Shown piece by piece: positions 1-64,000 of a stretch of 64,000 bases of DNA. This stretch comes from Kofleriaceae bacterium (GTDB lineage: Bacteria > Myxococcota_A > Polyangia > Haliangiales > Haliangiaceae): contig JABTUH010000016.1 of NCBI GenBank assembly GCA_015075455.1, positions 64,001 through 128,000 of the forward strand. Reading direction: 5' to 3'. Position 1 is the stretch's first letter. Each line of letters starts with the position of its first letter. The notes beneath the pieces are model-generated. The model saw nothing but the letters and a program-made list of their open reading frames with translations. It did not search any database and was not told the origin of the DNA. Both the position numbers and the translations under genes were made by a program.

Positions 1-174
1 ACCCACGGCGTCGCGCCGATCGTGACCCTCGGGTGAGCGTCGCGGCCGCGTCGATCCCGGCGTCGAGCGGCGCGCTGCCGTCGGCGGGCGGCGGGCCGGC
101 GTCGCCGCCCGGGACCACCGCCACCACGGTCGGGCTCGCGGCGTCGACCGTCACGCCCGGCGGCGGCTCGCCGG

Positions 175-1785
175 TCAGCCCGTCATCCGCGGTCGCGGCA
201 TCGGCCGGCGCCACCGCCGCGGCGTCGAGCGCGATCGCCAGCAGCCCGGCGTCGACGGTCGGCGTGGCGGCCCGCTCGCGCGCCAGCCCGCCACGTCCAC
301 CACCACCAGCAGCGCCACGACGAGGAGCGGAGCCTGGGCCGAAGCGGCGGAGCGGCGCCGGCCCCTGCGGACGGCGTCGCTGGCGACGACGACGGTGACG
401 ACGACGCGGACCGCGACCCGGACGCCGCGGACCACGACGCGGACGGCGTGACGCCGGACCGCGACGCGGACGCCACGGACGCCACGGACGCCACGGATGC
501 GCCGACACCGACGCCGCCGCCGACACCGACGCCGAGCCGGCCCGCCGTCGGCGCCCCGCGGGCAACGCCACCTGCCCCGGCCGCGCTGGACGCGCTGCGC
601 GGGCCGCCGCCGAGGGCAGCGCGCTCGCGCCCGGCGCCGCCACCACCGACGTCCGCGGCTGGGCTGCTGCCGCCGCCTGCGCCGCGCCGCCAGCGTCGCC
701 CAGCCGCGCGCCGCCTCCTGCGCTGCCGCGTCCGGCCGCCACGATGGCGTCGAGCCTGGCGCGGTCAGCGCCATCGACTTCATCGTCGCCGGATCGAGCT
801 CGGCGTCGCTGCCGGCGCCGGCGCCCGCGCCCACGCCGGCGCCGCCGCCTCCGCCGACCGCGAGCGGCTCTGCCTCGACCTTGCCCGCGTCCTCGCCCCA
901 CACCTCGGCGAGCCAGTCGGCGAGCTGACGCGCCGGCGCCGGCCCCGGATCGGCGGCGCGCGCCTCGACCAGGTAGCGATCGAGGGCCTCCAGCAGGTGC
1001 CGCGCGTCGGCGAAGCGCTCCGCCGGATCGCGCCGGGTCGCCCGCTCGATGACCTCGACCAGCGCCGGCGGCGCCTCGGGCAGCGGCGGCAGGACGCCGG
1101 CCCGCGTCGCCTCGAGCAGCTCGCCCTTGCTGCGGAAGCGCCGCACCCGCTGGCCGGCGACCATCTCCCACAGCACCAGGCCGAGCGCGTACAGGTCGGC
1201 GCGGGCGTCGGTGGGCTCGTAGCGCGCCTGCTCGGGCGCCATGTAGGCGACCGTCCCGCGCACGTCGCCGCCGGGATCGCCGGCCAGCGCGGCCACGCCG
1301 AAGTCGGTGAGCTTGACCTCCCCCGACCACGACAGGAGCACGTTGCGCGGCGTCACGTCGCGGTGGACCACCCCCAGCGGCGTGCCGTCGGGCGCGCAGC
1401 GGCGGTGGGCGTGATCGAGGGCCTGGCAGCACTCGGCGGCGACGAACGCGGCCAGGAGCGGCGACAGCGGCGCGCTGGCGCGGCGCAGGGTCTCGCCCAG
1501 GTCGCGACCCTCGACGTGCTCCATCGCCAGGAACGCGGCGTCGCCGACCCGGCCGAAGTCGAACACCGGCACGATGTTCTGGTGGTTGAGCGTCATCGAC
1601 AGCCGCGCCTCGCGCACGAACAGCTCGAGGAACGTGGTGTCGCCGGCGCGCTCCGGCCGCACCCGCTTGATGACCAGCCGCTTCTCGAGGCCGGCCACCA
1701 CCCGCCGCGCCAGGTAGATGTCGGCCATGCCGCCGCGCCCGAGCAGTCGGAGCAGCTCGTAGCGTCCGAGCACGGTCGCGGACAT
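175..1785 (-). CDS. Hanks-type Ser/Thr protein kinase; the C-terminal ~250 aa is low-complexity and its frame is uncertain
   Basis: The N-terminal catalytic domain reads MSATVLGRYELLRLLGRGGMADIY (Gly loop), HRDVTPRNVLL (catalytic loop), DFG and APE-like motifs. An ATG lies at 1785 and a GTG at 1794. Downstream of the kinase domain the ORF turns Arg/Val-rich and includes RGV x3 from a 9-bp tandem repeat, then a hydrophobic LLVVALLVVV segment near the end. The C-terminus is not reliable. Confidence 0.7.
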   Translation of the reverse strand: MSATVLGRYELLRLLGRGGMADIYLARRVVAGLEKRLVIKRVRPERAGDTTFLELFVREARLSMTLNHQNIVPVFDFGRVGDAAFLAMEHVEGRDLGETLRRASAPLSPLLAAFVAAECCQALDHAHRRCAPDGTPLGVVHRDVTPRNVLLSWSGEVKLTDFGVAALAGDPGGDVRGTVAYMAPEQARYEPTDARADLYALGLVLWEMVAGQRVRRFRSKGELLEATRAGVLPPLPEAPPALVEVIERATRRDPAERFADARHLLEALDRYLVEARAADPGPAPARQLADWLAEVWGEDAGKVEAEPLAVGGGGGAGVGAGAGAGSDAELDPATMKSMALTAPGSTPSWRPDAAAQEAARGWATLAARRRRRQQPSRGRRWWRRRARARCPRRRPAQRVQRGRGRWRCPRGADGGPARRRCRRRRRCRRIRGVRGVRGVRVAVRRHAVRVVVRGVRVAVRVVVTVVVASDAVRRGRRRSAASAQAPLLVVALLVVVDVAGWRASGPPRRPSTPGCWRSRSTPRRWRRPMPRPRMTG

Positions 1786-1832
1786 CCCCCGCACTATAGC
1801 GCGCCCGGTTGACCGCCTCGCGGGCCCGGCCG

Positions 1833-2903
1833 ATGATGAGGCGAGTGCGCGCCCTCGTCCTGGCCGCGGCCGGCCTCGTCGTCGCCGCCGTCGCCCCGCC
1901 CGGGGTGGCGCGGGCCGCGCCGGCCGCCGACCTCATCCTGTACTGGGCGCCGCCCGACGCGCCGGCGGTCGTGCGCACCCGCACCCGCGACGCCGCCGAG
2001 GCCAGCGGCGCCGCCTTCGTCGATCGCTCGCCGCCGCCGCCGCGCCCGGCCGACCCCACGCGCATCGCCGCCGCGATCACCGCCTACGACCAGCTCCGCT
2101 TCGACGAGGCGGTCGAGCTGCTCGATCAGGTCGCCGCCGAGCTCGACCGCACCGGCGCCGCCGGCCTCGACGTCGCCCGCCTCGCCGAGCTCTTCCTCTA
2201 CCGCGGCCTGGCCCGCATCCAGCTCGGCCAGCCCGAACGGGCGTGGGACGATCTCCTGGTCGCCGCCCGCATCGATCCGACCCGCGTGCTCGACCCGGTG
2301 CGCTTCCCGCCCCGCGCCATCGAGCAGCTCGAGCGCGCCCGCGCCGAGGTCGCCGCCGCCCCCCGCGGCGTCCTCCGCGTCACCGGCCCCGCCGGCTGCG
2401 TGATCTCGATCGACGGCGCCATCAGCGGCGACGGCCGCGCCGAGCTGCCGCACGGCGCCCACTGGATCGACGCCGCCTGCCCCGAGCACGCGCCGTGGGG
2501 CCGCCGCGTCGTCGTCGATCGCACCGCGGTCGAGGTCGTGGTCGGGCCCACGCCGCTCGTCCAGCACGACGACGACGCGGCGCTGGTCCAGGCCCGCGCC
2601 CTGGGCGCCGCCAGCGTGGTCGAGGTCGTCGTCCTCGGCGGCGCCGCCCGCGTCCGCCACCGCCGCGCCGACGGCCGCGAGCTGGCGCGAGCGCTGGTCA
2701 CCGTCGACGGCGAGGTGGTGGCCGCCACCGTCGACCGCCTGCTGCGCCCGCCGCCGATCCGGCGCGCCCCGTGGTACCGCTCGCGCTGGGCGTGGGCCGC
2801 CGGCGGCGCCGCGGTGGCGGCGGCGGTGCTGGTGCCGATCGCGCTGCGCGACACCGGGCCCGGCGATCGCGTCATCCGCCCCACGGGGTGGCCGCGGTGG
2901 TGA
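1833..2903 (+). CDS. hypothetical secreted protein with an N-terminal signal peptide, a TPR-like helical segment and a C-terminal TM helix
   Basis: Starts MMRRVRALVLAAAGLVVAAVAPPGVARA (signal-like). The ORF runs to a TGA at 2901-2903. It is divergent from the kinase, with only ~47 bp between the two starts. Composition is balanced, unlike the antisense frames. Confidence 0.55.
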   Translation: MMRRVRALVLAAAGLVVAAVAPPGVARAAPAADLILYWAPPDAPAVVRTRTRDAAEASGAAFVDRSPPPPRPADPTRIAAAITAYDQLRFDEAVELLDQVAAELDRTGAAGLDVARLAELFLYRGLARIQLGQPERAWDDLLVAARIDPTRVLDPVRFPPRAIEQLERARAEVAAAPRGVLRVTGPAGCVISIDGAISGDGRAELPHGAHWIDAACPEHAPWGRRVVVDRTAVEVVVGPTPLVQHDDDAALVQARALGAASVVEVVVLGGAARVRHRRADGRELARALVTVDGEVVAATVDRLLRPPPIRRAPWYRSRWAWAAGGAAVAAAVLVPIALRDTGPGDRVIRPTGWPRW

Positions 2904-4362
2904 GGGCGACGCCTCCCCCGGCCCGGCGCCGCGCCGGCGCGGTCGCGGGCCTCGCCGTGGCCGCCGGCGGCGGCCTCGCCCTCGCCGCGTGCGGCCCCGA
3001 CGACGTGGTCGTGGCGCCGGTCATCGACGGCCCGGCCGCGGGCAGCGACGCCGCGGCCTTCCCCGACCTCGACGAGCTGGTGATCACCCTCGCCCGCGCC
3101 GGCTCGACCGCCGATCGGCTGTCGGCCACCTTCACCCGCGGCCAGACCGTCGAGCTGCGCGGCGCGCCCGAGGGCGACGAGCTGGTCGTCCACCTCACCG
3201 GCCGCCTCGGCGGCCAGGAGGTGGCCTACGGCCGCACCTGCGCCTTCGCCCTGCGCGCCGGCGAGCCGCCGCCGGCGCCGCACCTGTGGTTCGCGCGCAC
3301 GGTCAAGTGGGGCGAGCTCGACGCCTCGCCGGCGCCGGTCCGCCGCGACGGCCGCGCCGTCGCCTACCGCGACGGCAGCGCCCTGTTCGTCGGCGGCCAC
3401 GACGCCGCCGGCGAGCCGGTGACCGCGGTCGAGCGCTTCGATCCGCGCGCCGGCGCGCTCACCACCGTCGCCGACCTGGCGCCGCGGCGGGCGCCGGTGG
3501 TGGCGAGCCTCGGCGACGGCCGCCTGCTCGTGGCCGGCGGGATCGACGGCGCCAGCGACACCGCGTCCGATCGCCTGGAGGTGCTGGAGCTCGACGTCAC
3601 CGGCGCCGGCCGCGTCGACACCTTCGTCGACCAGCGTCTGGCCCGCGCCGGCGCCACCGCCGTCACCCTGACCGACGGCCGGGTCGTGATCTTCGGCGGC
3701 GGCGCCGTCACCGGGCCGCCGCTGGCGGCGCCGGTCGAGATCGCCGCCGACGGCGCGACCGTCGCCGTGCGCGACCTGCGCGCGGCCATGGCCGTCCCCC
3801 GCCGCGGCGCGACCGCCACCCGGCTCTCCGACGACCTCGGCGCCCCGGTCCTCGTCTCCGGCGGCGTCGACCTCGACGGCCAGCCCGTGGCCCTGGCCGA
3901 GCTGTGGCGGCCGCTGCGCGAGGACTTCGCCGACCCGCAGGCGTTCGCGCCGGCGATGCGCGTGCCGCGCCACCGCCACGCCGCGCCCCGCATGCCCGAC
4001 GGCAGCGTGCTGGTGATCGGCGGCCTCGACGCCGCCGGCCAGCCGGTGCGCGCCCTCGAGCTGTTCACCCTCGACGGCGGCTTCGTCGACGCTGGCCTGC
4101 TGCCGCCCGGAGCCGGCGTCGTCGACGCCACGGTCACCGCCCTGCCCGACGGCCGCATCCTGGTCGCCGGCGGACGCGAGACCGCGGACGGCGAGCCGGT
4201 GCAGGGCGGCTTCATCGTCAACCTCGACCCCCTCGACGGCTCGGTCGACGCCATCAGCACCGACCGCCTCGAGCGCGTCCGCGCCGGCCACGCCGCCACC
4301 GCCCTGTGCGACGGCACGATCGTCGTGCTCGGCGGCACCGAGCTGGCCAGCCCGGTCGAGCG

Positions 4363-6245
<1,883 letters not shown>

Positions 6246-6385
6246 CGACGCCAGACGCCGCGAGCCGGGAGTGTGGCCGCCCTGGCCGGGTGTACGAGCG
6301 CTGCACAGCCCTGGGGGCAGGGTCCCTCGCCGGCACGACCGAACCCCGCGACGCGACAGGGCGGGCCGGTGGTACCGTGGTTGCA

Positions 6386-7075
6386 GTGCTCCGCGTCGTG
6401 ACCGTCCGGTTCGGGATCGCCGCCCTCGCCTTCGCCGCCCTCGCCGGCTGCCCGGTGGGCCACGGCGACGACGACGTCACCGAGGACGCCGGCGCCGACG
6501 GCGACGCCGACACCGGGGCCGGGGTGCGGGTGACCTGGGCGGTCCGGCCGGAGGTGCCCGGGCCGGCCTCGGCCGCCGTGACCGTGAGCGAGCTGCGCCT
6601 GCAGTGCAGCTCGCTGCGCCTCATCGGCGACGTCGCGCCGCCGGGCGACCCGCGCACCACGCGCGGCGCGATCGACCTGCGCTGGCGCCGCGACCAGGCG
6701 CCGATCCCGGTGGCGATGGCGAGCGCGCCGCCCGGGCTCTACTCGCGCCTCGAGCTGGGCGTCGGCGGCGCCGACGAGCACCTGACGATCAAGGGCGAGG
6801 CCACGGTCGGCGGCGTCACCCGGCCGTTCGAGATCGAGGACGAGCGGCGGCACGGCGTGACCCTGGCCCTGGCGCTGACGCTGGCGCCCGGACGGAGCGC
6901 GACGATCCCGGTCACGATCGACGTCGGCGTCGTCCTCGCCGCGGTGCCCTTCGCCGACCTCGACGTCGACGACGGCACCCTGGTCTTCGACGACGACGAC
7001 CCCCGCCTCGACGCGGTGTGGGCGGCGCTGGACCTCGCGATCACCGTGCCGCCGGTCGCCGGCGCCGCGCCCTGA
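6386..7075 (+). CDS. hypothetical lipoprotein
   Basis: GTG starts at 6386 or 6398. The signal with lipobox is VRFGIAALAFAALAGC. The product is acidic and balanced in composition. It is divergent from the sigma54 activator. Confidence 0.5.
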   Translation: MLRVVTVRFGIAALAFAALAGCPVGHGDDDVTEDAGADGDADTGAGVRVTWAVRPEVPGPASAAVTVSELRLQCSSLRLIGDVAPPGDPRTTRGAIDLRWRRDQAPIPVAMASAPPGLYSRLELGVGGADEHLTIKGEATVGGVTRPFEIEDERRHGVTLALALTLAPGRSATIPVTIDVGVVLAAVPFADLDVDDGTLVFDDDDPRLDAVWAALDLAITVPPVAGAAP

Positions 7076-7081
7076 TCCGGC

Positions 7082-8815
7082 CTACGCCGCGCCCACCGGC
7101 CCGGCCTGGGGCCCGCGCACCAGCTTGCCGGGGAGCGCGCCGGTCGGCTCGCCGCCCTCGACGATGGCCACGCCCCGGCACAGGGTCAGGTCGTAGCCGC
7201 GCGCCCGCTGCACCAGGCGCCGCCCGCCCGCCGGCAGGTCGTAGGCGACCTCGGGATCGGCGAAGGCGAGGTGGTCGTAGTCGATGACGTTGACGTCGGC
7301 GCGGTAGCCGGGCGCGAGCACGCCGCGGTCGCGCAGGCCGTAGAACCAGGCCGTGTCGCGGGTCTGGCGCTGGACCACCAGCGGCAGCGGCAGGCGGTCG
7401 CCGCGGCGGCGATCGCGGGTCCAGTGGGTGAGCATGAACGTCGGCATGCCGCCATCGCAGATCGCGCCGCAGTGGGCGCCGGCGTCGGACAGGCCCATCT
7501 TGATCCGCGGGTGCAGGTGCAGCTCGCGGGTCATCGACAGGTCGCCGTAGGCGTAGTTGAACAGCGGGAAGTACATGAGCGCCTTGCCGTCGCGCGCGCA
7601 CAGCGCGTCGTAGGCGACCTCGAGCGGCGGTTTGCCCAGGCGCTTCGCCCGCGCCGCCACGCTGTCGTCGGCGGTCGGCTCGTAGTCGATGGCGTCGCCC
7701 TGGGGGTACATCTTGGAGAACGCGCGCATGATGAAGTTGCCGAACGGCCCGGCGTCGCCGGGGGCCTCGGCCAGGATGCGGGCCCGGACCTCGGGGCGGC
7801 GCAGCGCGGCCAGGAGCTCGGCGCGCGGGCCGCGCGCCAGCTCGACGAACGTGGGGTGGGTGGCGAACGGGTGCGCGGTCAGCTCCCAGCCCATCAGCAC
7901 GCCGATCGAGCGGCCGGCGGCCTGGGCCCAGACGTCGAGGCCGTCCGCGGCGCAGGCGTCGAGCTGGCGCAGGCACTCGCGCCACAGCTCGGGCGCCCAG
8001 TCGGTCTGGTTGAGGTTGAAGACGACGCGCACGCCGAGGGCGGCCAGCTCGCGCATGTAGCCGAAGGCCTTGGGGGCGTCGGTGTGCTCGATGACGTTCT
8101 GGAAGACGCCGTGGCCGGCGCGGCGCATGGCGCGGCCGATCTCCATGAGCTCGGCGACCGCGGCGTGGGTGCCCGGCACCAGCTCGCCGTCGATGGTCTT
8201 GTGCAGCGACGTGCGCGAGGTCGAGAAGCCGAGGGCGCCGGCGCGCAGGCCGTCCTCGACGATGCGGGCCATGGCCGCGACCTCCTCGGGCGAGGCGTCG
8301 ACCTCGTTGCCGCGCTCGCCCATGACGTAGGCGCGCACCGGGCAGTGCGGGACCTGGGTGCCGACGTCGAGGACGCGGGGCTGGGCGTCGAGCACGTCGA
8401 GGAACTCGGGGAAGCTCTCCCAGCCCCAGCGGATGCCCTCGTGCATCGCCGAGCCGGGGATGTCCTCGACGCCCTCCATGAGGCCGATCAGGTAGTCGTG
8501 CTTGTCGGGGGCGGCCGGGGCGAAGCCGACCCCGCAGTTGCCCATGATGACGGTGGTGCAGCCGTGCCACCCCGACGGCGTCAGGTACGGATCCCACGAC
8601 GCCTGGGCGTCGTAGTGGGTGTGCATGTCGACGAAGCCCGGGGTCACGATCTTGCCGCGGGCGTCGACCTCGCGGCGGCCGGGGCCGATCGCGTCGGCGC
8701 CGCCGGGCGCCGCCACCGCGACGATGCGCTCACCGTCGATCGCCACGTCGGCCTCGCGGCCAGGGGCGCCGGTGCCGTCGAAGACCAGGCCATTGCGGAT
8801 GACGACGTCGTGCAT
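7082..8815 (-). CDS. N-acyl-D-amino-acid deacylase (D-aminoacylase) family amidohydrolase
   Basis: ATG at 8815 gives MHDVVIRNGLVFDGTG, followed by GFVDMHTHYD (metal-binding HxH). Similarity to the D-aminoacylase family extends over ~575 aa. Confidence 0.8.
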   Translation of the reverse strand: MHDVVIRNGLVFDGTGAPGREADVAIDGERIVAVAAPGGADAIGPGRREVDARGKIVTPGFVDMHTHYDAQASWDPYLTPSGWHGCTTVIMGNCGVGFAPAAPDKHDYLIGLMEGVEDIPGSAMHEGIRWGWESFPEFLDVLDAQPRVLDVGTQVPHCPVRAYVMGERGNEVDASPEEVAAMARIVEDGLRAGALGFSTSRTSLHKTIDGELVPGTHAAVAELMEIGRAMRRAGHGVFQNVIEHTDAPKAFGYMRELAALGVRVVFNLNQTDWAPELWRECLRQLDACAADGLDVWAQAAGRSIGVLMGWELTAHPFATHPTFVELARGPRAELLAALRRPEVRARILAEAPGDAGPFGNFIMRAFSKMYPQGDAIDYEPTADDSVAARAKRLGKPPLEVAYDALCARDGKALMYFPLFNYAYGDLSMTRELHLHPRIKMGLSDAGAHCGAICDGGMPTFMLTHWTRDRRRGDRLPLPLVVQRQTRDTAWFYGLRDRGVLAPGYRADVNVIDYDHLAFADPEVAYDLPAGGRRLVQRARGYDLTLCRGVAIVEGGEPTGALPGKLVRGPQAGPVGAA

Positions 8816-8934
8816 CCGCCCATGGTGCGCGAGCCGGCCGCCCCCGTGCAAGCCCGCCGTGCCCCGCCGGGGTCCGCCGCCGCCGTCGTCCCCGCCCCGC
8901 GCGCGCGGCGCGACGGCGGTGGTAGGGTCGCGCG

Positions 8935-10100
8935 GTGGCACGACGTCACGCCCACCGCGCCGGCGACTGGTCGTCGGTGGCGGTGCGCCTCGACGAGATC
9001 ATCAGCGCCCACGGCGGCGCCGATCCGTTCGAGGAGGCGCTCACGCTCCTGGTCGCGCGGCTCGCCCACGAGGCCAGCGGCGGACCGCCGGCCGGGTTCG
9101 TCGGCGGCGCCGCCGGCGCGCCGGCGCGGGTGAACGAGCTGGTCGCGGCGGCGGCGGCGCGGTGGCCGGGCGTCGTCGAGCCCGGCCGCACCACCGGCCT
9201 CGGCGGCGCGGCGCTGGCGCGGTGCGCCGCCGTGCTCGACGGCGTGGCGCTGCTCGGCGACGAGCTGGTCGGCCTCGACGCCGTCTTCGAGCACCTGGTG
9301 GCCCACGTCGCCAAGGGCCAGAAGGGGCAGTTCTTCACGCCCCGCCACGTCATCGCCGAGGTGGTCGCGATGCTGGCGCCGCGGCCGGGCGAGCACGTCG
9401 TCGATCCGGCCTGCGGCTCGGGCGGCTTCCTGTGGCACGCCCTGGCGGCCGCGCCCGGCTGCGTGGCGTGGGGGTTCGACGTCGATCCGCGCGCGGTGCG
9501 GGTGGCGCGAGTCATGCTCGCCGCCCACGGCGCGCCGGTCGGGCGGGTGGCCTGCGTCGACAGCCTGCGCCGGCCGGCGCTCGAGGACCACGCCCGCGGC
9601 CATGGCGCGCCCCGCGGCTTCGACGTCGTCCTGACCAACCCGCCGTTCGCCGGCGACGTCGGCCGCGCCTTCGACGGCGCCTACGAGCTGGCGCGCGGGC
9701 GGGTCGAGCGCGACGTGCTGTTCGTCGAGCGCGTGGTCGAGCTACTGCGCCCGGGCGGGCGCTACGCCATCGTCCTGCCCCACAACAAGGTCGGCGGCGC
9801 GACCTGGAGCCACGTCCGGCGCTGGCTCCTGGCGCGGACCGAGGTGGTGGCGGTGCTCGGGCTCGGCCGCCCCACCTTCCTGCCCCACACCAGCCAGAAG
9901 GCGTGCGTCGTGATCGGCCGGCGGCGCGCCCGCGCCCTGGCGGCGCCGCCCGCTGGCGAGCGGGTGCTGTTCTTCGTCAGCGAGCGCGCCAGCGGGACGC
10001 CCGCGGCATGGCTGGTGCGACGCGAGCGCGCGATCGATCACGACCTGGCGCGGCTGGCCTGGCGGTGCGGGCCTGCTCGCGCGCGGCGGCGCGGGCGGCG
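8935..10100 (+). CDS. N6-adenine DNA methyltransferase, gamma-class (HsdM/TaqI-like); the 3' end is uncertain
   Basis: Motif X/I reads GQFFTPRHVIAEVVAMLAPRPGEHVVDPACGSGGFL and motif IV reads VLTNPPF. Beyond ~10050 the frame degenerates into poly-Arg inside a GC-rich direct-repeat tract (10080-10200). Confidence 0.7.
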
Positions 10101-10439
10101 ACGGCGACGGCGGCGCGGGCGCGGCGACGGCGACGCGGGCGCGGGCGGCGACGGCGGCGCGGTGGCTGGGCGGCGCGCGCCTGCGGCCCGCGCGATGACC
10201 GCGCCCGGGCGCCGCCGACCGCGTGATCACGCGGCGGGTCGGCGAGTCGGCCCCGCGCTGGTGCTGGCCCCGAGCGCTCGACCCGCGGCGCGCGGTGATC
10301 GTGGCCGGCGCCCGCCGCCTCGGCGAGCTGGTGGAGTGGTGAGCGACACCGTCGACGCCCGCGCCTGCCGGCGGACGCGCCGGTGCTGGTGCTCGACACC
10401 GGCACGCCTGGGAGGCTGGTGCAGGCTCCGCCACGCCCG

Positions 10440-11016
10440 GTGACGGGCGCGCGACCTGGGCAGCGCGGCGGCGCCTGGCGCGGGCGACGTCATCATCTCG
10501 CGCCCAGGCTGTACTGCGGCAGGTCGCGCTCGTCGACGACGACCTGTTCGCGCGGGCGCCGGGCGGCAACCTGGTGGTGGCCTCGACCGAGTTCTACGTG
10601 CTGCGGCGGCGAGGGGGCGGCAGCGGCGCGGGCGCCGACCGCACGACCGGCGGGACTGGCGGCAGCCGCGAGGCGAGCGGTGCCGGCGGTGCCGGCGCGG
10701 ATCGCGGTCGGCGCGCGCCGCCGCCCTCGACCCGGCGGGCCTGGTGCCGTACCTGCTGTCGGCGCCGGTGCAGGCCGCGCTCGCCGCCGGCCAGGAGGGC
10801 GGACACCACCCCCGCTTCGAGCGCGCCCAGCTCGAGGACCTGCCGGTGTCCGACGCCCTGGTGCGCCGCGCGGCGGCGATGGCGCGCGCGGTCCGCGACC
10901 AGGCCGCGAGCTTCGGCGCCGCCGTGGCCGGCGGCCGCGCGCTGATCGCCACCGTCGAGCGCGAGCTGGCGCCACCACCGCGGCGACGCCCCACGCCGCG
11001 CCGCTCGACCCGGTAA
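10440..11016 (+). pseudogene. HsdS-like target-recognition-domain remnant, split over at least two frames
   Basis: Frame 1 has GDVIISRPG (cf. the HsdS GDILISRIG motif). Frame 2 continues with VALVDDDLFARAPGGNLVVASTEFYVLRRR (cf. ...ISSNLFVIRP). Frame 1 from 10744 gives LLSAPVQAALAAGQEGGHHPRFERAQLEDLPVSDALVRRAAAMARAVRDQAASFGAAVAGGRALIATVEREL, which resembles the coiled-coil conserved region of S subunits. No single intact ORF spans this. Confidence 0.4.
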
Positions 11017-11139
11017 CGGCTCGTTACCCGCGCGGGGTGCCGTGGTCACGGACCGTTACCTGGACGCTGGCGCTCCGGCGCGAAGCCGGTGAGATCGCAC
11101 GCGGCGACGACGGGCACGCACGCTGCAAACGTTGCGCGC

Positions 11140-12333
11140 ATGCGCGCCCTCGCCACCCTCCCCCTCCTCGCCTCCTCCCTGGTCGCCGCCTGCGGCGACG
11201 CCCCCGTCGATCCCGCGCCGGACGCCGGCGCGCCGCTCCTCGCGCCGCCGCCGCCCGGCGCCGGCCGCCAGCTCGCCATGACCGTCGCCATCGCGCCCGG
11301 CCAGGAGATCGAGCAGTGCCAGTACGTGATCGTCGACGAGGCGATCGAGATCTCGCGGTTCGAGCACGCCTACACCACCGGCTCGCACCACCTCCTGCTC
11401 TACCAGACCGCGCTGGCGCCCGCCGCGGTCCCGCGCGAGCGCTTCGACTGCACCGGCGCGCCGCTCACCGAGCTGGGCGTGTCGGGGATCGCCTACGCCG
11501 CCCAGGTCCCCGCCGGCGAGCTCGCCTATCCGGCCGACGTCGCCCTGCGCGCGGCGGCGGGCTCGGTGCTCCTGGTCCAGACCCACTACCTCAACGCCGG
11601 GGTCGCCGCGCTCGACGCCGAGGTCCGCCTCAACCTGTGGTACGCGCCGGCGCCGGCGGCGATCGAGGCCGGCACGCTGTTCTTCTACGACTGGGCGATC
11701 GTGGTGCCGGCGGGCGGGACCGCGACCGCGCACATGCGCTGCCAGCTCCCGGGCGACGTCCAGCTCCTGTTCGGGATGTCCCACATGCACCGCCGCGGCG
11801 TCGGCTACCGCGCCGTGCTCGAGCCGGCCGACGGCGGCGCGCCGGTCGAGCTGTTCGCGACCACGGCGTGGGAGGGCGTCGAGCCCCTGCGCTACCAGCC
11901 GGCGCGGCCGGCCGGCGCGGGCGCGGTCATCGACTACCGCTGCGACTTCGCCGGCGAGCCCGGGCGCACGATCATCGAGGGCCCGTCGGCCGACGCCAAC
12001 GAGATGTGCATGTTCATCGCCTCCTACTACCCGCGCCTCGACCCGGCGACCGAGCTGTGCGCCGGGCCGGGCTCGGGCCCGGTCTTCACCGGCGCCCGGA
12101 CCTGCGCCGAGACCGTGAGCTGCGTACGCGCCGCGGGCGCCGACGAGGTCGCCGCCGAGACCTGCCTGGTCGACACCTGCGCCGGCTCGAGCCCGGCGGC
12201 GGTCGAGCTGATGAAGTGCATCAACTTCCAGTGCGGCGAGGCGTGCGCGGTCCCCGGCACCGCGGCCTGCGACCAGTGCGTGATCAGCACCTGCGGCGAG
12301 CCGTTCGGCGACTGTCAGGCCGCGAGCTGCTGA
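11140..12333 (+). CDS. lipoprotein of a copper-monooxygenase-like (PHM/DBH-like His-motif) family with a Cys-rich C-terminus
   Basis: ATG at 11140; lipobox LVAAC|G. His motifs HHLLLY, HYLNAG and HMHRRG are present, and the C-terminus carries ~14 Cys. It is paralogous to the 48527..49579 product (HHLNLF, HYVNAS, HFHSRG, YYPR). Confidence 0.6.
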   Translation: MRALATLPLLASSLVAACGDAPVDPAPDAGAPLLAPPPPGAGRQLAMTVAIAPGQEIEQCQYVIVDEAIEISRFEHAYTTGSHHLLLYQTALAPAAVPRERFDCTGAPLTELGVSGIAYAAQVPAGELAYPADVALRAAAGSVLLVQTHYLNAGVAALDAEVRLNLWYAPAPAAIEAGTLFFYDWAIVVPAGGTATAHMRCQLPGDVQLLFGMSHMHRRGVGYRAVLEPADGGAPVELFATTAWEGVEPLRYQPARPAGAGAVIDYRCDFAGEPGRTIIEGPSADANEMCMFIASYYPRLDPATELCAGPGSGPVFTGARTCAETVSCVRAAGADEVAAETCLVDTCAGSSPAAVELMKCINFQCGEACAVPGTAACDQCVISTCGEPFGDCQAASC

Positions 12334-12573
12334 GGCCGCGAGCTGGGCCCGCGAGCCGCCGAGGCCGCGACCTGCCGAGGCCGGGGCGAGCTCCGGTGGC
12401 CCTCCGGGGTGGCCGGATTCCGGCCGGGTGGCCGGATCCCGGCCGGCCTCGCGTCCGGATCTCGGACACCGTAGCCGCAAGCCCGCGAGATCGGTAGCAC
12501 GCCCGCCTGGTCCGGCCCTTGCTCTGCCCCCGCGCGAACCACACCCGCGCCGAGCGCGGAACGGAGAGCGCAC

Positions 12574-15507
12574 ATGGGCTGGACGAACTGGATGACGATG
12601 ACGCTGGTGCTGGCCGCGGTCGCGGGCTGCACCGAGGGAGTGATCGTGGGCGGCGGCGGCGGGTCGCGGTACGACCGCGAGGTCAAGGGCGGCAACCTCC
12701 ACCACGCGGCGGTCGAGGGCGCGAGCCGGACCGACCTCGATCTCGGGCGCGTCCTGGCGAGCGCGCCGGCGCTGGCGCCCGCGGTGGGGCCGCTGGCGGC
12801 GGGTGACTTCACGATCACCACCGCCACCTCGCGCGGGGCGACCGGGCGACCGCTGATCCACGCGATGGCCCAGCAGCACGTCGGCGGCGTGCCCATCGTC
12901 GACAGCCACCTCTACCTGACGGTGGCGCCGGGGCCGGGCCAGGGCGAGGGCCAGCTCGTGGCGTCGAGCTACCGCCTCTTCCACGGCGCCGACGTCGACG
13001 TGACCCCGTCCGTCGATCGCGCCCGGGCCGAGGCCCGGGCCCGCGCGGTGCTGCGCGCCCCGGCCGACGCCGCCGTGCGCGAGGCGCGGCTGGTGATCCG
13101 CGAGCGGAGCGGCGCGCTCGCCCTGGTGTGGGACGTGACCCTCGATGGTCACGACGGCCGCGCCCTGATCCACGCCAGCGGCCCGCGCGCCGGCACCGCC
13201 GACGTGCTCGACGATCGGGTGTACGAGACCAGCGGCACGGTGTCGGCGTGGGTCGCGGTCGGCGGCGCCCCCGGCGCCGGCGGCGAGCCGCGGCTGGTCG
13301 CCCAGGCCGACACGATGGTCCTCGCCGGCGTGGTGTCGACCTCGACCGCCGGCGACGGTCGCTACCTCCTGGCCGCGCCGGCCGGCTCGATCGTGACGAC
13401 GACCGTCGCCGGGCTCGCGGCGCTGGTCACGGACGTCGGCGGGCTCGCGGTCGAGGCCTCGGCCCCGGCCGCGCCGGAGGTCGACCTGACCCTGGGCGGC
13501 GCCAGCGAGCGCGAGCTGGCCATGACCACCGCCTACCACTTCACGACCGCGGCGCGCCGCTTCCTGCTCGCCAACGGCGTCCCCGCCAGCGTGCTGGGCG
13601 CGCCGCTCGCCACCCGGGTCAACCTGGCCTCGACGTGCAACGCCTACTACTCGCCGGCGGGGCGCACGATCAACTTCTTCCGCGCCGGCGGCGGCTGCAA
13701 CAACAGCGCCGAGGCCAGCATCATCGCCCACGAGTACGGCCACTTCGTGGACGACACCTTCGGCGGCATCACCGACGGCGGGCTGAGCGAGGGCTGGGGC
13801 GATCTGCTGGCCTGCTTCCTCCTCCGCGATCCGGTGATCGGCGGCGATCTGTTCCACTCGAGCGGCCAGCTCCGGACCTGCGACAACGACTACCGCTACC
13901 CGCGCAGCGGCCACGACAGCGTCCACGAGCTGGGGCAGGCGTGGTCCGGGTTCGCCTGGCACGCCCGCGCCGGCCTCATGGCCGCGCACGGCGCCGAGGC
14001 CGGCGAGGCCCGCGCCCGCGCCCTGATCATGCCGTCCCTGGTCACCAACGCGCCCGACATCCCGGCCGCGGTGCGCGAGGTCTTCCTGCGCGACGACGAC
14101 GATGGCGACCTGCGCAACGGGACCCCGAACTGGGACGTGCTCCTGGCCGCGGCCGAGCGCCACGGCCTGCGCTTCGCCGTCGACGTCGACCACGGCCCGC
14201 CCGGCGCCGTCACCGATCTGATCGCGACCGCGGTCACCCCCACCACCGTCACCCTGCGCTGGACCGCGCCCGGTGATGACGGCGATCACGGCACCGCCGC
14301 GCGCTACGAGCTGCGCTGGGCGCTCGAGCCCATCGACGAGGCCAGCTTCGCCGCCGCCGCTCACCTGCCGGCCCCGGCGCCGCTGCCGGCGGGTCACCTC
14401 CAGACCACGACCGTGTCGGTGCCGCCGGTCGAGCGGCTCTACCTGGCGCTGCGCGCCATCGACGAGCTCGACCACGCCGGCGCGCTCTCGAACGTGATCG
14501 AGGTCGAGCTGCCGGCGCCCCGGGTGATCTGGAGCGACGGCGCCGAGGCCGGCCTCGGCCCGTGGCAGGCGACCGGGCTGTGGCACGTCAGCGAGCGACG
14601 GGCGGCGGCGGGCCAGCGCGCCTTCCGCTACGGCGACGACGCCACCGGCACCTACGACACGCCCGGCCGGGCCAACCAGGGCGCGCTGCTGTCGCCGATC
14701 ATCGACCTCGACGCGGCCGTCGCGCCCCGCCTGACCTGGCGCGAGCATGTCGACGTCGAGGAGTCGACGACCTACGACCTGCTCCGGGTCGAGGTCTTCG
14801 ACGTCGACGATCCTTCGATCGCGGTCAGCGGCGAGAAGCTCCACGGCCGCACCGCCGGGTTCACGCCGCGCCTCGTCGACCTGAGCGGGCTGGTCGGTCG
14901 GCGGGTCCGGATCCGCCTGTGGTTCGACACCGTCGACGCGGCGATCAACGACGGCGAGGGCTGGTACGTCGACGAGCTGCGCGTGCTCGGCGACCAGGGG
15001 CCGGCGCCGGAGCCGCCCGCCGGCGGCCGCCTCCTCGTCAACGAGCTGCTCGCCGATCCGCCGGCCGGCTACGACGCCAGCGGCGACGGGATCGCCAGCC
15101 CCACCGCCGACGAGTTCGTCGAGCTCGTGAACATCGGCGACCGGCCGCTCGACCTCGGCGGGGCCACCATCACCGACGACGTCGCGGTGCGCGGCACGTT
15201 CCCACCCGGGACCGTGCTGGCCCCGGGCGAGGTCCTGGTCCTGTTCGGCGGCGGCGTGCCGGCGCTGCCCGGCGTCCGCACCATGGTCCTCGGCCCGCTC
15301 GCGCTCAACAACGGCGGCGACACCGTGACCATCCGCGGCGCCGGCGGCGAGGTCCTGGCCCAGCTCGCCTACGGCAGCGCCGCCGGGGACGACCAGTCGC
15401 TCACCCGCGCGGTCGACCACGACCCCGAGGCCCCGCTCGTCAAGCACCGCACGCTCTCGTCCGCCCCGGCCTCACCCGGCCGGCGCGCCACCGACCCCGT
15501 GCCCTGA
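12574..15507 (+). CDS. secreted zinc metalloprotease lipoprotein (gluzincin HExxH...E, M4/M36-like) with an FN3-like segment and a C-terminal lamin-tail domain
   Basis: ATG at 12574, with RBS GGAGAG 8 nt upstream. Lipobox LAAVAGC. The metal site is HEYGHFVDD...SEGWGD. The lamin-tail-domain-like C-terminus reads LLVNELLADP...EFVELVNIGDRPLDLGGATI. Confidence 0.85.
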   Translation: MGWTNWMTMTLVLAAVAGCTEGVIVGGGGGSRYDREVKGGNLHHAAVEGASRTDLDLGRVLASAPALAPAVGPLAAGDFTITTATSRGATGRPLIHAMAQQHVGGVPIVDSHLYLTVAPGPGQGEGQLVASSYRLFHGADVDVTPSVDRARAEARARAVLRAPADAAVREARLVIRERSGALALVWDVTLDGHDGRALIHASGPRAGTADVLDDRVYETSGTVSAWVAVGGAPGAGGEPRLVAQADTMVLAGVVSTSTAGDGRYLLAAPAGSIVTTTVAGLAALVTDVGGLAVEASAPAAPEVDLTLGGASERELAMTTAYHFTTAARRFLLANGVPASVLGAPLATRVNLASTCNAYYSPAGRTINFFRAGGGCNNSAEASIIAHEYGHFVDDTFGGITDGGLSEGWGDLLACFLLRDPVIGGDLFHSSGQLRTCDNDYRYPRSGHDSVHELGQAWSGFAWHARAGLMAAHGAEAGEARARALIMPSLVTNAPDIPAAVREVFLRDDDDGDLRNGTPNWDVLLAAAERHGLRFAVDVDHGPPGAVTDLIATAVTPTTVTLRWTAPGDDGDHGTAARYELRWALEPIDEASFAAAAHLPAPAPLPAGHLQTTTVSVPPVERLYLALRAIDELDHAGALSNVIEVELPAPRVIWSDGAEAGLGPWQATGLWHVSERRAAAGQRAFRYGDDATGTYDTPGRANQGALLSPIIDLDAAVAPRLTWREHVDVEESTTYDLLRVEVFDVDDPSIAVSGEKLHGRTAGFTPRLVDLSGLVGRRVRIRLWFDTVDAAINDGEGWYVDELRVLGDQGPAPEPPAGGRLLVNELLADPPAGYDASGDGIASPTADEFVELVNIGDRPLDLGGATITDDVAVRGTFPPGTVLAPGEVLVLFGGGVPALPGVRTMVLGPLALNNGGDTVTIRGAGGEVLAQLAYGSAAGDDQSLTRAVDHDPEAPLVKHRTLSSAPASPGRRATDPVP

Positions 15508-15514
15508 CCTCGGA

Positions 15515-15535
15515 GCGTGTGAAGGAATCACACGC
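15515..15535. terminator. candidate bidirectional hairpin terminator between convergent genes
   Basis: GCGTGTGA-AGGAA-TCACACGC is a perfect 8-bp stem with a 5-nt loop. It sits between the protease stop (15507) and the VWA gene stop (15593). Confidence 0.35.
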
Positions 15536-15592
15536 CCTGGTCTCGGTGGAGGCTGGCGAGTCCCGTCGCCGGGCCACGGCGGCCGCCGCAGC

Positions 15593-17061
15593 TCACGGGC
15601 CGTAGAGCGTGCCCTGCGGGGCGCGCTCCTCGATCAGCCGCAGCATCGCCGCCGCCAGCTCGACCTCGGGCGTGAGCGTCGGATCGGCGAGCGCGGCGGC
15701 GTCGGCGGCGAAGCGGTCGTGGGCGGCGCGCATGATCGTGGTGGCGAGCGCCGGATCACCCGCGTACGAGGCCGCGGCGTCGTGCATGCCCGACACCAGG
15801 AGGGCCAGCGCCGTGGTCCGGGCCGTCGCCTCCTGGGCGAACCAGTGGCCGCGCTCGTCGAGGGGCGCGCCGTCGCGGCTCGCGCGCAGCGTGGTCACCC
15901 GCGGCACGCCGGCCGGGTTGACCCACCGCAGCTCGGCGTCGGCGTAGGCCAGCGCCAGGGCGCCCTCCTCGGCCTCGACCAGCGACACCAGCAGGGCGCC
16001 GCGGCGCTTCGACAGGAACACGGTCGCGACCTCGAGCCGGGGCTCCTCGCCGAAGCCGACCGGAAAGCCGTAGCCCTGCTCGATCGCCAGGCCCGCGCTG
16101 TGGCGGACCTCGACGCCGAGATCGTAGGCGATGGGCGACGCGAACCACGGCCACTCGTCGGCCATGAAGCTCGCCACGTCCTCGGCCCGCTGCATGCTGA
16201 AGGCGTTGGCGCCGCGGACCTTGGCCATGCTCTGCAGCACCTCGGGGCCGACGCCGAGGCCCAGGGCCAGGACCGAGATGTGGACGCCGTCGGCGGCGCC
16301 CCGGCTGACCAGGTCGTCGAACGCGGTGGGCGAGGTCGGGCCGACGTTGGGCTGGACGTCGGTGAACAGCACCACCCGCACGTGCGGGCGACCGGCGGCC
16401 CGCGCCTGCCGCCCCAGCTCGTAGGCGCGCACCAGCCCGCCGTGCATGTCGGTCGCCCCGCCCTCGCGCAGGCCGTCGACGACGCCCCGGATCGCGGCCT
16501 TGTCGGCGCCGCTGGTCAGGCCCAGGGGCGTGCGCACCGAGCTGCCGTAGGTGACGATCGCGACCTGATCGCCGCCGTCGATCGCGTCGACCAGCCCGTG
16601 CATCAGCCGCCGCGACAGGTAGCCGGGAGTCGGGTACTCCTCGCCGCCGCTGCCCCAGCCCATGGAGCCCGACACGTCGACCGCGAAGATGAAGGTGGTG
16701 GCCGGGCGCTGGAACAGCTCGGGCACGACGTTGGACGACAGCCCGACCTGCAGCCAGCCCCGCGGGTCGCCGTCGCGGTCGGGGGCCACCCCCAGCGCGG
16801 TGCGCAGGCACAGGGTGTCGTTGCACGGCGCGCCGGTCAGCCCGAGGTCGTGCTCGGCGAACATGGCCTCGACCAGGAGCGCGGCCGCCGGCGGGATCTG
16901 TCCGTTGGCGATGAGCTCGCGGGCCAGCTTCAGGTCCTTGACCCCACCCGGGGTCGCGCCGAAGTCGCCGCCGCCGGAACCGTGGAGGTCGCCACCGCAG
17001 GCCGCGGCCAGGGCGAGGAGCGGGGCCAGGAGGATGGAACGCGCGACGCGGTGGTGTCTCA
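15593..17061 (-). CDS. von Willebrand factor type A (VWA) domain lipoprotein
   Basis: ATG at 17061 gives MRHHRVARSILLAPLLALAAAC|GG (lipobox). The VWA MIDAS motif is FIFAVDVSGSMG... Confidence 0.8.
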
Positions 17062-17226
17062 TGCGCCCTCCCCCTCGCACCCGCCGTACCAGCCCACCGC
17101 GGGACGGTCCGCGTACTTGGCGGCCGCGGGTCGAGCGCGTGGCCCGGGGACAGGACATCGATGTCGCGCTCGCGGTCGGGGGCCCCGCCGCCGTGCGCGC
17201 CCTCGCCGCCGGATATACTCGGCGCG

Positions 17227-20200
17227 ATGAGCGAAGGCCCAGGCGCGAGGTCCTCCCGGCGTGGTTCGGCCACCGCACGCCGCCGGCGCAAGGTGGCGTG
17301 GGCGCACCGCCTGCGCCGGGTCGGGATGGCGTGGCAGAACGCGATCGAGATCGTCCGCGCCGGCCGGCTGACCGCCCCCTACGGCGCGCCGTTCGCGATC
17401 GCCCACGAGACCCCGATCTACAAGCTCCGGCACTACCGCGCCGACGACGTACCGGCGCGCGGCGCGCCGCTCCTCCTGGTGCCGCCGCTGATGGTCGCCT
17501 CCGAGGTCTACGACATCGCGCCCGACATCAGCTCGATCAACTACCTGACCCGGGCCGGCGTCGACGTCTGGCTCACCGACTTCGGCGCCCCCGAGCGCGA
17601 GGCCGGCGGCATGGAGCGGACCCTCGACGATCACGTGCGGGCGGTGTCCGACGCCGTCGACCGGGTCCGCGCCGCCACCGGCCGCGACGTCCACCTCGCC
17701 GGCTACTCCCAGGGCGGCATGTTCGCCTACCAGGTGGCGGCCTTCCGCCGCTCCGCCGGCCTGGCCTCGGTCATCACCTTCGGCAGCCCGGTCGACATCC
17801 ACCGCACCGTGCCCATCGCCGACCAGCTCGTCGAGCGCATGGTCGCCGGGCTGCAGCGCGCGGTCACCCTGCCCCTCGATCACATCGACGGCCTGCCCGG
17901 CTTCCTGACCTCGACCGGCTTCCGGCTGCTGAGCGCGCGCAAGGAGATCGGCCAGCTCTTCGACTTCGTCAGCAAGCTGCACGATCGCTCGGCGCTGGAG
18001 AAGCGCGAGGCCCGCCGCCTGTTCCTCGGCGGCCAGGGCTTCGTGGCCTGGCCGGGGCCGGCGCTGCGCAAGTTCATCGACGAGATCATCGTCGCCAACC
18101 GCATGACCTCGGGCGGCATCGTCATCGACGGCCACGCCGTGACCCTGGCCGACATCAGCTCGCCCATCCTCTACTTCCTGGGCGAGCGCGACGAGATGGG
18201 CCGGCCGGCGGCGGTGCGCGGCATCCGCAAGGCGGTGCCGGCGGTCGAGGCGCTGTACGAGGTCCCGGTCAAGGCCGGCCACTTCGGCCTGGTGGTGGGC
18301 TCGACCGCGCTCGCGATCACCTGGCCGACCGTGGTCGAGTGGATCCGCTGGCGCGACGGCGACGGCCCGCCGCCGGTGCGCGCGGTGCCGGTGCCGACGC
18401 GGGACGCCGGCGGCGCCGCCGGGCGCGGCGCCCGGGACGAGGACGACGACGGTCGCGACGAGGCCGACGACGAGGCCGACGCCGGCGTCGACGACGACGA
18501 CATCGAGGCCGCGTTCGGCGAGCTGCAGTTCGACCTCGAGCTGGTGCAGGACGTGATCGGCAACACCGCGCGCGCCGTCCTCGACCGCATCGGCGACGTC
18601 AGCACCGATCTCGGCGACTACCTCGACAACCTGCGCTGGCAGGTGCCGCGCCTGCGCCGCCTGCGCAACCTGCGCGACGACACCGCGATCTCGCTGGGGC
18701 GGACGCTGGCCGATCAGGCCCGCACCATCCCCGAGCGCACGTTCTTCCTGTGGAAGGACCGGGCCTTCACCTACGCCGAGGCCAACCGCCGGGTCGACGC
18801 CGTTGCCCGCGGCCTCATGCAGTGCGGGGTCCGCCCCGGGCTCCGGGTGGCGGTGCTGATGGGCGGGCGGCCCAGCTACTTCTCGGCGGTGACCGCGCTG
18901 TCGCGGATCGGCGCGGTGGCGGTCCTGATCGCCCCCGCCACCCCCGACGCCGCGCTCGGCCGCGCCTTCGACGTCGGCGAGTGCGAGGCCGTGATCGCCG
19001 ATCCCGAGCTGGCGCCGCGGGTGCGGGCGGTGTGGGCCGGCAAGCTGCTGGTGCTGGGCGGCGCCCACGACGCCCGCGCCCTGCCCGCCGGCGCCGTCGA
19101 CCTCGAGGCCATCGATCCGGCGGCGCAGCCCCCGCCCGCCTGGTACCGTCCGGATCCCGGACGCGCTCGCGATCTGGCCCTGGTCTTCGTCTCCGGCGGC
19201 GCGTTCTCGGCGCCGCGGGCCAGCCGCATCACCAACCGGCGCTGGGCGTTCTCGGCCCTGGGCGCCGCCGCCACCTGCACCCTGTCCAACCGCGACACCG
19301 TCTACTGCTGTCTGCCGCTCCACCACCCGACCGCGATGCTGGTCGCCGCCGGCAGCGCCCTGGCCGGCGGCGCCCGCCTCGCCCTGGCCTCGGAGTTCCG
19401 CCCCGACGTGTTCTGGCGCGAGGTCCGCCGCTACGGCGTGACCGTCGTGTACTACGCGGGCGAGCTGTGCCGGCCGCTGGTGCTGGCGCCGCCGATGCTG
19501 GGCGAGCACAACCACCCGATCCGCCTGTTCGCCGGCTCGGGCATGCGCCCCGATCTGTGGCGCAAGCTGCTCGACCGGTTCGGCCCGGTCGGCGTGCTCG
19601 AGTTCTACGCCTCGACCGAGGCCTCGGCGGTGCTGGCCAACGCCTCGGGGCAGAAGGTGGGCGCCGTGGGGCGCCCGCTGCCGGGCAGCCCGGAGCTGGC
19701 GATCGCCGCCTACGACTTCGACGCCGACGAGCTGATCCGCGACGCCGCCGGCCGGCTGGTGCGCGCCCGCGTCGACGAGCCCGGCATGCTGGTGACCCGG
19801 CTCGACTCGCCGCGCGGCATCGCCGACGTCGCCCACCTGCCGCCGGCCCGTCTGCTGCGCGACGCCTTCGCCCCCGGCGACACCTGGTTCTTCTCCGGCG
19901 ACATCCTGACGATCGACGGCGACGGCGACTACTGGTTCGTCGATCGCTGGGGCGACACGATCCGCACCGCCGCCGGACCGGTCACCACCCGCCGCATCGA
20001 GGACGCGCTGCACGGCGTGCCGGCGGTGCTGGCATGCGCGGCGGTCGGCGTGACCATGACCGGCGAGCCGGGCGAGGTGCCGGCCGCCGCGTTCGCGCTC
20101 ACCGCCGGCGCCGCGCTCGATCTCGCCGCGCTGTCGGCGGCGGTGGCGACTCTGCCCGAGCACATGCGCCCGCGCCGCCTGCGCCGGGTCGAGGGCATCC

Positions 20201-20394
20201 CCATGACCGACGGCTTCCGCCCGCTCAAGAAGCCCATCCAGGATCTCGGCTTCGCCGACGGCCCCGACGTGTGGGCGTGGGACGCCGCCACCGCCAGCTA
20301 CCGCGGCACGGCGCGCGCCGCCGCCGCCGAGCCCGCCGCCACCGCCGAGCCCGCCGCCGACCGCGTGGGCCCGTCCACCGACCTGCTATCCTGA
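17227..20394 (+). CDS. bifunctional protein: N-terminal PhaC-like alpha/beta hydrolase (Ser in the lipase box) fused to an acyl-AMP ligase (FadD/FAAL-like adenylation domain)
   Basis: N-terminal ~400 aa: LLLVPPLMVASEVYDIAPDISSINYLTRAGVDVWLTDFGAP and a GYSQGG nucleophile elbow (PHA-synthase-like; the PhaC lipase box is GxCxGG). C-terminal ~600 aa: AMP-binding motifs (TFFLWKDRAFTYAEAN, YFLGERD..., LVFVSGGAFSAPR-like core, TGD-like DTWFFSGD, GDTIRTAAG). No carrier-protein domain is visible. An ATG at 17227 lies 8 nt after a TATACT element. Alternative in-frame starts: GTG at 17161 (MSRSRSGAPPP...) and ATG at 17326 (MAWQNAIEIVRAGRL...), the latter sitting just before the hydrolase domain. Confidence 0.8.
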   Translation: MSEGPGARSSRRGSATARRRRKVAWAHRLRRVGMAWQNAIEIVRAGRLTAPYGAPFAIAHETPIYKLRHYRADDVPARGAPLLLVPPLMVASEVYDIAPDISSINYLTRAGVDVWLTDFGAPEREAGGMERTLDDHVRAVSDAVDRVRAATGRDVHLAGYSQGGMFAYQVAAFRRSAGLASVITFGSPVDIHRTVPIADQLVERMVAGLQRAVTLPLDHIDGLPGFLTSTGFRLLSARKEIGQLFDFVSKLHDRSALEKREARRLFLGGQGFVAWPGPALRKFIDEIIVANRMTSGGIVIDGHAVTLADISSPILYFLGERDEMGRPAAVRGIRKAVPAVEALYEVPVKAGHFGLVVGSTALAITWPTVVEWIRWRDGDGPPPVRAVPVPTRDAGGAAGRGARDEDDDGRDEADDEADAGVDDDDIEAAFGELQFDLELVQDVIGNTARAVLDRIGDVSTDLGDYLDNLRWQVPRLRRLRNLRDDTAISLGRTLADQARTIPERTFFLWKDRAFTYAEANRRVDAVARGLMQCGVRPGLRVAVLMGGRPSYFSAVTALSRIGAVAVLIAPATPDAALGRAFDVGECEAVIADPELAPRVRAVWAGKLLVLGGAHDARALPAGAVDLEAIDPAAQPPPAWYRPDPGRARDLALVFVSGGAFSAPRASRITNRRWAFSALGAAATCTLSNRDTVYCCLPLHHPTAMLVAAGSALAGGARLALASEFRPDVFWREVRRYGVTVVYYAGELCRPLVLAPPMLGEHNHPIRLFAGSGMRPDLWRKLLDRFGPVGVLEFYASTEASAVLANASGQKVGAVGRPLPGSPELAIAAYDFDADELIRDAAGRLVRARVDEPGMLVTRLDSPRGIADVAHLPPARLLRDAFAPGDTWFFSGDILTIDGDGDYWFVDRWGDTIRTAAGPVTTRRIEDALHGVPAVLACAAVGVTMTGEPGEVPAAAFALTAGAALDLAALSAAVATLPEHMRPRRLRRVEGIPMTDGFRPLKKPIQDLGFADGPDVWAWDAATASYRGTARAAAAEPAATAEPAADRVGPSTDLLS

Positions 20395-20405
20395 GCCGGC
20401 GCCCG

Positions 20406-21245
20406 ATGATCCTGGCCTGCACCGCCTGCTCGCTCCGCCACGATGTCTCCGGGTACGGCGCCGGCCAGCTCTTCCGCTGCCGCTGCGGCCAGGTGCTGGC
20501 CATCGACGCCGCGCCGGCGCAGGCCGGGCTCCTGGCCTGCCCGCGCTGCGGCGCCGGCGTGGCGCCGACCGACCGGGCGTGCGGGCACTGCCAGGCCCCG
20601 CTGCTCCTGCGGAGCTGCCCGCGCTGCCTGGGGCGCGCCTTCCACGAGCACAAGCACTGCCCGGCGTGCGGCACCGCGCTCGACGTCGCCGCGGTCGGCG
20701 AGGCCACCGCCGAGCGGCCGTGTCCACGCTGCCCCGCGCCCATGCACCCGCGCCGCGTCGGCGATCTCGTGATCGACGAGTGCCTGACCTGCCACGGCGT
20801 CTTCCTCGATCACGTCGCGGTCCAGCGGGTGGTGACCGATCGCCAGCAGGCCCGGGCCGAGGCGATCCTGGCCACGGTGCCGCGGGCCGAGGTCGCGCCC
20901 ACCCACGCCGGCGGGCGGATGTACGTGAAGTGCCCGATGTGCGGCACGCTCATGAACCGCAAGCAGTTCAGCGCCGGCTCGGGGGTGATCATCGACGTCT
21001 GCCGCGCCCACGGCGCCTTCTTCGATCCCGGCGAGCTGCCCCACGTCATCACGTTCGTCATGAGCGGGGGCCTCGAGCAGGCGCAGCGGAAGGAGCTCGA
21101 GCGCGAGCGCGCGGCCATCCGGCGCGAGCGCGACAACGCGCAGTTCGCGGCCATGATGGCGGCGCGCTCGTCGACGCGCGCCCACGGCGAGACCCGCGAC
21201 CGCTCGGGCGCGCTGGTCGATCTGCTGCTCGCGCTGTGGCGCTAG
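20406..21245 (+). CDS. zinc-ribbon domain protein (three CxxC...CxxC modules) with a C-terminal charged/coiled-coil region
   Basis: ATG at 20406, 12 nt after the stop of the ligase fusion gene. The modules are CTACS...CRCG, CPRCG...CGHC, CPRC...CPAC, CPRC...CLTCHGVF and CPMCG...CRAHGAFFD. Confidence 0.7.
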   Translation: MILACTACSLRHDVSGYGAGQLFRCRCGQVLAIDAAPAQAGLLACPRCGAGVAPTDRACGHCQAPLLLRSCPRCLGRAFHEHKHCPACGTALDVAAVGEATAERPCPRCPAPMHPRRVGDLVIDECLTCHGVFLDHVAVQRVVTDRQQARAEAILATVPRAEVAPTHAGGRMYVKCPMCGTLMNRKQFSAGSGVIIDVCRAHGAFFDPGELPHVITFVMSGGLEQAQRKELERERAAIRRERDNAQFAAMMAARSSTRAHGETRDRSGALVDLLLALWR

Positions 21246-21333
21246 CGAGGCCTTCGGTGCGCGCCGACGCGTGCGCGCCCGGCCGCGGCGCGAGAGGAAG
21301 GACGCGCGCGGCCATCTGTGTGGTGAGACGGGG

Positions 21334-21405
21334 TGAGGGCGGTAGGACTCGAACCTACAACCAGCGGATTAAGAGTCCGATGCTCTACCATTGAGCTACG
21401 CCCCC
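21334..21405 (-). tRNA. tRNA-Lys (anticodon CTT)
   Basis: A manual cloverleaf fits: GGGGGCG/TA/GCTC-AATGGTA-GAGC/A/TCGGA-CTCTTAA-TCCGC/TGGTT/GTAGG-TTCGAGT-CCTAC/CGCCCTC-A. Length is 72 nt and CCA is not encoded. Confidence 0.85.
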
Positions 21406-21434
21406 GGACTTCTAAGCTATCCTCTTGTTTTCAG

Positions 21435-21508
21435 TGAGCTCGGGGCGACTCGAACGCCCGACCTACGGGTTCGAAGCCCGGCGCTCTATCCAACTGAGCT
21501 ACGAGCCC
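21435..21508 (-). tRNA. tRNA-Arg (anticodon TCG)
   Basis: GGGCTCG/TA/GCTC-AGTTGGATA-GAGC/G/CCGGG-CTTCGAA-CCCGT/AGGTC/GGGCG-TTCGAGT-CGCCC/CGAGCTC-A. The D arm is identical in type to known tRNA-Arg. There is one C:U mismatch at 27:43. Length is 74 nt. Confidence 0.8.
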
Positions 21509-21528
21509 TCGCGACGAGGCCGGCCGGA

Positions 21529-21557
21529 TAGATAGAGAACCCGCCGCGCGGTGTCAA
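21529..21557 (-). promoter_or_regulatory. sigma70-type promoter for the tRNA-Arg/tRNA-Lys operon
   Basis: On the minus strand: TTGACA (21557..21552), a 17-nt spacer, then TATCTA (21534..21529). The -10 lies 20 nt upstream of the tRNA-Arg 5' end. Confidence 0.5.
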
Positions 21558-21841
21558 GGGACCGGCCGCCGAAGTGCAGGCGCACGGCCTGCCGACCGGG
21601 GGATGGCCCCCGGATCGGGGGACGGCGCCTGTGGGTCAGCGCCCACACCGTGAGCATCACCCCACGTTTCGCTGGGGGGGAAGTCACCAGGAAGCGCCTG
21701 ATTTTTCAGGGGTTCGAAGCAGAAAGGGGCTTCAAGAAGCGGCCTGACCGCTATATCATGCTGCCGACATTGCCCGTGAGAGGCACCGCGGTCGCTCGGG
21801 AGGCGACCACGGTGTTCGACCAGACCGGGGAGGCCATCGCC

Positions 21842-24800
21842 GTGTTTAGCAAAGACTCGCGCATCAACATCCTGCTCACCCTCATGTTCCTCGCGCTCTC
21901 CGCGTGCGGCGGCTTCGGCTCCGGCTGCGGCTGCTCGCAGCAGCCCTTGCCCCCGGGAGGACTGCCCAGGGATCAGACGGTGGAAGGCGGCGGCCAGATC
22001 CGCGTCACCCGCGCCGGCTTCGAGAAGCTGACGTCGGTGGTCCCGGCGATCCTCAACGACTCGCTCGGCGGCGGCATGTGCATCGGCCGCACCAGCTTCC
22101 TCGGCGCCGACGTCTGCTACCAGACCACCGGCCCCAACGGGATGTGCGCCCCGGGCTGCTACGTCGCGATCAACGTCACCCAGACCCGGCTCACGGTCAC
22201 CAACCAGAACACGCTCAACGTCTACGTCCGCGCCAACGTCAACACCGCGGTCCGCATCGACCCGCCGCTCTTCAGCGCCTGCACGATGACCGTCACCGCC
22301 AACAACCTGTCGGCGGACCTCGACATCGGCTTCGCCATCGACCCGGCCACCGGCGAGCTGCGCATCCGGCTCAACCGCATCAACGACTACAACATCTCCG
22401 GCGTCAACTTCTCCGGCTGCTCGGTGCTGAGCTGGATCGGCGACCTCGCCGTCAGCCTGCTCGACTCGTTCCTGGGCCGCTTCATCGTCGACCTGCTGAC
22501 CCCGACCATCAACGACCTCATCCAGGGCTTCCTCCCGGACCCGCTCGGCATCGAGGGCATGGTGGACATCGGCCAGCTCATGGCCGGCGTCTCCCCCGGC
22601 ACCGAGGGCTTCATGGAGGCGCGGATGGTGCCCGGCGGCTACGTGCAGCTCGGCGGCGGCGGCATGTCGCTCGGCCTCATCACCGGCCTCAACGCCGACC
22701 AGGATCCGTCGACCCGCACCCCGGCGCTCGACAGCGAGCCGGCGTACTGCGTCCCGCCGCTGCCCGCGCCCAACTTCGCGGCGCCGCCGGCCTCCTTGCC
22801 GGCCAGCTCGCGCGGCACGTTCACCCTCCTGCCCGCCGGCGCGTTCGTCGGCAACCCCGAGCCCGCCGACGATCTGGCCATCGGCATCTCCGAGACCACC
22901 CTCGACCTCGCCGGCCACCACCTCGTGACCTCGGGCGGCATGTGCCTGGGCGTCGGCACCGGCCTCGTCGACCAGCTCCGGCTGGGGACGATCGGCCTGC
23001 TGGTGCCGTCGGTGGGCGAGCTCGGCGACGGCAGCGAGCCGCTGCTCCTGGTCACCCGGCCGCAGCGCGCGATCGACTTCACGATCGGCGACGGCACCGA
23101 GGCGTCACCGGCGATCACGATCCACATCGACGACTTCGAGGTCGACTTCTACGGCTTCGTCTTCGAGCGCTACACCCGCGCCTTCACGATGTCGCTCGAC
23201 CTCAACGTCGGCATCAACCTCGAGTTCATCCAGCAGCCGGGCATGCCGGCGCAGGTGCGGCCCATCCTGGTCGGCCTGACCTCGTCGAACATCGGCATCA
23301 CCGTCCTCAACAACGAGTTCGTGCGCGAGACCCGCGACCAGCTCGAGGCCGTGCTGCCGACGGTGTTCGACCTCGCCCTGCCGCTCCTCGGCAGCGGCAT
23401 CGGCCCCATCGACGTCCCCGACTTCGCCGGCTTCACCCTCAACAACCTGCGGGTGCAGAAGGTCACGACCAGCGAGGACGAGTTCATGGCCATCTACGCG
23501 TCGCTGGGCGCGTCCATGATGATGCGCGACCGGGTCGAGACCTACCCCTCGCTGCAGCCGGTGATCGACGCCCTCGACCGCGAGACCGCGGTCGCGGCCT
23601 GGCCCGACGTGGTCCTGCTCGACCTCGCCCTCGACCCCGGCACCGGCGCCACCGTGGGCGGCACCGGTGCCCGCGCTCGCCTGCGCGCGGTCGACGTGCC
23701 GGCGCCCGAGGACGTGCGCGCCGCGCTGCTCGCCAAGGACCCCACCGGGCTGCCCCACGTCACGATCGACGTCGACACCCACGACGCCCTCGGCCGCCAG
23801 CTCGAGTGGAGCTGGAACCTGAACGGCGGCCTGTTCCGGCCGTTCACCACCGCCGCGCCCCTGGTCATCGCCGACCGCGCCTTCGCCTGGCAGGGCAAGT
23901 ACACGATCGGCCTGACCTCGCGCGTGGTCGGCGACTACCGCACGACCGCGCCCGAGACCGTCGAGGTCCCGGTCGTGATCGACTCGGCGCCGCCGAAGAT
24001 CCACGCCGACCAGGCGCGCTGGCGCGGCACCCGGCTCCACGTGCCGGCCACCGACGCCGTCTACGACGCCGACGAGCTGCAGTGGGCGTGGGGCCGGCCC
24101 GGCGACGACGAGCCGTCGACCGACTGGGCCAAGGACGCGTCGATCGACCGCGCCACCGCCGCCGACCTCTCGCTCGACGACGAGCTCCTGGTGTTCGTCC
24201 GCGATCCCAGCGGCAACGTCGGCCAGGCGCTGGCCAAGAGCGGCTTCCACGGCCAGCCCGGCGAGAGCGGCTGCAACTGCAGCGCGCCCGGCCAGGGTCC
24301 GAGCGCCGGCTCGCTGCTGCTCCTGGCCCTGGTCGGAGCGTGGCTGCTTTTTCGCCGTCGCGCCGCGACCGTCGCCCGGGTCGTCGCGCGCGCTAGCTCG
24401 GGTCGGGCCCTGTCGCAGCTCGCGCTCTTCGTCGGCGTGAGCGTGGCCGCCTCGCTGGTCCCCGGCTGCTCGTGCGGCAACAGCGCCGGCCAGGCCTGCG
24501 AGATCACCGAGGACTGCGCCAACTTCGAGTGTCCGTCGGGCCAGATCGCGATCTGCTTCGAGGGCGAGTGCTTCTGCACCGACGACGTGCCCTACGGCAA
24601 GATCGGCTCGTTCTCCGACGTCGCGGTGGCGCCCAACGAGGACGCCATCGTCAGCGCCTACGCCGCGTTCCACGGCGACCTGGTGGTGGCACGCTTCTCC
24701 GGCGCCGGCCGCATCCCCAACGAGGCCTGGGAGTGGGTCGACGGCGTCCCCGCCGGCCCGGTGGCCCTGCCCGACTCCGACGTCCGCGGCGGCATCCTCG

Positions 24801-25819
24801 AGCCCGGCGACGACGTCGGGCTCTACACCAGCGTCGCGATCGGCGCCGCCGACGTCCCGATGGTCTCGTACCACGCCCGCGAGGACGCCTCGCTCAAGTT
24901 CGCCGCCAAGTACGGCGGGGCCTGGCACAACCACGTCGTCGACTCCGGCACCGGCGACGTCGACCCCGAGATCGGCGGCGAGGCGGCCGGCATGTTCACC
25001 TCGATCAGCCTGGGCAGCGACGGCCGCCCCGGCATCGCCTACATGGCCACGCAGTCGCAGGGCGGCGGCATCGTCACCGCCGAGGTCCGCTTCGCCCAGG
25101 CCACCACCGCCCAGCCCATGAGCTCGGCCGACTGGACCGTCACCGTGCTCGACATGATGACGCTGCCCCCGGCCGATCCCAACGCCGTCGACATCTACCC
25201 GCTGCCGGGCGGGGTCGGCCTGTTCGTCGAGTCGACCCGCGACCTCGACGGCCACCCGGTCGTCGTCTACTACGATCGCCAGAACGGCGACCTCAAGATG
25301 GTGCGCGGCAACGCCACCGGCTTCGCCGCCCCCGTGGTGCTGGCCGGGCAGACCACCGACGACGGCTGGTACCCCTCGGTGTCGGTGGACGCCGCCGGCG
25401 TCCCCCACGTCGCCTTCCAGGGCGCCGACCACGACGACGTCTTCTACCTGAACACCGGGACCATGACCCGCGAGATGGTCGACGACGGCTACCGCATCGT
25501 CGGCACCACCCCCGACGGCCTGCCCAAGCCCGAGTACCACTTCGTCGGCTCCGACACCCAGATCGTCATGACCCCGGCGACGCCGTACGTCATCTACCAG
25601 GACTCGACCACCCACGAACTGCTGGCGGCGTCCAAGAACGGCGACACCTGGCGGCCCGAGCCCATCGCCGGCGCCGAGGCCACCTTCGTCGGCGCCTACG
25701 GCTTCTTCGCGTCGGCGGCGCTCGGCACCTCCCAGATCACGGTCTCGACCTGGGTCCTCCACCAGGCGCTCAACGACAACTGGGTCGAGGTCTTCCGCCT
25801 GCCGATCGGCCCGCAGTAG
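21842..25819 (+). CDS. very large lipoprotein ORF; the N-terminal ~840 aa domain ends in a MYXO-CTERM-like motif and is followed in-frame by a second hydrophobic segment and a ~470 aa beta-propeller-like domain (possibly two genes fused or read through)
   Basis: GTG at 21842 is preceded by GGGGAGG 8 nt upstream. The lipoprotein signal is MFSKDSRINILLTLMFLALSAC|GG. At ~24260-24350 the motif GCNCSAPGQGPSAGSLLLLALVGAWLLFRRR appears (Cys motif, TM helix, Arg tail). There is no stop until 25819. A second hydrophobic stretch LSQLALFVGVSVAASLVPGCSC has no in-frame ATG/GTG/TTG before it. Confidence 0.6.
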   Translation: MFSKDSRINILLTLMFLALSACGGFGSGCGCSQQPLPPGGLPRDQTVEGGGQIRVTRAGFEKLTSVVPAILNDSLGGGMCIGRTSFLGADVCYQTTGPNGMCAPGCYVAINVTQTRLTVTNQNTLNVYVRANVNTAVRIDPPLFSACTMTVTANNLSADLDIGFAIDPATGELRIRLNRINDYNISGVNFSGCSVLSWIGDLAVSLLDSFLGRFIVDLLTPTINDLIQGFLPDPLGIEGMVDIGQLMAGVSPGTEGFMEARMVPGGYVQLGGGGMSLGLITGLNADQDPSTRTPALDSEPAYCVPPLPAPNFAAPPASLPASSRGTFTLLPAGAFVGNPEPADDLAIGISETTLDLAGHHLVTSGGMCLGVGTGLVDQLRLGTIGLLVPSVGELGDGSEPLLLVTRPQRAIDFTIGDGTEASPAITIHIDDFEVDFYGFVFERYTRAFTMSLDLNVGINLEFIQQPGMPAQVRPILVGLTSSNIGITVLNNEFVRETRDQLEAVLPTVFDLALPLLGSGIGPIDVPDFAGFTLNNLRVQKVTTSEDEFMAIYASLGASMMMRDRVETYPSLQPVIDALDRETAVAAWPDVVLLDLALDPGTGATVGGTGARARLRAVDVPAPEDVRAALLAKDPTGLPHVTIDVDTHDALGRQLEWSWNLNGGLFRPFTTAAPLVIADRAFAWQGKYTIGLTSRVVGDYRTTAPETVEVPVVIDSAPPKIHADQARWRGTRLHVPATDAVYDADELQWAWGRPGDDEPSTDWAKDASIDRATAADLSLDDELLVFVRDPSGNVGQALAKSGFHGQPGESGCNCSAPGQGPSAGSLLLLALVGAWLLFRRRAATVARVVARASSGRALSQLALFVGVSVAASLVPGCSCGNSAGQACEITEDCANFECPSGQIAICFEGECFCTDDVPYGKIGSFSDVAVAPNEDAIVSAYAAFHGDLVVARFSGAGRIPNEAWEWVDGVPAGPVALPDSDVRGGILEPGDDVGLYTSVAIGAADVPMVSYHAREDASLKFAAKYGGAWHNHVVDSGTGDVDPEIGGEAAGMFTSISLGSDGRPGIAYMATQSQGGGIVTAEVRFAQATTAQPMSSADWTVTVLDMMTLPPADPNAVDIYPLPGGVGLFVESTRDLDGHPVVVYYDRQNGDLKMVRGNATGFAAPVVLAGQTTDDGWYPSVSVDAAGVPHVAFQGADHDDVFYLNTGTMTREMVDDGYRIVGTTPDGLPKPEYHFVGSDTQIVMTPATPYVIYQDSTTHELLAASKNGDTWRPEPIAGAEATFVGAYGFFASAALGTSQITVSTWVLHQALNDNWVEVFRLPIGPQ

Positions 25820-25867
25820 CCGGAGGAACGTGAACCGGCGGCGAGTCGGGAGTATGCTGTCGGGAGC

Positions 25868-26554
<687 letters not shown>

Positions 26555-26605
26555 CGCCGGCCCGCGGCGGCGCGACGCCGAGGGGCGGGCTGGCTGGCGG
26601 GCTGG

Positions 26606-27295
26606 CTAGGGCAGGCGCAGCTCGGCGCCGACGGTGACCGTCAGGCCGAGCTGACCGCTGCCGCCGACCGCGCGGCCCAGCCAGGCGCGGCCGGCCTGGG
26701 CGCTGGCGCCGGCGCGCAGCGCGACGTCGCCGCGGACGGCGCGGGCGACCCCAGCCCCGGCCTCGAGGCCGAGCCCGATCCCGGTCACGTCGTCGGCGGC
26801 GAAGCGCAGCACCCGGCCGAAGGCGCCGCCGTGGACGAAGGGCACGAACCCGCGCTGGCCGCGGAGGTCGCGGCGCAGGCCGACGATCAGATCTCCGGAG
26901 AAGCCGGAGGCCACGCCGTGATCGCAGCTCATGGCGTCGGGCGGCGTGCGGCCGCAGCCGGCGGTGGGCGCGGCGAACGTGAAGCCGACGCCGGCGGCGA
27001 ACCAGACCTGGTCGTCCATGCGGTAGAGGTAGCGGCCGCCGACCCGCAGCCCGGGGCGTGGCGCCGCCGCCGCCGACCAGCCCGAGCTCGGCGGCGAGGC
27101 CGGACCTCGGCGGGCGCCTGGGCGGCGCGCTCGACCAGGCAGCGGGTCGTCGGTCAGGCTCTCGGTCGGGTCAGGGGGCCGGCCGACCTCGGCGGCCGCC
27201 GCCACCGGCAGCCCCACCATCGCGGCCAGCCCGCCGGCGAGGGCGAGCCGCCTGCGCCGCGCCGGCGCGGCCCCGGAGACGTTCTTCCGCAGCAT
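26606..27295 (-). CDS. hypothetical secreted protein (signal peptide; Gly/Ala-rich, possibly beta-barrel)
   Basis: Signal RRRLALAGGLAAMVGLPVAAAAE. It is convergent with phoU. Support is only moderate and the region is Ala/Gly-rich. Confidence 0.4.
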   Translation of the reverse strand: MLRKNVSGAAPARRRRLALAGGLAAMVGLPVAAAAEVGRPPDPTESLTDDPLPGRARRPGARRGPASPPSSGWSAAAAPRPGLRVGGRYLYRMDDQVWFAAGVGFTFAAPTAGCGRTPPDAMSCDHGVASGFSGDLIVGLRRDLRGQRGFVPFVHGGAFGRVLRFAADDVTGIGLGLEAGAGVARAVRGDVALRAGASAQAGRAWLGRAVGGSGQLGLTVTVGAELRLP

Positions 27296-27352
27296 GTCGC
27301 GAGGCTAGGCCGGTGAGCGCACGTCGGCCAGTTTTCGGCTACTGTGCGCGCC

Positions 27353-28198
27353 ATGTTGCGATCCGCATCGTCGTCGCTGGCCCTGCTCGCGCTGATCGTG
27401 GGCGCCGCCGGCTGCCCCAAGCCGCGCACCTCCGCGGCGACCCAGCCCACGCCGGTCGCGTTCGACCCGGCCCAGTCCGACCCCAAGGCCGTCGAGGTCG
27501 TCGACGCGGCGGTCGCCGCGCTGGGAGGCGCCGAGCGCTGGGAGGCGCTCAAGGAGCTGACGTTCGGCGTCATCTACAAGGATGGCGCGGCCGTGAAGGC
27601 CGAGTTCAGCCACTCCTGGGACCGCTGGAACGGGCGTCACTACTGGGTCGCGGTCGACATGACGACGACCGGCGGCAAGGCCGAGGACGTGAAGCGGATG
27701 CAGGTCAAGCACGACCTGTTCGACGCCGACGCCACGCCGTGGGTCGCCTACGACGGCCAGCCCCTGTCGCGGGCGCAGGGCGCCGAGCAGGCCAAGCGGG
27801 CCAAGGAGTCGCTGATGCAGGACCTGTACTTCCTGACCATCATCTACAAGCTCAAGGATCCGGGCGTGCGCCTGGCCATCGACAACGCCGAGGTCACGGT
27901 CGAGGGCTCCGAGACCTGCCGGCCGTCGTGCACGTCGATCCGGGTCACGTTCGACCCGGCGGTCGGCAAGGACACCTGGTACGTCAACTACAACAACGAG
28001 ACCAAGCTGCCGCAGGTCATCGAGCGCAAGATGGGCGCGGGGCGGATCGGGTACGAGCTGCAGGGCTGGAGCGAGGCCGGCGGGCTCAAGTGGCCGCAGC
28101 GGCTGCAGAACCTCGGCCTGCGCACCGAGGTCGTCGAGTACCGCGGCGTCGCCGTGGGCTCGCCCGACGACGCCACGTACATGCCCACCATCCGCTGA
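27353..28198 (+). CDS. hypothetical lipoprotein
   Basis: ATG at 27353 gives MLRSASSSLALLALIVGAAGC|P. Amino-acid usage is balanced (K/Y/W-containing). It is followed 14 nt later by fpr in the same orientation. Confidence 0.6.
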   Translation: MLRSASSSLALLALIVGAAGCPKPRTSAATQPTPVAFDPAQSDPKAVEVVDAAVAALGGAERWEALKELTFGVIYKDGAAVKAEFSHSWDRWNGRHYWVAVDMTTTGGKAEDVKRMQVKHDLFDADATPWVAYDGQPLSRAQGAEQAKRAKESLMQDLYFLTIIYKLKDPGVRLAIDNAEVTVEGSETCRPSCTSIRVTFDPAVGKDTWYVNYNNETKLPQVIERKMGAGRIGYELQGWSEAGGLKWPQRLQNLGLRTEVVEYRGVAVGSPDDATYMPTIR

Positions 28199-28211
28199 GG
28201 CAGGAGCCGTC

Positions 28212-29162
28212 ATGCCGCCCAAGCCCCTGGTCTACAACGCCACCCTCGTCGAGCGCGTCGATCTCACCGACGCCCTCACCCTGTTCCGCGTCCTGCCCGA
28301 CGACCGCCCGGCGACCGGGTGGTTCACGCCCGGCCAGTACTGCGTGCTGGGGATGAACAACGAGGCGCGGCCCGAGCTGGGCTCGGTGCGCCGCTCGATG
28401 TCGATCGCGTCGGCCCCCGAGGCGCCGGGACCGATCGAGTTCTACATCCGCTACGTGTCCAAGCCGGAGTCGGACAACCCGCTGACCCACCTCCTGTGGA
28501 AGCTGCGGGACGGCGACCGCCTGTACATGCGCCCGGTCGCCGCCGGCGTGTTCACGATCAAGGACACCGTCGGCGACGACGATCCACGGCTGCGGGTGAT
28601 GGTGGCGGCCGGCACCGGCTCGGCGCCGTTCGTGTGCATGGTGCGCAGCGAGCTGCTCCGCAACCCCCAGGCCGATCTGTCGCGCTACGTGCTCCTGCAC
28701 GGCGCCTCGTACCCGTCGGACCTCGGGCACCGCGACGAGCTGCAGGGGATGGTCGAGCGCAACGGCCTGCGCTACTGGGGCACGGTGAGCCGGCCCCAGG
28801 CCGGCGACGGCTGGACCGGCGACACCGGGCGGGTCGAGGGCTTCTTCGCCGGCGATCGCCTGGCCGACCTCGAGCGCCGGCTGGGCCTGGCCCCCGGCGA
28901 GTTCCTGCCCACCAGGGCCGTGATCCTCATCTGCGGCCTGCAGGGCACGATCGGCACCACGATCACCAACCTGTGCCAGCGCGGCTTCGTGCCCGACCAC
29001 AAGCGCATGCGCGAGGCGCTGGGCGTGCCGGCCGAGGCGCCGGCCACGCTGTTCTACGAGCAGTACGACACCGAGCCGGTGATCGACATCAAGGACCCGG
29101 CGGTGGTCGATCCGCTCAAGGCCCAGCTCGCGGCCGGGCTCGCCCGCCTGTCGGGCTCGTGA
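28212..29162 (+). CDS. fpr: ferredoxin--NADP(+) reductase (FNR family)
   Basis: RBS AGGAG 5 nt upstream of the ATG. The FAD-binding segment is RSMSIASAP...IEFYIRYV, and the NAD(P)-binding segment is MVAAGTGSAPF. Confidence 0.8.
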   Translation: MPPKPLVYNATLVERVDLTDALTLFRVLPDDRPATGWFTPGQYCVLGMNNEARPELGSVRRSMSIASAPEAPGPIEFYIRYVSKPESDNPLTHLLWKLRDGDRLYMRPVAAGVFTIKDTVGDDDPRLRVMVAAGTGSAPFVCMVRSELLRNPQADLSRYVLLHGASYPSDLGHRDELQGMVERNGLRYWGTVSRPQAGDGWTGDTGRVEGFFAGDRLADLERRLGLAPGEFLPTRAVILICGLQGTIGTTITNLCQRGFVPDHKRMREALGVPAEAPATLFYEQYDTEPVIDIKDPAVVDPLKAQLAAGLARLSGS

Positions 29163-29881
29163 CCGCCCCGGTCGCGTTCGTCGCCGGGGCCACCGGCTTC
29201 GTCGGCCGCGCCGTGGTGCCGGCGCTGGTGGCGCGCGGCGCGCGGGTCGTGGCCCACGTCCGCCCCGACTCGCCGCAGCTCGCGGCGTGGCGCGAGCGGT
29301 TCGGCGCGCTGGGCGCCGAGGTCGACGCCACGCCGTGGGCGGCCGCGGCCCTGACCGCCACGCTCGCCGCGCTGGCGCCGACCCACGTCTTCGGCCTGAT
29401 CGGCACCACCCGCAAGCGGGCGCGCGCCGACGGCGTGGCCGGCGACATCTACGAGACCGTGGATCTGGGGCTGACCCGGCTCCTGGTCGAGGCCGCGGCC
29501 GCCGCCGGCACGCGCCCGCGCGTGGTCTACCTGTCCAGCGTCGGCGCGTCGGCGACGGCGCGCTCGCCGTACCTGCGCGCGCGCGCCCGCGCCGAGGATG
29601 CGGTGCGGGCCAGCGGCCTGCCGTGGGTGATCGCGCGGCCGTCGCTCATCGTCGAGGGCGAGGGCGACGGTCGCGACGACGCGCGCCCCGGCGAGAGGGT
29701 CGCGGGCGTGGTCGCCGACGGCCTGCTCGCGGTCGCCGGCGCCCTCGGCGCCCGCCGCCTGCGCGCCCGCTACCGCTCGACGACGCCCGCGGTGCTGGCC
29801 GCGGCCCTGGTCGACCTCGCCCTCGACCAGCCGGCCGGCACCATCGCCAGCGGCGACGACCTGCGCCCGCGGCGCGGCTGA
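29159..29881 (+). CDS. NAD(P)-dependent epimerase/dehydratase family protein (atypical SDR/NmrA-like)
   Basis: The GTG start overlaps the fpr stop (GTGA). The Rossmann motif is VAGATGFVGRAVVPALVARGARVVAHVR. Confidence 0.7.
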   Translation: MTAPVAFVAGATGFVGRAVVPALVARGARVVAHVRPDSPQLAAWRERFGALGAEVDATPWAAAALTATLAALAPTHVFGLIGTTRKRARADGVAGDIYETVDLGLTRLLVEAAAAAGTRPRVVYLSSVGASATARSPYLRARARAEDAVRASGLPWVIARPSLIVEGEGDGRDDARPGERVAGVVADGLLAVAGALGARRLRARYRSTTPAVLAAALVDLALDQPAGTIASGDDLRPRRG

Positions 29882-29888
29882 CCGATCC

Positions 29889-30560
29889 TCACGCCCGCGG
29901 CACGAAGCGGAAGGAGTCGACGAAGCGCTCGCCCTCGGCCTGGAAGGCCCGGGCGCTGTCCATGTGGACGACCAGGATCTGGTAGAGGGTGCCGTCGCGG
30001 AGGAACATCTTGCCGTAGCCGGTGGCGCGCTGGCCCTGGGGGCGAGCGGTGAAGCGGAACCTGCGGCCGGTGGCGCCGTCGAGCTCGACGGCCGCGCTCT
30101 CGACGAGGGTGCCGCCCATGTTGGCGAGCATGCCCTGGAGGCCATCCTCGAGGGCCCGCTCGAGGTCGAGGTCACCGTCCTTGTCGAACGAGGGCGTGGC
30201 GACGACCATCATCGCGCCCGGCGCGTTCGCCGAGGAGAACATGAACGTCTGCGCGGTGAGGACGCCGATCGCGGTCGGCACCTGCTGCTCGCCCCGGGTC
30301 GGCGTACGCGCGGCCTCGACGGCGAAGCCGAGCGTGTCGTCCTGGAAGGGCCTGACCGCGGGGCTCGGCCGGCCGGCGGCGGACGTGCGGGACGCGACCG
30401 GATCGGCGGCGGGCTTGCCGGCGGCGCTGCCCGCGGCCGGCGCCGATCCGGACGCCGAGCCGGCGGCGGGCCGGGCGGGCTTGTCGCGGCCGCAGGCGGC
30501 GGCGAACGGGATGACCAGGGCGGCCAGGAGGACGAGACGGGCAGACATCATCGGGATCAT
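29889..30560 (-). CDS. hypothetical lipoprotein
   Basis: ATG at 30560 is preceded by AAGGAG 8 nt upstream. Signal plus lipobox: MIPMMSARLVLLAALVIPFAAAC|G. Confidence 0.65.
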   Translation of the reverse strand: MIPMMSARLVLLAALVIPFAAACGRDKPARPAAGSASGSAPAAGSAAGKPAADPVASRTSAAGRPSPAVRPFQDDTLGFAVEAARTPTRGEQQVPTAIGVLTAQTFMFSSANAPGAMMVVATPSFDKDGDLDLERALEDGLQGMLANMGGTLVESAAVELDGATGRRFRFTARPQGQRATGYGKMFLRDGTLYQILVVHMDSARAFQAEGERFVDSFRFVPRA

Positions 30561-30733
30561 GGTGCGGCTCCTTGGGGTTCGCGCCGCGGGATTGCAGCCG
30601 GCGGGCCAGCCGCAACCGCGCGACGCGCCAGGGCCGGGCGCACCGCCGGTGGACAGCGATGGCGGCGCGGTCAAGGCTGGCGGACAGGCCTGGCCGCTGG
30701 CCCGTCGCCCTGTCGCCGGCCGCGCCCGCGATC

Positions 30734-31641
30734 CTAGCGCGCGACGTACCGCCGGGCGTCGCCGGGATCGATGCGGAAGGCGCGGCCCTCGATCAGCTCG
30801 CCGACCGCGATGCGGAGGTTGGGCAGCGCCATGGGCCCGCGGCGGACGGGCCGGCCGAAGCGGCGAGCGAGCGAGCGGTAGGCGTCGGAGGTGGCGGAGC
30901 GGAAGCCGGTGATCGCGCCGCTGCTGGTGAAGGTGAGCGCGCGCTCGGCGGCGCGAGCCTGGAGGTCGGCGGAGGTGCGGGGCGACGCGATGAGCAGCGG
31001 CCAGCTCACCGCCGGCAGCGTGGCGACCCGGTTGGTGCCGGCCGGCAGGGCGAGCCCGACGGCACGACCGCGGCGTCGGCCTTGCCCAGGCCGAGGGCGG
31101 CGAGCGCGCTCAGCACGTCGGGCGAGACCTCGACGCGCAGGAAGTCGGGGCGCAGCTCGCCGCCGAGCAGCGCCTCGTTGACGAACGCGGCCTCGCGGCC
31201 GCCGATCGCCGGCGTGAGGACGGTCTTGCCCTCGAGGCCGAGCACGCTGTCGATCTGACCGCGCGCCACCAGATCCCAGGTGGTGCGGGTGTCGCCGCCG
31301 CGCACCGCTACCGCCAGCACGGCGTGGCTGCCGCCGACGGCTGCCAGGTAGGTGGCGTCGGCCACCGCCAGGTCGATCTCGCCCTTGCGCAGCGCCGCGG
31401 CGAAGTCGCTGGCCCGGCCGTACACGCGGCCGACCGCGTCGTCGCCGCCGATGTGGCGCGCCAGCCGCGTCGCGAACTCGAGGCGGGCGCCGGTGCCTTC
31501 GAACGGCGTCGACGGCACGAACACCCCGACCCGCACCGGCTCGGCGGCGGCGACCCCGGCCAGCCCGAGCGCGAGCAGCGCGACCACGACCGCGGCGACG
31601 GCGGCGGCGCGGGGCGGTCGCCCGATCGGGTCAGCCCTCAT
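30734..31641 (-). CDS. PhnD/SsuA-like periplasmic substrate-binding protein (phosphonate/phosphite ABC-type), with an apparent frameshift
   Basis: ATG at 31641 is preceded by GGGGAGG. Signal AAAVAAVVVALLALGLAGVAAAEP. The body reads VRVGVFVPSTP...IDLAVADATY... The C-terminal ~90 aa (PAGTNRVATLPAVSWPLLIASP...) are in another frame (30734..31009). The junction is near 31030-31060, close to a CCC run. Confidence 0.6.
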
Positions 31642-34089
31642 CGGCCACCTCCCCAGATCCGCTCCTTGGCCGCGATCCACTCGTCGAGCGGGCCGAAGCG
31701 CACGCCCTCGCGGCGCGCCCGCCGCCACGCGTCCAGGGCCTTCGCGCCGTCACCCTTGCGATCGTGGGCCACGCCGAGGTTGACCAGCGCCTCGGGCAGC
31801 CGGGGCGCCAGCCGGTCGAGCGCGGCGATCGCGGCGTCGAGCCGGCCCTCGGCGACGTCGAGCACCGCCAGGTTGTGGTTCACCTCGTCGAGCCCGGCCC
31901 GGGCCTCGGCCTTGCGCGCCGCGGCCAGGAACTTGCGGGCCGCCGCGAGCTTGCCGCCGCGGTAGGCGTCATCGGCGGCGGTGAGCGCCACCACCCGCGT
32001 GGCGGTGGCGAGGAGCTGACGGGTGGCGCCGGTGGCGCCGCGATCGAGCGCGGCCAGCCGCTCGAGCGCCTTGGCGGCGCGCCGCGGCTGCAGGCCCTCG
32101 ACGAACGCCAGCAGCACCGGCACCGCCGTGGTGTCGGCGGGCGCCGGGAACGGGCAGCTCACCTTCGCCACCGCCTTGAGCCGCGTCACCGCCCTGTCGC
32201 GATCGCCGGCGGCGACCGTGGCCAGCGCCAGGTCGCAGCGCAGGGCGGTGAGGGCGTCGCCGCTGGCGCCGGCCGCCGCGTCCTCGAGGAAGCCGACCGC
32301 GCGCGCGTCGCCTGGCCGGCGCGCAGCGCGGCCAGCCCGGCGGCGTGGCGCGCCACCGCCAGCGCGGCGCCGTGGCGGACCTCGAGGTCGCCGCCGCCGC
32401 CCTGCGGGCGGCCGCGACGGTGCCAACCAGGGCGTCGACCGCGTCGGCCGGCCGCCCGCCGGCGACCTCGACCGCGGCCAGCTCGATCGCCGCCTCGGCC
32501 GCCGCCGCCTCGCCCTTGCCGAGCTGGATCGCCCGCGCCAGCGACTCCCGCGCCGCCGCGTCGCCCCGCGCCGCCCGCACGCGCCCCAGCAGGATCAAGG
32601 TCGGCGCGTCGGGCCGCGCCTCGGCCGCCCGGGTCAGGGCCCCGTGGGCCCGCTCGAGATCGCCCAGGAGGTACGCGCACAGCCCGAGGTTGCGCCAGAC
32701 CGGCGGCGTCCCGTCGACCTCCGCGGCGCGCTCGAGGACGGCGGCGGCGCCGGCCACGTCGCCGCCGTCGAGCTTGGCCACCGCCACCGCCAGGAGCGCC
32801 TGCGACAGGAGCCGCCGCGCCCGCGGCGTCGGCGCGCGCATCGCCACCGCGAGGTGGGTCGCGGCGCTCGCGGCGTCGCCGCGGCGCAGCGCGGCGTCGC
32901 CGACGACGTTCCGCAGCTCGGCGCTCTCGGCGAACGCGGCCAGGGCCGGCGCCACGCGGGCCTCGACCTCGGCGGCGCGCCCGGCGTCGAGCAGCGCCTC
33001 GCCGAGCTCGAGCCAGTACGTTCGATCGGCGCCCGCCGGCGCGGGCGGGCCGATGCCGTCGAGCTCGGCCAGCGCCGCCGCCGGGTCCTTGCCCAGCCGC
33101 AGCACGCGCGCCAGGCGTACCGCGAAGCGCCGCCGCCCGGGCTCGATCGTCCGCGCCCGCTCCAGCGACGCCCGCGCCGCGCTCAGGTTGCCGCGCGCGG
33201 CCTCGGCCTCGCCGAGGAGCGCGTGGCCGGCCGCGGTCGCGGTCTGCGCCGCGCCGAGGTACGAGCGGGCCAGGCGCAGAGCCTCGGCGGGGTCGCCGAG
33301 CTCGAGCGCGCACTGTCCGCGCACCAGCAGGACCTCGATCGGCGCCGACGCCACGCCCGACAGCTCGACCAGGAGCGGCCTCGCCTCGCGACAGTCGAGG
33401 GCGGCGACGCTCCACGCCAGGCCCAGGCGCGCGCTCATCCAGTCGCGGTGACGGGCGACCAGGCCCGCGTAGAGCTCGCGGGCCTCGCGCGGCCGGTAGG
33501 TGCGCAGGTAGGCCTCGGCCAGATCGAGGCGGTGCCGATCGTCCTCCTTGCTCAGCTCCGCCGGTCGCGTGCGGAAGTAGGCCTCGAGCGCGGTCGCCGC
33601 CTCCCCCCAGCGCGCGACGTCGGCGTAGTGGTGGCCGAGCAGGACCTGCGCGCCGTACTTGTCGGGCGCCCGGCCGACGACCTGCTCGAGCAACGGCACG
33701 CCCTCGCCGAGCTCGCCGGCCAGCACGAGCTGGGTGCCCAGGGCCTCGAGCACGTCGACGTTGTCGGGCGCCAGCTCGCGCGCCTTGCGCATGAGCGCGA
33801 CGCCGCGGGCGTGCTCGCCGCGGGCGGCGTGGACCGCGGCGCGCAGCCCGTAGGCCTCGAGCCGGCGCGGGTTGAGGGCGAGCGCCTGGTCGAGGGCGCG
33901 GGCGGCCCCGCCGAGGTCACCGGCGCGCAGCGCCCGCCGGCCCTCGTCGACCAGCGCGGCGCTCTCGTCCTCGACCTGGGTCGGCCGCTGCGCCCACGCC
34001 GGCCGCGCGCCGGCGGCGAGCCCGGCGCCGACGCCGACCGCCAGCGCGACCGCCAGCACGACCCTAGCGACGGTAGCCGAGGCGCGCAT
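31638..34089 (-). CDS. secreted TPR-repeat protein (at least 12 TPR-like repeats); frame discontinuities around 32250-32420
   Basis: ATG at 34089. Signal MRASATVARVVLAVALAVGVGAGLAAGARPAWA. Many LGxxYxxxGxxxEA-type repeats follow. The C-terminal 190 aa (..LGVAHDRKGDGAKALDAWRRA..) lie in the 31638..32426 frame. A middle piece (EVRHGAALAVARHAAGLAALRAGQ) is in the third frame. Confidence 0.6.
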
Positions 34090-36181
34090 AGACCTCTCTC
34101 CCTTCTCCGGGCACGAGCAGCAGGCTGCCGGTCGAGCGATCGAAGTCCTCGGCGGCCGGCACCTGCTCGCGCTGTCCGAGGAGGTTGCGGACGCCGACGG
34201 TGACGTCGAGCCCGGCGAACAGGGAGGGCGCGTACGCCACCAGCGACAGCCCGACGTAGCGGGCGGCCTCGACCGCGCCGCTGTCATCGCGGGTCGGCCG
34301 CGGCCCCAGCGCGTGGACCTCACCCGAGAGGTGGACGAGCTCGGCCACCTTCGGGGACGACACGCCGAGCACGCCGGACAGCCGCGGCGCGCCCGGCACC
34401 GGCGCCGCGACCGCCGCGCCGCCGCCGTCGGGCGCGACGAAGCCCTCGACGCGCGTGTAGGCGCCGCCGCCGAACGCCAGCCAGCCGCCGGCGGTGCGGA
34501 AGCTGCCCTCGAGCTCGACGCCGGTCGAGCGCAGATCGCGGACGTTCTGGAACTGCAGGCGAAGATCCTCGGCCACCGGGTCGGGATCGAGGTCGATCTC
34601 CTCCTGCTCCACGATGCCGGTGGCGTCCCAGCGGAACGCCGACGCCCGCACCGTCAGCCCCGGCAGGGGCCGGCCCCACAGCACCACCTCGTAGCTGCGG
34701 ATGACCTCGGCGCCGATGTCGGGGTTGGCCGCGAAGTCGGTGCCGTCGTCGAAGAAGCCCTCGTAGGCGCTGGGGTTGCGGAAGCCCTCGGAGTAGAGGA
34801 GCTTGACCCCGTAGCGGTCCTGCTTGCTGGCGAACAGGGCGGCGCGGGGCGAGATCCGGTCCTCGAGGATCGAGTTGCGGTCGGCGCGCACGCCCGCGGT
34901 GAACGCGAGCCACGGCAGCGGCGCGCCGTCGAGCTCGACGTAGAGGCCCTGGGTGTCGAGCGGGGTCTCGACCACCACGCCGTTCTCGCGGTCGCCCTGG
35001 TAGTACGACTCGCTCGAGGTGTCGATGAGCGTGACCTCGGCGCCGGTGGTGATCCCGAGCCGGTCGCGGTCGAGGAGCTCGACGCGGGCCCGGGCCTCGG
35101 CCCCGTACCACAGGGCGTCGCCGATGTCGGTGAAGGTGCCGCTGCCGTCGTCGGCCACCAGGAAGTCGCGGAAGCGGTACCGGTTGACGTAGGCGCGGGC
35201 GGTGGCGATCACCCGACTGCCCAGCTCGCGGGTGTAGCCACCCTCGGCCATGAGCTGGGTGTCGTAGTTGCGGTTGCCGGGGTTGCCGACCTCGGTCTCG
35301 TAGGGGGCGAACGGAAGCTCGCGCCGGCGGCGGAAGAACCGGAGCTGGCCGAACGCCCCGTGGTAGCGCCCGACCACGCCGGCGGCCACCGCCTCGGCGC
35401 CGTCGGCCGAGGTCGGCCTGCCGAGCTCGGCGACGTCGAGGGTCTCGCCGCCGCGGGTCAGCGCCGCCACCGTGCCGCGCACCTGCTCGTCGACCGCGCC
35501 CAGGGCGAACCCGGCGGCGGCCGACGCCGAGGCGAACTGCCCGGCCGACAGCCGCCCCCACATCCGCGGCGACTCCGAGGCGCCGCGGGTGACGACGTTG
35601 ATGATGCCGAAGAACGCGTTGGTGCCGTACACCGACGACACCGGGCCACGGATGACCTCGATCCGCGCGATCTCGTCGATCGTGAGGAAGCCGTCCCAGC
35701 CGAGGCCGGCGAAGCCGCCCCACGGCTCGTTGACGGTGGCGCCGTCGACGAGCACCAGCAGCCGGCTGTTGAAGTCGCCCAGCACCTGCAGCCCGCGCAC
35801 GCCGACTCGCTCGGTCATGTGGTCGTCGGTGACGAACACGCCGGCGACCCCGCGCAGGGCCTCGGCCACGGTGCGGTAGCCCATGCGCCGCAGCCGGTCG
35901 CCGGACACGACGGTGACCGCCGAGGCCACGTTGCCCAGCGACTGCTCGCGCTTGGCCGCGCCCACCACCACGTCCTCCTCGGCCGCGGCCGCCGCCACCA
36001 CGGCGATCGTGGCCGCGCCGGTGTCCTCCTCGTCGGGCAACGGCGGCAGGTCGTCGATCTCGACCCGCGGCACGTCGTCGCCCGGCGGCGCCTCGGCCCC
36101 GGGCCCGGCGGCCGCCGGCGCCGGGACCACGGTGGCGAGGGCGGTGACCACGGCCAGAGCCCCGCGCGCCGAGCGGGGCAT
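34064..36181 (-). CDS. TonB-dependent outer-membrane receptor
   Basis: The ATG at 36181 shares one base with the upstream stop (TGATG). A signal peptide is present. The plug region is VTVVSGDRLRRMGYRTVAEALRGVAGVFV and the TonB box region is also present. A beta-barrel body of ~700 aa follows, ending ...ARLGYRR. Confidence 0.85.
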   Translation of the reverse strand: MPRSARGALAVVTALATVVPAPAAAGPGAEAPPGDDVPRVEIDDLPPLPDEEDTGAATIAVVAAAAAEEDVVVGAAKREQSLGNVASAVTVVSGDRLRRMGYRTVAEALRGVAGVFVTDDHMTERVGVRGLQVLGDFNSRLLVLVDGATVNEPWGGFAGLGWDGFLTIDEIARIEVIRGPVSSVYGTNAFFGIINVVTRGASESPRMWGRLSAGQFASASAAAGFALGAVDEQVRGTVAALTRGGETLDVAELGRPTSADGAEAVAAGVVGRYHGAFGQLRFFRRRRELPFAPYETEVGNPGNRNYDTQLMAEGGYTRELGSRVIATARAYVNRYRFRDFLVADDGSGTFTDIGDALWYGAEARARVELLDRDRLGITTGAEVTLIDTSSESYYQGDRENGVVVETPLDTQGLYVELDGAPLPWLAFTAGVRADRNSILEDRISPRAALFASKQDRYGVKLLYSEGFRNPSAYEGFFDDGTDFAANPDIGAEVIRSYEVVLWGRPLPGLTVRASAFRWDATGIVEQEEIDLDPDPVAEDLRLQFQNVRDLRSTGVELEGSFRTAGGWLAFGGGAYTRVEGFVAPDGGGAAVAAPVPGAPRLSGVLGVSSPKVAELVHLSGEVHALGPRPTRDDSGAVEAARYVGLSLVAYAPSLFAGLDVTVGVRNLLGQREQVPAAEDFDRSTGSLLLVPGEGREVYARLGYRR

Positions 36182-37812
36182 CAGCTCGCCTCCGCGCGCT
36201 GCCGCCCGCTGGCCGCCGGCGGGTCGTACTGGCACAGCACGAACGTGATGTCGTCCTGGGCCACGGTGCCGGCGGCGAAGCGCTCGATCGCGTCGCGGAC
36301 CTCGTCGCGCAACCCCGCGAGCGCCGCCGGGTCGGCCGGCAGCGGCCGTCCGACGAACAGGCTGCGCAGCCGGCGATCGCCGAACAGCTTGCCGCTGGTG
36401 GCCTGGCGCTCGACCACGCCGTCGGTGAAGGCCACGAACAGGTCGCCGGGATCGAGCTGCAGCGTGCCGCGGCGGATCTCGCGGCGGACGATCCGGTCGC
36501 CGAGCGGGTTGCCGCTGGCGGCGATGATCGTGCCGTCCCCGAGCAGGCGGTCGGGCCGCATCCGCATCACGTACGGGAAGTTCTGACCGGCGTTGGCGTA
36601 GTGGAGGACGCCGGTGGTGGCGTCGAAGACCGCGGCGAACGCGGTCATCAGCAGCGAGTGCTCGCCGACGTTGCGGATCGCGGCGTCGATCGCCCGCAGC
36701 ACCTGCTCCGGCACCAGCAGCTTCTCGTCGACCTCGGCCAGCGACTCGACCGCGCCGCGCGCGGTGCCGGCCAGGATCGCCGAGTGCACGCCGTGACCGG
36801 TGGCGTCGCCGATGACCATCAGCAGGCGCCCGCCCGCCATCGGCCGGTACGTCCACCAGTCGCCGCCGCAGGTCGAGGCCGGCTCGCAGTGCCCGACGAT
36901 CTTGAACGGGCCGTGCTGGACCAGCTCGGGCGGCGGCAGCATGCCCTGCTGCACCGACCGCGCCAGCGCCAGCTCGCGCTCCATCGACGCCTTCTGCGCC
37001 TGCTCCGCCATCAGCTCGCCGAGCCGGCCGGCCATGAAGTTGAAGTTGCGGGCGAGGACGCCGATCTCGTCCCGGCGCTCGACCGGCACCTGCTGGTCGA
37101 GGGAGCCCTGGGCGATGCGCTCGGCGGAGATGGCGAGCTCGCGCAGCGGCCGGGCGGTGCGCACGCCGAGGAGCGCGGCCACCACCACGCCGACGGCGAG
37201 CAGGGCGAGCGCGATGATCCACACCGTCCGCGCCGAGTCGCTGGCCCGCTGGTCGGCGGCGGCCAGCGCCGCGGCCAGCTCGGCCTCGAGCTCGGCGGTG
37301 GACACGCCCAGCCGGAGCTGGCCGACGACGCCGTCGCCCAGCCGGATCGCGGTGGCGTAGATCCAGTCGGGCCGGTCGGCCGCCACCGGCTCGCGCTCGA
37401 CCAGGCCGGGCCGGGTCCGGGTGTCGGCGAACCGCGAGAAGTCGAGCTCGGGCGCGCCGTCGGAGGCGTGGATGACCTCGCCGGTGGGGGTGCCCACGAC
37501 CACCCACTGGATGCGGGGGTACTCCTTCAGCTTGGCGCTCACCAGCGGGGCGACCTCGCCGAACGCCTGCTGGGCCAGGGGGATGGCCGCCGCCGCCGCG
37601 ATGGCGCTGGCGACCAGCTCGCTCTCCCGCTTGATCGCGTCGTTGCCCGACGCCCGGCGCGCCGCGCCCTCGGTGCGCGCCAGGCCACGGACGTTCTCCG
37701 AGCCGAAGTACGCCGAGGCCCCGACCGCGGCGGCGACCACCACCGAGGTGGTGAGCATGAGCTTGACCGAGAGCGGCACGGCGGCGCGCTCCCCGCGGGT
37801 GGGGACCCCCAT
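36181..37812 (-). CDS. membrane sensor with a HAMP domain and PP2C-type (SpoIIE/RsbU-like) Ser/Thr phosphatase domain
   Basis: ATG at 37812. An N-terminal TM helix is followed by a periplasmic region and a second TM helix (WIIALALLAVGVVVAALL). The HAMP segment is TARPLRELAISAERIAQGSLDQQV. The PP2C motifs are GGDWW...GDATGHG...DGV. Confidence 0.8.
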   Translation of the reverse strand: MGVPTRGERAAVPLSVKLMLTTSVVVAAAVGASAYFGSENVRGLARTEGAARRASGNDAIKRESELVASAIAAAAAIPLAQQAFGEVAPLVSAKLKEYPRIQWVVVGTPTGEVIHASDGAPELDFSRFADTRTRPGLVEREPVAADRPDWIYATAIRLGDGVVGQLRLGVSTAELEAELAAALAAADQRASDSARTVWIIALALLAVGVVVAALLGVRTARPLRELAISAERIAQGSLDQQVPVERRDEIGVLARNFNFMAGRLGELMAEQAQKASMERELALARSVQQGMLPPPELVQHGPFKIVGHCEPASTCGGDWWTYRPMAGGRLLMVIGDATGHGVHSAILAGTARGAVESLAEVDEKLLVPEQVLRAIDAAIRNVGEHSLLMTAFAAVFDATTGVLHYANAGQNFPYVMRMRPDRLLGDGTIIAASGNPLGDRIVRREIRRGTLQLDPGDLFVAFTDGVVERQATSGKLFGDRRLRSLFVGRPLPADPAALAGLRDEVRDAIERFAAGTVAQDDITFVLCQYDPPAASGRQRAEAS

Positions 37813-37843
37813 GGTGCGATCCTCGGGACGATGTACGTGGATG

Positions 37844-38440
37844 TCAACCCTCGCCGGTGACATTGCCCCGACCGGTCTCGCGCATCCGCGTGACGGCGGC
37901 GGCGAACAGCGCCTCGAGCGCGTCCGGAACGTCGCCGCCCTCGAGCAGGCGCAGCGCGGCCGCCACCGCCTCGATCGTCGACACCTGCTCCGGCCGCGGC
38001 GCCTTGCGCATGCGCGCCGCACCACCCGTGGTGGCCAGCGCCAGCACCGGCAGGCCGCGCAGCGCCGGCAGCCGCTGCCGCATGCGGCGCGCCTGGTGCC
38101 AGGTCGCGTCGAGGAACACCAGCGCGCGTGGCCTGGGCGCCGGCGGCGCCGACCACGGCTCGCCCTCGGGGTACACCAGCCAGGTGTCGGGGCCGAGCTC
38201 GAGATCGAGCCCGCGGCGCTCGGGCCCGGACACGTCGCGCAGCACGCTGCCGGCCAGCGCCAGGTGGACGAGCCGCCCCGAGTTGCTGGCGCGGAGCCGC
38301 TCGGTGTGGTGGCGGAGGAGGATGACGCGGGTCGCGGTCTCGAGCCGAGGGACCGCCGGGCACAGGCAGTGCTCGAGGCGGAACAGGCAGCGAGGGCAGC
38401 GTCCGGGCGGGACCGACACGGGGAGGGGCGTGTAGCACAT
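37844..38440 (-). CDS. DTW-domain protein (tRNA-uridine aminocarboxypropyltransferase TapT/TuaA-like)
   Basis: The ATG at 38440 gives MCYTPLP; 198 aa. It has a CPRC...C..C cluster and the DTW motif (VFLDATWHQARRM). Confidence 0.75.
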   Translation of the reverse strand: MCYTPLPVSVPPGRCPRCLFRLEHCLCPAVPRLETATRVILLRHHTERLRASNSGRLVHLALAGSVLRDVSGPERRGLDLELGPDTWLVYPEGEPWSAPPAPRPRALVFLDATWHQARRMRQRLPALRGLPVLALATTGGAARMRKAPRPEQVSTIEAVAAALRLLEGGDVPDALEALFAAAVTRMRETGRGNVTGEG

Positions 38441-38596
38441 CGCCGGCGCGCGCCGGGCGGCGGCCCTCGCTCCCGTCGGCCGAGGGCCCACCTCCGGATC
38501 GCGACAGCGGTGTCCGGAACCGCGCCTCGGCCCGGCCAGACGCTGCCAGGTGTCGCGGGCTTGCGGGTGGCACCGCGGTTGCTTTGGGATGGAGCC

Positions 38597-39244
38597 ATGC
38601 TCGCCGCCCGCACCCTCGCCGCCGGAGCCGCCCTCCTCCTCGCCGTCGCCGCCGCCCCCCGCCTGGCCGCGGCCGACGGCAGCTACTTCACGATGGGCGT
38701 GGGCCCGGGCGACGTGAGCGACCAGCTCCGTCAGTACACCGACACCACCGTCCGCATCCGGCTCGGCTTCGGCCACCGCGTCGGCAACCTCGCGGTCGAG
38801 GGCTTCCTCGCCGGCGACATCTTCGACGATCGCATGATCACGGAGGCGACCTCGGTCGGCGTCGACCTCAAGTACCTCCTGCCGCTGTCGGAGCACCTCC
38901 AGGGCTACGTGCGCGGCAGCGCCAGCCGCATGAGCACCCGGCTCGGCGGCGACGGCTACGGGTACGGCGCCCCCGACTGCTACGGCTGCAGCTCCGGCCG
39001 CGACTACGCCGGCCGCGGCCTCGGCGCCGGCGCCGGCCTCCAGCTCCGCGGCAAGGTGCGCGCGATCGGCTTCCTGTACTGGCCGCTCTTCTTCGTCCCG
39101 GCCGGGCCCAAGGTCAACGCCGCGCTCTACGTCGACCACGGCCTCGACTTCTACCGCCTCCACCCCGGCGATGCCGGCGGCCCCACCGTCGACGCCAAGC
39201 TCTCCCGCTGGACCTTCGGCTTCCACGTCGGCCAGGACTTCTGA
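38597..39244 (+). CDS. outer-membrane beta-barrel (OmpA-like N-domain/porin family) protein
   Basis: ATG at 38597 with a GGATGGAG RBS. Signal MLAARTLAAGAALLLAVAAAPRLAAADG. The pattern of alternating aromatic/Gly beta strands fits, and the C-terminus ends with F. Confidence 0.65.
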   Translation: MLAARTLAAGAALLLAVAAAPRLAAADGSYFTMGVGPGDVSDQLRQYTDTTVRIRLGFGHRVGNLAVEGFLAGDIFDDRMITEATSVGVDLKYLLPLSEHLQGYVRGSASRMSTRLGGDGYGYGAPDCYGCSSGRDYAGRGLGAGAGLQLRGKVRAIGFLYWPLFFVPAGPKVNAALYVDHGLDFYRLHPGDAGGPTVDAKLSRWTFGFHVGQDF

Positions 39245-39325
39245 CCCGCGTGCGCCGTCGGGCGACGCCGGACTCGGCCGGGCGCGACCGCGTCGCGCCG
39301 CCCCTCGGGACCCGACGCGACGCCG

Positions 39326-41758
<2,433 letters not shown>

Positions 41759-44677
41759 CCCGCGACCTCCCGCCGCGGCCGCGTCGCGCCGCGGGCCCGC
41801 GCCCGGGCGCGGCGCCCCCCCACGCCCGCACCGGCGAGGAGCAGGAGCGCGACCAGCGCCGCCGCCGCCGCGCCGCCGCCCCCGCCGGCCTGGCAGCCGC
41901 CGCCCCCGCCCGCGGTGACGTACTCGTCGCGGCGACCGGCGTCGGGCGCCGGCACCGGCGGCACGTCGCAGGTGCCGCGGGTGCAGACCTCGCCGGCGCC
42001 GGGGCAGACCACGCCGAGGCACGGATCGCGCTCGCACTGCTGGGTGTCCGGGTTGCACGCCTGCCCCGCCGGGCACACCCGCCCGGTGCACGGATCGCGC
42101 ACGCACACGCCGTCGTCGTCGTCGCACAGGTAGCCCGGCGGACACGGGCCGTCGCACGGATCGGCGACGCACTGGCCGAGCTCGCAGCGCTGGCCGGCCG
42201 GGCAGTCGAGGGCGCCACAGCTCGTGACGCAGGCGCCGCCGGTGCAGTACTCGGCGGCGCCGGTGCAGCTCACGCCGTCGCACGGGTCGCTCTCGCACAC
42301 CCCGCCCACGCACTGCTGGCCGGCGGTGCAGTACTCCGGGAAGGTGGTGCAGTCGTCGGGGCGGCACTCGCCGAGCGCGCCGACGCAGACCTGGCCCGAG
42401 GGGCAGGTGACGCCGTCGCAGGCCCGCACGCAGCAGCCCTCACCGGTGCAGCCGCCGCCGGGCTGGCACACCTGGAGGTCGCCGCCGGGCAGGGTCGGAC
42501 ACGTCACCTCGTAGCAGACGTCGACGATGCAGAACCCCTGCGAGCAGGTGCGCCCGGCCGGGCACGGGAACTCGCCGCCGGCGCACGGCGGCGCGCACTG
42601 GCACTGGGTGCAGGTCTGGCCCGACGGGCACAGCGCCGGCGGCTCCTCGTCGGTCTGACCGTCGCAGTCGTTGTCGTCGCAGTCGCAGCGCTCGGGCTCG
42701 GACGGCGTGCCGCCCTGGCACACGTACGCGCCGCCGACGCAGCGCAGCACGCCGGGCATGCACAGCGGGGTGCCGTCGGGCGCGAGGTTGCACGGGCCCA
42801 TGTCGGGCACGCCGTTGTCGACGACGCCATCGCAGTCGTCGTCGAAGTTGTTGCAGACCTCGGGGCCGCCGCCGACGCTGCCCTCGCACTCGAGGACGCC
42901 GTTCACGCACACGGTCTGGCCGACGCCGCACGAGCTCGAGCAGTCGGCGCCGCCGGTGTCCTCGTCGACCAGCACGTCGCAGTCGTTGTCGATCGTGTCG
43001 CAGGTCTCGTCGGTGGGGCCGATCTCGCCCAGGCACGCGCCCCAGGTGCCGCCGCCGCCAGGTGGGCAGACCTGGATGCCGGGCTGACAGGGGCCGGTGT
43101 TGGGGTTGCCGCCGGGCAGGTTCGAGCACGAGCGGCTGAAGCCGTCGACCACCCCGTCGCAGTCGTTGTCGAGCCCGTCGCAGGTCTCGGCCGAGCCGCC
43201 GACGGCGGTGCAGCCGACCCAGGCCCCCAGCTCGCAGGTCTCGGTGCCGCGCACGCACTCGCCGACGTCGGTGCCGCAGTCGCGGACCAGCCCCTCGTCC
43301 ACCAGCATGTCGCAGTCGTCGTCGAGCCCGTTGCACAGCTCGACGTCGCCGCAGCCGACGCACGCGCCCTCGTCGATCGAGCCGTCGCAGTCGTCGTCGA
43401 GGTTGTTGCAGACCTCGGTGGTCGCCGGCTGCCCGGGGTTGGTGATCTGACACTCGGTGCCGTTGCCGGCGGCGTTGCAGACGCGAACGCCGGTGCCGCG
43501 GCAGATCCCCAGCCCGCCGTCGTCGCAGACCATCCCCTTGTTGGGGAAGTCCTCGTCGACCAGCGTGTCGCAGTCGTCGTCGAGGTCGTTGCACGACTCG
43601 AAGCGGATGGCGTCGGCGATGATCTGCGAGATCGCGAGCTGCAGCTCCTCCTCGTTCTGGGCGTAGGCGCCCTCGTTGACCCCGGGCACGTTGACCGCGC
43701 CGCCGGCGTGGGCCAGGCCCTCGATCTGGGCGTCGCCGGGCGTCTGACCGAAGCCGATGGGCTTGGTCTCGATGCGGTAGGTCTGGCCGCCGACGTTCGT
43801 GGTCAGGAGCGCGGTGGCGGCGGCGGTGGTGTTCGCGAAGGTCGTGCAGGTCTCGTCGCCGTCGGTGAGCATGATGACGATGTAGGGGCGGCACTGCGCG
43901 CCCGACGGCAGGAAGACGTCCTTGTAGGGGTCGTTGGCGATGGGCGCGAAGCCGGGCGCGCCGCTGGGCCACAGCTCGGTGCCGTTGGTGGCCTGCAGGC
44001 CCTGGAAGTAGCGCTGGGCGGAGCGGAGCGTGCCGGCGACCGGCGTCCAGCCGGCGCTGTACAGCTCGGGGTTCGACGTGATCGCGTTGCCGCAGGTGCC
44101 GCACGAGAAGTCGTTCCAGCGGGCGAGGTCGCCGCCGTTGCCGTCGACGAGCCCGACCAGGATCTCGCCGCGGGCGTCGTTCGACATCGTCGCGGTGCAG
44201 CCGCTGCCATTGCTGGGGTCGCACGCGCTGCAGTCGATCGCGCTGGCCGAGCAGCCGTTGGCGCAGTTGGTGTCGGTGGTGGTCGAGCGGAAGCGGCCGA
44301 GCCCCAGCACCATGTCGCCGTAGCTGTTGGCGATGTTGTAGATGGCGCACTTGGCGTGGTCGAGCCGCGAGTTGCCGGCGCCGGCGCAGCTCGCCGGCCC
44401 CGACGTGGTCGCGGAGTCCATCGACCCCGAGGTGTCGACCATCAGCAGCACGTAGGGCTTGAGCGCCTGGCCCGACTGCGCCTCGGCCCGCGCCGTGACC
44501 AGTCCCAGGACGACGAACGTGGCTACCCCGAGCCACGCGAGAGGGCGTCGCATCCGGCCATCCTAGGGCAGCGGCGCGCCCGACCGACAGCGCGATGCGG
44601 CGCCGCTACCCCACCGCGCACCGTCGGCGGGCCGCCAGGCTGTAGGTGGACGGGCGAGATCCGGCCCGCGGCGCCGA

Positions 44678-46303
44678 TCAAGCGAGGAGCGCGCGCGCGA
44701 TCACCTTCAGCACCAGGATCGGCTTCACGCCCTCGAAGATGGGCAGCACCAGCGCGTCCACGACGTAGCGGCTGATCGGGTACTCCTCGGCGTAGCCCCA
44801 GCCGCCGTGGAGGAGCTGGCCGGTCTGGGTGACCTCGACCGCCACGTCGCAGGCGAACAGCTTGGCCTGGGCGGCCAGCGGCGCGGCCGCGCGCTCGTCG
44901 CCGTCCATCGCCACCGCCGCCTCGTAGGTGATGGCGCGAGCGGCGGCCAGACGGCAGGCCATCCGGCCCAGGTGGTGCTGGGTCAGGCCGAACTCGATGA
45001 TCGGCTTGCCGAACTGGCCGCGGCTCGCCACGTACTCCGCGGTGCGCTCGAGCGCGGCCTGGGCCACGCCGCAGGCGCGACCGCCGGTCTGCAGGCGCCC
45101 GGCGGCGAAGCCGGCCATCTGCAGGTAGAAGCCCTTGCCCAGGCCGCCGGCCTCGCCGACCAGGTTGGCGGCGGGCACGAACCAGTCCTCGAAGGCGAGC
45201 GTGAACGAGTGCATGCCGCGGTAGCCGGGGGTGCGATCGGCCTTGCCGCTCAGGCGGCCGCCGCCGGGCTGGGTCGCCGCGAAGTCGTGGCCGTCGAAGC
45301 GCGGCTTCTCGACGATGAACAAGGACAGCCCGCGCGCGCCCTTCGTCGGATCGGCGTCGGTGCGGGCGAGCACCGCGATGACGTCGGCCCGCCCGGCGAA
45401 GGTGCACCAGGCCTTGGCGCCGTCGAGGACGTAGCCGTCCTGGCCGTCGCGGGTCGCCGGCTGGGCCCGGCAGGCCACCGCCGCCACGTCGCTGCCGACG
45501 TTGGGCTCGGTGACCGAGATCGCGACCATCAGCTCGCCGCCGCCGATGCGCGGCAGCCACGTCCGCTTCTGGGCCTCGGTGCCGCCGGCGAGCAGCGCCT
45601 TGGCCAGGATCTCGGGGCGAGTGATGAGCGAGCCGGCGCTGGCCAGGGACGCCCGCGATAGCTCCTCGGTGGTGAGGATCATGGCCAGGTTGCCCAGCTC
45701 GTGGCCGCCGTAGGCCTCGGGGATCGACAGGCCGAAGTAGCCGAGCTCGGCCATGGCCGCGATGAAGCGGTCGGGCACCAGCTCGTCGTGGCGGTGGATG
45801 TGCTCGGCGTGGGGCGCGACCTCCTTGTCGGCGAACGCGCGCACCGAGCTCCGGACCTCGGCCAGGGTGGGCTCGAGCGGCCACGGGTTCCGACCGCGGG
45901 CGGCGGCCACCTCGCGGCCGATGGCGCGGATCACCGCCTCGTTGCCCAGCCGGTGGAGCGCGGCGCGGGTGGCGGTGTCGTAGGCGGCGTCGATCCCGAG
46001 CTCGACCGCGATCGGATCGAGGCGGTCGCGCGCGCCGCGCGCGAGCTCGGCGACCGCGGCCAGCGCCGGATCGACGAAGGCCGGCGCGGCGCCCGGCGCG
46101 GCCGCGACCGCGGCGACCAGCGAGCGCGCCGCCCGCACCTCGGTGGCGGCGTAGGCGACCCGCTCGACGACGACCTGGTGGTCGTCGATGCGCTCGCCGC
46201 GAGCGGTGAGCTCGGTGGTGCGGGTCAGCGCGGCGGCGGTCAGCGCCTCGGCGGCGGCCAGGACCGCGCGCGCGTCGTCGAGCACAGGACGTGGATCGCT
46301 CAT
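44678..46303 (-). CDS. acyl-CoA dehydrogenase family protein (with an N-terminal extension)
   Basis: ATG at 46303 (alternative GTG at 46324). The ACAD middle and C-terminal domains read LMVAISVTEPNVGSD..., GQFGKPIIEFGLTQHHL and LLHGGWGYAEEYPISRY. Confidence 0.85.
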   Translation of the reverse strand: MSDPRPVLDDARAVLAAAEALTAAALTRTTELTARGERIDDHQVVVERVAYAATEVRAARSLVAAVAAAPGAAPAFVDPALAAVAELARGARDRLDPIAVELGIDAAYDTATRAALHRLGNEAVIRAIGREVAAARGRNPWPLEPTLAEVRSSVRAFADKEVAPHAEHIHRHDELVPDRFIAAMAELGYFGLSIPEAYGGHELGNLAMILTTEELSRASLASAGSLITRPEILAKALLAGGTEAQKRTWLPRIGGGELMVAISVTEPNVGSDVAAVACRAQPATRDGQDGYVLDGAKAWCTFAGRADVIAVLARTDADPTKGARGLSLFIVEKPRFDGHDFAATQPGGGRLSGKADRTPGYRGMHSFTLAFEDWFVPAANLVGEAGGLGKGFYLQMAGFAAGRLQTGGRACGVAQAALERTAEYVASRGQFGKPIIEFGLTQHHLGRMACRLAAARAITYEAAVAMDGDERAAAPLAAQAKLFACDVAVEVTQTGQLLHGGWGYAEEYPISRYVVDALVLPIFEGVKPILVLKVIARALLA

Positions 46304-46454
46304 GGGTGGTGGAGCGTACGTCACGCTCCCGCGACGGGGGATGGAATCTCGTGCGCTGAATCACGTACAACCAGGGTCGCGTCAACCGGCCGCACCCGTG
46401 ACGGCTCCATCATCGTGGGGGCGAGTGGCCGCGTCCCCCACCCCGAGGATCATC

Positions 46455-46808
46455 ATGCGCATGAACAAGCTTCTCTCGCTCCTGGTCGTCTCGCTCGTCG
46501 CCCTGCCGGTCGCGGCGTGGGCCGACGCTCCCCGTCACGTCATCAACGACAGCGGGGTCACCACCACCCTCGACTGCGGGGCCGGCGGCGACGTGGTCCT
46601 GAACGGCAGCGCCGCCGAGCTGACCATCACCGGCGCCTGCGCCAAGATCGTCGTCAACGGCAGCCGCAACACGGTGGCCCTCGACGCCGTCGACAAGGTC
46701 CAGCTCAACGGCAGCGCCAACACCGTGACGTGGAAGAAGGGCTGGAAGAAGAAGGCGCCCAAGGTGGTCAAGCTCGGCACCGGCAACAAGACCGGCAAGG
46801 TGAAGTGA
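46455..46808 (+). CDS. small secreted DUF3060-like protein
   Basis: ATG at 46455 is preceded by GAGGA 6 nt upstream. Signal MRMNKLLSLLVVSLVALPVAAWA. Repeated GS.NTV motifs (VLNGSAAELTITG, VVNGSRNTVAL, QLNGSANTVTW) are present. Confidence 0.65.
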   Translation: MRMNKLLSLLVVSLVALPVAAWADAPRHVINDSGVTTTLDCGAGGDVVLNGSAAELTITGACAKIVVNGSRNTVALDAVDKVQLNGSANTVTWKKGWKKKAPKVVKLGTGNKTGKVK

Positions 46809-46841
46809 CCGCCGCCGGCGCCGCCGGCGTCCTCGCCGTGG

Positions 46842-48536
46842 TCAGGGCCCGGGCGGTCGCGGACAGCCGCGGACGCCGACCACGCCGCGCCGGGTGGTCG
46901 GCATCGGCGCGTTGAAGTTGCCGCCGACGACCCAGGCCCGGCCGGCGGGGTCGAGCCACGCGCCGTGGAGATCGACGCCGGTGGGCGCGGCGGCGCGCTC
47001 GTCGCGCCACGCCCCGGTCGCGCGATCCCAGCGCAGCTTGAGGCCGGCGTTGCCGACGACGAGGACGCCGGGGTCGCCGCAGGTCACGCCGCTGGCGACG
47101 CTGCCCAGCGCCGGCTCGGCGCGGCGGGCCCAGCGCGCGCCGTCCCAGGCGTACAGGCCCTGCCCGGCCACGGCGTAGACCTCGTCGCGGGCGCAGCCGT
47201 GGACGGTGAGCGCCGGCGCCGGCGTCGCCAGCTCGGCCGAGTGATCGACGAAGGCGGCGCCGTCCCAGCGCAGCATCGTCCCGCCCTCGCCCGAGATCCA
47301 GACGTCGTCGGCGCCGCTGCCCCAGACCTTGAACAGGGTCGCGCCGCGGGCCGGGACGCCGGGCGGCGCGGCGAAGGCGGCGCCGTCCCAGCGCAGCACC
47401 AGGTCGTCCTCGGCGTCGGCGCCGCCGCCGGGTACGCCGCCGACCAGCCACACGTCGTCGCCGGCGCTGCCCCACACGCCGTAGAGGGTGGCGGCGGTGG
47501 CCACCCGATCGACCGCGACCGCCTCGCCGCGGAGGCGCACCACCAGGCCGCGCTCCCCCACCATCCAGGTCGTGCCGTCGGGCGCGCTCCACACCCACCA
47601 CAGACTGTCGTCGCCGGCGGCGGCGAGCGACGGGCGGGTCCAGCGCGCGCCGTCCCAGCGCGCGGCCAGCGGTCCACCCAGGCCGAGGCCGCCGCCCACC
47701 ACCCACACGTCGTCGGCGGTGGTGCCCTGCACCGCCAGCACCGCCGCGTCGAGCTCGGCCACGGTCGCCCACCCGGCGCAGTCGTCGTCGCCGGGGCAGC
47801 CGGCGCTGCCCAGGCCGAGCCCGAGCGCCGGCCAGCGCGCGCGGGCGGCCGTGGCCGACGCGCGCGATCGTGTCCGGTCGCGGACCCGCGGCGCGGACCT
47901 CACGCCCGGCCCCGGCGCCGACGGCGTCGCCCGGCGAGGGTCGGTCAGGCACGCGCCGCCGAGCTCGTAGTCGCTGTCGCACTCGCACTCGCACTCGTCG
48001 AGCTGCTCGGCCAGGCCGCAGCGCGGACGCACCGTCAGGCTGGTCTCGGCCATCCGCCCACCCGGCTCCTCGAGGCGCAGCTCGAGGCGCCAGCTCGCGC
48101 CGTCGACGTCGCGGGCGGCGGCGGCGTTGGGGCACGCCGGCACGTTGGCCAGGTCGTCGAAGGGCGAGGCGACGTGGCCCCAGCCGTCGCTGCCGGCGAC
48201 CAGCCGCGCCGGTCGCTGCTCGAGCGCGATCACCTGCATCGTCGCCGGATCGCGGAGCGCGGCGGTGAGCTGCAGGGCGCAGCCGTCGACGTTGCGGGCG
48301 CGCACGCCGACGAAGATCACCTTGCCGCCCTGGAGCGGCCGCACCAGGTCGACCGCGCCGCCGTCGACCAGCTCGACCACGGCGCCGCCGTCGGCCGGCC
48401 AGTGCACCGCCACCACCTCGATCGGCAGCGCGCGGTCGCCGATGGGGCAGCTCGTCGGGGCGTCGTCGCCGCAGGCCACGGCCGCCGCCCCGGCCGCGAG
48501 GAGCGCGGCGCCGCGCCCCGGTCGGCTCAGAAGCAA
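46842..48536 (-). CDS. lipoprotein with a C-terminal beta-propeller-like domain (repeated DDVWxVG / LRWDGAxW blades)
   Basis: A TTG start at 48536 gives MLLSRPGRGAALLAAGAAAVAC|G (lipobox). It lies immediately after the stop of the upstream paralog gene. There are at least 6 blades with W..G..DDVW.VGG...RWDGAAF. Confidence 0.55.
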   Translation of the reverse strand: MLLSRPGRGAALLAAGAAAVACGDDAPTSCPIGDRALPIEVVAVHWPADGGAVVELVDGGAVDLVRPLQGGKVIFVGVRARNVDGCALQLTAALRDPATMQVIALEQRPARLVAGSDGWGHVASPFDDLANVPACPNAAAARDVDGASWRLELRLEEPGGRMAETSLTVRPRCGLAEQLDECECECDSDYELGGACLTDPRRATPSAPGPGVRSAPRVRDRTRSRASATAARARWPALGLGLGSAGCPGDDDCAGWATVAELDAAVLAVQGTTADDVWVVGGGLGLGGPLAARWDGARWTRPSLAAAGDDSLWWVWSAPDGTTWMVGERGLVVRLRGEAVAVDRVATAATLYGVWGSAGDDVWLVGGVPGGGADAEDDLVLRWDGAAFAAPPGVPARGATLFKVWGSGADDVWISGEGGTMLRWDGAAFVDHSAELATPAPALTVHGCARDEVYAVAGQGLYAWDGARWARRAEPALGSVASGVTCGDPGVLVVGNAGLKLRWDRATGAWRDERAAAPTGVDLHGAWLDPAGRAWVVGGNFNAPMPTTRRGVVGVRGCPRPPGP

Positions 48537-49579
48537 GCGATGTCCTCGGTCCGCGGGTAGTAGTACAGGAAGACGTTGCAGTGCTCGCTGGTCTCGACGA
48601 TGGGACCGAACGTGTAGCAGCAGTCGTTGGCCTGCAGCGGATCCCGGGCGTCGACCTCGGCGCAGCCGAGCTCGGGCTCGCGCCACCGATACTCGCACGT
48701 CCACCAGATCCCGCCGCCGCGCGGCAGGAGCAGCTCGAGGCCGTTCGCCATCTCGGGCTCGGCCCAGTCGTCGCTGACGTAGAAGCGGTCGGCGTCGGGC
48801 GGCCGCGTCGTCGACTGGCCGTCCCAGGCGTAGACGCTGAAGCGGCGGCCGCGCGAGTGGAAGTGACCGTTGACCGCGGCCACCCAGTGGTTGCCGTCGG
48901 GCATCGAGCAGGTCCCGGAGAAGGTCGGCGGCGGCGTCGACCGGCAGATGCGGATGTTCTGCTGGGTCGCGAACAGCGTCCCCATCTCGATCGTGTCGTC
49001 GCGGCTGCGGTGGAGGTTGACGCCGGCGCGGCCGCGGAACGGCGTCTCCTGGGTGCTGGCGTTGACGTAGTGGACCTGCAGCATGAGGCGCTCGCCGGCG
49101 GTGAAGCGGGTGGCGACGTCGTCGGGCAGGCGCCACTCGTAGACCGGGCTCTCCACCGACGACTGCTGGGAGTTGGCGACCAGCGGCCAGGTCGCCCAGT
49201 TGGCCGAGTTCCAGCACGGGCCGCCGCGGATGACGGTGCCGGCGACGCCGCCCAGATCCACCGGCTCGCCGGCGGCGGGATCGAGGCCGACCACGGTGCC
49301 GACCCGGAACAGGTTGAGGTGGTGGCTGCCCGGGTTGAGCGCGAGCGCGAAGCGATCGACCCACAGCGTGTCCGCGGCCTGGGGCGGGACCTCGAAGAAG
49401 TAGCAGTCCTGGAGCTCGGCGCCGGCCGCCACCTCGAACTCGGGCGTGCGCACCCACACCCCCTCGTCGGCGGTGAGCGGTTCGAGGTACCAGGGCTCGA
49501 AGCCGGAGAGGTTGTCGCCGCAGGCGGCGACGAGGCCGGCCGCGGCAACCGCAGCCGCGAGGACGGAGGCGCGCACCAT
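48527..49579 (-). CDS. lipoprotein of the copper-monooxygenase-like (PHM/DBH-like) family; paralog of 11140..12333
   Basis: Signal MVRASVLAAAVAAAGLVAAC|G. Motifs HHLNLF, HYVNAS, HFHSRG and YYYPR are present, with Cys pairs. Confidence 0.65.
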   Translation of the reverse strand: MVRASVLAAAVAAAGLVAACGDNLSGFEPWYLEPLTADEGVWVRTPEFEVAAGAELQDCYFFEVPPQAADTLWVDRFALALNPGSHHLNLFRVGTVVGLDPAAGEPVDLGGVAGTVIRGGPCWNSANWATWPLVANSQQSSVESPVYEWRLPDDVATRFTAGERLMLQVHYVNASTQETPFRGRAGVNLHRSRDDTIEMGTLFATQQNIRICRSTPPPTFSGTCSMPDGNHWVAAVNGHFHSRGRRFSVYAWDGQSTTRPPDADRFYVSDDWAEPEMANGLELLLPRGGGIWWTCEYRWREPELGCAEVDARDPLQANDCCYTFGPIVETSEHCNVFLYYYPRTEDIACF

Positions 49580-49655
49580 GATGGCCGAGCGTACCAGGGA
49601 CCGACCCGCGCCCGCGACCGGGCCCCGCGCGCGACCGCGGGGGCGGTGGCGACGA

Positions 49656-50501
49656 TCACAGGCAGGCGACGAAGGCCCGCTCCACCGAGCCGGCGTAGCC
49701 GCCGCCGAAGAGGACGACGTGAACGAGCAGCGGGTAGAGCTGCCACAGCGGCACGCGCTCGTCCCAGCCCGGCTCGAGGGGGAAGGCCTCGTCGTAGGCG
49801 GCGAGGGTCCGCGGCTCGAGGCCGCCGAACAGCGCCAGCATCGCCAGGTCGACCTCGCGCGGGCCGCCGTAGACCGCCGGGTCGATCAGCGCCGGCGCGC
49901 CGCCGCTGACCAGCACGTTGCCGCTCCACAGGTCGCCGTGCAGCCGCGCCGGCGGCTCGGCCGGCGCCAGCGCGTCGGCGCGCGCGGCCAGCTCGTCCAC
50001 CGCGCGCCGCCAGCGGGCGGGCCCACGGCCCAGCGCGATCGCGCGCTCGACCATCGGCGCCAGCCGGCGCTGGAACCACAGCTCGTCCCAGGTCGCGGCC
50101 GGCGCGTTGTCCTGGGGCAGGGTGGCGATGAAGCTCGGCGCGTCGAGGCCGAAGCGCGGCGCGCCGGCGCGATGGAGCGCGGCCAGGCCGCGACCGAGGG
50201 CGGCCGCGGTGTCGGCGCCGGCCGGCCCCGGCGCGAGCCACTCGAGGACCAGCGCGTGCGCGTCGTGGCCGAGCACGGCGGGCACCCGCAGCGCGCCGGC
50301 CGCCGCCAGCCAGGCCAGGCCGTGGGCCTCGGCGGCGAACAGGCCCGCGGGCGGCGCCGGGTCGTGCTTCACGAAGACGGTGCGGCCGTCGGTGAGCTCG
50401 GCGCGGAACGCCTGGTTGATGTCGCCGCCGTGGACCCGCTCGAGCCGCCGCGCCGCGGTGCCGGTGATCGCGACCAGCGACGCCTCGACGGCGGCGCTCA
50501 C
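49656..50501 (-). CDS. fructosamine/ketosamine kinase family protein
   Basis: The GTG start overlaps the upstream stop (GTGA). Motifs: GGDINQA, VFVKHDP, HGDLWSGN, DPAVYGGPREVDLAM. Confidence 0.8.
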   Translation of the reverse strand: MSAAVEASLVAITGTAARRLERVHGGDINQAFRAELTDGRTVFVKHDPAPPAGLFAAEAHGLAWLAAAGALRVPAVLGHDAHALVLEWLAPGPAGADTAAALGRGLAALHRAGAPRFGLDAPSFIATLPQDNAPAATWDELWFQRRLAPMVERAIALGRGPARWRRAVDELAARADALAPAEPPARLHGDLWSGNVLVSGGAPALIDPAVYGGPREVDLAMLALFGGLEPRTLAAYDEAFPLEPGWDERVPLWQLYPLLVHVVLFGGGYAGSVERAFVACL

Positions 50502-50989
50502 GACCCGGATCCGGCGCCGGCCAGCCGCGGGTGCAGCGCGGCGACCAGCCCGGCGCACGCGGCCTCGCAGATGTCGAGGACGCGCTCGAAGCCGTCGTCG
50601 CCGCCGTAGTACGGGTCGGGCACCTCGGCGCCGTCGGGCGCGTCGGGGTCGTAGCTGCGGAGCAGCCGGACCCGGGCGCGGGCCGCGGCGTCGGGCGCCA
50701 GCCCCAGCACCGCGCGCTGGTTGGCGGCGTCCATGGTCAGGATGAGGTCGAAGCGCTCGAAGTCCACGCGCTGGAACTGGCGAGCGCGGTGCGCGAGCTC
50801 GATCCCGCGCGCCCGCGCCGCCGCCCGGGTCCGCGGGTCCGGCAGCTCGCCGACGTGCCAGCCGCCGGTGCCGGCGCTGTCGACGGTCACCCGCCCGGCG
50901 AGCCCGGCGCGCTCCAGGGTGAGGCGCATCACCCCCTCGGCGGTGGGCGAGCGACAGATGTTGCCCAGGCAGACGAAGCAGATCCTCAC
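50498..50989 (-). CDS. low-molecular-weight protein-tyrosine phosphatase
   Basis: N-terminal P-loop [20 protein letters not shown] (CX5R), plus the DPYY motif (EVPDPYYGG). Confidence 0.85.
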
Positions 50990-51006
50990 GTCGCTGCCGG
51001 TGTACC

Positions 51007-52377
51007 ATGGCGGCGATGCGCCGAGCCGCCCTCTCCCTGCTCGTGCTCTGGCTCGGCGCCTGCGCCTTCGAGCCGCGCGGCGGCGATCCCGACGCCACCG
51101 CCACCGACGCCGCCACCGACGCGCCGGACGACGACGGCGACGCCGCCGTCCCCGACGCCGCCACCGACGCCGCCGTCCCCGACGCCGCCGTCCCCGACGC
51201 CGCCGTCCCCGACGCCGCCGTCCCCGACGCCGCCACCGACGCCGCCGTCCCCGACGCCGCCACCGACGCCGCCGTCGACGCCAGTCCCGACGCGCCGCCG
51301 CTGGTCGACATCGCCTACCTGCCGCCGGCGGCCGAGGTGCCCGGCACCGGCGACGTGACCATCAGCGGGCTGATCACGATCGACACCTCGCCCACCGGCT
51401 CGCGCCCGAACCTCGGCGCCGGCACGTCGTACTCGGTGGCGACCCCGACCGGGGGCGGCGCCGACATCGTCGTCCTCCACGTCGACGACCTGACCATCAC
51501 CGCCGCCGGCACGCTGCGCGTGGTCGGCGCCCGACCGTTCGCGATCGTCGCCGGTGGCGCGGTCGTGATCAGCGGCAGGCTCGACGCCAGCGCCACCGGC
51601 ACCACCGTCGCTGGCCCCGGCGGCGGCGGCCCCAGCGCCGGCACCGGCGAGGGCGGCGACGGCAGCCACGCCGGCACGCGCACCGACAGCGGCGGCGGCG
51701 GCGCTGGCCACGGGACGAGCGGCGCGCGCGGCGGCAACGCCACCTGCAACCTCGGCTGCCTCCCGAACGTCGTGACCGCCGGCGGCGCCGGCGGCGTCGC
51801 GTACAACGCCGGGCTCACCCAGCTCGTCGGCGGCTCGGGCGGCGGCAACGCGGCGGCGGCCAGCGGCACCTGCCCCGGCCAGCCCGGCGGCGCCGGCGGC
51901 GGCGCCGTGCTGATCTACGCCGCGGGCTCGATCACCGTCGCCGGCGTCATCGCCGCGCACGGCGGCGGCGGCGGCCGCGGCGTCGCCTGCTCGGGCACGG
52001 TGTCGACCGCCGGGGCCGGCGGCGGCTCGGGCGGTCAGCTCGACCTGCAGTCGCCGTCGATCACGGTCAGCGGTCAGATCGGCGCCAACGGCGGCGGCGG
52101 CGGCGGTGGCTCCGACGGCAGCGACGGCGACGGCCAGCCCGGCCAGGACGGGCGCGACGACGGCAACCAGGCCAGCGGCGGCGCCGGCAGCGGCAACGTG
52201 GGCGGCGACGGCGGCGCGGGCGGTGCCGGCGCCTCCGGTCCCGGCCAGGGCGAGGACATGGGCAACGATCAGAACGGCGGGGGCGGCGGCGGCGCGGTCG
52301 GACGGGTCACGATCCGCCACCGCGGCGCCCAGCCCACCGTCGCCTCGAGTCCGCCTCCCACCTACATCCCCTACTGA
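51007..52377 (+). CDS. Gly-rich lipoprotein (paralog 1, intact) with DAAVPD/DAATDA hexapeptide repeats and a Gly-rich beta-helix-like C-terminal region
   Basis: ATG at 51007. Lipobox LWLGAC|AFEPRG. An 18-bp in-frame tandem repeat runs 51145-51285. The C-terminus is GRVTIRHRG... Confidence 0.7.
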
Positions 52378-52428
52378 CCCGGCCGCGAACGCTCGCCACG
52401 AGCGCCTCCCGGGGCGATACTCGGCCCG

Positions 52429-53822
52429 ATGTGGCCGTACCGCGTCGCCCCGGCGATCCTGGCCCTGGCGCTCCTGGCGCCCGCCTGCGCCTTCGAGCCC
52501 CGCGGCGAGGAGCTCGCGGCCGACGCCGCCCTGGCCGACGGCGCGGTCGACGCGCGCCCCGACGACGGCGGAGGCGACGACGACGCGGCGGCCATCGACG
52601 CGAGCGTGATCGACGCCGGCCTCACCGACGCCCGCCCCGACGCCGCGATCGTCGACGCCGCGATCACCGACGCCCGCCCCGACGCCGCGATCGTCGACGC
52701 CGGGGTCACCGACGCCCGGCCGCCCGACGCCGGCGTCGACGCCGGCGCGGTCGACGACATCGTCCACGTCCGGGCGATCGACGAGCACCTCGGCACCGGC
52801 GACTGGACCCTGACCGCGAACGCGAGCGTGCGGACGTTCGGCACCGGCGCTGGCTTCGACGTCCCGCTACCGGCCGGGGTGACCTTCGAGAACGCGCCCC
52901 AGGATCCGAGCGAGCCGACGCTCGCGATCCTCCGCGTCCGCCACCTCACGATCGCCAGCGGGGTCACCCTGCGCGTGGTCGGCGCCGCGCCGTTCGTCGT
53001 CATCGCCGAGAGCGTGACGCTCTCCGGCGTCATCGACGCCGGCGCCCGCCTCGGCGTGGCCGGCGGCGGCGCCACGGCCGGGATCGGCGTCGGCGGCGAC
53101 GGCGCGCACCGCGGCCTCTACTCCGACGGCGGCGGCGGCGGCGGCAGCTTCGCCACCAGCGGCGGCCGCGGCGGTAACGCCTTCTGCGACACCGGCTGCA
53201 CCCCGAACACGACCGCGCCCGGCGGCGCCGGCGGCGCGCTCCACGGCGACGCCATGCTGACCACGCTCCAGGGCGGCTCGGCCGGCGGACGAGGAGCGGC
53301 CCCCGCCGGCTGCACGATGGGGCCCGTCGGCGCCGGCGGCGGCGCGGTCCAGCTCTACGCCCGCACGTCGATCGTCATCGGCGCGGGTGGCGGCGTCAAC
53401 GCCGGCGGGGGTGGCGGCGCCCGGGGCGAGCAGTGCCTCGGCAACTGGGGCGCGGCTGCACGGCGGCGGCGCCGGCGGCGCCATCTACCCGCAGTCGCCG
53501 AGCGTGGTCAGCGGCGCGGGCGTCCGCGCCGCCAACGGCGGCGGGGTCAGGCGGCAGCGCCGCGGCAGGATGCTGGCCGGCCGGCGCGCGCGACGGCGCG
53601 AGGCACGCGAGCGCCCGCGCCGGCGGCGCGCCGGGCAACGGCAACCTGAGCGCGCGCAGGCGGCGACGGCGCCTGCGGTCGGGATCGCCGCGCCGAACGG
53701 CGGCGTCGGCAACGCCGGCAACTGAAAGCGGCGGCGGCGGCGGCGCCGACGGCACTGCCGCATCGTCATCCGCCACCGCGGCACGGTCATCGCCGGCACC
53801 ACCAGCCCAGCCCCGCGGTGAC
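52429..53822 (+). pseudogene. Gly-rich lipoprotein paralog 2, with frameshifts in the Gly-rich region
   Basis: ATG at 52429. Lipobox LLAPAC|AFEPRG. It is collinear with paralog 1 up to ~53460 (GAVQLYARTSIVIGAGGG). The continuation (LHGGGAGGAIYPQSPSVVSG... and the terminal CRIVIRHRGTVIAGTTSPAPR*) lies in other frames. Confidence 0.5.
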
Positions 53823-53834
53823 GGCGGCCTGACT

Positions 53835-55070
53835 GATGCGGCGGCGGCGGCGTCCACGATCGCGGCGCCTGGCCGTCGCGCTGGCGCTCACGCTCACCGG
53901 GGTGCGCCGGCGAGCCGCGCGGCGCGCGCCGACGACGACGCCGCCGCGCCCGACGCGCCGGGGACGACGTCGACGCCGCGACCACCGACGCGCTCGAACC
54001 TGAGCGACGGCCGCGCCGCACCAGAGCGCCCGTCGCAGCGCGACGCCACCCACCTGGGCAGCGAGGATCTGGTCTTCGACGCCGCGCACGATCGACACCT
54101 CGGCGCGCCACGGTCACGGATCACGCTGCCGGTCGGGGTCGAGCTGGTCGCGGCGCCCAGAGCGAAGCGGCCCCCGGCTCGCCCACCGAGCGGCGAGTGC
54201 GCGGCCTGACCCTCGCCGAGGCGGCGGCTGCGTCTCGTCCGCGCGATCGGCTCGCGCCGCCCTGGTGATCCGCGAGAGACCGCGTCAGATCCGACGGCGT
54301 CCGAAGACGCCGCGCGCCGCCGCGATCAACCCGGCGCCGGTGGCTCGGACCGCGCGCGGGCATCGGCCGCGGCGGCGACGGCGTGCGCGACGGCAGCTAC
54401 GCCGACAGCGTGACCGGCGGCGGCGGCGGCTTGGTCAGCCAGCGGCGCCAAGGGTGGCGACGCCAGCGGCGCCGCCGGCGGCGAGGGCGGCCTGGCCTTC
54501 GGCGACCCCAACCTCGACCTCCTGCTCGGCGGCGCCGGGGGCGGCGGCGCGTCGTCGAGCGGCTGCGACGCCACCACCGCCGGCGCCGGCGGCGGCGCGC
54601 TCCAGATCTACGCCCGCACGTCGATCGAGATCACCACCACCGGCGCGATCAACGCCGGCGGCGGCGGCGGCGGCGGCGGCCGGAGCTGCTCGTTGCAGTA
54701 CCTGGCCGGGACCGGCGGCGGCTCCGGCGGCGCCATCTACCTGCAGTCGCCGGTCATCGCCAGCGCGGGCATCCTCGCCGCCACCGGCGGCGGCGGCGGC
54801 GGCGGCGCCAGCAACGACCACGGCGGCCCCGGCGGCGACGGCACCGCGACCACCGCCCGCGCCACCGGCGGCACCTCCGGCGGCGCCACCTACGGCGCGG
54901 TCGGCGGCCGGGGCGCCGCCCAGGTCGGCGACGCCACCGCCGGCGACAACGGGCCCAGCCTCGGCAACGGCGGCGGCGGCGGGGGCGGCGGCGGCCGCAT
55001 CGTCGTCAGCTACCGCGACACGCTCGAGGAGGGCACCGTCAGCCCGTCGGCCGTCAAGCGGCAGTTCTGA
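53835..55070 (+). pseudogene. Gly-rich lipoprotein paralog 3, heavily frameshifted; the last ~125 codons are intact in frame
   Basis: Signal-like RRLAVALALTLTG and ..CAGEPRGA.. appear in two frames near 53835-53920. The 54440-55070 frame gives [20 protein letters not shown]...[25 protein letters not shown]...[24 protein letters not shown], which is homologous to the paralog 1 C-terminus. Confidence 0.4.
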
Positions 55071-55118
55071 CCTGGCGTCCGGGGTCCGAGGCCCGACGGC
55101 CGACGGCCCTTCGACCGC

Positions 55119-55553
55119 GGAACCCGAGCCCGGAGCCGAACCCGAGCCCGAGCCCGAATCCGAATCCGAACCCGAGCCCGAATCCAGGCCCGAATCCGAA
55201 TCCGAACCCGAGCCCGAATCCGAGCCCGAATCCGAACCCGAATCCGAGCCCGAACCCGGATCCGAACCCGAGCCCGAATCCGAACCCGAGCCCGAGCCCG
55301 AATCCGAATCCGAACCCGGATCCGAACCCGAACCCGAACCCGAACCCGGATCCGAATCCGAACCCGAATCCGAATCCGAACCCGAGCCCGGAGCCGAACC
55401 CGAACCCGAATCCGAATCCGAACCCGAATCTGAGCCCGAGCCCGGAGCCGAACCCGAACCCGAATCCGAATCCGAACCCGAATCCGAACCCGAACCCGAG
55501 CCCGAACCCGAATCCGAACCCGAGTCCGAGTCCGAGCCCGAGCCCGAACCCGA
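55119..55553. repeat. hexanucleotide microsatellite (GAACCC/GAGCCC/GAATCC)n, ~72 units
   Basis: There is a perfect 6-bp periodicity with three unit variants. The repeat lies between convergent gene ends (55070 and 55580). The minus strand reads (GGGTTC/GGGCTC/GGATTC)n. Confidence 0.9.
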
Positions 55554-55579
55554 TCGTCCGTCTCCCGGACGCCCCCAGC

Positions 55580-56122
55580 TCAGTCCGACAGCTCGCCGGT
55601 CCAGTACAGGTAGTCGCGCCAGGCGTCGGGCACCGACCGCAGGCTGACCCGGATCGTCACCGCCGGCACCCAGTCGGGCTGGACCGGCTGCGCGCGCAGC
55701 GCCATGCCGGCCTGGCGCGGCGTGCGCCCGCCCTTCCTGCGGTTGCAGTCGTGGCACGCCGTGACGATGTTCGTCCACTCGGTGCGGCCCCCCTGCGAGC
55801 GCGGCACGACGTGATCGTAGGTGAGCTCGTCGACGCCCAGCTTGTCGCCGCAGTACTGGCAGGCGTAGCCATCGCGGGCGTAGATGTTGACCCGCGAGAA
55901 CTTCACCGGCCGGTGGTGGCGGCGGAAGGCGCGCAGGAGCCGGACCACGCTCGGGATCTTGATGATGAACGTCACCGAGCGGACGGCGTCGCCGTACTCC
56001 TCCACCACCTCGACCTTGCCGAGGAACAGGAGCGTGATCGCTCGCTGCCACGAGATGACCTTGATGGGCTCGTAGCTCTGCGACAGGAGAAGGGTCTTGT
56101 GACCCGGTGCCGTGGCCTCCAT
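55580..56122 (-). CDS. HNH endonuclease family protein (small standalone HNH)
   Basis: ATG at 56122 (alternative at 56146). The N-terminal segment is [26 protein letters not shown]. The HNH core is CQYCG...[28 protein letters not shown]. Confidence 0.8.
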
Positions 56123-56223
56123 CGGGAACAGTCCAGACGATAGCATCTCCGTCCGACGACGCACCGCGCCGCCGATCACGGCCAGGACGCCGGCGGGGAC
56201 GGCACGACGCGACGACGCCGAAG

Positions 56224-56240
56224 TTGAAAGCGGCTTTCAA
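56224..56240. promoter_or_regulatory. perfect inverted repeat TTGAAAG-CGG-CTTTCAA upstream of feoA (candidate operator, e.g. a Fur-type regulator)
   Basis: It has 7-bp arms and a 3-bp spacer, and sits 18 bp upstream of the feoA GTG start. An AT-rich element TGTGATAGCG follows. Confidence 0.4.
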
Positions 56241-56257
56241 TGTGATAGCGTGCCGCC

Positions 56258-56482
56258 GTGTCGTCACTCGCCGACGTCGGGCGTCACGTCCCCGTCACCA
56301 TCGCCTCGGTCGACGGCGAGCGGAGCTTCCGCAGGCGTCTCCTGGAGATGGGCCTCGTCCCCGGCACCCGGGTGACCGTCACCAACGTGGCCCCGCTCGG
56401 CGACCCGCTCGAGATCGAGGTCCGCCGCGGCCGGCTGTCGATCCGGCGCCACGAGGCCGCTCACATCCTGGTCACGCGCTAG
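56258..56482 (+). CDS. feoA: ferrous iron transport protein A
   Basis: 74 aa. SH3-like FeoA sequence: VTIASVDGERSFRRRLLEMGLVPGTRVTVTNVAPLGDPLEIEVRRGRLSIRRHEAAHILV. Confidence 0.85.
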   Translation: MSSLADVGRHVPVTIASVDGERSFRRRLLEMGLVPGTRVTVTNVAPLGDPLEIEVRRGRLSIRRHEAAHILVTR

Positions 56483-56493
56483 GTCCGCCCCGG

Positions 56494-58629
<2,136 letters not shown>

Positions 58630-58724
58630 CGCCGGGGTCGCCCTCCGGCTGCGGCCCCGGCCGGCGCGGCCGGGCCGAACCGGTCGGCCTGGTCGAGTCG
58701 GCGCCGCGATGCTATGAGCACCAA

Positions 58725-60566
58725 GTGCTCGGGTGGAGGATCCCACGCGCCGCCGCGCTCGTCGCGGCGACCGGCGGCCTGCTCGCGGCCTGCGGTCGCG
58801 CCCCCGACGCCGCCGAGCCGACGCCCGCGTTCGCGCCCCCGCCCCCGCCGCGGGTCGCCAGCAACATCCTGCGCGCCGACTACGCCGGCTCGGCGGCGTG
58901 CGCCGACTGCCACGCCGACCTCGCCGCGGCCTGGGCCGGCTCGCCGATGCACCTCATGACCCGCGACGCCGCCACCGCCCACGTCGAGGCCCCGTTCGAC
59001 GGCGCCACCTTCCGCGTCCACGACGACACCGTGACCATGGAGACCGCGGGCGGCCACCGCTTCGTCCACCTGTCGTCGACCAGCGCCGGCGAGCGCCGGT
59101 ACCGCGTCACCAAGATCATCGGCGGCCGCTACCGCGAGGACTTCGCCGGCGTCGAGGTCACCCACGCCCGCGACCCCTTCACCGCCGGCGGCCGCGAGCG
59201 GGTCATGCCGATGTCGTTCGTGTACTCGACCCGGTCGTGGCGCTACAAGGGCTACTCGGTCATGACCCCGGAGCGGCCGGGCATGCGCCCGGGCGCGGCG
59301 TGGGCGCAGAAGTGCATCGGCTGCCACAACACGCTGCCCTACCTGGCGCTCCTGTTCGACGACCTGCTGGGGCCCGGCGCGCCCAGCTACCAGGGCACGA
59401 TGTCGGATCGCCTGCTGCCCCCGGCGCGGACGTGGCCGGTCGAGATCGCCGACGCCGAGGCGCTGCGGACGGCGCTGGTCGACGAGCTGACCTTCCTGCG
59501 CGGCGCGCCGCCCGAGGCCGCCGGCGGGCCCCTGCCGGCGCTCCTGGCCGAGGCCATCTCCACGGCGCGCCGCCACCTCGACGGCGATCGCGTGGTCGAG
59601 CTCGGCATCGGCTGCGAGTCCTGCCACAACGGCGCCCGCGCCCACGTCGACGATCCCGACGTCCTCCCCAGCTTCGAGGTCCGCAGCGCCGCGCTCCGGA
59701 TCGGCCCGCGCCCCGGCGCCCGCGCCCCGACCGAGGCCGAGCGGATCAACCGCGTCTGCGCCCGCTGTCACACCGTCCTGTTCTCGGCCTACCCCCACAC
59801 CTGGGAGGGCGGCCGGCGCGACCAGCCGACGCCGGGCGGCAGCACGACCAACTCCGGCGAGGCCCGCGACTTCCTGCTCGGCGGCTGCGCCAGCGAGCTG
59901 GCCTGCACCGCCTGCCACGATCCCCACGCCCGCGATCGCGACGACCGGCTGGCCGCGCTCGCGGGCGCGGGCGGCGACGCGCTGTGCACCTCGTGCCACC
60001 CGGCGCTCGCCGACGCCGCCGCGGCCGCCGCCCACACCCACCACCCGGCCGACAGCGCCGGCGCGCGCTGCCTCAACTGCCACATGCCGCGCAAGAACAT
60101 GGGCCTCGGCTACGAGCTGGTCCGCTACCACCGCATCGGCTCGCCCACCGAGCGCGCGCGGGTCGAGGGCGACCGCCCGCTCGAGTGCGCGCTGTGCCAC
60201 CCCGACCGCAGCGTCGCCGAGCTGGTGACGACGATGGAGGCCTGGTGGCCGGTGCGCTTCGACCGCGTCGCCCTGCGCCGGCTGTACGGCGACGATCTGG
60301 GCGTGAACGCGCTCGCCGCCACCGTCGCGCGGGGCAAGGCCCACGAGCAGGCGGCCGCGATCGGCGCGCTCGGCGAGCACCGCGTTCGCGCCGCCGTGCC
60401 GGCGCTGGTGCCGCACCTCGCCCACGAGTACCCGCTGGTCCGCTACTACGCCCACCACGCGCTCGAGCAGATCGTCGGCCGGCCGGTGCCGCTCGACGTC
60501 GGGCTGCCGGCGGCCGAGATCCGCGCCGCGGCGGAGCGCTGGCTCGCCCTCGACGCCGCGCCCTGA
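58725..60566 (+). CDS. multiheme c-type cytochrome lipoprotein (8 CxxCH motifs) with a C-terminal HEAT-like repeat region
   Basis: GTG at 58725 gives MLGWRIPRAAALVAATGGLLAAC|G. Heme motifs: CADCH, CIGCH, CESCH, CARCH, CTACH, CTSCH, CLNCH, CALCH. Confidence 0.8.
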   Translation: MLGWRIPRAAALVAATGGLLAACGRAPDAAEPTPAFAPPPPPRVASNILRADYAGSAACADCHADLAAAWAGSPMHLMTRDAATAHVEAPFDGATFRVHDDTVTMETAGGHRFVHLSSTSAGERRYRVTKIIGGRYREDFAGVEVTHARDPFTAGGRERVMPMSFVYSTRSWRYKGYSVMTPERPGMRPGAAWAQKCIGCHNTLPYLALLFDDLLGPGAPSYQGTMSDRLLPPARTWPVEIADAEALRTALVDELTFLRGAPPEAAGGPLPALLAEAISTARRHLDGDRVVELGIGCESCHNGARAHVDDPDVLPSFEVRSAALRIGPRPGARAPTEAERINRVCARCHTVLFSAYPHTWEGGRRDQPTPGGSTTNSGEARDFLLGGCASELACTACHDPHARDRDDRLAALAGAGGDALCTSCHPALADAAAAAAHTHHPADSAGARCLNCHMPRKNMGLGYELVRYHRIGSPTERARVEGDRPLECALCHPDRSVAELVTTMEAWWPVRFDRVALRRLYGDDLGVNALAATVARGKAHEQAAAIGALGEHRVRAAVPALVPHLAHEYPLVRYYAHHALEQIVGRPVPLDVGLPAAEIRAAAERWLALDAAP

Positions 60567-60747
60567 CCTCGAGGCCACGTTGATGTCGGTTCAGGCAGCG
60601 GCCGCGCGCGGTTAGCCCGCCGCCGTCGGCCGCGAGCCGGCGTCGTCGACGGCGCGCGCGAGCACGGCTCAGCGCGCGCACCGGAACATTAGCGTCCAGG
60701 AAACATGCCGGAGCCTTTCGGTCGATAGGGTGCGGTCACACCTGGAG

Positions 60748-61641
60748 GACACGCACATGATCCGCTTCGCATCCAAGCTCGGCCTGCTCGCCGCCACGCT
60801 GTTCGCCCTCGCGCCTGCCTCGGCCCGCGCCGAGGAGCCGGACGCGCTGCCCGGCTCCGAGGAGGGCGAGGAGCCGGCCGGGGCCGCCCCCGCGCCCGCG
60901 GCCGACGCCGCGTCCACGACCGCGGCCGTCGACGCCAGTGCCCCGACGCGCTGGCCGCGCGACGTCATCATGCGGCCCCTGACCCTGCCGTCGGGCGTGG
61001 TCATGGTCGGGATGGATCCCGCCGCCAACAACGACTTCTCGGCGGTGTCGACGACGCTGGTCGCCGGCTACGGCATCTCCGACAAGCTCGAGGCCGTGCT
61101 GTTCTACGGCTACGGGCTCAAGGACTTCGAGGTCAAGGGTGACCTCAAGGCCGGCGTCGGCTACGCCGCCCTCCGCGGCGCCGCCGGCGGCAAGCTGGAG
61201 GTCGTGCCCCGCGCCGTGGTCGGCTACAGCCTCCTGGGCGAGGCCCTCACCCCGCTCGGCCTCGGCGCTCAGGTCCAGTACAACATCAGCGACAAGCTCG
61301 CCGTGATCACGCCCGGCGGTCAGCTCGCGGTGAGCCTGGCCGAGGACGCCACCATGGCCACGCCGATCACCTTCGGCCTCCCGGTCGCGGTCGGCTTCCA
61401 GCCGACCCCCGAGCTCTACCTGCAGCTCGACACCAACCTGGCGACCTTCAGCATCGCCGACTCCGCCAACGCCTTCATCTTCGCCGATCGCACGCCCGCG
61501 TCGCTGCTGGCGGTCTACAACGCGATCCCCGCCCTCGACGTCGCCGCCGGCATCGGCCTCGACCTGACGCCGGCCGCCGGCGGGGTCGCCGACACCCTGG
61601 CCTTCCTGCTCGGCGTCCGCTACTACGCCGGCTCGCTCTGA
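60748..61641 (+). CDS. outer-membrane beta-barrel protein
   Basis: ATG at 60748 is preceded by GGAGGA 9 nt upstream. Signal MIRFASKLGLLAATLFALAPASARA. Alternating beta-strand patterns are present. An AT-richer promoter-like region lies at 60570-60745. Confidence 0.6.
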   Translation, partial: DTHMIRFASKLGLLAATLFALAPASARAEEPDALPGSEEGEEPAGAAPAPAADAASTTAAVDASAPTRWPRDVIMRPLTLPSGVVMVGMDPAANNDFSAVSTTLVAGYGISDKLEAVLFYGYGLKDFEVKGDLKAGVGYAALRGAAGGKLEVVPRAVVGYSLLGEALTPLGLGAQVQYNISDKLAVITPGGQLAVSLAEDATMATPITFGLPVAVGFQPTPELYLQLDTNLATFSIADSANAFIFADRTPASLLAVYNAIPALDVAAGIGLDLTPAAGGVADTLAFLLGVRYYAGSL

Positions 61642-61680
61642 CGCGTGGTTCGCCCGACCGCGGTCGGAGCTCGCGGGAAC

Positions 61681-62800
61681 CGAACGGCGAGCCATGGATC
61701 GAGCAGGGTCGCCCTGAGCCCAGCCTGGTGCCGCGGTCGCCCTGAGCCCATCGCTCCGGTCGCCCTGAGCGCCATCGCCGGTCGCCCTGAGCCCATCATC
61801 CGGTCGCCCTGAGGAGTTGAGCGCTGCCGGTCGCCCTGAGCCCATCGCTGCCCGAAAAGTAGCCCTGCGCCCATGCTCCGGTCGCCCTGAGCCCATCGCA
61901 GGGACCGCGCCCTGAGCCGCCCGCGAGCGCCCGCCCGGGCGTCCGAATCCGGCGACGAGTCCGCGGCCGTCGCGCGAACGATGTCGCGCGCGCGCCCGAG
62001 GCCGGAGTCGGGCCCCTTCACCGACCGCGGTCGGAGACTGGACGCACGAACGGCCGCGGCCGTGCCGTCCGCCGGTCGCCCGTCGCCCCGCCCAGCGCCG
62101 GGGCCTGATCTCAGGGTCAGCGCGTCATGGCGCCCCGCGAATCGCCCTGAGCCCGAATCCGTCGCCCTGTCCCTGAGTCCGCATCGATCCGCTGGTCGGA
62201 GCCGAATCCGAATCCAGCGGTGGCCCTGAGCCGAATCCCAGCGAGGGCGGGCCCGAGCACCGCGAGGGCTTTCAAGCAGCGGCGTCGCGCGAACGATGTC
62301 GGGCGCGTGCCGCCCGAATCCGTTCGTCGGGAGCCCTTCCCGCCGGGCGAGCGGCCGAGACTGCGCGCGAACGGCGAGCCCTGCTCGACCGGACGCCCTG
62401 AGCCCATCGCCCGGCGTCGCCCTGAGCCTTCGTCGCCAAGGCTCGCCCTGAGCCCATCGCCAGGCAGCCCGAGCCGCCCGCGAGCGCCAGCGAGGCGAGT
62501 CGCTGGCATCCGCGGCTCGCGGCACGTCGCGCGAACGATGTGGGCGATCGCGGCGCTCGCATTGCGGAAACCTTGAGCGCCCCATCATGCCGCCCTCGCA
62601 GCCCGAACCCGAGCGAAGTCGAACGGCGAGCCTGCGCTGCTCGGCGACCGCTGCGCGCCCATCGCGCTGCGGGGCCCTGAGCATCCGCGGGAGACGCCGG
62701 CGAGCCCTATCGCGTGGCCGCATCGCCGGTCGGCCTGAGCCGCCCGAGCGCCAGCGAGGGCGTGTCGAAGGGCGACAAGCCGCATGCACGCGCGAGCGAT
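61681..62800. repeat. complex nested tandem repeat: an array of ~22-28 bp GGTCGCCCTGAGCCCATCG units embedded in ~250-310 bp higher-order units
   Basis: The core array runs 61707-61925 with at least 8 units at spacings 28/23/22/22/27/51 bp (not multiples of 3). Further copies appear at ~62143-62240, 62393-62450 and 62665-62745. Co-recurring motifs are cgaacggcgagcc (61681, 62371, 62621), gccgcccg(cg)agcgcc (61918, 62476, 62737) and cgcgaacgatgt (61975, 62289, 62530). Confidence 0.85.
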
Positions 62801-63386
62801 GACGGCCGACGAGGCCGGTCACCGCCTGCAGGCGAGCGGCCAGCGAGTCCGAGCGGGGCGGCGAGCTCGCCCCAGGCCACGCGGGCGTCGGCGGAGGGCG
62901 ACGCGCCGAGATCGCAGCGCCCGGCGCGCGACGTCGGCCCGCCGCCGAGCCCGCGCGCGTCCGCCAGGGCGTCGCGGCGCGCGCATCGAGGAGCGCGTGA
63001 GGAGCGACGCGCCTCCGATCCGGACCGGATCGCCGCGGTCGCGGCACGACCACTCGGCATGCGCCTCACGTTGACCTCGGCCCAGGCGCGGAGCCGCGAT
63101 CGATCGCGGCAGCCCGGCATCGAGCGCGCGATCGGCGCGCAGGCGCCGCTCGGCCGCCGCCACCACCGCCCACTGCCTCGGCGTGGTCCGGCAGAGGCGT
63201 CGGCGAGCGGCGCCGGCTGCCAGATCCCTGCGCGTCGCGCCACCGCCGCGCCGCCAGCGCGCGAGCTCGCCGGCCAGGCGGGATCGGAATCGGCGGCGTC
63301 GCGGCGCGTCGACCGCGCCGCCGTCCGCGTGGCCGGTGGATCCGCCTCGCCGAGGACGATCGCGGCGCCCAGCGCCAGAACGGCGA

Positions 63387-64000
63387 TCACCGCTGGGCGG
63401 CCGTGATCCTTTCGTCGGCGAGCCTGGCGCATCGCGTGCGATGATCGCGGCCAGCGCCGAACGTGACCTCGATGGGCGGCCCCACGCCAGCGTCGGCGGA
63501 TCGTCGCGGCATGCTGCGGCTTGGTCTCGAGGCGCCGCGCACGCCGAGGTCCGACTCGGCCCGCCGCGCGGCCGGCGCTTCGCCGCGTTCCCGGCGAGCT
63601 CCGCGTCTACGGCGACGACGCCGCCAGAGCCGCATGCGAGCTCGGCGCCGACGCTCGGCTGCGCGACGCCGCCGCTCGGCCGGCGCCCTGGCGAGCAGCC
63701 GCGCGACCAGCGCCTCGACCTCGACCGGCGCGTCGGGCGCCACCGCGCGCAGCGCCGGCGGCGGCGTCATGATGTGGGCGGCGATCATCGCGCCGGCGCC
63801 GCCGTCGTGGAACGGCGGCCGCCCGCTCACCATCTCGAACACCATGCAGCCCAGGGCGTGAGAGGTCGGTGCGGTGGTCGACCGGCACGCGCGAGCGGCC
63901 TCACACTGCTCGGGTGACATGTACGTGGGCGTGCCCATGACCGTCCCGGTCCGGGTCCGCGCGCCGGTCGCCGCCGAGGCCGCCCGTCAGCTTGGCGATC
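63387..64000 (-). CDS. Ser/Thr protein kinase, C-terminal part (the gene continues beyond the window end); the 3' boundary is uncertain
   Basis: Subdomain VIII GTPTYMSPEQ, then ...GCMVFEMVSGRPPF... and LLARAPAER (subdomain XI). A downstream TM-like segment RPAVIAVLALGAAIVLG is in another frame (63340-63400). Confidence 0.55.

Follow-up and report, generated by a model that had tools for sequence, protein, structure and literature searches.

A frameshifted specificity region in a Kofleriaceae genome assembly very probably reflects local sequence errors in a gene fusing an adenine methyltransferase to a half-S module

Does a methyltransferase gene whose specificity half is scattered over several reading frames record the decay of a restriction-modification (R-M) system, or does it record a fault in the sequence? 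The question is raised by positions 8935–11016 of a 64,000-nucleotide stretch from the assembly of a Kofleriaceae bacterium (GCA_015075455.1, JABTUH010000016.1:64001-128000; hereafter the window, meaning the whole stretch). A preliminary description, made from the sequence alone, had recognized an HsdM-like adenine methyltransferase followed by a frameshifted HsdS-like target-recognition region with no restriction subunit, and had offered two readings of it: a decaying type I-like R-M locus that now leaves an orphan methyltransferase, or a methyltransferase–specificity (M–S) pair disrupted by assembly indels.

The methyltransferase frame and the scattered specificity fragments

As read in the window, which has a GC content of 75.7%, the gene is broken into two plus-strand ORFs (8935–10443 and 10744–11016) and a number of out-of-frame pieces. 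The product of the first ORF, 502 amino acids in length, is identical to MBE7453556.1, which is annotated as 'N-6 DNA methylase [Kofleriaceae bacterium]' and lies on a 215,686-nt MAG contig. This ORF matches the Pfam families N6_Mtase (9.7e-27) and Eco57I (1.4e-7), and its M domain matches the PADLOC MTase_I model (2.8e-45) and contains both motif I (VVDPACGSGGFL, 9397–9432, plus strand) and an NPPF motif (9637–9648, plus strand). The first ~350 residues are clearly recognizable as a gamma-class N6-adenine methyltransferase. Against the hsdM equivalog model TIGR00497 the M domain scored 23.5 bits, with a cut-off of 242.75. The intact methyltransferase of ~370 amino acids that had been reported therefore holds as to its identity but not as to its length, as the reading frame is undisturbed only up to residue 352, at window position 9990. 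This undisturbed part (8935–9990, plus strand) comprises an N-terminal helical region and the methyltransferase core. Relatives of the M domain are mostly ~400 amino acids long, and a few of 589–619 amino acids have a C-terminal extension.

Downstream of the M domain, fragments of S-like motifs lie in all three reading frames of the window. Plain tblastn collapsed this region into a single gapped frame and was uninformative; in its place we used a custom frameshift-aware protein-to-DNA alignment, with three full-length fused homologues (P0011, P0005, and P0008) as queries. This alignment contained at least five frame changes between ~10177 and 10712 and closed with a clean piece at 10714–11016 (67% identity). 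A plot of GC at third codon positions showed the same frame switches, with values that stayed at 0.9–0.97 within fragments. The S-subunit and target-recognition domain (TRD) signatures are thus indeed split across at least three frames, as the preliminary description had it. The GC-rich repeat that it had placed at 10080–10200 was also recovered, by Tandem Repeats Finder, as a tandem repeat on the plus strand with a 24-nt period and 3.9 copies (10061–10156), which encodes the low-complexity stretch that links M to the TRD.

In searches with the profile libraries, N6_Mtase was found on the M domain, but neither Pfam nor NCBIfam matched the broken frame pieces of the S region, and Pfam Methylase_S had no match even on intact homologues. 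With the broken pieces lacking a Pfam or NCBIfam match, the S similarity became visible only once intact homologues, profiles, and structure were brought in.

A confined patch of differences from other assemblies

We compared the window with two other assemblies of the same organism, one of them (GCA_023382815.1, a Myxococcales MAG, hereafter the twin assembly) at the DNA level and the third as a protein, P0362. The twin assembly aligns to window positions 2–30394 and is ~99.97% identical to it outside a few patches. One of its contigs, L090, aligns to 2–10152 and carries an identical amidohydrolase neighbour; another, L003, aligns to 10123–30394 and carries P0210, a 303-residue protein labelled 'partial' that has the idiosyncratic insertions and the C terminus of the window's protein, but in one frame.

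Outside the patches, the two assemblies differ by 7 isolated substitutions in ~28.5 kb (0.025%), with no difference in 4629–9990 and a single one in 10718–21016. One patch coincides with the frameshifted part of the gene: there are no differences in 8935–9990, ~54 (as counted by BLAST) or 64 (by MAFFT) relative to L090 and L003 in the 727 bp from 9991 to 10717, and again none in 10718–11016. The background rate predicts 0.18 differences for a patch of 727 bp (Poisson P = 1e-112). The other patches lie at 29–872 (48 differences), inside a gene for a 663-residue kinase (<1–1793); at 4526–4628 (16 differences), inside the C-terminal end of a sigma-54 activator gene (4254–6245); and at 26973–27141 (10 differences).

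About half of the differences in 9991–10717 are single bases missing from the window, with G and C making up nearly all of the losses. Many substitutions have T or A in the window versus C or G in the twin assembly. GC content is 81.6% in this patch and 76% in its flanks, and it is 82–86% in the patches overall, compared with 76–77% in their surroundings. The lost bases fall in homopolymer runs modestly more often than expected (66% versus 52%), a bias so weak that the sequencing platform cannot be deduced from it. The damage sets in at 9991, within the conserved end of the M core, where the window reads SERASGTPAAWLVRRERAIDHDLARLAW and the twin assembly reads SERAGKDARGRLVRDASGAIDHDLGAAG, like the rest of the family. 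At every position that is frameshifted in the window, both the twin and the third assembly keep an intact frame. Because two other assemblies disagree with the window, and because they do so in favour of an intact reading frame, we regard the frameshifts at 9991–10717 as very probably local base-calling or assembly errors in the MAG, lying in and beside an extremely GC-rich repeat, with the gene intact in the organism.

Genuine pseudogenisation, by which the specificity half would really be frameshifted in this strain and a truncated methyltransferase left behind, appears highly improbable when set against the same comparison. A neutral pseudogene cannot diverge by ~8% from a sister genome whose flanks differ by 0.025% over 28.5 kb, and we therefore rule out decay as the source of the patch, even though the frameshifts do stand in the window sequence, NCBI annotates the broken pieces as separate proteins, and no R gene lies nearby. 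The onset of damage inside the conserved M core (9991) rather than at the S boundary is also hard to reconcile with a decaying specificity half, as are the identical-looking patches that break unrelated genes, the retention of a third-position GC of 0.9–0.97 within fragments, the lean of the differences toward lost G/C and toward T/A in place of C/G, and the intact frame of two other assemblies of the same organism at each frameshift position. The decaying type I-like locus of the preliminary description is accordingly refuted by the two intact assemblies and by the confinement of the errors to a patch.

The position of the tandem repeat between the M and TRD parts raises the thought that expression of the specificity domain is regulated by way of the GC-rich tract, through programmed frameshifting or phase variation, and examples of phase-variable hsdS are known from other bacteria. 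We consider this vanishingly unlikely here, as the 700 bp concerned contain 20 or more separate indels, which for the most part lie outside the repeat, the 24-nt repeat unit is a multiple of three, and homologues lack such a tract.

Read as an error patch, the frameshifted S region is of no biological importance, and no account of R-M decay should be rested on it. The annotated proteins are affected as well: MBE7453556.1 is a chimeric annotation of 502 residues, of which the first 352 alone are in the true frame, and MBE7453557.1 is a fragment of 90 residues. Because further indel-rich patches break other genes on the contig, calls of pseudogenes or of 'gene loss' made from this assembly are unreliable.

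One fused ORF and its half-S module

Merging the two twin contigs (L090 and L003) gave an ORF of 702 amino acids with no stop; the merge rests on an exact overlap of 30 nt inside the repeat, where L090 ends at window position 10152 and L003 starts at 10123. In the third assembly, P0362 (688 amino acids, encoded on a 665,094-nt contig) is likewise an uninterrupted M–linker–TRD fusion, and it is 100% identical to the merged twin protein outside a linker of ~43 residues. Both P0362 and the window's MBE7453557.1 belong to the 90%-identity cluster of P0210. Judged from these sequences, the gene in the organism is one fused ORF of ~690–700 amino acids in which M is followed by a Gly/Ala-rich linker, then by one S-type TRD, and finally by a C-terminal helix. 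Of the M–S pair disrupted by assembly indels, then, the indels are upheld but the pair is not, M and S being one ORF. The preliminary description had also named a single unrelated ORF as one outcome of correcting the sequence; the corrected sequence is a single ORF, but a related one, namely the M–TRD fusion.

Within the linker (~10060–10215), the twin and third assemblies read different frames, so at least one of them must also be wrong there. Any reading of the linker sequence and of its repeat number is provisional, but the fusion ORF is supported twice. The linker also bears on a further explanation, that a sub-population carries a hypervariable or rearranged linker–TRD region from which the assembler made a mosaic consensus. 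The linker repeat is indeed read differently in all three assemblies, and the two contigs of the twin assembly both end exactly at it; yet the twin and third assemblies agree perfectly on the TRD outside the linker, the changes in the window are losses of single bases in unique coding sequence rather than alternative alleles, and defects of the same type are also seen in repeat-free genes elsewhere. Population heterogeneity is thus very unlikely to account for the patch, and sequence error remains our preferred reading.

In window coordinates, the whole gene spans 8935–11016 on the plus strand, from a GTG start that aligns to Met1 of the homologues (MAKRH...) to a TAA stop at 11014–11016. The corrected sequence regains the SERAGKDARGRLVRD..DHDL segment that is conserved in the family, together with conserved residues of the TRD. 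The S-like module starts at 10217–10291 (plus strand) with a conserved N-terminal motif, GRVITRRVGELGPALVLAPERFDPRR, whose reading in the window is garbled and which was mapped from the corrected protein; the family alignment (A1) shows no variation at L18, P20, E21, P25, and R27 of this motif. The HsdS structures 5ybb_D and 3okg_A align to the core of the TRD (10459–10612, plus strand; GSAKRRLAPGDVIISRLRPYLRQVALVDD ... ASTEFYVLRRR), which is split between frames 1 and 2 in the window. This core is followed, inside the TRD, by a Gly-rich, organism-specific insertion of 38 residues (10613–10725, plus strand) that is present in all three assemblies (row P0210 of alignment A1, and P0362). The error-free tail (10718–11016, plus strand) holds the end of the TRD (QEGGHHPRF, 10792–10818) and a long C-terminal helix (10849–10968), and the plus-strand ORF 10744–11016, which NCBI annotates as the 90-residue hypothetical protein MBE7453557.1, is the C-terminal fragment of the fused gene.

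Relatives with a split gene encode the C-terminal module as a protein of its own, ~225 amino acids long; here it has ~270, including the insertion. The family of ~225-residue partners comprises 806 clusters without a Pfam domain, and every source name shown for it was 'hypothetical protein'. At the level of this family, the S-subunit similarity that had been proposed from the broken fragments proved to be significant by several routes. A profile built from 24 intact members matched the HsdS chains 5ybb_D and 3okg_A across the TRD and into the helix, over its first part (E = 2e-6), and the S module matched the PADLOC Specificity_I model (5e-14). In an AlphaFold model of the homologue P0121 (pLDDT 84.9, pTM 0.79), the TRD is rich in beta structure and leads into a 33-residue helix (H188–220). 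With this model as the query, the top matches in Foldseek were the S subunit of PacII (1.6e-9) and that of BsaXI, followed by HsdS, Esub1, M.TaqI, and CamA, and the matches to the S subunits of PacII, BsaXI, and HsdS had E values from 1.6e-9 to 2e-6. The module covers only half of the solved S subunits, with one TRD and one helix in place of the two TRDs and two conserved helical regions of a type I S subunit. The ~225-residue partner is therefore an unannotated half-S subunit for which neither Pfam nor NCBIfam has a model. Its invariant N-terminal LAPERFDPRR motif, which was predicted with low confidence in isolation, may be an element that contacts M.

Genomic context, relatives, and known systems

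Divergently upstream of the gene lies an amidohydrolase gene (7082–8815, minus strand; 577 amino acids, Amidohydro_3), whose exact protein is found in the twin assembly and which also lies beside the gene in a relative (L002). Downstream is an ORF of 414 amino acids (11089–12333, plus strand), whose counterparts in L001 and L002 have only weak or faint matches to Pfam Cu2_monoox_C. Both are context genes; L002 has the two of them in common with the window, and L001 has the downstream one. The other neighbours of the gene include LTD and VWA proteins. From ~9 kb upstream to 19 kb downstream, precomputed Pfam matches for the genes of the twin assembly, together with a PADLOC scan, revealed no recognizable nuclease or helicase gene, in agreement with the earlier remark that no nuclease gene lies nearby.

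The absence of a restriction partner extends to the relatives. In all six of the distinct contexts examined (the window with its twin assembly, L001, L002, L004/5, L006/7, and L008/9), no helicase or nuclease neighbours the gene, and the M and half-S pair or fusion sits among ordinary genes such as those for the amidohydrolase, recA, alaS, ftsX, and kinases. Where the two parts are split, the gene for M (~400 amino acids) and the gene for S (~225) are 2–3 nt apart. A scan of the family that took one genome per species yielded 171 loci, of which the closest 31 come from myxobacterial MAGs, whereas distant loci (41–55% identity) come from cyanobacteria, Pseudomonadales, Planctomycetota, Chloroflexota, Acidobacteriota, and Acetobacter. 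In 25 of the distant loci, a conserved gene of 250–274 amino acids lies divergently upstream of M. Its product has a restriction-enzyme-like fold and falls into ~1,150 clusters, all of them annotated 'hypothetical', and the distant relatives that carry it have the three-gene R-M layout of the AhdI type. This R-like gene is found in none of the 31 myxobacterial loci and is absent from the window. Throughout the Myxococcota the clade is widespread, as M plus half-S, split or fused, among housekeeping genes and with no restriction partner, and the missing R is thus a trait of the whole myxobacterial clade rather than a sign of recent decay.

Among known systems, the closest in layout is M.AhdI of Aeromonas hydrophila, which belongs to a type II R-M system with a type I-like methyltransferase and which, as here, combines an HsdM-like M with a half-S of ~25 kDa. 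This likeness, drawn from a published description of M.AhdI (PMC2878638), is one of layout, subunit sizes, and type of module. The gene described here has the half-S-sized module with one TRD and the HsdM-like M of the AhdI type but has no adjacent cognate restriction endonuclease. It also differs from M.AhdI in that M and S are fused and in that the whole myxobacterial clade is without an R gene. We conclude that the gene, fused and R-less, encodes an ordinary AhdI-like adenine methyltransferase that is probably solitary.

The type I-like affiliation suggested in the preliminary description gives way, on the specificity side, to an AhdI-like arrangement: the module is a half-S with one TRD and not the S subunit of a classical type I system. 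The gene does have in common with classical type I systems (S structures 5ybb, 3okg, and 1yf2) the Pfam N6_Mtase family, the TRD fold, and the core motifs. However, it has one TRD where those have two, and no HsdR was found from ~9 kb upstream to 19 kb downstream or in five other genomic contexts from relatives; together with a TIGR00497 score far under the cut-off, this rules out membership in the classical type I group. The best structural matches of the S module, the PacII M1M2S complex (7vru; Foldseek 1.6e-9) and BsaXI S (8w0p; 1.7e-6), are separate two-TRD subunits of complete restriction systems, and their sequence identity to the module is only 17%.

Membership in the MADS group was likewise rejected. 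Among NCBIfam models, MAD2 (NF047738) scored best on the M domain (2.2e-38), and the mad2 model of PADLOC matched at 8.4e-37, but the NF047738 score was 132 bits against a cut-off of 720, the generic MTase_I model of PADLOC scored higher, and no other mad genes were present. Of the unknown neighbours, the kinase at <1–1793 was the only one with a PADLOC match; its similarity to mad6 is that of Ser/Thr kinases in general, and its gene lies 7 kb off, with unrelated genes in between. M.TaqI and CamA of Clostridioides difficile resemble the present protein in joining a catalytic and a recognition domain in one polypeptide, and their TRD folds match at E ~1e-3; in contrast to it, they are monomers without the long S-type C-terminal helix, and their catalytic domains are of other subfamilies. 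CamA is an orphan enzyme.

How might such an enzyme work? In one chain, the protein combines an adenine methyltransferase domain, whose active site is apparently complete, with a single S-type TRD that ends in a helix. M.AhdI is an M2S2 assembly in which each 25-kDa S is half of a classical S, and its site, GACN5GTC, is symmetric (PMC2878638). By analogy with M.AhdI and with engineered half-S type I enzymes, the fused protein would probably act as a pair of chains joined by their C-terminal helices. The bipartite site would then be symmetric, with each half read by one of the two TRDs and one adenine on each strand methylated by one of the two catalytic domains. The alternative to pairing would be a monomeric mode like that of TaqI or CamA. 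As for its role, we infer that the enzyme is likely a solitary methylase, epigenetic or self-marking, rather than a part of defence.

The modest biological interest of the locus lies in its half-S family, which is conserved across myxobacteria in the absence of a nuclease gene and in other phyla occurs alongside an unannotated candidate nuclease, a protein with a fold like that of restriction enzymes. In a search of the literature on myxobacterial methylomes and orphan methylases, nothing was found on the M plus half-S family. Identity in the TRD tracks identity in the M domain (47–76% versus 58–78%). A wider reading, which we put forward only tentatively and hold to be somewhat less likely than its negation, is that an R-less M plus half-S methylase has been vertically kept across Polyangia and other Myxococcota with conserved specificity, has there a lineage-wide epigenetic, CcrM/Dam-like status, and derives from a widespread, undescribed three-gene type II R-M system whose nuclease family of 250–274 residues is also uncharacterised.

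Two minor observations concern the surroundings. Rfam and tRNA scans of the window revealed only two tRNAs, at 21.3–21.5 kb, which are irrelevant here. In four of five independent contexts, Ser/Thr kinases that match the PD-T4-6 and mad6 models lie within a few kb of the gene. Myxobacterial genomes encode very many Ser/Thr kinases, and because of this abundance, and because unrelated genes lie between the kinase and the methyltransferase in the window, the proximity is probably due to chance rather than to a functional link.

Linker and public annotation of the methylase gene

The Gly/Ala-rich linker of the methylase gene (window about 10060-10215) is read in different frames by the twin assembly GCA_023382815.1 and by the third assembly, the source of the intact 688-aa fusion protein P0362 (GGAGGDGDGGAGAG... 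versus AAARAATATAARARA...), and the two regain a common frame downstream of it. Because these assemblies differ in the frame of the linker and then rejoin, no assembly is trustworthy within the linker repeat, which has a GC content of 91% and holds the ends of both twin-assembly contigs. Public annotations of the Kofleriaceae MAG are affected at 8935-10443 and 10744-11016: MBE7453556.1 (502 aa; 8935-10443) follows the true frame for its first 352 residues only, and MBE7453557.1 (90 aa, locus tag HS111_33250; 10744-11016) represents a C-terminal piece of this same methylase gene.

Further indel-rich patches and stretches of unclear coding signal

Comparison with GCA_023382815.1 revealed three more indel-rich patches whose signature matches that of the methylase-gene patch. 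The first, at 29-872 (48 differences), lies within a 663-aa kinase gene on the minus strand (<1-1793); the second, at 4526-4628 (16 differences), falls where a sigma-54 activator gene, also on the minus strand (4254-6245), encodes the C-terminal end of its product; and the third spans 26973-27141 (10 differences). Three other stretches (53276-54457, 61639-64000 and 29891-32310) displayed either unclear codon-position GC periodicity or fast frame switching on one strand, and no ORF of 100 aa or longer with a coding-like signal was present in 53276-54457 or 61639-64000. These stretches may represent non-coding DNA or additional error patches. Simple arithmetic places the expected end of the 51,730-nt twin-assembly contig near 61.8 kb of the window, adjoining one of them.

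Neighboring kinase and tRNA genes

In four out of five independent contexts, the M/half-S locus has a Ser/Thr protein kinase gene no more than a few kb away: in the window itself (<1-1793, minus strand) and at three loci of relatives, L001 (1-5285), L004 (11318-14656) and L006 (6243-7787). The window kinase matched PD-T4-6 (4e-68) and mad6 (5e-54) in PADLOC. Because myxobacteria encode very many kinases, this proximity is probably due to chance. Scans of the window with Rfam and ARAGORN yielded a single adjacent pair of tRNA genes, Lys-CTT and Arg-TCG (21332-21508, minus strand), and no other matches.

An N-terminal motif of the half-S proteins

At the N terminus of the half-S partner proteins, the motif L..LAPERFDPRR (residues 12-27 of P0121, a split half-S homologue) was invariant in the 24 diverse members of our family alignment (A1). 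When AlphaFold was applied to the half-S module in isolation, the motif received a pLDDT below 50. It is possibly a docking element for the M subunit.

Follow-up and report, generated by a model that had tools for sequence, protein, structure and literature searches.

A single gene in the window (the whole 64,000-nucleotide stretch of DNA analysed here) joins a hydrolase resembling polyhydroxyalkanoate (PHA) synthase, PhaC, to an AMP-binding domain of the ANL type, and the question that it raises is what such a protein does: whether it forms an acyl-adenylate and passes the acyl group on directly, as the earlier note proposed, or whether only one of its halves is still catalytically at work. 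The gene is indeed one ORF, as that note had it: its frame is open from 17161 to 20394 on the forward strand, contains zero internal stops and closes with a TGA at 20392-20394, and its GC1/2/3 values of 0.75/0.54/0.97 are typical of coding sequence in a window of ~75% GC. The ATG at 17227 is in frame, and another in-frame ATG, at 17161, may serve as an alternative start; because the N-terminal segment 'RGSATARRRR' is conserved in relatives, translation begins at or before about residue 12. Of the interval that the note gave, 17227-21245, the end belongs to the zinc-ribbon gene that follows rather than to the fusion gene.

From its N- to its C-terminus the product consists of a PhaC-like alpha/beta hydrolase, an acidic disordered linker and an ANL domain (Table 1). 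A Pfam search matched Abhydrolase_1 (residues 104-357, 4.5e-8), AMP-binding (PF00501; residues 495-827, 7e-44, 150.6 bits against a gathering cutoff of 29.9 bits) and AMP-binding_C (residues 924-994, 1e-6), and found no PP-binding or carrier domain, in agreement with what had been read from the letters. Ahead of the hydrolase lies an Arg-rich segment (12 K+R in 38 residues), modelled by AF2 as a helix at residues 15-46 with low pLDDT, which might conceivably contribute to lipid-body or membrane association or to dimerisation. The linker has pLDDT < 50 over residues 392-462, a predicted-disordered stretch of ~70 residues, and is only 23% identical to that of other myxobacterial homologues; across these homologues the hydrolase domain is 63% and the ANL N-subdomain 57% identical.

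Table 1. Features of the fusion gene and its surroundings (positions within the window)
Feature	Position	Strand	Basis or remark
Divergent VWA-domain gene (maximal ORF)	15593..17278	-	Pfam VWA
Fusion gene: PhaC-like Ser hydrolase, acidic linker, ANL domain	17227..20394	+	1055 aa plus stop; ORF translation, full-length NF005898 match
Arg-rich N-terminal helix, residues ~12-48	17260..17370	+	Composition; AF2; conserved in relatives
PhaC-type alpha/beta-hydrolase domain, residues 56-385	17392..18381	+	Pfam Abhydrolase_1, TIGR01836, Foldseek
Nucleophile elbow GYSQGG, residues 159-164	17701..17718	+	Position of PhaC catalytic Cys taken by Ser161
Asp322, triad acid	18190..18192	+	Invariant in 34 cluster representatives; kept in homologue table
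His352 (AGHFG), triad base	18280..18282	+	Invariant in 34 cluster representatives; kept in homologue table
Acidic linker, residues 386-445	18382..18561	+	Poorly conserved, predicted disordered; 21 D+E vs 4 K+R
ANL (AMP-binding) domain, FATP/FadD6 type, residues 486-1010	18682..20256	+	Pfam, FATP2 similarity, Foldseek
Degenerate A3/P-loop, VSGGAFSAPRAS	19189..19224	+	Aligned to FATP2 and canonical fusion members P0125, P0146
Arg998 at catalytic A10 lysine position	20218..20220	+	TDGFRPLKK vs TGTFKHRK
zf-TFIIB/DZR multi-zinc-ribbon protein, 279 aa	20406..21245	+	Pfam Zn_ribbon_TFIIB x2 and DZR; GC3 0.97
tRNA-Lys(CTT) and tRNA-Arg(TCG)	21332..21508	-	ARAGORN; bound the + strand unit downstream

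The fusion itself, whose novelty had been implied, is already known from a large, widespread, catalogued and studied family, NF005898/PRK07868, which includes M. tuberculosis Rv1683 / BCG1721 (annotated "bifunctional lipase/long-chain acyl-CoA synthase"); relatives are encoded in at least 595 species genomes. The window's protein matches the NF005898 model over its full length (profile positions 12-985 of 994) with 916 bits, 9 bits below the curated cutoff of 925; actinobacterial members score 974-1864 bits, the last being the value for P0143 of Mycolicibacterium novocastrense, with which the fusion protein shares 41% identity across an alignment of 1015 positions. It combines, within a single polypeptide, the N-terminal alpha/beta hydrolase and C-terminal AMP-binding domain of this family with the GxSxG serine (S150 of BCG1721), Asp and His, and is a myxobacterial (Haliangiaceae/Kofleriaceae-like) member of it. 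With Rv1683/BCG1721 it shares the end-to-end order of domains, the Ser-Asp-His triad and a degenerate P-loop and A10 lysine; it differs in coming from Myxococcota rather than Actinobacteria, in its long acidic linker and Arg-rich N-terminal extension, and in keeping the A5 STE, A7 SGD and A8 DR motifs that mycobacterial proteins have lost (the motif state of Rv1683 being taken from its Mycolicibacterium, Dietzia and Tsukamurella homologues).

Within this family, only BCG1721 and its M. smegmatis orthologue are known to act as triacylglycerol (TAG) lipases and to be found with lipid inclusions: BCG1721/Rv1683 associates with lipid inclusions, and its overexpression leads to TAG lipolysis, which the substitution S150A abolishes (PMC10699116; also PMC5571309, PMC6572852, PMC3503283). 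Myxobacteria, for their part, make TAG-containing lipid bodies (PMC3950526), which renders a lipid-body substrate plausible in the present host as well.

The likeness of the N-terminal half to PhaC, which had been proposed from motifs, is borne out at the level of both profile and fold. The class III PhaC model TIGR01836 aligns with residues 64-374 (E = 7e-31), its 107.4 bits falling far below the cutoff of 365.3 bits, and when the modelled domain is compared with the PDB using Foldseek, ranks 1-15 are all PhaC (5hz2, 5t6o, 5xav and 9knj among them), with E ~1e-9 and with TM values of only 0.39-0.46 because the lid or cap, at ~188-297, is poorly modelled. The motifs previously pointed out are all present: LLLVPP at residue 82, SINYL (the INKY-like region) at 103, VWLTDFGAP at 114 and GYSQGG at 159-164. 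By structure and HMM alike, PhaC (class III, TIGR01836; class I, 5HZ2, 5T6O, 5XAV) comes closest to this domain, having in common with it the G-x-[C/S]-x-G-G box, a conserved Asp and His and a cap/lid insertion; the fusion protein departs from PhaC in its nucleophile, which is Ser, not Cys, in a structural-alignment identity of 16-19% and in having no PHA gene context. That serine, correctly recognised from the outset, is Ser161 (codon 17707-17709), the counterpart of BCG1721 S150. It never varies: GYSQGG is found in 104 of 105 full-length homologues, the remaining one (P0157) reading AYSQGG; moreover, none of the three triad residues changes among the 34 cluster representatives, and the triad motifs are kept across ~105 full-length homologues.

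The C-terminal half has the ANL fold that had been claimed for it; its designation as a complete domain of the fatty-acyl-AMP ligase (FAAL) kind, however, does not hold. Its best sequence matches are CoA ligases--namely human FATP2/SLC27A2 (PDB 9vzp), the closest, at 7.6e-69 over 525 residues and with small gaps only in the residue-level alignment, followed by PRK08279 and FadD6--and neither the top 60 PDB sequence matches nor the top 25 NCBIfam families include a FAAL. Scores lie below the equivalog cutoffs of both PRK08279 (352.6 against 625 bits) and FadD6 (251.6 against 975 bits). Foldseek gives TMt ~0.8 to ANL enzymes, and pLDDT within the domain is mostly 80-95. Common to the fusion ANL domain and the FATP/FadD6/PRK08279 enzymes are the overall fold, the A4 residues and the nucleotide-contact residues of A5 (YASTEAS), A7 (FSGD) and A8 (the Arg of VDRWGD). 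Other positions have changed: where canonical enzymes carry TSGTTGxPK(A) (TSGTTGLPK in FATP/FadD6), the fusion protein has SGGAFSAPR, with TTG replaced by variable residues and PK by PR, so that VSGGAFSAPRAS departs from the A3 consensus [ST][ST]G[ST][ST]GxPK; 'RTAAGPV' stands for the 'RWKGENV' segment of A8; and arginine occupies the A10 lysine position, as it does in nearly all non-canonical fusion members (FATP2 entry 20zn has alanine there). These proteins differ from FATP/FadD6 also in that a hydrolase is attached. By established ANL enzymology, the adenylation half-reaction depends on the TTG and PK positions of the P-loop as well as on the A10 lysine.

This pattern is not peculiar to the present protein. 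All but ~10 of ~105 full-length homologues have jointly lost the A3 motif, 'RWKGENV' of A8 and the A10 lysine, and actinobacterial members additionally lack A5, A7 and A8. The ~10 exceptions form one clade, two members being near-canonical. To this separate, canonical-ANL subfamily belong P0125, P0146 (Polyangiaceae), L059, L069, L072, L078 and L083, which have the same two domains and triad, are 45-50% identical to the window's protein and keep TSGTTGxPK, DRxGDxxRWKGENV and the A10 lysine; canonical-motif members score 554-581 bits on PRK08279, as against 353 bits for the fusion protein. At the same time the degenerate domain is well conserved: 74 of the 420 columns of its N-subdomain are at least 95% conserved, a pattern that clearly points to purifying selection.

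The reading that these observations somewhat favour is that of a lipid-body ester or TAG hydrolase carrying an ANL-derived, non-adenylating domain for binding, regulation or targeting. The working part would be the N-terminal PhaC-type hydrolase with its predicted triad Ser161-Asp322-His352, which, in line with reports on the mycobacterial protein, most likely cleaves neutral-lipid esters (TAG, for instance) at lipid bodies and possibly also transacylates them; TAG itself is put forward by extrapolation from an actinobacterial protein of 41% identity. The C-terminal domain would have descended from an acyl-CoA synthetase of the FATP/FadD6 type that lost the P-loop and A10 lysine within the lineage. 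Because these have gone, while A5 (STE), A7 (SGD) and A8 (DR) are kept and the domain as such is under clear purifying selection, it most likely makes no acyl-adenylate from ATP, and probably serves for ligand binding, regulation or targeting, with a fatty acid, acyl-CoA or adenine nucleotide as its ligand.

A doubtful though substantial alternative is that the protein is truly bifunctional, the lipase freeing fatty acids and the ANL domain converting them to acyl-CoA in spite of an unusual P-loop; lipolysis would then be channelled into beta-oxidation or re-esterification. Family annotation says as much, and reviews credit BCG1721 with acyl-CoA synthase as well as lipase activity (PMC6572852), which runs counter to a non-adenylating domain. 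Strong conservation and confident folding of the ANL domain, and the A5, A7 and A8 motifs kept by the myxobacterial clade, fit such a function; since those A5, A7 and A8 arginine residues are accompanied by a conserved lysine, K1001, near Arg998, weak or unusual adenylation may occur. Yet the positions altered are the very ones required for adenylation, three motifs have been lost together across lineages, and Actinobacteria, the branch for which the activity is claimed, have lost A5, A7 and A8 besides. In favour of this reading there is also the minority clade with fully canonical motifs, where coupled lipase/synthetase chemistry plausibly exists; going by those motifs, its members may well be truly bifunctional enzymes.

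It is very improbable that the protein is a polyester enzyme, in which the PhaC-like domain, as a variant of PHA synthase or of an intracellular PHA depolymerase, would work on polyhydroxyalkanoate granules and the ANL domain would deal with hydroxyacids. The TIGR01836 and structural matches to PhaC, a weak match to Pfam PHB_depo_C (0.005) and the name 'poly(3-hydroxyalkanoate) synthetase' given to homologues in some database entries all lean that way; against this, the TIGR01836 score is far too low, the defining Cys is replaced by Ser in every homologue examined, TAG is the substrate of the characterised homologue, and phaE, phasin and phaAB are absent near the fusion gene.

Very improbable, too, is the coupling originally envisaged, in which a FAAL makes an acyl-adenylate and the PhaC-like domain passes the acyl group to an alcohol or amine, yielding an ester, amide or polyester without CoA. 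The missing carrier domain fits it, PhaC-like folds are acyl-transfer scaffolds, and overexpression of BCG1721 reportedly raised TAG under non-replicating conditions (PMC10699116); but the ANL domain is of the CoA-ligase type with degenerate adenylation motifs, Ser serves as the nucleophile, just as it does in hydrolases, and the tested homologue acts as a lipase. Nor is a fixed interdomain interface predicted by AF2, given the disordered linker and an overall pTM of 0.56. Finally, long spurious ORFs, common in DNA of 75% GC, do abound in the window (one, at 16662..21245, overlaps the fusion gene in another frame), but the notion that two separate genes or a spurious ORF have been mistaken for a fusion is refuted by the GC3 and uninterrupted frame, by the same architecture as a single ORF in hundreds of genomes and by a single HMM (NF005898) that spans both halves.

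No lipid-metabolism genes flank the fusion gene, which, like the shortfall from the NF005898 cutoff, weighs against a TAG/lipid-body role. The zinc-ribbon gene does lie downstream, beginning 11 nt (not 12) past the TGA, and its product is a multi-ribbon protein, for which 'triple' is an undercount because it has four complete CxxC...CxxC pairs and a fifth, partial one. A functional link between it and the fusion protein finds no support: its family is conserved in Kofleriaceae, tblastn placed a homologue beside the fusion-gene homologue in 0 of 86 loci fetched, and in the close relative UBA2376 the orthologue lies ~9 kb from the fusion gene, with three other genes between. It is an adjacent gene, not a conserved partner. 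The sole neighbour conserved among close relatives is the VWA-domain gene, which has the same divergent arrangement in L001, L003, L004 and L006 and tblastn matches in the 5 closest loci; judging by homologues 478-491 aa long, its true start is probably near 17050.

By itself the fusion locus is of little import, being one instance of a catalogued, widespread family with an incidental zinc-ribbon neighbour; the single point worth follow-up is the degeneration, across that family, of the C-terminal ANL (AMP-binding) domain. As judged by profile and pairwise similarity, the window protein (the product of the fusion gene) belongs to the same family as Rv1683 of M. tuberculosis and its identical counterpart in M. 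bovis BCG, BCG1721. NF005898 (PRK07868, an NCBIfam equivalog named 'acyl-CoA synthetase') spans residues 29-1036, corresponding to profile positions 12-985 of 994, and scores 916 bits where the cutoff is 925. P0143 (WP_235629923.1, from Mycolicibacterium novocastrense), which is a 50%-cluster representative, scores 1864 bits on the same profile; aligned with the window protein over 1015 positions it shows 41% identity, and used as a query it yields 120 listed matches, all from Mycolicibacterium and all with at least 86% identity.

At E ≤1e-30 there are 917 matching cluster representatives, and relatives are encoded in at least 595 species-level genomes. Among the matches listed, the closest 80 are almost all from Myxococcota--that is, from Kofleriaceae/Haliangiaceae, Polyangiales, Sandaracinaceae and Nannocystaceae, including the cultured Enhygromyxa salina, which carries two homologues (L053 and L065)--and the nearest, from Haliangiaceae (g_UBA2376)-type MAGs, are 82-99% identical. 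(One Polyangiales MAG likewise harbors two paralogues, L064 and L068.) The novelty that an earlier note had implied for this fusion thus gives way to a more modest description: the locus is a myxobacterial representative, new to an already catalogued family.

Rv1683/BCG1721 is a lipase of lipid inclusions; it bears on dormancy in M. tuberculosis and is a resistance locus for a benzoxaborole. Overexpression of BCG1721 leads to more triacylglycerol (TAG) in non-replicating cells and to faster TAG lipolysis upon reactivation, and the S150A substitution removes the effect on lipolysis (PMC10699116). MSMEG_3767 is 71.5% identical to BCG1721, which reviews credit with acyl-CoA synthase (ACSL) activity (PMC6572852).

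The ANL fold of the window protein is intact: pLDDT is mostly 80-95 and Foldseek gives a TMt of about 0.8 to ANL enzymes. Aligned residue by residue with FATP2 and with canonical members of the family, however, the domain shows core motifs in very different states (see the table), so that the adenylation domain is not 'complete', as had been claimed, inasmuch as the A3 P-loop, most of A8 and the A10 lysine are gone.

Features of the window protein and of the adjoining tRNA genes (residue numbers refer to the window protein; nucleotide positions to the window)
Feature	Position	Sequence or conservation	State or source
Abhydrolase_1	residues 104-357		Pfam
AMP-binding	residues 495-827		Pfam, 7e-44
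AMP-binding_C	residues 924-994		Pfam
Hydrolase domain		63% identity to other myxobacterial homologues	92/330 columns ≥95% conserved
ANL N-subdomain		57% identity to other myxobacterial homologues	74/420 columns ≥95% conserved
A3 (P-loop)		SGGAFSAPR vs canonical TSGTTGLPK	lost
A5		YASTEAS	kept
A7		FSGD	kept
A8		DRWGDTIRTAAGPV vs canonical DRVGDTFRWKGENV	Arg and Asp kept, remainder lost
A10		TDGFRPLKK vs canonical TGTFKHRK	catalytic Lys -> Arg998
tRNA-Lys(CTT), tRNA-Arg(TCG)	nt 21332-21405, 21434-21508 (-)		just downstream of zinc-ribbon gene, opposite strand

This degeneration extends well beyond one protein. Canonical A3, A8 and A10 occur together in only about 10 of some 105 full-length fusion proteins: eight homologues (L059, L069, L071, L072, L078, L083, P0125 and P0146) have all three, and in two others (L061 and L085) the three motifs are canonical in part. 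Within a neighbour-joining tree built from the hydrolase domain alone, these ten and the near-canonical P0137 and P0144 form one clade; the proteins with canonical motifs score 554-581 bits on PRK08279, compared with 353 bits for the window protein. Outside of that clade A3, A8 and A10 have been lost jointly in every member; most myxobacterial members instead fix 'PRA' and 'TDG[FY]RP[LI]K', and in the proteins from mycobacteria, Dietzia and Tsukamurella the losses extend to A5, A7 and the arginine of A8. In the Mycolicibacterium orthologues of Rv1683, P0143, P0325, P0352, P0368 and P0403, for example, A3, A5, A7, A8 and A10 are all degenerate. Such patterns appear to conflict with the ACSL activity that reviews attribute to BCG1721.

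Because the ANL N-subdomain is conserved nearly as well as the hydrolase domain, selection must be maintaining it; going by the motifs, however, this selection is apparently not for canonical adenylation. A further-reaching reading, somewhat short of probable, is that in most Rv1683/PRK07868 members, the window protein included, the ANL half is a conserved pseudoenzyme, which lost adenylation after the fusion and was kept as a sensor or regulator of the PhaC-like lipase. An ANL-derived domain of this sort, no longer adenylating, would probably bind a lipid or nucleotide ligand or else serve in regulation or targeting; within the myxobacterial clade it retains adenine-nucleotide contact residues. 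Binding of AMP, acyl-CoA or free fatty acid could, to give one example, let it gate the mobilisation of lipid bodies. A literature search on ANL pseudoenzymes yielded nothing relevant. If true, the pseudoenzyme reading would overturn the annotation ('bifunctional lipase/ACSL') now attached to a protein investigated in connection with TB dormancy. Biochemical confirmation of the family-wide motif loss would revise the accepted picture of how Rv1683/BCG1721 works; the family would then also furnish a natural series, from canonical through partly to fully degenerate, for tracing the decay of an ANL domain into a pseudoenzyme.

The foremost alternative is that the window protein is a true bifunctional lipase and acyl-CoA synthetase, for which the family annotation and the retained A5, A7 and A8-arginine residues speak; in view of the motif losses just described it is unlikely. 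The best candidates for truly coupled lipase/acyl-CoA synthetases are found in the minority clade with canonical FATP-type motifs.

In the N-terminal domain, TIGR01836 (class III PhaC) matches residues 64-374 at 7e-31, and PhaC structures account for 15 of the 15 best Foldseek PDB matches (including 5hz2, 5t6o, 5xav and 9knj; E ~1e-9), after which come monoacylglycerol lipases and other esterases; in the AF2 model of residues 1-402 the core is confident and the lid poor. Ser161, Asp322 and His352 do not vary among 34 diverse cluster representatives, the triad motifs are retained in all of the roughly 105 full-length homologues, and Ser161 corresponds to S150, the serine that BCG1721 needs for lipolysis. 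The PhaC matches and this conserved triad therefore vindicate the earlier description of a PhaC-like domain with Ser in place of Cys. Most likely the domain would act as a lipid-body ester/TAG hydrolase by way of Ser161-Asp322-His352, upon a scaffold of PhaC type whose lid is mobile, and would be tethered by a flexible acidic linker to an ANL-derived domain that no longer adenylates (with an overall pTM of 0.56 and a disordered linker, the predicted model gives no fixed interface between the two domains). That it is a PHA-type polyester enzyme is quite improbable: its 107 bits on TIGR01836 fall far under the 365-bit cutoff.

Very improbable, too, is the CoA-independent transfer from adenylate to ester proposed in the earlier note, which had called the second domain a fatty-acyl-AMP ligase (FAAL). 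The closest relatives of this domain are FATP/FadD6-type CoA ligases: it matches human FATP2 at 7.6e-69 and scores 353 bits on PRK08279 and 252 bits on FadD6, while FAALs are absent both from the best 60 PDB matches and from the best 25 NCBIfam families. The FAAL assignment was rejected on this similarity.

The window has a GC content of about 75% and contains many long spurious ORFs. The true fusion gene is the frame of ORF 17161..20394, in which the ATG at 17227 chosen previously lies in frame and gives 1055 aa; its GC1/2/3 of 0.75/0.54/0.97 is coding-typical for the window. A check for an internal stop splitting the hydrolase and ANL halves found none, and the motifs quoted in the earlier note are all located in the open frame (LLLVPP at residue 82, SINYL at 103, VWLTDFGAP at 114 and GYSQGG at 159-164); the likelihood that the fusion is an artefact is virtually nil. 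The Pfam search likewise agrees with the domain description given before, including the lack of a carrier domain in the window protein.

ORF 16662..21245 is genuine only over its final 279 codons, which constitute the zinc-ribbon gene (20406..21245), encoding a DZR and two Zn_ribbon_TFIIB domains (Pfam). Its adjacency to the fusion gene was correctly noted, but it starts 11 nt (rather than 12) past the TGA, and its CxxC pairs number four complete and a partial fifth, rather than making up a 'triple' ribbon. This family ('zf-TFIIB domain-containing protein') is well conserved in Kofleriaceae, with 55-70% identity across Kofleriaceae/Myxococcota MAGs. As a partner of the fusion protein it was rejected: tblastn found no homologue in the flanks of 86 loci with fusion-gene homologues, the genes downstream of the fusion gene vary (L001, L002, L003, L004 and L006), and in a UBA2376 relative three genes (Prok-RING_4, peptidase M16 and kinase-WD40) separate the orthologue from the fusion gene, placing it about 9 kb downstream. 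Local gene loss, rather than the operon partnership once supposed, would therefore seem to explain the adjacency. (In that relative, the orthologue is at 6001-6723 of locus L087, following the Ser/Thr-kinase-WD40 gene.)

A scan of 16900-21700 gave no promoters or terminators, and no lipid or PHA genes occur within about 10 kb of the fusion gene. An acyl-CoA dehydrogenase gene (44678-46360, -), 24 kb off, and a FeoB ferrous-iron transporter gene (56065-58629, +) have no evident link to it. Right after the tRNA genes comes a coding-like ORF of 1422 aa (21551..25819, +; GC3 0.97) with no Pfam matches at 1e-3, followed by a PhoU gene (25868-26554). Two very large ORFs, overlapping as listed (39326-42439 and 41680-44562, both -), have repeated MopE-type putative metal-binding motifs. 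Among close relatives, conservation of the neighbourhood is limited to the divergent VWA gene, with a TPR gene following it there. At 12574-15507 (+) the window encodes a protein of 977 aa that has a lamin-tail domain at its C-terminus, where close relatives encode a TPR protein of about 1155 aa on the other strand; this indicates a rearrangement upstream of the VWA gene.

Follow-up and report, generated by a model that had tools for sequence, protein, structure and literature searches.

The window analyzed here, a 64-kb stretch of DNA, carries on its forward strand a gene at positions 21842 to 25819 (stop codon included) that encodes a 1325-codon precursor with a GTG start; all features described below lie on the same strand. 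Translation of this interval gives a single unbroken ORF of 1325 amino acids containing ...GESGCNCSAPGQGPSAGSLLLLALVGAWLLFRRRAATVARVVARASSGRALSQLALFVGVSVAASLVPGCSCG..., and the GTG at 21842 fits the family consensus MFxxxxRxNxxLS...ACG. The precursor begins with a lipoprotein-type signal peptide (21842 to 21907) made up of VFSKDSRINILLTLMFLALSA and Cys22, with GGFGSGCGC next, and a PROSITE-like lipobox core was found within the first 60 amino acids in 105 of the 115 close homologs. The signal is followed by a two-lobed BPI/CETP-like (TULIP) tubular lipid-binding fold (21977 to 23530) and two Ig/FN3-like β-sandwich modules (23669 to 24241). In the C part, a Cys-rich module with eight invariant Cys (CSCGNSAGQACEITEDCANFECPSGQIAICFEGECFC, 24467 to 24586; columns C77, C79, C87, C93, C98, C106, C111, and C113 of alignment A1) precedes a β-propeller domain (24599 to 25816), for which the AF2 pLDDT is >90 over most of the domain. 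The ~445 amino acids downstream of the junction were predicted with high confidence to form a β-propeller (pLDDT 89.7), and their Foldseek matches in the PDB were PLL/PHL lectins and sialidases (E ~1e-12 to 1e-9), in agreement with the propeller-like domain described in an earlier, sequence-only reading of this DNA.

The two parts are joined by two hydrophobic segments and a short loop. A conserved membrane-proximal signature, FHGQPGESGCNC (24245 to 24280; F, H, G, G, C, and C invariant), leads into an internal MYXO-CTERM at aa 808 to 840 (24263 to 24361), which is composed of a Cys motif, the helix TM1 (24302 to 24352), and RRR (24353 to 24361). This segment scored 29.4 bits against TIGR03901, the NCBIfam MYXO-CTERM model with a curated cutoff of 20 bits, and 36.5 bits when isolated; it also passed TIGR03382, and 101 of 125 hairpin segments of the family matched TIGR03901 at E ≤ 0.01. 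The MYXO-CTERM-like motif claimed by the sequence-only reading is therefore real, and the ORF indeed runs on past its Arg tail without a stop. The Arg-rich loop AATVARVVARASSGR (24362 to 24406), which is predicted to be cytoplasmic and to provide the second signal with its n-region as well, is followed by TM2, or the h-region, ALSQLALFVGVSVAAS, ending in a lipobox-like LVPG before Cys876 (24407 to 24469; Cys876 at 24467 to 24469). In 120 homologs the loop is 7 to 46 amino acids long and contains 940 K/R against 13 D/E among 2327 residues, that is, about 40% K/R with acidic residues nearly absent. The eight invariant Cys argue for an extracytoplasmic location of the Cys-rich module and, together with the charge of the loop, lead us to expect both domains outside the cytoplasm; the positive-inside topology of the hairpin is well supported.

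Because the DNA has a GC content of 72%, a long stop-free ORF is weak evidence on its own, and the weight of the fused ORF comes from its conservation, with the junction in one frame in 120 full-length close homologs and in each of the 79 species-level genomes that were informative (MAGs of Kofleriaceae/Haliangiales). The fused arrangement is retained across hundreds of species, and the hairpin is present in 85 of 149 distant representatives (50% clusters), down to ~31% identity. The junction is identical in L009, a separate MAG assembly with 99.05% nucleotide identity, and none of the informative orthologous loci has a stop after RRR. Loop indels are always multiples of three, and in distant fused relatives the loop is frequently reduced to RRR or RRRR. 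The GC3 of the gene is 0.97; across the junction, third-position GC stays at 0.83 to 1.00 in the gene frame and is low throughout in the other two frames, which indicates that the coding frame is continuous.

The second segment had been called signal-like, and the comparison goes beyond resemblance: TM2 can be aligned to the lipoprotein signal at the N-terminus of split C-type proteins, and in 62 of the 85 distant fused relatives the segment fits the PROSITE lipobox core as a canonical lipoprotein signal peptide. The uncharged run ahead of its Cys is 11 to 25 residues long in these relatives (11 to 15 in 27 of the 85) and 17 to 20 residues long in the clade of the window. In this clade the lipobox is atypical. 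In the lipobox-like site of all 115 close homologs, position −2 is Pro and position +3 is Cys (the G/A at −1 and the Cys at +1 being dictated by the search pattern itself), and none of the 115 fits the PROSITE core. Among 83 candidate N-terminal lipoprotein signals from 0.8 Mb of related DNA, a single one has Pro at −2. Given this lipobox, processing by LspA may be altered or lost in the clade.

Unfused relatives also exist. The N-type proteins P0171, P0193, P0169, and P0153 have a true C-terminal MYXO-CTERM and no downstream C-type gene, and P0172 to P0174 likewise end in a true MYXO-CTERM. In adjacent gene pairs, the second gene begins with a lipoprotein-type signal peptide. The stop TAG and the start GTG overlap in the pair of L004, whose C-type N-terminus reads MASRAREAALGVLLLLGAAGC before Q, and the pair of L006 overlaps through GTGA, although its assembly is nanopore-based and the junction contains a G5 run; as annotated, a JGI contig carries a gene for 813 aa and, after a spacer of 17 nt, one for 474 aa. 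In L004 and L006, the split relatives viewed at the DNA level, the two ORFs occupy different frames with an overlap of 4 to 8 nt, so the fusion required a change of frame. As judged from these sequences, the fusion is old and conserved, and unfused relatives survive. Of the origins offered by the sequence-only reading, the two-helix hairpin and the gene fusion are each correct in part, whereas a fusion by simple loss of a stop codon is rejected on account of the differing frames.

Conservation is unevenly distributed over the junction. Mean column identity is 0.73 for FHG..GC.C, 0.79 for RRR, and 0.75 for LVPGCSCG, compared with 0.57 for the N domain and 0.57 to 0.59 for the domains overall, and it is lowest in TM1 (0.41), TM2 (0.31), and the loop (0.29). 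High conservation of motifs with low conservation of helices and loop is a pattern typical of sorting signals. Since unfused relatives bear the same signals at a true C-terminus or a true N-terminus, the hairpin can be read as two signals with a single Arg cluster in common, a C-terminal sorting tag followed by a lipoprotein-type signal peptide of the N-terminal kind. We therefore favor, with somewhat better than even confidence, a fused precursor of two extracytoplasmic proteins joined by a hairpin of two back-to-back sorting signals. The N-terminal lipoprotein signal would direct Sec export of the N part (BPI/CETP-like domain and FN3-like modules), and the internal MYXO-CTERM (GC.C motif, TM1, and RRR) would act as a stop-transfer anchor whose Arg cluster stays in the cytoplasm. 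The second signal, whose n-region would be the same Arg-rich loop and whose TM2 ends in LVPG before the Cys, would then restart export of the C part with its Cys-rich module and β-propeller. We infer cleavage on both sides of the hairpin, by myxosortase and LspA: the former, a CPBP intramembrane protease, would cut after a lipidated Cys of the GC.C motif, and the Cys after TM2 would be processed by Lgt and LspA. The TM1-loop-TM2 hairpin would be excised, and one translation product would probably be cut into two mature proteins, each anchored by lipid. No CPBP/Rce1-like gene was found in the window, and that the host genome encodes a cognate myxosortase elsewhere is an assumption based on the pattern across the phylum.

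The hairpin might instead be left uncut, or be cut on one side only, and serve as a permanent two-helix anchor in the inner membrane with both domains periplasmic, the flanking Cys motifs being disulfide or metal sites close to the membrane. The invariant Pro at −2 with a failed lipobox core in the clade of the window, and an uncharged run in TM2 long enough for the bilayer, are consistent with this explanation, as are the CxC motifs flanking both helices and the further GCGC after the N-terminal signal. The fusion is also evolutionarily very stable, and the covalent link itself might be useful, which counts against excision. However, conservation is lowest in the helices and loop, which have no conserved polar or packing motifs, the loop varies from 3 to 46 amino acids, the second segment of distant fused members has 11 to 15 uncharged residues in 27 of 85 and a textbook lipobox at its end, and the same motifs serve as terminal signals in unfused relatives. 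We consider a permanent anchor rather unlikely, though tenable.

The end of TM1 is encoded by CTG CTT TTT CGC, which contains the only T5 run of the gene (24348 to 24352), where its sole CTT codon is followed by one of two TTT codons; 98% of the codons of the gene end in G or C. The two T-ending codons are kept in 9 and 10 of 11 clade orthologs (64 to 81% amino acid identity), against 0 to 5 of 11 for most other A/T-ending codons. Fifteen codons past the run, a TAG lies in the −1 frame (24394 to 24396; −1 reading ...LLF SPSRRDRRPGRRAR and stop). Relatives retain the −1 stop with no fewer than five different codon pairs (GCT AGC, GTT AGC, CGT AGC, CCT GAG, and CGT GAT), and the change from GCT to GTT alters the amino acid and leaves the T of the stop in place. 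Neither the T-run and its −1-frame stop nor the lipoprotein-signal homology and the Arg cluster common to both signals had been noted in the sequence-only reading.

These features could mark a candidate dnaX-like site for programmed −1 frameshifting at CUU UUU C, in addition to or in place of the fused-precursor explanation. Most ribosomes would make the fused precursor, and a fraction would slip and end at the −1-frame TAG, so that their product would consist of the N part alone and end in a genuine MYXO-CTERM (...AWLLFSPSRRDRRPGRRAR and stop). In a short junction segment, T/A runs of at least 4 occur in 20 of 75 loci against ~3.4 expected; in 17 of these 20, a −1 stop is reached before TM2 ends. 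In other clades, where GTT, CCT, or CGT precedes TTT AGC, the −1 frame directly reads TTT TAG. An 11-bp RNA hairpin is predicted at 24359 to 24390, beginning 6 nt after the T-run, with 93.6% of cells paired in 10 sequences; however, its covariation is weak (reached by 37 of 500 shuffles), and with a single-sequence z of +0.77 it is no stabler than shuffled sequence. The run is absent in 55 of 75 loci, −1 stops are not in excess family-wide (22 of 75 loci, the background being 0.23), the heptamer differs from the canonical X XXY YYZ, an upstream GGAG is limited to the closest relatives, and the compared sequences are phylogenetically related. The features may also be a relic of an ancestral overlapping stop and start (compare GTG GCT AGC in L004) or reflect rare-codon pausing of the type reported for signal peptides. 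We regard a programmed frameshift as unlikely.

Production of the C domain as a second product by internal initiation in the long ORF is very improbable. Some in-frame ATG, GTG, or TTG is found in the loop in 46 of 75 loci, but there is none in the other 29, including the window, and elsewhere the positions are not conserved; with no stop, upstream ribosomes would read through regardless. As the sequence-only reading had stated, the window has no in-frame start ahead of the second segment: codon by codon, none occurs from 24362 to 24434, and the first is the GTG at 24437, inside that segment. An assembly or sequencing error, or a recent pseudogenizing stop loss in what are really two genes, had also been suggested and is practically refuted, since, although long ORFs come easily at this GC content and split relatives exist, the junction is shared with the separately assembled L009 and fused in every informative locus from varied species and assemblers, indels and GC3 hold the frame, and a separate C-domain gene would have no start codon.

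Parts of the proposed precursor can be compared with known systems. E. coli dnaX uses a −1 programmed frameshift to produce tau and gamma. The present site is similar in its homopolymeric slippery run, close −1 stop, candidate downstream hairpin, and putative truncated second product, but its T-run heptamer is non-canonical and confined to certain clades, so that the likeness is a lead only. The FbcH cytochrome b/c1 precursor of Bradyrhizobium is a polyprotein split by an internal signal peptide. Viral glycoprotein precursors are likewise polyproteins split at internal signal peptides (PMC7926653). In both, as proposed here, a single product threads the membrane and yields separate mature proteins through cuts at internal signal sequences; however, their cleavage is of the signal peptidase I type, and in none of them is a C-terminal sorting tag joined to a lipoprotein signal. 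Like type II signal peptides handled by Lgt and LspA, the second segment has a positive n-region, a hydrophobic h-region, and G/A before an invariant Cys, in canonical form in the split C-type proteins and most distant fused relatives; unlike them, it is internal, and the LVPGC of the clade of the window fails the PROSITE core.

A close likeness, also from Myxococcota hosts, is the MYXO-CTERM/MrtX system (TIGR03901; Haft 2023, 10.1101/2023.06.07.544157; Guo, Haft & Wall 2025, PMC11980579), in which MrtX cleaves MYXO-CTERM. The present signal has the same tripartite form (GC.C, a TM helix free of charged residues and Pro, and an Arg cluster), passes the curated HMM, and stands at the true C-terminus in unfused relatives. 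Unlike the usual signal, it is internal, with 485 residues after it, and is coupled directly to a second export signal in a protein whose N-terminus carries a lipobox as well. MXAN_5598 of Myxococcus xanthus and HVO_0405 of Haloferax volcanii may be regarded as known precedents. The former has an internal MYXO-CTERM credited by the authors to a two-gene fusion; they proposed processing and surface anchoring of its N part and cited TraA/TraB as an analogous overlapping pair (PMC11980579). Compared by description, it belongs to a different family (an adhesin with an OM β-barrel/OmpA), and it was noted as a single case; its description includes no comparative analysis and mentions neither a second signal peptide, nor an Arg cluster common to two signals, nor a series of split and fused forms (PMC11980579). 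In HVO_0405, according to PMC7157517 and to Abdul Halim et al. 2017 as cited in PMC11980579, a central PGF-CTERM-like tripartite signal is cleaved in vivo by the archaeosortase ArtA, and the protein is a strain-specific fusion of two formerly independent genes (PMC7157517). The central placement of a sorting signal in a two-gene fusion is thus shared, whereas HVO_0405 is archaeal, with another enzyme and motif, and the consulted text of PMC7157517 mentions no lipoprotein-type signal after the tripartite one. In contrast to this strain-specific case, the present fusion is conserved over a family-level or wider lineage.

The gene considered here, an ORF at 21842-25819 on the forward strand, is real. 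As the sequence-only reading had it, its translation of 1325 residues is uninterrupted and includes GESGCNCSAPGQGPSAGSLLLLALVGAWLLFRRRAATVARVVARASSGRALSQLALFVGVSVAASLVPGCSCG. The encoded precursor joins an N part (BPI-like and FN3-like) to a C part (Cys-rich module and propeller) through a hairpin composed of an internal MYXO-CTERM with its helix TM1, an Arg-rich loop, and a second hydrophobic segment, TM2, ending at Cys876. The GC3 is 0.83-1.00 in the precursor frame across the junction and low in the other two frames; therefore, the coding frame is continuous. The proposed MYXO-CTERM inside the protein was borne out by the NCBIfam model TIGR03901, which matches residues 808-840 with 29.4 bits (curated cutoff of 20) and the excised segment alone with 36.5 bits; the older model TIGR03382 is likewise passed. 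The signature in the window is GCNC, of which the Gly and both Cys are invariant among 81 aligned sequences, and the second-Cys motif varies in the family as CNC (47), CSC (37), CAC (16), and CGC (8). TM1 is SAGSLLLLALVGAWLLF followed by RRR, a helix without charged residues or Pro, as MYXO-CTERM requires. The tag is not at the extreme C-terminus, since 485 residues follow it. Taken individually, 101 of 125 hairpin segments of the family match the MYXO-CTERM model at E <= 0.01. The claim that ATG, GTG, and TTG are absent in frame between RRR (24353-24361) and the second hydrophobic stretch also held on codon-by-codon reading; the first in-frame candidate start after RRR is a GTG at 24437, already within that stretch. 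A scan for further MYXO-CTERM-like segments elsewhere in the window found none.

Other models and motifs touch on the same features. The NCBIfam model for 'myxosortase-dependent M36' matches the precursor weakly via its tag. The NCBIfam model NF058595 ('lipo-invert') matches the N-terminal region at chance level only (E of 1.5) and 13 of 125 family hairpin segments (best E of 2.5e-5). Directly after the N-terminal lipobox Cys, GGFGSGCGC (21908-21934) carries a GCGC motif resembling the MYXO-CTERM signature, which is kept in the family consensus (ACGxxGxGCGC); the precursor therefore has three membrane-proximal Cys clusters. A longer ORF, 21551-25819, begins 97 codons ahead of the family-consensus start.

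With a G+C content of about 75% across the window, a stop-free stretch is uninformative, and relatives were used as the test instead. More than 120 homologs, 1290-1360 residues long, came out of a protein search, with query coverage of 97-100% and identity down to 49%. In all of them, FHG..GC.C leads into a hydrophobic helix, an Arg-rich loop connects this helix to another hydrophobic segment, and P[GA]C.C follows, with invariant F, H, G, G, C, and C ahead of TM1 and two invariant Cys behind TM2. In a scan with one genome per species, relatives were present in 209 genomes, one of them with a locus identical to the precursor at the protein level (100%). Among the best 80 of the 209 loci, 73 carry titles of Kofleriaceae, Haliangiales, Myxococcales, Myxococcota, or delta proteobacteria, and the other 7 are MAGs labelled Deltaproteobacteria, Proteobacteria, or Actinomycetes; the MAGs among these 80 come from many assemblers. 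The family thus has hosts in Myxococcota, as belongs to MYXO-CTERM. A pattern search found the whole hairpin in one frame at 75 of the best 80 loci, in ORFs of about 1320-1440 codons; of the five misses, four are likewise fused with slightly variant motifs and one is interrupted by a contig end. In L009 (MAG 'PRO4'), a separate assembly with DNA 99.05% identical to the window, the junction is identical, and loop-length differences among homologs are always whole codons. The assembly error or recent stop loss that had been considered for the junction can be dismissed on the L009 junction, the homologs, the fused loci, and the whole-codon indels. L008 is uninformative, its contig beginning within the hairpin. 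An exhaustive distant search over cluster representatives (50% identity) retrieved 371 at E <= 1e-30, and 85 of the 149 new representatives listed, with about 830-1570 residues and identity down to about 31%, have the internal hairpin. The same hairpin was not found in other families in a scan of 0.8 Mb of DNA, a biased sample.

The unfused relatives show what the two halves look like when they stand alone. A true C-terminal MYXO-CTERM closes the N-type proteins, the unfused counterparts of the N part, in P0171, P0153, P0193, P0169, P0172-P0174, and others, and in the split loci L004 and L006. P0171 occurs on two independent contigs, where the next gene is a convergent dCTP deaminase; the next genes of P0193 and of P0169 lie on the opposite strand; P0153 shares the PFHGQAGASGCSC motif, and the gene after it is cytoplasmic and unrelated. 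L004, from an Illumina assembly, is a split pair with an 874-aa N-type protein ending in GCGCHLGERHSGGGAGAAAMVLGLLALAVRRGRRGPRG, whose TAG shares nucleotides with the GTG that starts a 489-aa C-type protein; the latter begins with MASRAREAALGVLLLLGAAGC followed by QHD. In L006, from a nanopore-based assembly, the overlap is GTGA and the C-type protein starts with MKRAGSAVLFALAVAGAAC followed by SSN. This split is supportive only, with a G5 run at the junction and the same assembly as L005; it is backed by a JGI contig syntenic with L006, which has 813-aa and 474-aa genes with a 17-nt spacer. L005 was rejected as a split pair, being a frameshift artefact that is fused when read in the right frame. 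That nanopore-based metagenome assembly (contig names ending in np1212) carries frameshifts in the precursor family at about 5900-6010 of L005 and 7500-7540 of L006, and its gene calls should be treated with care. Among the closest relatives of the unfused proteins are fused as well as unfused ones, so fusion or fission took place more than once. The ORFs of the split pair are in different frames in both pairs for which the DNA was read (L004 and L006). The idea of a gene fusion created by loss of a stop codon therefore survives as to the fusion and fails as to mere stop loss, since a frame change was also needed. Two split pairs, on JGI contig 3300047160 and at 9805-11552 of L006, adjoin MotA/ExbB-ExbD genes, and an Rce1-like (PF02517) CPBP protease gene about 2 kb downstream of the pair on the JGI 3300047160 contig is a candidate myxosortase neighbour.

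The second half of the hairpin resembles a lipoprotein signal. Lys and Arg make up 40% of the loop, acidic residues number 13 among 2327, and the net charge is +5 to +13, as the positive-inside rule demands of a cytoplasmic loop. The uncharged run ahead of the TM2 Cys spans 17-20 residues in close homologs and 11-25 in distant ones, and the second segment thus has the n-region and h-region of a lipoprotein signal. A PROSITE PS51257-type core, {DERK}(6)-[LIVMFWSTAG](2)-[LIVMFYSTAGCQ]-[AGS]-C, is matched by 62 of the 85 distant fused relatives and by split C-type proteins. The window lipobox, S-L-V-P-G-C, fails this core, whose pattern excludes Pro at -2, and so do all close homologs (0 of 115); that Pro is invariant in the window's clade, and of 83 N-terminal lipoprotein signal candidates from related DNA only 1 has it. 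In distant fused members, the loop is often merely RRR or RRRR (6 residues or fewer in 37 of 85), the second segment ends in textbook lipoboxes (LAAC, LLGC, LAGC, and LSAC), and the uncharged run is just 11-15 residues in 27 of 85, more typical of a signal-peptide h-region. The signal is internal in the precursor, with its Cys at residue 876, and N-terminal in the split relatives. The short loops, textbook lipoboxes, and short uncharged runs of the distant members point to the second segment being a lipoprotein-type signal peptide, with the MYXO-CTERM Arg cluster apparently doubling as its n-region.

According to the AlphaFold2 models, which were confident and built on 81-sequence alignments, the N domain has the two-barrel tubular fold of the BPI/LBP/CETP (TULIP) type. 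It does not match the Pfam family LBP_BPI_CETP, and the whole protein has no useful Pfam match, the sole one at E <= 10 being a chance hit to Nodulin_late. The C part (pLDDT of 89.7) consists of two to three helices, a small Cys-rich module, and a beta-propeller, for which the Foldseek matches are generic propeller lectins and sialidases. The second hydrophobic segment is directly followed by eight invariant Cys, which speak for an extracytoplasmic C part.

From the motifs, the logic of the topology, and the homology to true terminal signals, all of which are visible in these proteins, we infer every step of a processing route from Sec export to hairpin loss. Sec export of the N part would be begun by the N-terminal lipoprotein signal and halted by TM1, and TM2 would re-initiate export of the C part. 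A myxosortase would then cut after the lipidated Cys of the GC.C motif, Cys876 would be processed by Lgt and LspA, and the hairpin would be thrown away, leaving two lipid-anchored proteins. A serious rival is that the hairpin is permanent and uncut, or that it is cleaved on one side. The conservation profile bears on this choice: the mean column identity is 0.73 in the FHG..GC.C motif, 0.79 in RRR, and 0.75 in the LVPGCSCG motif, compared with 0.57-0.59 in the N and C domains, 0.41 in TM1, 0.29 in the loop, and 0.31 in TM2, which looks like the pattern of sorting signals rather than that of a structural helical hairpin. A separate C product made by internal initiation in the loop is unlikely because the loop lacks a start codon at 29 of 75 loci, including the window.

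The gene context gave no functional link. No PF02517/CPBP protease (myxosortase-like) gene was found among the window ORFs scanned, and the window has no myxosortase, T2SS, or Lol genes. A PhoU-family gene on the same strand (25868-26554) starts 48 nt past the precursor stop; it is missing at the corresponding site in the relative L001 and is probably unrelated. Upstream lies an AMP-binding/hydrolase gene, and the approximately 1.4 kb between it and the precursor (20394-21842) holds only an unsupported 271-aa ORF (20579-21394) without a family match. Synteny with a relative is only partial. Elsewhere, 12475-15507 encodes a large secreted-looking protein that has Lamin-tail and FN3 domains, matches the M36 peptidase weakly, and has no MYXO-CTERM at its end. 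Genes for an N6 DNA methylase (Eco57I-like) and an HNH endonuclease, at 8926-10443 and 55580-56236, are unrelated to the precursor.

The junction is also unusual at the codon level. G/C-ending codons make up 98% of the gene, and only 24 of 1326 codons end in A or T. Seven of these 24 fall within residues 819-854 (24296-24406), where about 0.65 would be expected, and codons 2-48, in the region of the N-terminal signal, hold another six. Clustering of rare codons has been reported for signal peptides, so the hairpin is signal-peptide-like at the codon level too. The gene's only CTT and one of its two TTT codons stand side by side as the last two residues of TM1 and form its only T5 run (24348-24352). 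Of 11 orthologs with 64-81% identity, 9 and 10, respectively, retain these T-ending codons, whereas most other A/T-ending codons persist in 0-5. Reading in the -1 frame from the run gives F-SPSRRDRRPGRRAR-TAG, with the TAG at 24394-24396. Relatives keep this -1 stop via various codon pairs (GCT AGC, GTT AGC, CGT AGC, CCT GAG, and CGT GAT), in some with the amino acid altered and the T unchanged; in other clades, GTT, CCT, or CGT followed by TTT AGC yields TTT-TAG directly in the -1 frame. A Shine-Dalgarno-like GGAG (24335-24338), formed with the rare codon GGA, precedes the run by 9 nt, and its A-ending codon is kept in 4 of 11 clade orthologs.

Several explanations may be considered for the run and its -1 stop. 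They may be a relic of the ancestral overlap; in L004, the same GTG GCT AGC contains the actual stop and start. They may also represent rare-codon pausing plus an 'ambush' stop. A third reading is a -1 frameshift of the dnaX kind, whose product would be an N-only protein ending in a true C-terminal tag. T/A runs of at least 4 occur in the hairpin segment at 20 of 75 loci (about 3.4 expected), and at 17 of these 20 a -1 stop comes before TM2 ends. However, the run is absent from most of the family, and there is no family-wide excess of -1-frame loop stops (22 of 75 loci, against a background of 0.23). The canonical X XXY YYZ heptamer is absent, the zero-frame codons being CTG CTT TTT, so perfect re-pairing is possible for the Phe tRNA only. 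An 11-bp RNA hairpin is predicted 6 nt downstream of the run, in which 93.6% of cells pair; compensatory change occurs in only 2 pairs, the covariation score was reached by 37 of 500 shuffles, and stability did not differ significantly from shuffled sequence (z-score of +0.77). That the junction is a regulated decision point, at which the run and the -1 stop select the fused precursor or the N-only protein, is in our estimate quite improbable; the choice may fall to ribosomes or to homopolymer indels in the population. If true, the two fates would be a precursor cut into two lipid-anchored proteins and an N-only BPI-like protein whose C-terminus carries a genuine MYXO-CTERM, and recoding would pick between sorting fates atop a bacterial polyprotein that two different intramembrane proteases excise. 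The conserved run and -1 stop offer a testable recoding hypothesis.

We found no paper on an internal lipoprotein signal, lipoprotein polyproteins, or the precursor family. The LPXTG, PEP-CTERM, PGF-CTERM, and MYXO-CTERM tags are defined and annotated as terminal, and the precursor's internal tag has long been kept in a large myxobacterial superfamily; a MYXO-CTERM match distant from the C-terminus is thus not necessarily an annotation error. Bacterial TULIP families numbered only three in a 2019 survey (PMC6791001), and 'hypothetical' Kofleriaceae proteins of about 1300 aa include a full BPI/CETP-like lipid-binding module. What is new is the coupling of a MYXO-CTERM to an apparent lipoprotein-type signal, the two sharing one Arg cluster; the conservation of this coupling throughout a large superfamily in which fused, split, and stand-alone forms make up a series; the BPI/CETP-like fold as cargo; and the conserved T-run with its -1 stop. 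Parts of this have precedents. For TraA, Cys-dependent myxosortase cleavage after the lipidated Cys and surface display have been shown experimentally (PMC11980579). For one protein, MXAN_5598, Guo, Haft and Wall have already proposed that its internal MYXO-CTERM arose by gene fusion and may be processed (PMC11980579). In archaea, experiments have shown that the archaeosortase substrate HVO_0405, a two-gene fusion with a central signal, is cleaved in vivo (PMC7157517), and internal sorting signals can therefore be processed. If both sites of the precursor are processed, it would be a natural bacterial polyprotein that delivers two lipid-anchored envelope proteins at a fixed 1:1 stoichiometry from one Sec substrate, and it could serve as a size-shift reporter for myxosortase and LspA activity, as HVO_0405 did for archaeosortase.

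Follow-up and report, generated by a model that had tools for sequence, protein, structure and literature searches.

Intergenic repeats with units of 6–9 bp serve for MLVA typing in Xanthomonas, Burkholderia, and Xylella. REP and BIME elements are extragenic palindromes, interspersed in many copies, which are found between convergent genes at their 3′ ends. The repeats of contingency loci are located in promoters or in 5′ coding regions, and their unit length is usually not a multiple of three. Among eukaryotic G-rich hexanucleotide repeats are the human telomeric (TTAGGG)n and the C9orf72 (GGGGCC)n expansion. Here, we describe a hexanucleotide tract in a stretch of 64,000 nt, the whole of which we call the window, from the MAG of an uncultured soil-type Kofleriaceae (Myxococcota) bacterium. 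This tract has the defining features of a bacterial noncoding SSR/VNTR and is of a known kind: like such loci, it has a short unit repeated head to tail, is intergenic, varies in copy number among strains, and presumably changes by slippage. It opens no new category of element. Unlike typical VNTR loci, it comprises 72 units of three well-mixed variants, at the extreme of the lengths observed, and the literature that we searched describes no VNTR locus of this kind from its uncultured myxobacterial family. The tract stands out by its length, by its composition of three unit variants, and by an RNA structure that differs between the two strands.

Like REP and BIME elements, the tract is located outside genes, between convergent 3′ ends, and one of its transcripts can form a stable hairpin. 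In addition, an actual REP-like element of 49 nt is inserted in the allele of two related strains (L211/L212). Unlike REP and BIME elements, it is a tandem array, and because its pairing requires G·U wobble, this pairing is strong in RNA but weak in DNA. As it occurs only once in the 64-kb window, with no second copy, we rejected its membership in a REP/BIME or MITE family. A CRISPR array was rejected because the units are contiguous, without spacers.

Parsed unit by unit, the tract consists of 72 hexamers in register, without indels, over 432 nt. Tandem Repeats Finder reports 55120–55553, with a period of 6, 72.3 copies, 79% matches, 0% indels, and a score of 469. Both analyses agree with the about 72 uninterrupted 6-bp units placed at 55119–55553 by the initial annotation, the coordinates of which are only 1–2 bases off. 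The units are GAACCC (26), GAATCC (20), GAGCCC (16), GGAGCC and GGATCC (3 each), GAGTCC (2), AGGCCC (1), and GAATCT (1), and according to this census they vary at positions 2–4 only. We found 58 matches to (GARYCC)3 with at most one mismatch in the window, every one of them within the tract, for 0.01 expected from shuffled sequences. The GC content of the tract is about 66%, against 75.7% for the window. Its plus strand is composed of 43% C, 23% G, 27.5% A, and 6% T, with a C/G ratio of 1.9 that places it in the top 1.4% of 78-nt windows. No higher-order periodicity was found, identity within the tract being flat (0.79–0.84) at every multiple of 6, and only a few multi-unit blocks are duplicated.

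The tract occupies most of a 509-nt spacer separating two converging stop codons (table 1). Its placement between the 3′ ends of two genes agrees with the initial annotation. On one side lies the third of three genes encoding Gly-rich lipoproteins, the full extent of which is about 53877–55070 by comparison with positions 3620–4813 of a second assembly of the same strain (L081). On the other side lies a gene encoding an HNH endonuclease identical to MBE7453589.1 and MCL4226277.1, both annotated as Kofleriaceae bacterium (MAGs). The position of the HNH stop codon is kept in all relatives compared. Divergent feoA-feoB genes are found beyond the HNH gene. The motif CCCTTCGACCGCGG, in the spacer on the lipoprotein side, corresponds to one arm and the center of the palindrome CGACCGCGGTCG from the spacers of relatives L004 and L211/L212, which suggests a short-motif homology.

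Table 1. Features of the hexanucleotide tract and its immediate surroundings (positions in the window).
Feature	Position	Strand or unit	Remarks
Gly-rich lipoprotein paralog no. 3, in-frame 3′ part	54693..55070	+	Stop TGA 55068–55070
Spacer from lipoprotein stop to array	55071..55119	.	Contains the motif discussed in the text
Imperfect hexanucleotide array	55120..55551	plus (GARYCC)n, minus (GGRYTC)n	Tandem Repeats Finder, unit census, pattern matches, identity with L081 and L087
Canonical G3N3 x4 quadruplex motif, (GGGTTC)4	55327..55347	-	
Second canonical G-quadruplex motif	55489..55509	-	
Spacer from array to HNH stop, 28 nt	55552..55579	.	Read from the sequence
HNH endonuclease gene, 180 aa	55580..56122	-	PF01844/PF14279; stop 55580–55582

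The initial annotation had left room for an assembly artefact. An exact look-up of the FeoA protein led us to GCA_023382815.1 (L081), a second and independent assembly of this strain. Over 54443–61690, it matches the window except for one SNP, and the 561 nt comprising the tract and its flanks are 100% identical. The ENA contig L087 contains 252 nt of the tract, and these are identical too. Since the same sequence recurs in independent assemblies, the tract is not an assembly artefact. Several short-read contigs break in or beside it, which counts in favor of an artefact. Most short-read contigs of its species end within the tract, which matters for the quality of MAGs. The same initial description had suggested a contingency tract. 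Like the Neisseria and Haemophilus contingency loci, this is a hypervariable simple repeat; unlike them, it is positioned 3′ of both genes and its unit is 6 nt long, so that changes in its length cannot switch promoter spacing or reading frame. The contingency proposal is not supported, and we consider that the tract is almost certainly neither a phase-variation switch nor an artefact of assembly.

The tract is noncoding. In the relatives L002, L003, L004, and L217, the HNH stop and the lipoprotein stop (…F*) are at the same positions, 17–60 nt apart, with no repeat between them. As both stops in the window are orthologous to these, the tract is outside both genes. The frame past the HNH stop would read (RV/RA/RI)n and that past the lipoprotein stop (TR/AR/IR)n. 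The GC3 of the six frames of the tract ranges from 0.55 to 0.81, compared with 0.95–0.98 in the HNH, feoA, and feoB genes, and the GAA:GAG ratio is 47:18 in the EP frame, compared with 1:39 in these three genes. Codon usage is thus non-native in every frame, which argues against translation. No start codon was found near the tract in the (EP/ES)n frame of the window, and no gene is called over this region in L081. The noncoding status proposed initially is therefore confirmed by the orthologous stops, the codon usage, and the gene calls.

Nevertheless, we weighed the possibility that the tract is translated, either as a low-complexity stretch, (EP/ES)n, (NP/SP)n, or (GS/DS)n, within a gene that a frameshift or an assembly error conceals, or as a small lipoprotein. 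Five of the six frames are open across it, and it shows a weak match to PF05887, the trypanosome procyclin (EP)n repeat, at 49.6 bits for a cutoff of 100. In L001, an ORF begins with the lipobox-like MKSSGRAGEWFALVASC and continues into (EP)n, but it runs on into antisense HNH sequence and carries no domain. Many metagenomic (GARYCC)n runs are in long ORFs reading (PE)n, and an array in another genome, the (GGTTTC)15 of L076, is in frame as an (ET)n C-terminal tail. Against this reading stand the conserved stops of both neighbors, the lack of a nearby EP-frame start in the window and of a called gene in L081, and the codon usage given above, and we judge it highly improbable. Having examined the six frames, starts, GC3, codon usage, Pfam, and NCBIfam, we rejected all coding interpretations, including a low-complexity (EP)n repeat of the TonB spacer or procyclin type, for which the score is below cutoff, a start is lacking, and the codons are non-native.

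Querying species-representative genomes with the HNH protein, we obtained 80 loci, all from MAGs of Kofleriaceae, Haliangiales, or Myxococcales. Strains that share 98.3% identity with the window in the HNH-feoAB block (3 kb) carry the repeat at the same place, as different alleles. The allele of the window and of L081, with 72 units, is a mix of GGGTTC, GGATTC, and GGGCTC when read on the minus strand. That of L211 (= L001; GCA_900696455.1) has 34 units, 26 GGGCTC and 6 GGACTC among them, and a mini-array of 5 units followed by the 49-nt REP-like insert. L212 (GCA_014584455.1) has 17 units with the same flanks and insert, and differs from L211 by a clean 102 nt. As these lengths come from short-read assemblies, in which arrays may collapse, the difference between 34 and 17 units could be partly technical. 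In L213 and L214 (ERZ3604704 and ERZ3604713), the contig ends within the array, which is devoid of the insert and is built on an 18-nt super-unit, GGGCTCGGGCTCGGACTC. L082 matches the window on the HNH side and ends in GAGTCC-rich units. When the window is aligned with L001, homology is lost exactly at the HNH stop codon. Conversely, the tract is absent from species 80–83% identical over the flanking block (L002–L005, L217, and L218), the spacer being 17–60 nt long where measured. Only L001, L020, and L025 have three or more GARYCC units among the 80 Kofleriaceae loci. Allelic differences among near-identical strains, together with absence from the 80–83% identical species, indicate a recent, species-specific VNTR. 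The hypervariability anticipated by the initial annotation is thus seen in alleles of 72, 34, and 17 units and one differently organized allele, and the search for the unit in related genomes, which it had also proposed, finds the repeat in the 98.3% identical strains and not in the 80–83% identical species.

The 49-nt insert, AGGAGACCCGCTCACCCTGAGCGGAGCCCCGAAGGGGCGGAGTCGAAGG, splits the repeat in L211/L212 (3713–3761; 6582–6630 in L001) and is absent in L213/L214. By blastn-short, L074 has a copy 89% identical over 45 nt, and a 17-nt core is present twice in L031. Judging from these sequence matches, the insert represents a small interspersed REP-like family.

The length of the tract is unusual. 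In 1.32 Mb of Kofleriaceae DNA, the longest true hexamer arrays have 72 (window), 34 (L001, orthologous), 25 (L013), 19 (L014), and 15 (L076) units. A metagenome scan with (GARYCC)6 returned at least 120 heterogeneous contigs, many of them probably marine eukaryotic or coding (PE)n, which we used for the distribution of lengths only; 120 contigs with at least six GARYCC units typically have 6–30 and at most 64. The tract's own locus was not found among these matches, and the exact 27-nt 3′ end of the HNH gene gave no match in the metagenome scan. In a survey of 117,861 genomes, short tandem repeats were not enriched in bacteria (PMC12699852). Given these lengths in Kofleriaceae and metagenomes and this survey, the description of such a length as rare in bacteria is fair. 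If the tract is what it appears to be, it is among the longest noncoding hexanucleotide arrays seen in a bacterial chromosome and could serve directly as a marker of strains in an uncultured Kofleriaceae species.

Several other arrays were encountered in Kofleriaceae-type DNA. In L220 (3547–3727; also in L221–L225), from a species with about 82% identity across the flanking genes, the convergent spacer of 178 nt is one long hairpin. This palindrome, of about 160 nt, is built from arrays of hexamers in inverted orientation, (GTCCAC/GTCCAG/GACCAC)n…(GTGGAC/GTGATC)n, with RNA folding z-scores of −5.2 and −7.3 on the two strands. L025 contains two copies (10545–10775 and 20003–20160) of a short intergenic element that has (GAGCCC)3–4 on one side and, on the other, (GGGCTC)3 and a conserved, hairpin-containing tail of about 40 nt. 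The middles of the two copies differ, one copy is located just downstream of the HNH gene, and the element looks MITE- or REP-like. In L075, from the MAG that also contains L001, 14 tRNA genes (Ser, Pro, Val, Pro, Ala, Asp, Asp, Ala, Cys, Val, Thr, Arg, Arg, and Glu; 3942–5425) form an array downstream of a paralogous HNH gene, and (CCCGTT/CCCGAT)12 separates tRNA-Asp from tRNA-Ala (4719–4787). L064 carries (CGTTGGC)17 at 10754–10871, 235 nt past an HNH stop, at a contig end. In L013, (GCCCGT)25 followed by (CCCTCGG)n occupies a divergent promoter region (8896–9110). The (GAGACC/GAGGCC)19 array of L014 (9331–9442) is about 10 nt past the stop of an FGE-sulfatase-like gene, and at least 27 GGGTTC/GGTCTC/GGCCTC units in L091 (about 120–290) lie about 20 nt past the stop of an HxlR-like regulator gene. 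The (GGTTTC)15 of L076 is located between convergent genes (1699–1786).

The tract had been described initially as a classical quadruplex-forming arrangement. Two canonical motifs are indeed present on the minus strand (table 1), and they are the only two runs of four consecutive G3 units in the tract. However, GGG is found in only 43 of the 72 minus-strand units, the other 29 having GG only. Taking as criterion at least four runs of three or more G, loops of 1–7 nt, and a G4Hunter score of at least 1.2–1.5, the tract has a mean score of 0.89, with 11 of its 408 25-nt windows at 1.2 or above and none at 1.5. These figures make the tract a marginal quadruplex candidate, and the description is partly right but overstated. 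Like telomeric and C9orf72 repeats, the tract is made of G-rich hexamers, with strand-asymmetric structure potential (hairpin or G4) and unstable length, and its unit GGGTTC is one base apart from telomeric GGGTTA. Unlike them, it is internal to a bacterial chromosome, 40% of its units are without GGG, its G4 propensity is sub-threshold, and it has no telomere or disease context.

RNA folding predictions point to another structure. The minus-strand unit GGRYTC is a wobble palindrome in which G1 pairs with C6, G2 with U5 by wobble, and R3 with Y4. The HNH-sense RNA of the tract has a predicted energy of −363.8 kcal/mol, compared with −252 ± 5.7 for shuffled sequences (z −19.7), and about 95% of its bases are paired in the fold, through 95 G-C, 87 G·U, and 24 A-U pairs. 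Conversely, the z-score of the plus-strand RNA is −0.57. This asymmetry arises because the G·U pairs of one strand become A·C mismatches on the other. With DNA parameters, the z-scores are −3.3 for the minus strand and +2.8 for the plus strand. The L211 allele shows the same trend, with −6.3 for the HNH-sense RNA and +0.27 for the opposite RNA. An isolated (GGGUUC)4 RNA is predicted to favor G4 over hairpin (−12.6 vs. −2.7 kcal/mol), but when the whole tract is folded with G4 energies on, no quadruplex is present at minimum energy and about 95% hairpin pairing remains. According to these models, the hairpin potential of the HNH-sense RNA is a stronger structural property than the G-quadruplex. 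Rfam matches, restricted to miRNA hairpins on the minus strand, were far below threshold in our scan of the tract, and a known RNA family was rejected.

These data bear on the main structural idea of the initial annotation, namely that the tract acts through a G-quadruplex on the minus strand and an i-motif on the plus strand as a barrier to replication or transcription. The two motifs of the tract are among only nine canonical ones in the 64 kb, and the isolated four-unit RNA is predicted to favor a G4. Such motifs are nevertheless common at 76% GC, as 129 regions of the window have a G4Hunter score of at least 1.2, and both the scores and the whole-tract fold count against this proposal. We consider this barrier very unlikely.

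The location and the predicted hairpin raise a different possibility, that of a selected 3′-end element, either a strand-asymmetric bidirectional terminator, an insulator, or an mRNA stabilizer. HNH transcripts would end in, or be protected by, a long G·U-rich hairpin and lipoprotein transcripts would present an untranslated, unstructured RNA, rich in C and poor in G, for the loading of Rho, in the manner of REP/BIME elements or of the hairpin-only terminators of high-GC bacteria. The tract is exactly where both transcripts must end, the minus-strand RNA is strongly structured and the plus-strand RNA is not, and the plus strand is C-rich. Judged by composition only, the plus-strand RNA is rut-like over the 432 nt, a rut-like region being at least about 70–80 nt of untranslated, C-rich, G-poor, and weakly structured RNA. 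The independent hexamer-built palindrome in the equivalent spacer of the L220–L225 lineage, the L025 element located past the HNH gene, with its inverted (GAGCCC)n…(GGGCTC)n ends, and the arrays just past stop codons in L014, L076, and L091 also fit this hypothesis. On the other hand, most relatives lack the tract and 17–60 nt suffice, and near-identical strains differ in its length, unit composition, and flanks. Between 54800 and 56400, we found no intrinsic terminator-like site on either strand, and the hairpins of the tract are not followed by a U-tract; an intrinsic terminator was rejected on this basis. No sigma-70 promoter pattern was found at the locus. Finally, the GGACTC unit, with its A·C opposition, is depleted in the window (Fisher p = 0.019), yet among the minor units of the L211 allele it is the main one. 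As it breaks the wobble palindrome, this argues against selection for pairing, which we did not accept. Taken together, a selected 3′-end element is unlikely.

A broader version extends to three cases, the (GGRYTC)n of this locus and two sets of inverted arrays, (GTCCAC)n/(GTGGAC)n of L220 and (GAGCCC)n/(GGGCTC)n of L025. The HNH/lipoprotein spacer of Kofleriaceae, and perhaps 3′ ends generally, might repeatedly evolve hexamer-array structures that would function as a previously undescribed strand-asymmetric bidirectional terminator or insulator, with a giant RNA hairpin proposed for one direction and a Rho-loading C-rich tail for the other. We hold this to be distinctly unlikely. The literature that we searched contained nothing specific on myxobacterial hexanucleotide repeats or on repeat-based terminators. 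As a natural case of a repeat with two transcripts of sharply different predicted structure, the tract is a convenient test object for repeat instability and for hairpin- versus Rho-dependent termination in high-GC bacteria.

We consider it likely that the tract is a noncoding, strain-variable hexanucleotide VNTR, recent in one Kofleriaceae species and most probably grown by slippage. Neutral or nearly neutral, slippage-driven evolution is the best-supported explanation. The absence of unit indels, the clean multi-unit differences between alleles, the duplicated blocks, and units linked by transitions fit repeated gain and loss of units and the spread of variants. In mutation-accumulation lines of Myxococcus xanthus, single-unit changes in short tandem repeats accounted for 69% of indels, and these repeats mutated at a rate up to about 820-fold above that of non-STR mutations (PMC11069108). 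The tract would have arisen inside a former spacer of 17–60 nt between the HNH and Gly-rich lipoprotein stops, and would have grown, and still be changing, by replication slippage and unequal exchange involving one to many units. The variants GAGCCC, GAACCC, and GAATCC, which follow one from another by G:C-to-A:T transitions, have most probably spread through the array in the same manner. As each GGRYTC unit is quasi-palindromic (G-C, G·T/U, R-Y), the G-rich strand can fold back anywhere in the tract; a hairpin is thus a likely slippage intermediate and plausibly helped growth. As a probable consequence, HNH transcripts would contain a very long hairpin in their 3′ untranslated part, and those from the lipoprotein gene would carry a C-rich tail devoid of structure. 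Two observations do not fit the simplest form of this scenario. The alleles of the window and of the L211 type also differ in the unique flanks beside the array, so that part of their difference may be due to recombinational replacement instead of stepwise slippage. Moreover, the three unit types are well mixed, which simple single-unit slippage does not produce; multi-unit events are needed, of which the few duplicated blocks are the only sign observed.

The lipoprotein gene next to the tract had been called a decayed paralog, which is doubtful. The upstream part of this third paralog is indeed frame-broken in the window, but not in L081, where three intact Gly-rich lipoprotein genes of 448, 472, and 397 aa lie in tandem, the 397-aa product having the lipobox LTGGC. 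The window and L081, although from the same strain, differ there by about 50 clusters of small indels and mismatches, confined to 53457–54442, compared with the one SNP in the next 7 kb. The intact genes of L081 and this clustering indicate that the frameshifts probably stem from faulty assembly or polishing of one of the two sequences. The three paralogs (about 50240–55070 in the window; 777–4813 in L081) are without Pfam or NCBIfam match. In this lineage, they are located in opposite orientation between the HNH gene and a gene encoding a LMW phosphotyrosine phosphatase, two genes that are directly adjacent in L025 and L055. The window and L081 also show two in-frame differences in length, of 15 nt at 51164–51178 and 30 nt at 52704. 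Both are within coding tandem repeats (51089–51300, with periods of 12–42, and 52610–52745, with a period of 42), which correspond to linkers at the N terminus of the lipoprotein paralogs. Variation thus extends to the repeats within these coding sequences. On the other side of the HNH gene, in the divergent promoter region that it shares with feoA, we identified the palindrome GTTGAAAGCGGCTTTCAA (56222–56240), which is probably an operator of the feoAB operon. A similar palindrome, GTTGAAAACAACTTTCAA, is found at the equivalent place in L013 (8806–8823).

Follow-up and report, generated by a model that had tools for sequence, protein, structure and literature searches.

A nested tandem repeat between convergent genes in Kofleriaceae, probably a dispersed composite element of the REP/MIRU kind in four copies

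Between the 3' ends of two convergent genes in a member of the Kofleriaceae (Myxococcota) lies a repeat cluster that we interpret, with a probability of roughly 60%, as four tandem copies of a dispersed, non-coding composite element resembling the REP and MIRU repeats of other bacteria. The cluster, with its four higher-order units, occupies 1.15 kb of the 64,000-nt stretch of DNA that was analysed (hereafter, the window), and on this reading it would be fairly ordinary among bacterial repeats. Slippage during replication, or else unequal recombination, would have amplified the element at several registers, i.e., 23 nt in the window, 42 nt in the metagenome contig L035, 68–69 and 162 nt in contigs L043 and L044, and 210–370 nt in the higher-order units, and the superposition of these registers would create the appearance of a nested satellite. 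Any function would most likely be REP-like: Hairpins in the 3' untranslated transcripts might terminate or stabilise the RNA of the two convergent genes or insulate these genes from each other; otherwise, the element would be neutral or selfish DNA.

Layout of the cluster and accuracy of its sequence

The first-pass annotation had described a nested higher-order tandem repeat of about 3–4 units with three recurring anchor motifs, a description borne out by TRF, by motif counts relative to shuffled sequence, and by alignment of the units to one another (Table 1). At two or fewer mismatches, the motif TCGCCCTGAGCCC occurs 21 times in the 64-kb window (mean of shuffles 7.7, maximum 15); 14 of these matches fall within 61709–62742, without exception on the + strand, and the remaining 7, each with 2 mismatches, are dispersed through the coding DNA of the window, such that the motif has no convincing occurrence outside the cluster. 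TRF reported an array of period 22 and 7.1 copies at 61730–61899, with a cleaner core (90% matches) at 61734–61813, and a second array at 62394–62465. All three anchors were found, one copy each of two of them being degenerate or variant: CGAACGGCGAGCC at 61681, 62368 and 62620; CGTCGCGCGAACGATGT at 61968, 62283, 62525 and, in degenerate form, 62789; and GAGCCGCCCGCGAGCGCC at 61915, 62472 and, short of one C, 62739. Four higher-order units, starting near 61654, 62021, 62346 and 62601, align significantly with each other, and their tails, compared among themselves, reach z = 4–14 over shuffles.

Table 1. Features of the repeat cluster and its flanks (window coordinates).
Feature	Position	Strand	Content or basis
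Upstream gene, 294-aa signal-peptide protein ('OMP' of the first-pass annotation)	60757–61641	+	GC3 periodicity strong up to 61641
Unit A, head	61654–61693	+	Perfect 14-bp palindrome CCGACCGCGGTCGG (61654–61667) and anchor CGAACGGCGAGCC (61681–61693)
Unit A, 23-bp minisatellite, ~9 units, scrambled in window	61694–61906	+	TRF, motif matches, tails of contigs L008, L009 and L013
Unit A, tail	61907–62020	+	Half-module GCGCCCTGAGCCGCCCGCGAGCGCC, CCGAATCC remnant, anchor CGTCGCGCGAACGATGTCGC (61968–61987)
Higher-order unit B	62021–62345	+	Palindrome (62021–62034), then degenerate anchor
Unit B, internal 20–22-nt units	62142–62181, 62217–62238	+	
Unit B, hexamer remnants, anchor and tail end		+	CCGAATCC remnants (four); anchor (62283–62306); tail end CCGTTCGTCGGGAG (62320–62333)
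Higher-order unit C	62346–62600	+	Anchors (62368–62380 and 62525–62547)
Unit C, three 24–26-nt units	62389–62465	+	
Unit C, module remnant	62466–62495	+	
Higher-order unit D	62601–62810	+	Anchor (62620–62632), degenerate units, degenerate tail anchor (62786–62805)
Unit D, sole complete hairpin module of window	62729–62776	+	GTCGGCCT-GAGCC[GCCCGAGCGCCAGCGAGGGCG]TGTCGA-AGGGCGAC
GC-rich stretch (~0.80)	62811–63389		Without clear codon periodicity
Ser/Thr protein kinase gene fragment, convergent, leaves window	63390–64000	-	Homology of kinase domain (63693–63953)

The imperfect core units, spaced irregularly at 22–28 bp, that had been noted at the start of the cluster belong to a real array, but their imperfection and spacing are probably noise in the consensus, because three independent short-read assemblies of this organism (contigs L008, L009 and L013), which in unique DNA do not differ from the window, contain CCATCGCTCCGGTCGCCCTGAGC as a perfect head-to-tail 23-bp array of at least 7 copies, although these contigs cover only the start of the first array and not units B–D, such that array copies are not countable from them. 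The perfect array begins directly 3' of anchor CGAACGGCGAGCC. Judging from these copies, the first array in the living organism is most likely a perfect 23-bp minisatellite, of which the window would hold a version scrambled by an unpolished long-read consensus. The window may be the product of a nanopore-plus-Illumina pipeline, as its HS### locus tags and its error pattern would suggest. Differences between the window and the short-read contigs are all concentrated in repeats or in noisy patches: A second patch rich in small indels lies at 53.4–54.5 kb, across which the amino-acid identity of the window to genes that are intact in L008 drops to 83.5% and 68.9%. Differences of 15 and 30 nt in copy number that remain in phase were seen only at other arrays, which are coding. 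We flag this long-read MAG as one that carries unpolished, error-rich patches.

Such patches, along with the fact that no short-read contig spans the region, might lead one to suspect that the cluster is absent from the organism and was created by long-read mis-assembly. However, the beginning of the array is perfect, and in the same position, in three independent short-read assemblies; contig L010, from a fourth assembly, is identical to the window at 5775 of 5775 bases and agrees with it at its last base; and related arrays are present in accurate contigs from the same and from other organisms. A pure artefact is already largely refuted, and we regard it as scarcely credible. The exact protein of the upstream gene is encoded on six public contigs, all of which are from short reads and break 41–221 nt past the gene, inside the array; the repeat region accounts for the breakage, at this array, of every short-read assembly of the organism.

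Flanking genes and the lack of a coding signal

The stop codon of the upstream gene, whose 294-aa product has no Pfam family, is situated 13 nt before the cluster. On the opposite side, the putatively membrane-anchored kinase proposed at the end of the window proved to be a real gene fragment: The Pfam Pkinase model matched with E = 2.7e-6 and 27.4 bits (under the cutoff of 31.7), and homologues were recognised at 37–45% identity. The homologues, kinase-domain-only proteins of 266–320 aa, align only to the kinase-domain segment and stop about 35 aa past the domain. The possibility of a frameshifted kinase was rejected in that these homologues align in a single frame (tblastn). An identical 152-aa entry is named 'hypothetical protein HS111_33445 [Kofleriaceae bacterium]'. 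The neighbours at the locus are FeoAB, a multihaem cytochrome, the secreted protein and the kinase.

Codon periodicity is absent from 61561 to 63750, which no other such stretch of the window equals in length, and the phase contrast of 61650–62810 is no higher than in shuffles and is below that of the known noisy coding patch. On the + strand, the true 23-nt unit introduces a TGA in every frame cycle; on the - strand, no frame of the perfect 23-mer array is interrupted by a stop. None of the region's long pseudo-ORFs had a match in Pfam, and when P0016, a pseudo-ORF of 476 aa and a chimera of repeats were searched against 1.84 billion representative proteins, the 35 matches were all repeat-derived pseudo-ORFs. 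Among such sequences, P0001, P0016 (from another array of 23-nt units) and P0017 reside on NCBI contigs of 220 kb and 665 kb, and these three, as well as P0019, are publicly annotated as 'hypothetical proteins'. The view that the cluster yields only pseudo-ORFs is upheld by the absence of codon periodicity and by the nature of the protein matches. The earlier suggestion that it represents what is left of a repetitive coding sequence is not supported, given this same absence, the recurrent TGA and the lack of real protein homologues in these searches.

Since the window does hold an indel-ruined coding patch (at 53.4–54.5 kb), consensus errors might also mask a coding sequence here, whether for repeats at the C-terminus of the kinase or for a repeat protein in its own right; the openness of the - strand, with the public annotation of ORFs of this sort, would fit such a model. 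So would the ambiguous periodicity of 62811–63650. Within this interval, the GC-rich stretch next to the cluster has a phase contrast (0.22/0.14) between that of shuffled sequence and that of the known noisy coding patch, has neither a Pfam match nor similarity to the repeat family, and may be a true spacer or else noisy coding sequence. Yet the accurate short-read copies of the element in L043, L044 and L035 are also non-coding and lie beyond the stops of convergent genes, and the periods in accurate copies (23, 68 and 69 nt) are not divisible by 3. Add to this that the sole 'homologues' are repeat pseudo-ORFs, that the phase contrast of the cluster is that of shuffled sequence, and that homologues of the kinase end so soon after their domain, and masked coding sequence becomes a highly improbable account.

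The element at other loci and its hairpin

The basic composite element is about 70–160 nt in length and consists, in order, of the 14-bp palindrome CCGACCGCGGTCGG, the anchor CGAAC(G/A)GCGAGCC, the motif CCATCxCTCC, a hairpin module (GGTCGSCCTGAGCC..GTCGAAGGSCGAC) and a conserved tail (CGCGCGAxxGATGTCGGGCGC..CCGTTCGTCRGGAG), with short internal direct repeats, e.g., two copies of GAGCC 23 nt apart. Contig L043 (JAHDXB010000098.1), which is from the same MAG as L008 (JAHDXB010000048.1), carries 2.0 copies of a 162-nt unit at 98%, plus a 68-nt unit, in an array a few nt past the stop of a convergent gene; the unit family is therefore seen as DNA at two loci of this organism, the window and L043. 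In L044, from a different MAG, a 69-nt unit is present in 2.3 copies at 92% between the 3' end of cas2 and a CRISPR array, and in L035 a 42-nt unit is repeated 4.2 times at 96%, followed by the same tail and adjoining the 3' end of a convergent gene. The palindrome is invariant across the window, L043 and L044, and the tail is conserved across three organisms.

When aligned to the window, the 162-nt unit of L043 matches solely at 61632–62825 on the + strand, placing just one site of the composite element in the 64 kb. The head of unit A is also present in L043 and L044 (87.5% identity in the L043 alignment), and the tail of unit A is 74% identical to the L043 unit across 134 nt; unit D is closer, at 90.8% over 87 nt (E = 5e-28). 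Against L035, the tail of unit B gives z = 13 and unit D gives z = 22. Other searches returned little: The 19-mer unit had 7 single matches among 185,579 species genomes, all in unrelated taxa and in coding or unrelated sequence, which we judged to be due to chance (the source MAG and GCA_023382815.1 were not among the matches), and the perfect two-unit 37-mer had no match in JGI metagenomes. Word searches of the literature for the motif, or for the peptides typically translated from it, recovered nothing relevant, and a search for myxobacterial REPs recovered only general REP papers. An interspersed hairpin-repeat family, amplifying at several registers, is documented here for the Kofleriaceae.

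The canonical form of the hairpin module is 27 nt long with an 8-bp stem and a folding z of -3.2; the complete module in unit D retains 7 of 8 arm pairs. The canonical hairpin was found in 29 metagenome contigs, mostly 11–90 nt beyond the 3' ends of genes. When matches to the loop were examined, 55 of 120 had 7 or all 8 of the arm pairs, representing 22 distinct stems, and a compensatory change (G..C vs. C..G) distinguishes L043 and L044 from L035. These sequences form a class of GAGC..GTCGA-loop hairpins with a conserved 11-nt loop (GAGCCTGTCGA) and a covarying 8-bp stem. The same architecture occurs in another organism, in which an array of 21-nt half-hairpins is terminated by a full hairpin (L014).

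With stable hairpins predicted and the tail conserved in three organisms, each higher-order unit might be supposed to encode a small structured RNA, the cluster being a row of tandem non-coding RNA genes. But the folding energy of whole units is unexceptional (z = -0.84 and -0.40), as is that of the 23-mer array on the + strand (z = 0.13, no special structure), unit length is highly variable, and a scan of the region for promoters and terminators detected no promoter and no U-tract terminator. A permissive Rfam scan of 61–64 kb gave only chance matches (the top one, mir-422, scored 24 bits against a threshold of 90), and 20 canonical-hairpin loci scanned at the gathering thresholds of Rfam 15 had no matches. 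We consider tandem RNA genes very doubtful.

A second possibility, in keeping with the array of regulator binding sites suggested in the first-pass annotation, is that a DNA-binding protein, be it a regulator, a nucleoid protein or a partition protein, is titrated by the 23-bp units, the 14-bp palindrome, or both, acting as operators or iteron-like sites. The period of about 23 bp corresponds to roughly two helical turns, all sites have a single orientation, and the invariant, perfect palindrome CCGACCGCGGTCGG is the one candidate site. Such an array would, however, lie downstream of both flanking genes rather than in promoter DNA, its surroundings contain neither genes for replication or partition nor an AT-rich stretch, the element also follows unrelated genes at other loci, and periods varying among 23, 42, 69 and 162 nt speak against a fixed protein spacing; we think this quite improbable.

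Of the three earlier proposals, that of a MITE/REP-type element cluster is the one borne out by the findings: The element is dispersed, hairpin-bearing and extragenic, and is present at other loci of the same organism and in relatives. Under the strict version of this proposal, a transposase (RAYT/IS200-like Y1) would move a non-autonomous unit by means of its hairpins, and the cluster would have been built by repeated insertions and not by slippage. The occurrence of the family at several loci in at least three assemblies, with conserved ends, would be in line with mobility, as would the conserved 11-nt loop and covarying stems, a pattern expected of a protein-recognised hairpin, and the copy in the cas2–CRISPR spacer region of L044. 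Weighing against it, Pfam detected no transposase domain in the ~30 ORFs of the window; no GTAG-type head, terminal inverted repeats or target duplications were recognised, the loci seen being tandem arrays or contig ends; and the head-to-tail copies, perfectly in register at periods of 23, 42, 69 and 162 nt, suggest slippage or unequal exchange and not insertion. Mobility in this strict sense is improbable, and we favour an element that is amplified in place.

Comparison with known repeat systems

REP and BIME sequences have been proposed to bind proteins and to stabilise or terminate mRNA at its 3' end (see also PMC2817692). Like the REPs and BIMEs of Enterobacteria and Pseudomonas, the element has short, GC-rich, hairpin-forming palindromic units (the 27-nt module and the 14-bp palindrome), is extragenic and mostly just past the 3' ends of genes (in the window, L043, L035 and L044), and forms mosaic clusters with conserved linker motifs at dispersed loci. 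It differs from BIMEs, whose units alternate in orientation, in that the 14 cores, like every match to the L043 unit, lie on the + strand in direct tandem, and from REPs in that its unit sequence has no GTAG head and the ~30 window ORFs include no RAYT (Y1_Tnp). Moreover, the arrays here contain perfect short-period minisatellites of 23, 42 and 69 nt, and the hairpins combine variable stems with a long, conserved loop of 11 nt, both of which are unlike REP/BIME.

The mycobacterial interspersed repetitive units (MIRU/VNTR) are 46–101 bp long and contain short ORFs coupled to the flanking genes. As in MIRUs, direct head-to-tail units of tens of bp occupy intergenic positions in a GC-rich genome, a single unit family occurs at several loci with copy number and period differing at each, and assemblies are broken or confused by the array. 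There is no sequence relation between the two, and the registers here are nested, from 23 to ~370 nt, around hairpin modules. The higher-order repeats of eukaryotic satellites offer only an analogy: Both have short monomers nested within longer units, which in satellites are homogenised by unequal exchange, whereas the present repeat is bacterial and intergenic, with four units in 1.15 kb and no suggestion of a centromere-type role.

Two other kinds of array were considered and rejected. A CRISPR array, already discounted by the first-pass annotation, does not accord with units that abut head to tail without spacers or with the lack of cas genes near the window locus. Plasmid iterons or a replication origin were rejected in view of a GC content of 0.73–0.80 throughout the cluster region and the failure to find rep or par domains.

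A further close relative is the GAGC..GTCGA-loop hairpin itself, whose left arm and 5' loop constitute the core GGTCGCCCTGAGCC of the 23-bp unit, and of which the complete module in unit D is an instance carrying a 21-nt nested insert in the same post-3'-end position. Elsewhere, this hairpin adjoins short-period arrays of 21-nt units (L014) or hexamers (L035), and is flanked by reiterated ccgact/cgactg in L018, L030 and L042. Metagenomic instances are mostly single 27–28-nt hairpins or inverted pairs, whereas the window contains mostly half-hairpins in direct tandem, together with the palindrome, anchors and tail. The array family is thereby tied to a widespread and apparently unnamed hairpin that follows the 3' ends of genes in soil bacteria. 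That the composite element and its underlying hairpin represent an undescribed class of protein-recognised hairpin repeat is unlikely, though worth keeping in view: If so, the class would either function as an RNA element at 3' ends or be a system of the REP kind, mobilised or processed by an enzyme yet to be recognised, and the Kofleriaceae would be a lineage in which the hairpin ran away into minisatellites and hexamer arrays. Should a dedicated enzyme, or a function at the level of RNA, come to light for this class, the Kofleriaceae arrays would provide a convenient entry point.

The repeat cluster in the window

The core TCGCCCTGAGCCC occurs 21 times in the 64-kb window at up to two mismatches, against 7.7 on average and 15 at most in dinucleotide-preserving shuffles. 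Fourteen of these matches lie at 61709-62742, on the + strand without exception, and the other seven, each with two mismatches, are dispersed in coding DNA. The first-pass annotation had described a nested tandem repeat with three recurring anchor motifs and had proposed Tandem Repeats Finder and self-alignment as a check; run here, these returned a period-22 array, a second array and four alignable higher-order units (see table), whose non-array tails match pairwise at z = 4-14 over shuffles. Together with the core matches this bears out the nested structure, and the anchors recur as described, accompanied by a fourth motif, CCGACCGCGGTCGG, a perfect palindrome of 14 bp that starts at 61654 and again at 62021.

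Features of the window and parts of the composite element
Feature	Position	Strand	Details	Source
N6 DNA methylase gene	8926-10440	+	N6_Mtase/Eco57I-type	
Three tandem paralogous genes	50923-55070		Gly/Asp-rich repeat proteins; no Pfam family	
Hexamer array	55120-55553		72 copies of GAACCC/GAGCCC/GAATCC; score 469	Tandem Repeats Finder
Unit A	start ~61654			
Unit B	start ~62021			
Unit C	start ~62346			
Unit D	start ~62601			
Period-22 array	61730-61899		7.1 copies	Tandem Repeats Finder
Cleaner core of period-22 array	61734-61813			Tandem Repeats Finder
Second array	62394-62465			Tandem Repeats Finder
Sole complete hairpin module	62729-62776			
Kinase fragment	63390-64000	-	152-aa product	
Composite element, part 1			palindrome CCGACCGCGGTCGG, then ~13 nt spacer	
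Composite element, part 2			CGAAC(G/A)GCGAGCC, then CCATCxCTCC	
Composite element, part 3 (after CCATCxCTCC)			GGTCGSCCTGAGCC, GCCCGAGCGCSAGCGAGGGCG, TGTCGAAGGSCGAC, AAGCCGCGG in this order	
Composite element, part 4			CGCGCGAxxGATGTCGGGCGC, then CCGTTCGTCRGGAG	

GC content by codon position shows strong periodicity as far as 61641, the stop of the 294-aa gene, and is then flat to ~63650, a 2.19-kb stretch that is the longest aperiodic one in the window; over 61650-62810 the phase contrast is at the level of shuffled sequence. Long ORFs across the repeat region match no Pfam family, and repeat-region queries run against 5.8 and 1.84 billion proteins returned only other repeat-derived pseudo-ORFs. 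That the cluster is coding sequence masked by errors is extremely improbable, in that accurate copies at other loci are just as non-coding. Downstream of the kinase, 62811-63650 has neither clear periodicity nor assignable content. The 152-aa kinase-fragment product has exactly the sequence of [quoted passage not shown] (Myxococcota, Polyangia, Haliangiales) on a 215,686-nt contig, the sole public annotation of the kinase, whose nearest homologues are short proteins consisting only of a kinase domain (266-320 aa, 37-45% identity).

Consensus quality and the true repeat unit

The 294-aa protein is present on six short-read contigs (NCBI, ENA, Logan), all of which stop 41-221 nt past its gene, i.e., within the array. 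Their unique sequence is identical to the window (5775 of 5775 bases in L010), and all differences are confined to repeats or to one patch at 53.45-54.45 kb, where the window departs from the short-read contig L008 by about 131 small indels and substitutions. Across this patch L008 carries two intact genes (472 and 397 aa) that are broken in the window, to which their proteins align at only 83.5% and 68.9% amino-acid identity. Because natural divergence cannot yield zero differences at kilobase scale together with an indel density as patchy as that of raw reads, we take the window to be a long-read consensus that was left unpolished in patches. Judged by its locus-tag style, the window's MAG may come from a study of activated sludge. 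The pipeline described for the MAGs of that study leaves unpolished stretches in place (PMC8012365). The window also encodes an N6 DNA methylase, and DNA modification is a possible contributor to local nanopore consensus errors. The Gly/Asp-rich genes show clean, in-phase changes in copy number relative to L008 (15 nt at ~51.16 kb and 30 nt at ~52.70 kb), which are real coding VNTRs.

Three short-read contigs (L008, L009, L013) show at least seven perfect 23-bp copies of CCATCGCTCCGGTCGCCCTGAGC in tandem, starting immediately after CGAACGGCGAGCC; the last base of L010 agrees with this. Given an unpolished consensus, the irregular 22-28-bp units probably blur what is a minisatellite of about nine perfect 23-bp units. 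Part of the irregularity reported in the first-pass annotation is thus probably an assembly artefact. The interpretation offered there is partly supported, in that its option of a REP-type cluster stands. The overall architecture, four units over ~1.15 kb, should be trustworthy; for units B-D the exact bases are not. That the whole cluster is an assembly artefact is largely ruled out by the short-read evidence.

The composite element at other loci

Because the true 23-nt unit contains TGA on the + strand, each + strand frame meets a stop every 69 nt. None of the - strand frames has a stop, and gene callers have therefore invented proteins on that strand of such arrays. Six MAG-derived predicted proteins in public collections (P0001, P0016, P0017, P0019, P0025, P0038) are pseudo-ORFs of the repeat family, annotation artefacts caused by the stop-free array strand. 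The six 23-aa repeats of P0016, on a 665-kb NCBI contig, indicate a further 23-nt-unit array of the same family.

Through these pseudo-ORF matches we reached accurate copies elsewhere. L043 (JAHDXB010000098.1), from the same MAG as L008 and thus the same organism, ends in one 68-nt unit and two 162-nt units, the latter 98% identical, in an array that starts a few nucleotides past the stop of a convergent 264-aa gene; within the window its units match only 61632-62825, on the + strand. L044 (GCA_014584455.1, JACTMV010000500.1), from another MAG, has 2.3 copies of a 69-nt unit (92%) with full module and tail; in the stretch 3824-6340 of this contig the element separates a CRISPR array from the 3' end of cas2 and so occupies leader position. 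The CRISPR repeat there is GCTTCAACGTGGCCGCCGACCGTCGTCGGCGGAGAC, with a period of 74, and the 445-aa "protein" P0025 was called over both array and element. In L035, a GenBank WGS metagenome contig found by a metagenome contig scan, GGATTC/GGGCTC hexamers run for more than 600 nt and are followed by the half-module and 4.2 copies of a 42-nt unit (96%); its array ends in the same tail and adjoins the 3' end of a convergent gene. Aligning these three loci with window units C and D defined the composite element, which is dispersed, extragenic, located at gene 3' ends, hairpin-containing and tandemly amplified.

The hexamer array of the window, with a Gly-rich protein gene on one side and an HNH endonuclease gene, facing it by its 3' end, on the other, starts directly after ggcccttcgaccgcg, half of the inverse hairpin module. 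It is not noise, since L008 is identical through it (L009 begins inside it), and because L035 joins same-family hexamers directly to the composite element, hexamer arrays seem to belong with it in one repeat system. Its opposite strand reads (GGGTTC)n and has the form of a G-quadruplex motif.

An operator or iteron array is quite unlikely: the cluster lies downstream of genes, the element's other loci have unrelated neighbours, its periods vary, no rep or par genes were found among the window ORFs scanned, and the surroundings of the cluster lack an AT-rich region. That the units are sRNA genes, for which we saw no supporting signals, is very unlikely.

Hairpins, amplification and known repeat families

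The motif GGTCGCCCTGAGCC is the left arm and 5' loop of a hairpin, GTCGCCCT-GAGCC(N)TGTCGA-AGGGCGAC, that folds at z = -3.2 and occurs exactly in 29 metagenome contigs, mostly 11-90 nt past gene 3' ends. The loop GAGC-N1-4-GTCGA was matched 120 times in the fetched loci, and at 55 of these sites at least 7 of the 8 flanking bases are complementary, giving 22 different stems; 30 of the 55 are the searched stem itself, leaving about 25 independent instances. The stem thus covaries around a conserved loop, and that of the composite element reads G..C in L043 and L044 versus C..G in L035. The window's one complete module has a 21-nt nested hairpin inserted in its loop. L014, from another organism, repeats the design of the window cluster, with a 21-nt half-hairpin array and one full hairpin at its end. 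Across JGI and GenBank metagenome contigs (L014-L042) the hairpin is widespread, its GAGCCTGTCGA loop conserved and its 8-bp stems covarying. It is often paired with an inverse copy, cgacccttcgacNNNNgctcagg, and in three contigs (L018, L030, L042) reiterated ccgact/cgactg motifs flank it. Translated, it gives peptides (..LSLSKG.., ..FDKLRANG..) that are well known as spurious products in GC-rich genomes. The class has no Rfam family and no name in the literature searched; there is a small chance that it is an undescribed protein-recognised element.

The element has been amplified at periods of 23, 42, 68-69 and 162 nt, besides the 210-370-nt higher-order units of the window. From the GAGCC of the anchor to that of the half-module is exactly 23 nt, and the 23-mer array begins and ends there; amplification has probably involved slippage, or unequal exchange, among short direct repeats within the element itself. 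Mobilisation of a MITE or REP by a transposase is unlikely, in that the head-to-tail registers resemble slippage and the window ORFs scanned have no transposase domain. By analogy with REP/BIME, function, if any, could lie in hairpins within the 3' untranslated transcripts of convergent genes (termination, stabilisation or insulation); alternatively, there is none. The analogy is tempered by whole-unit folding that is not exceptional, by a scan that found no U-tract terminators or sigma-70 promoters, and by the single orientation common to all units.

The cluster works much as REP/BIME clusters and MIRU-type interspersed minisatellites do. However, its units all point one way, contrary to the BIME orientation rule, we saw no RAYT or GTAG link of the kind known for REP systems, and we found no sequence relation to any named repeat family. 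We file it with the interspersed extragenic repeats of bacteria, of the hairpin or minisatellite type.
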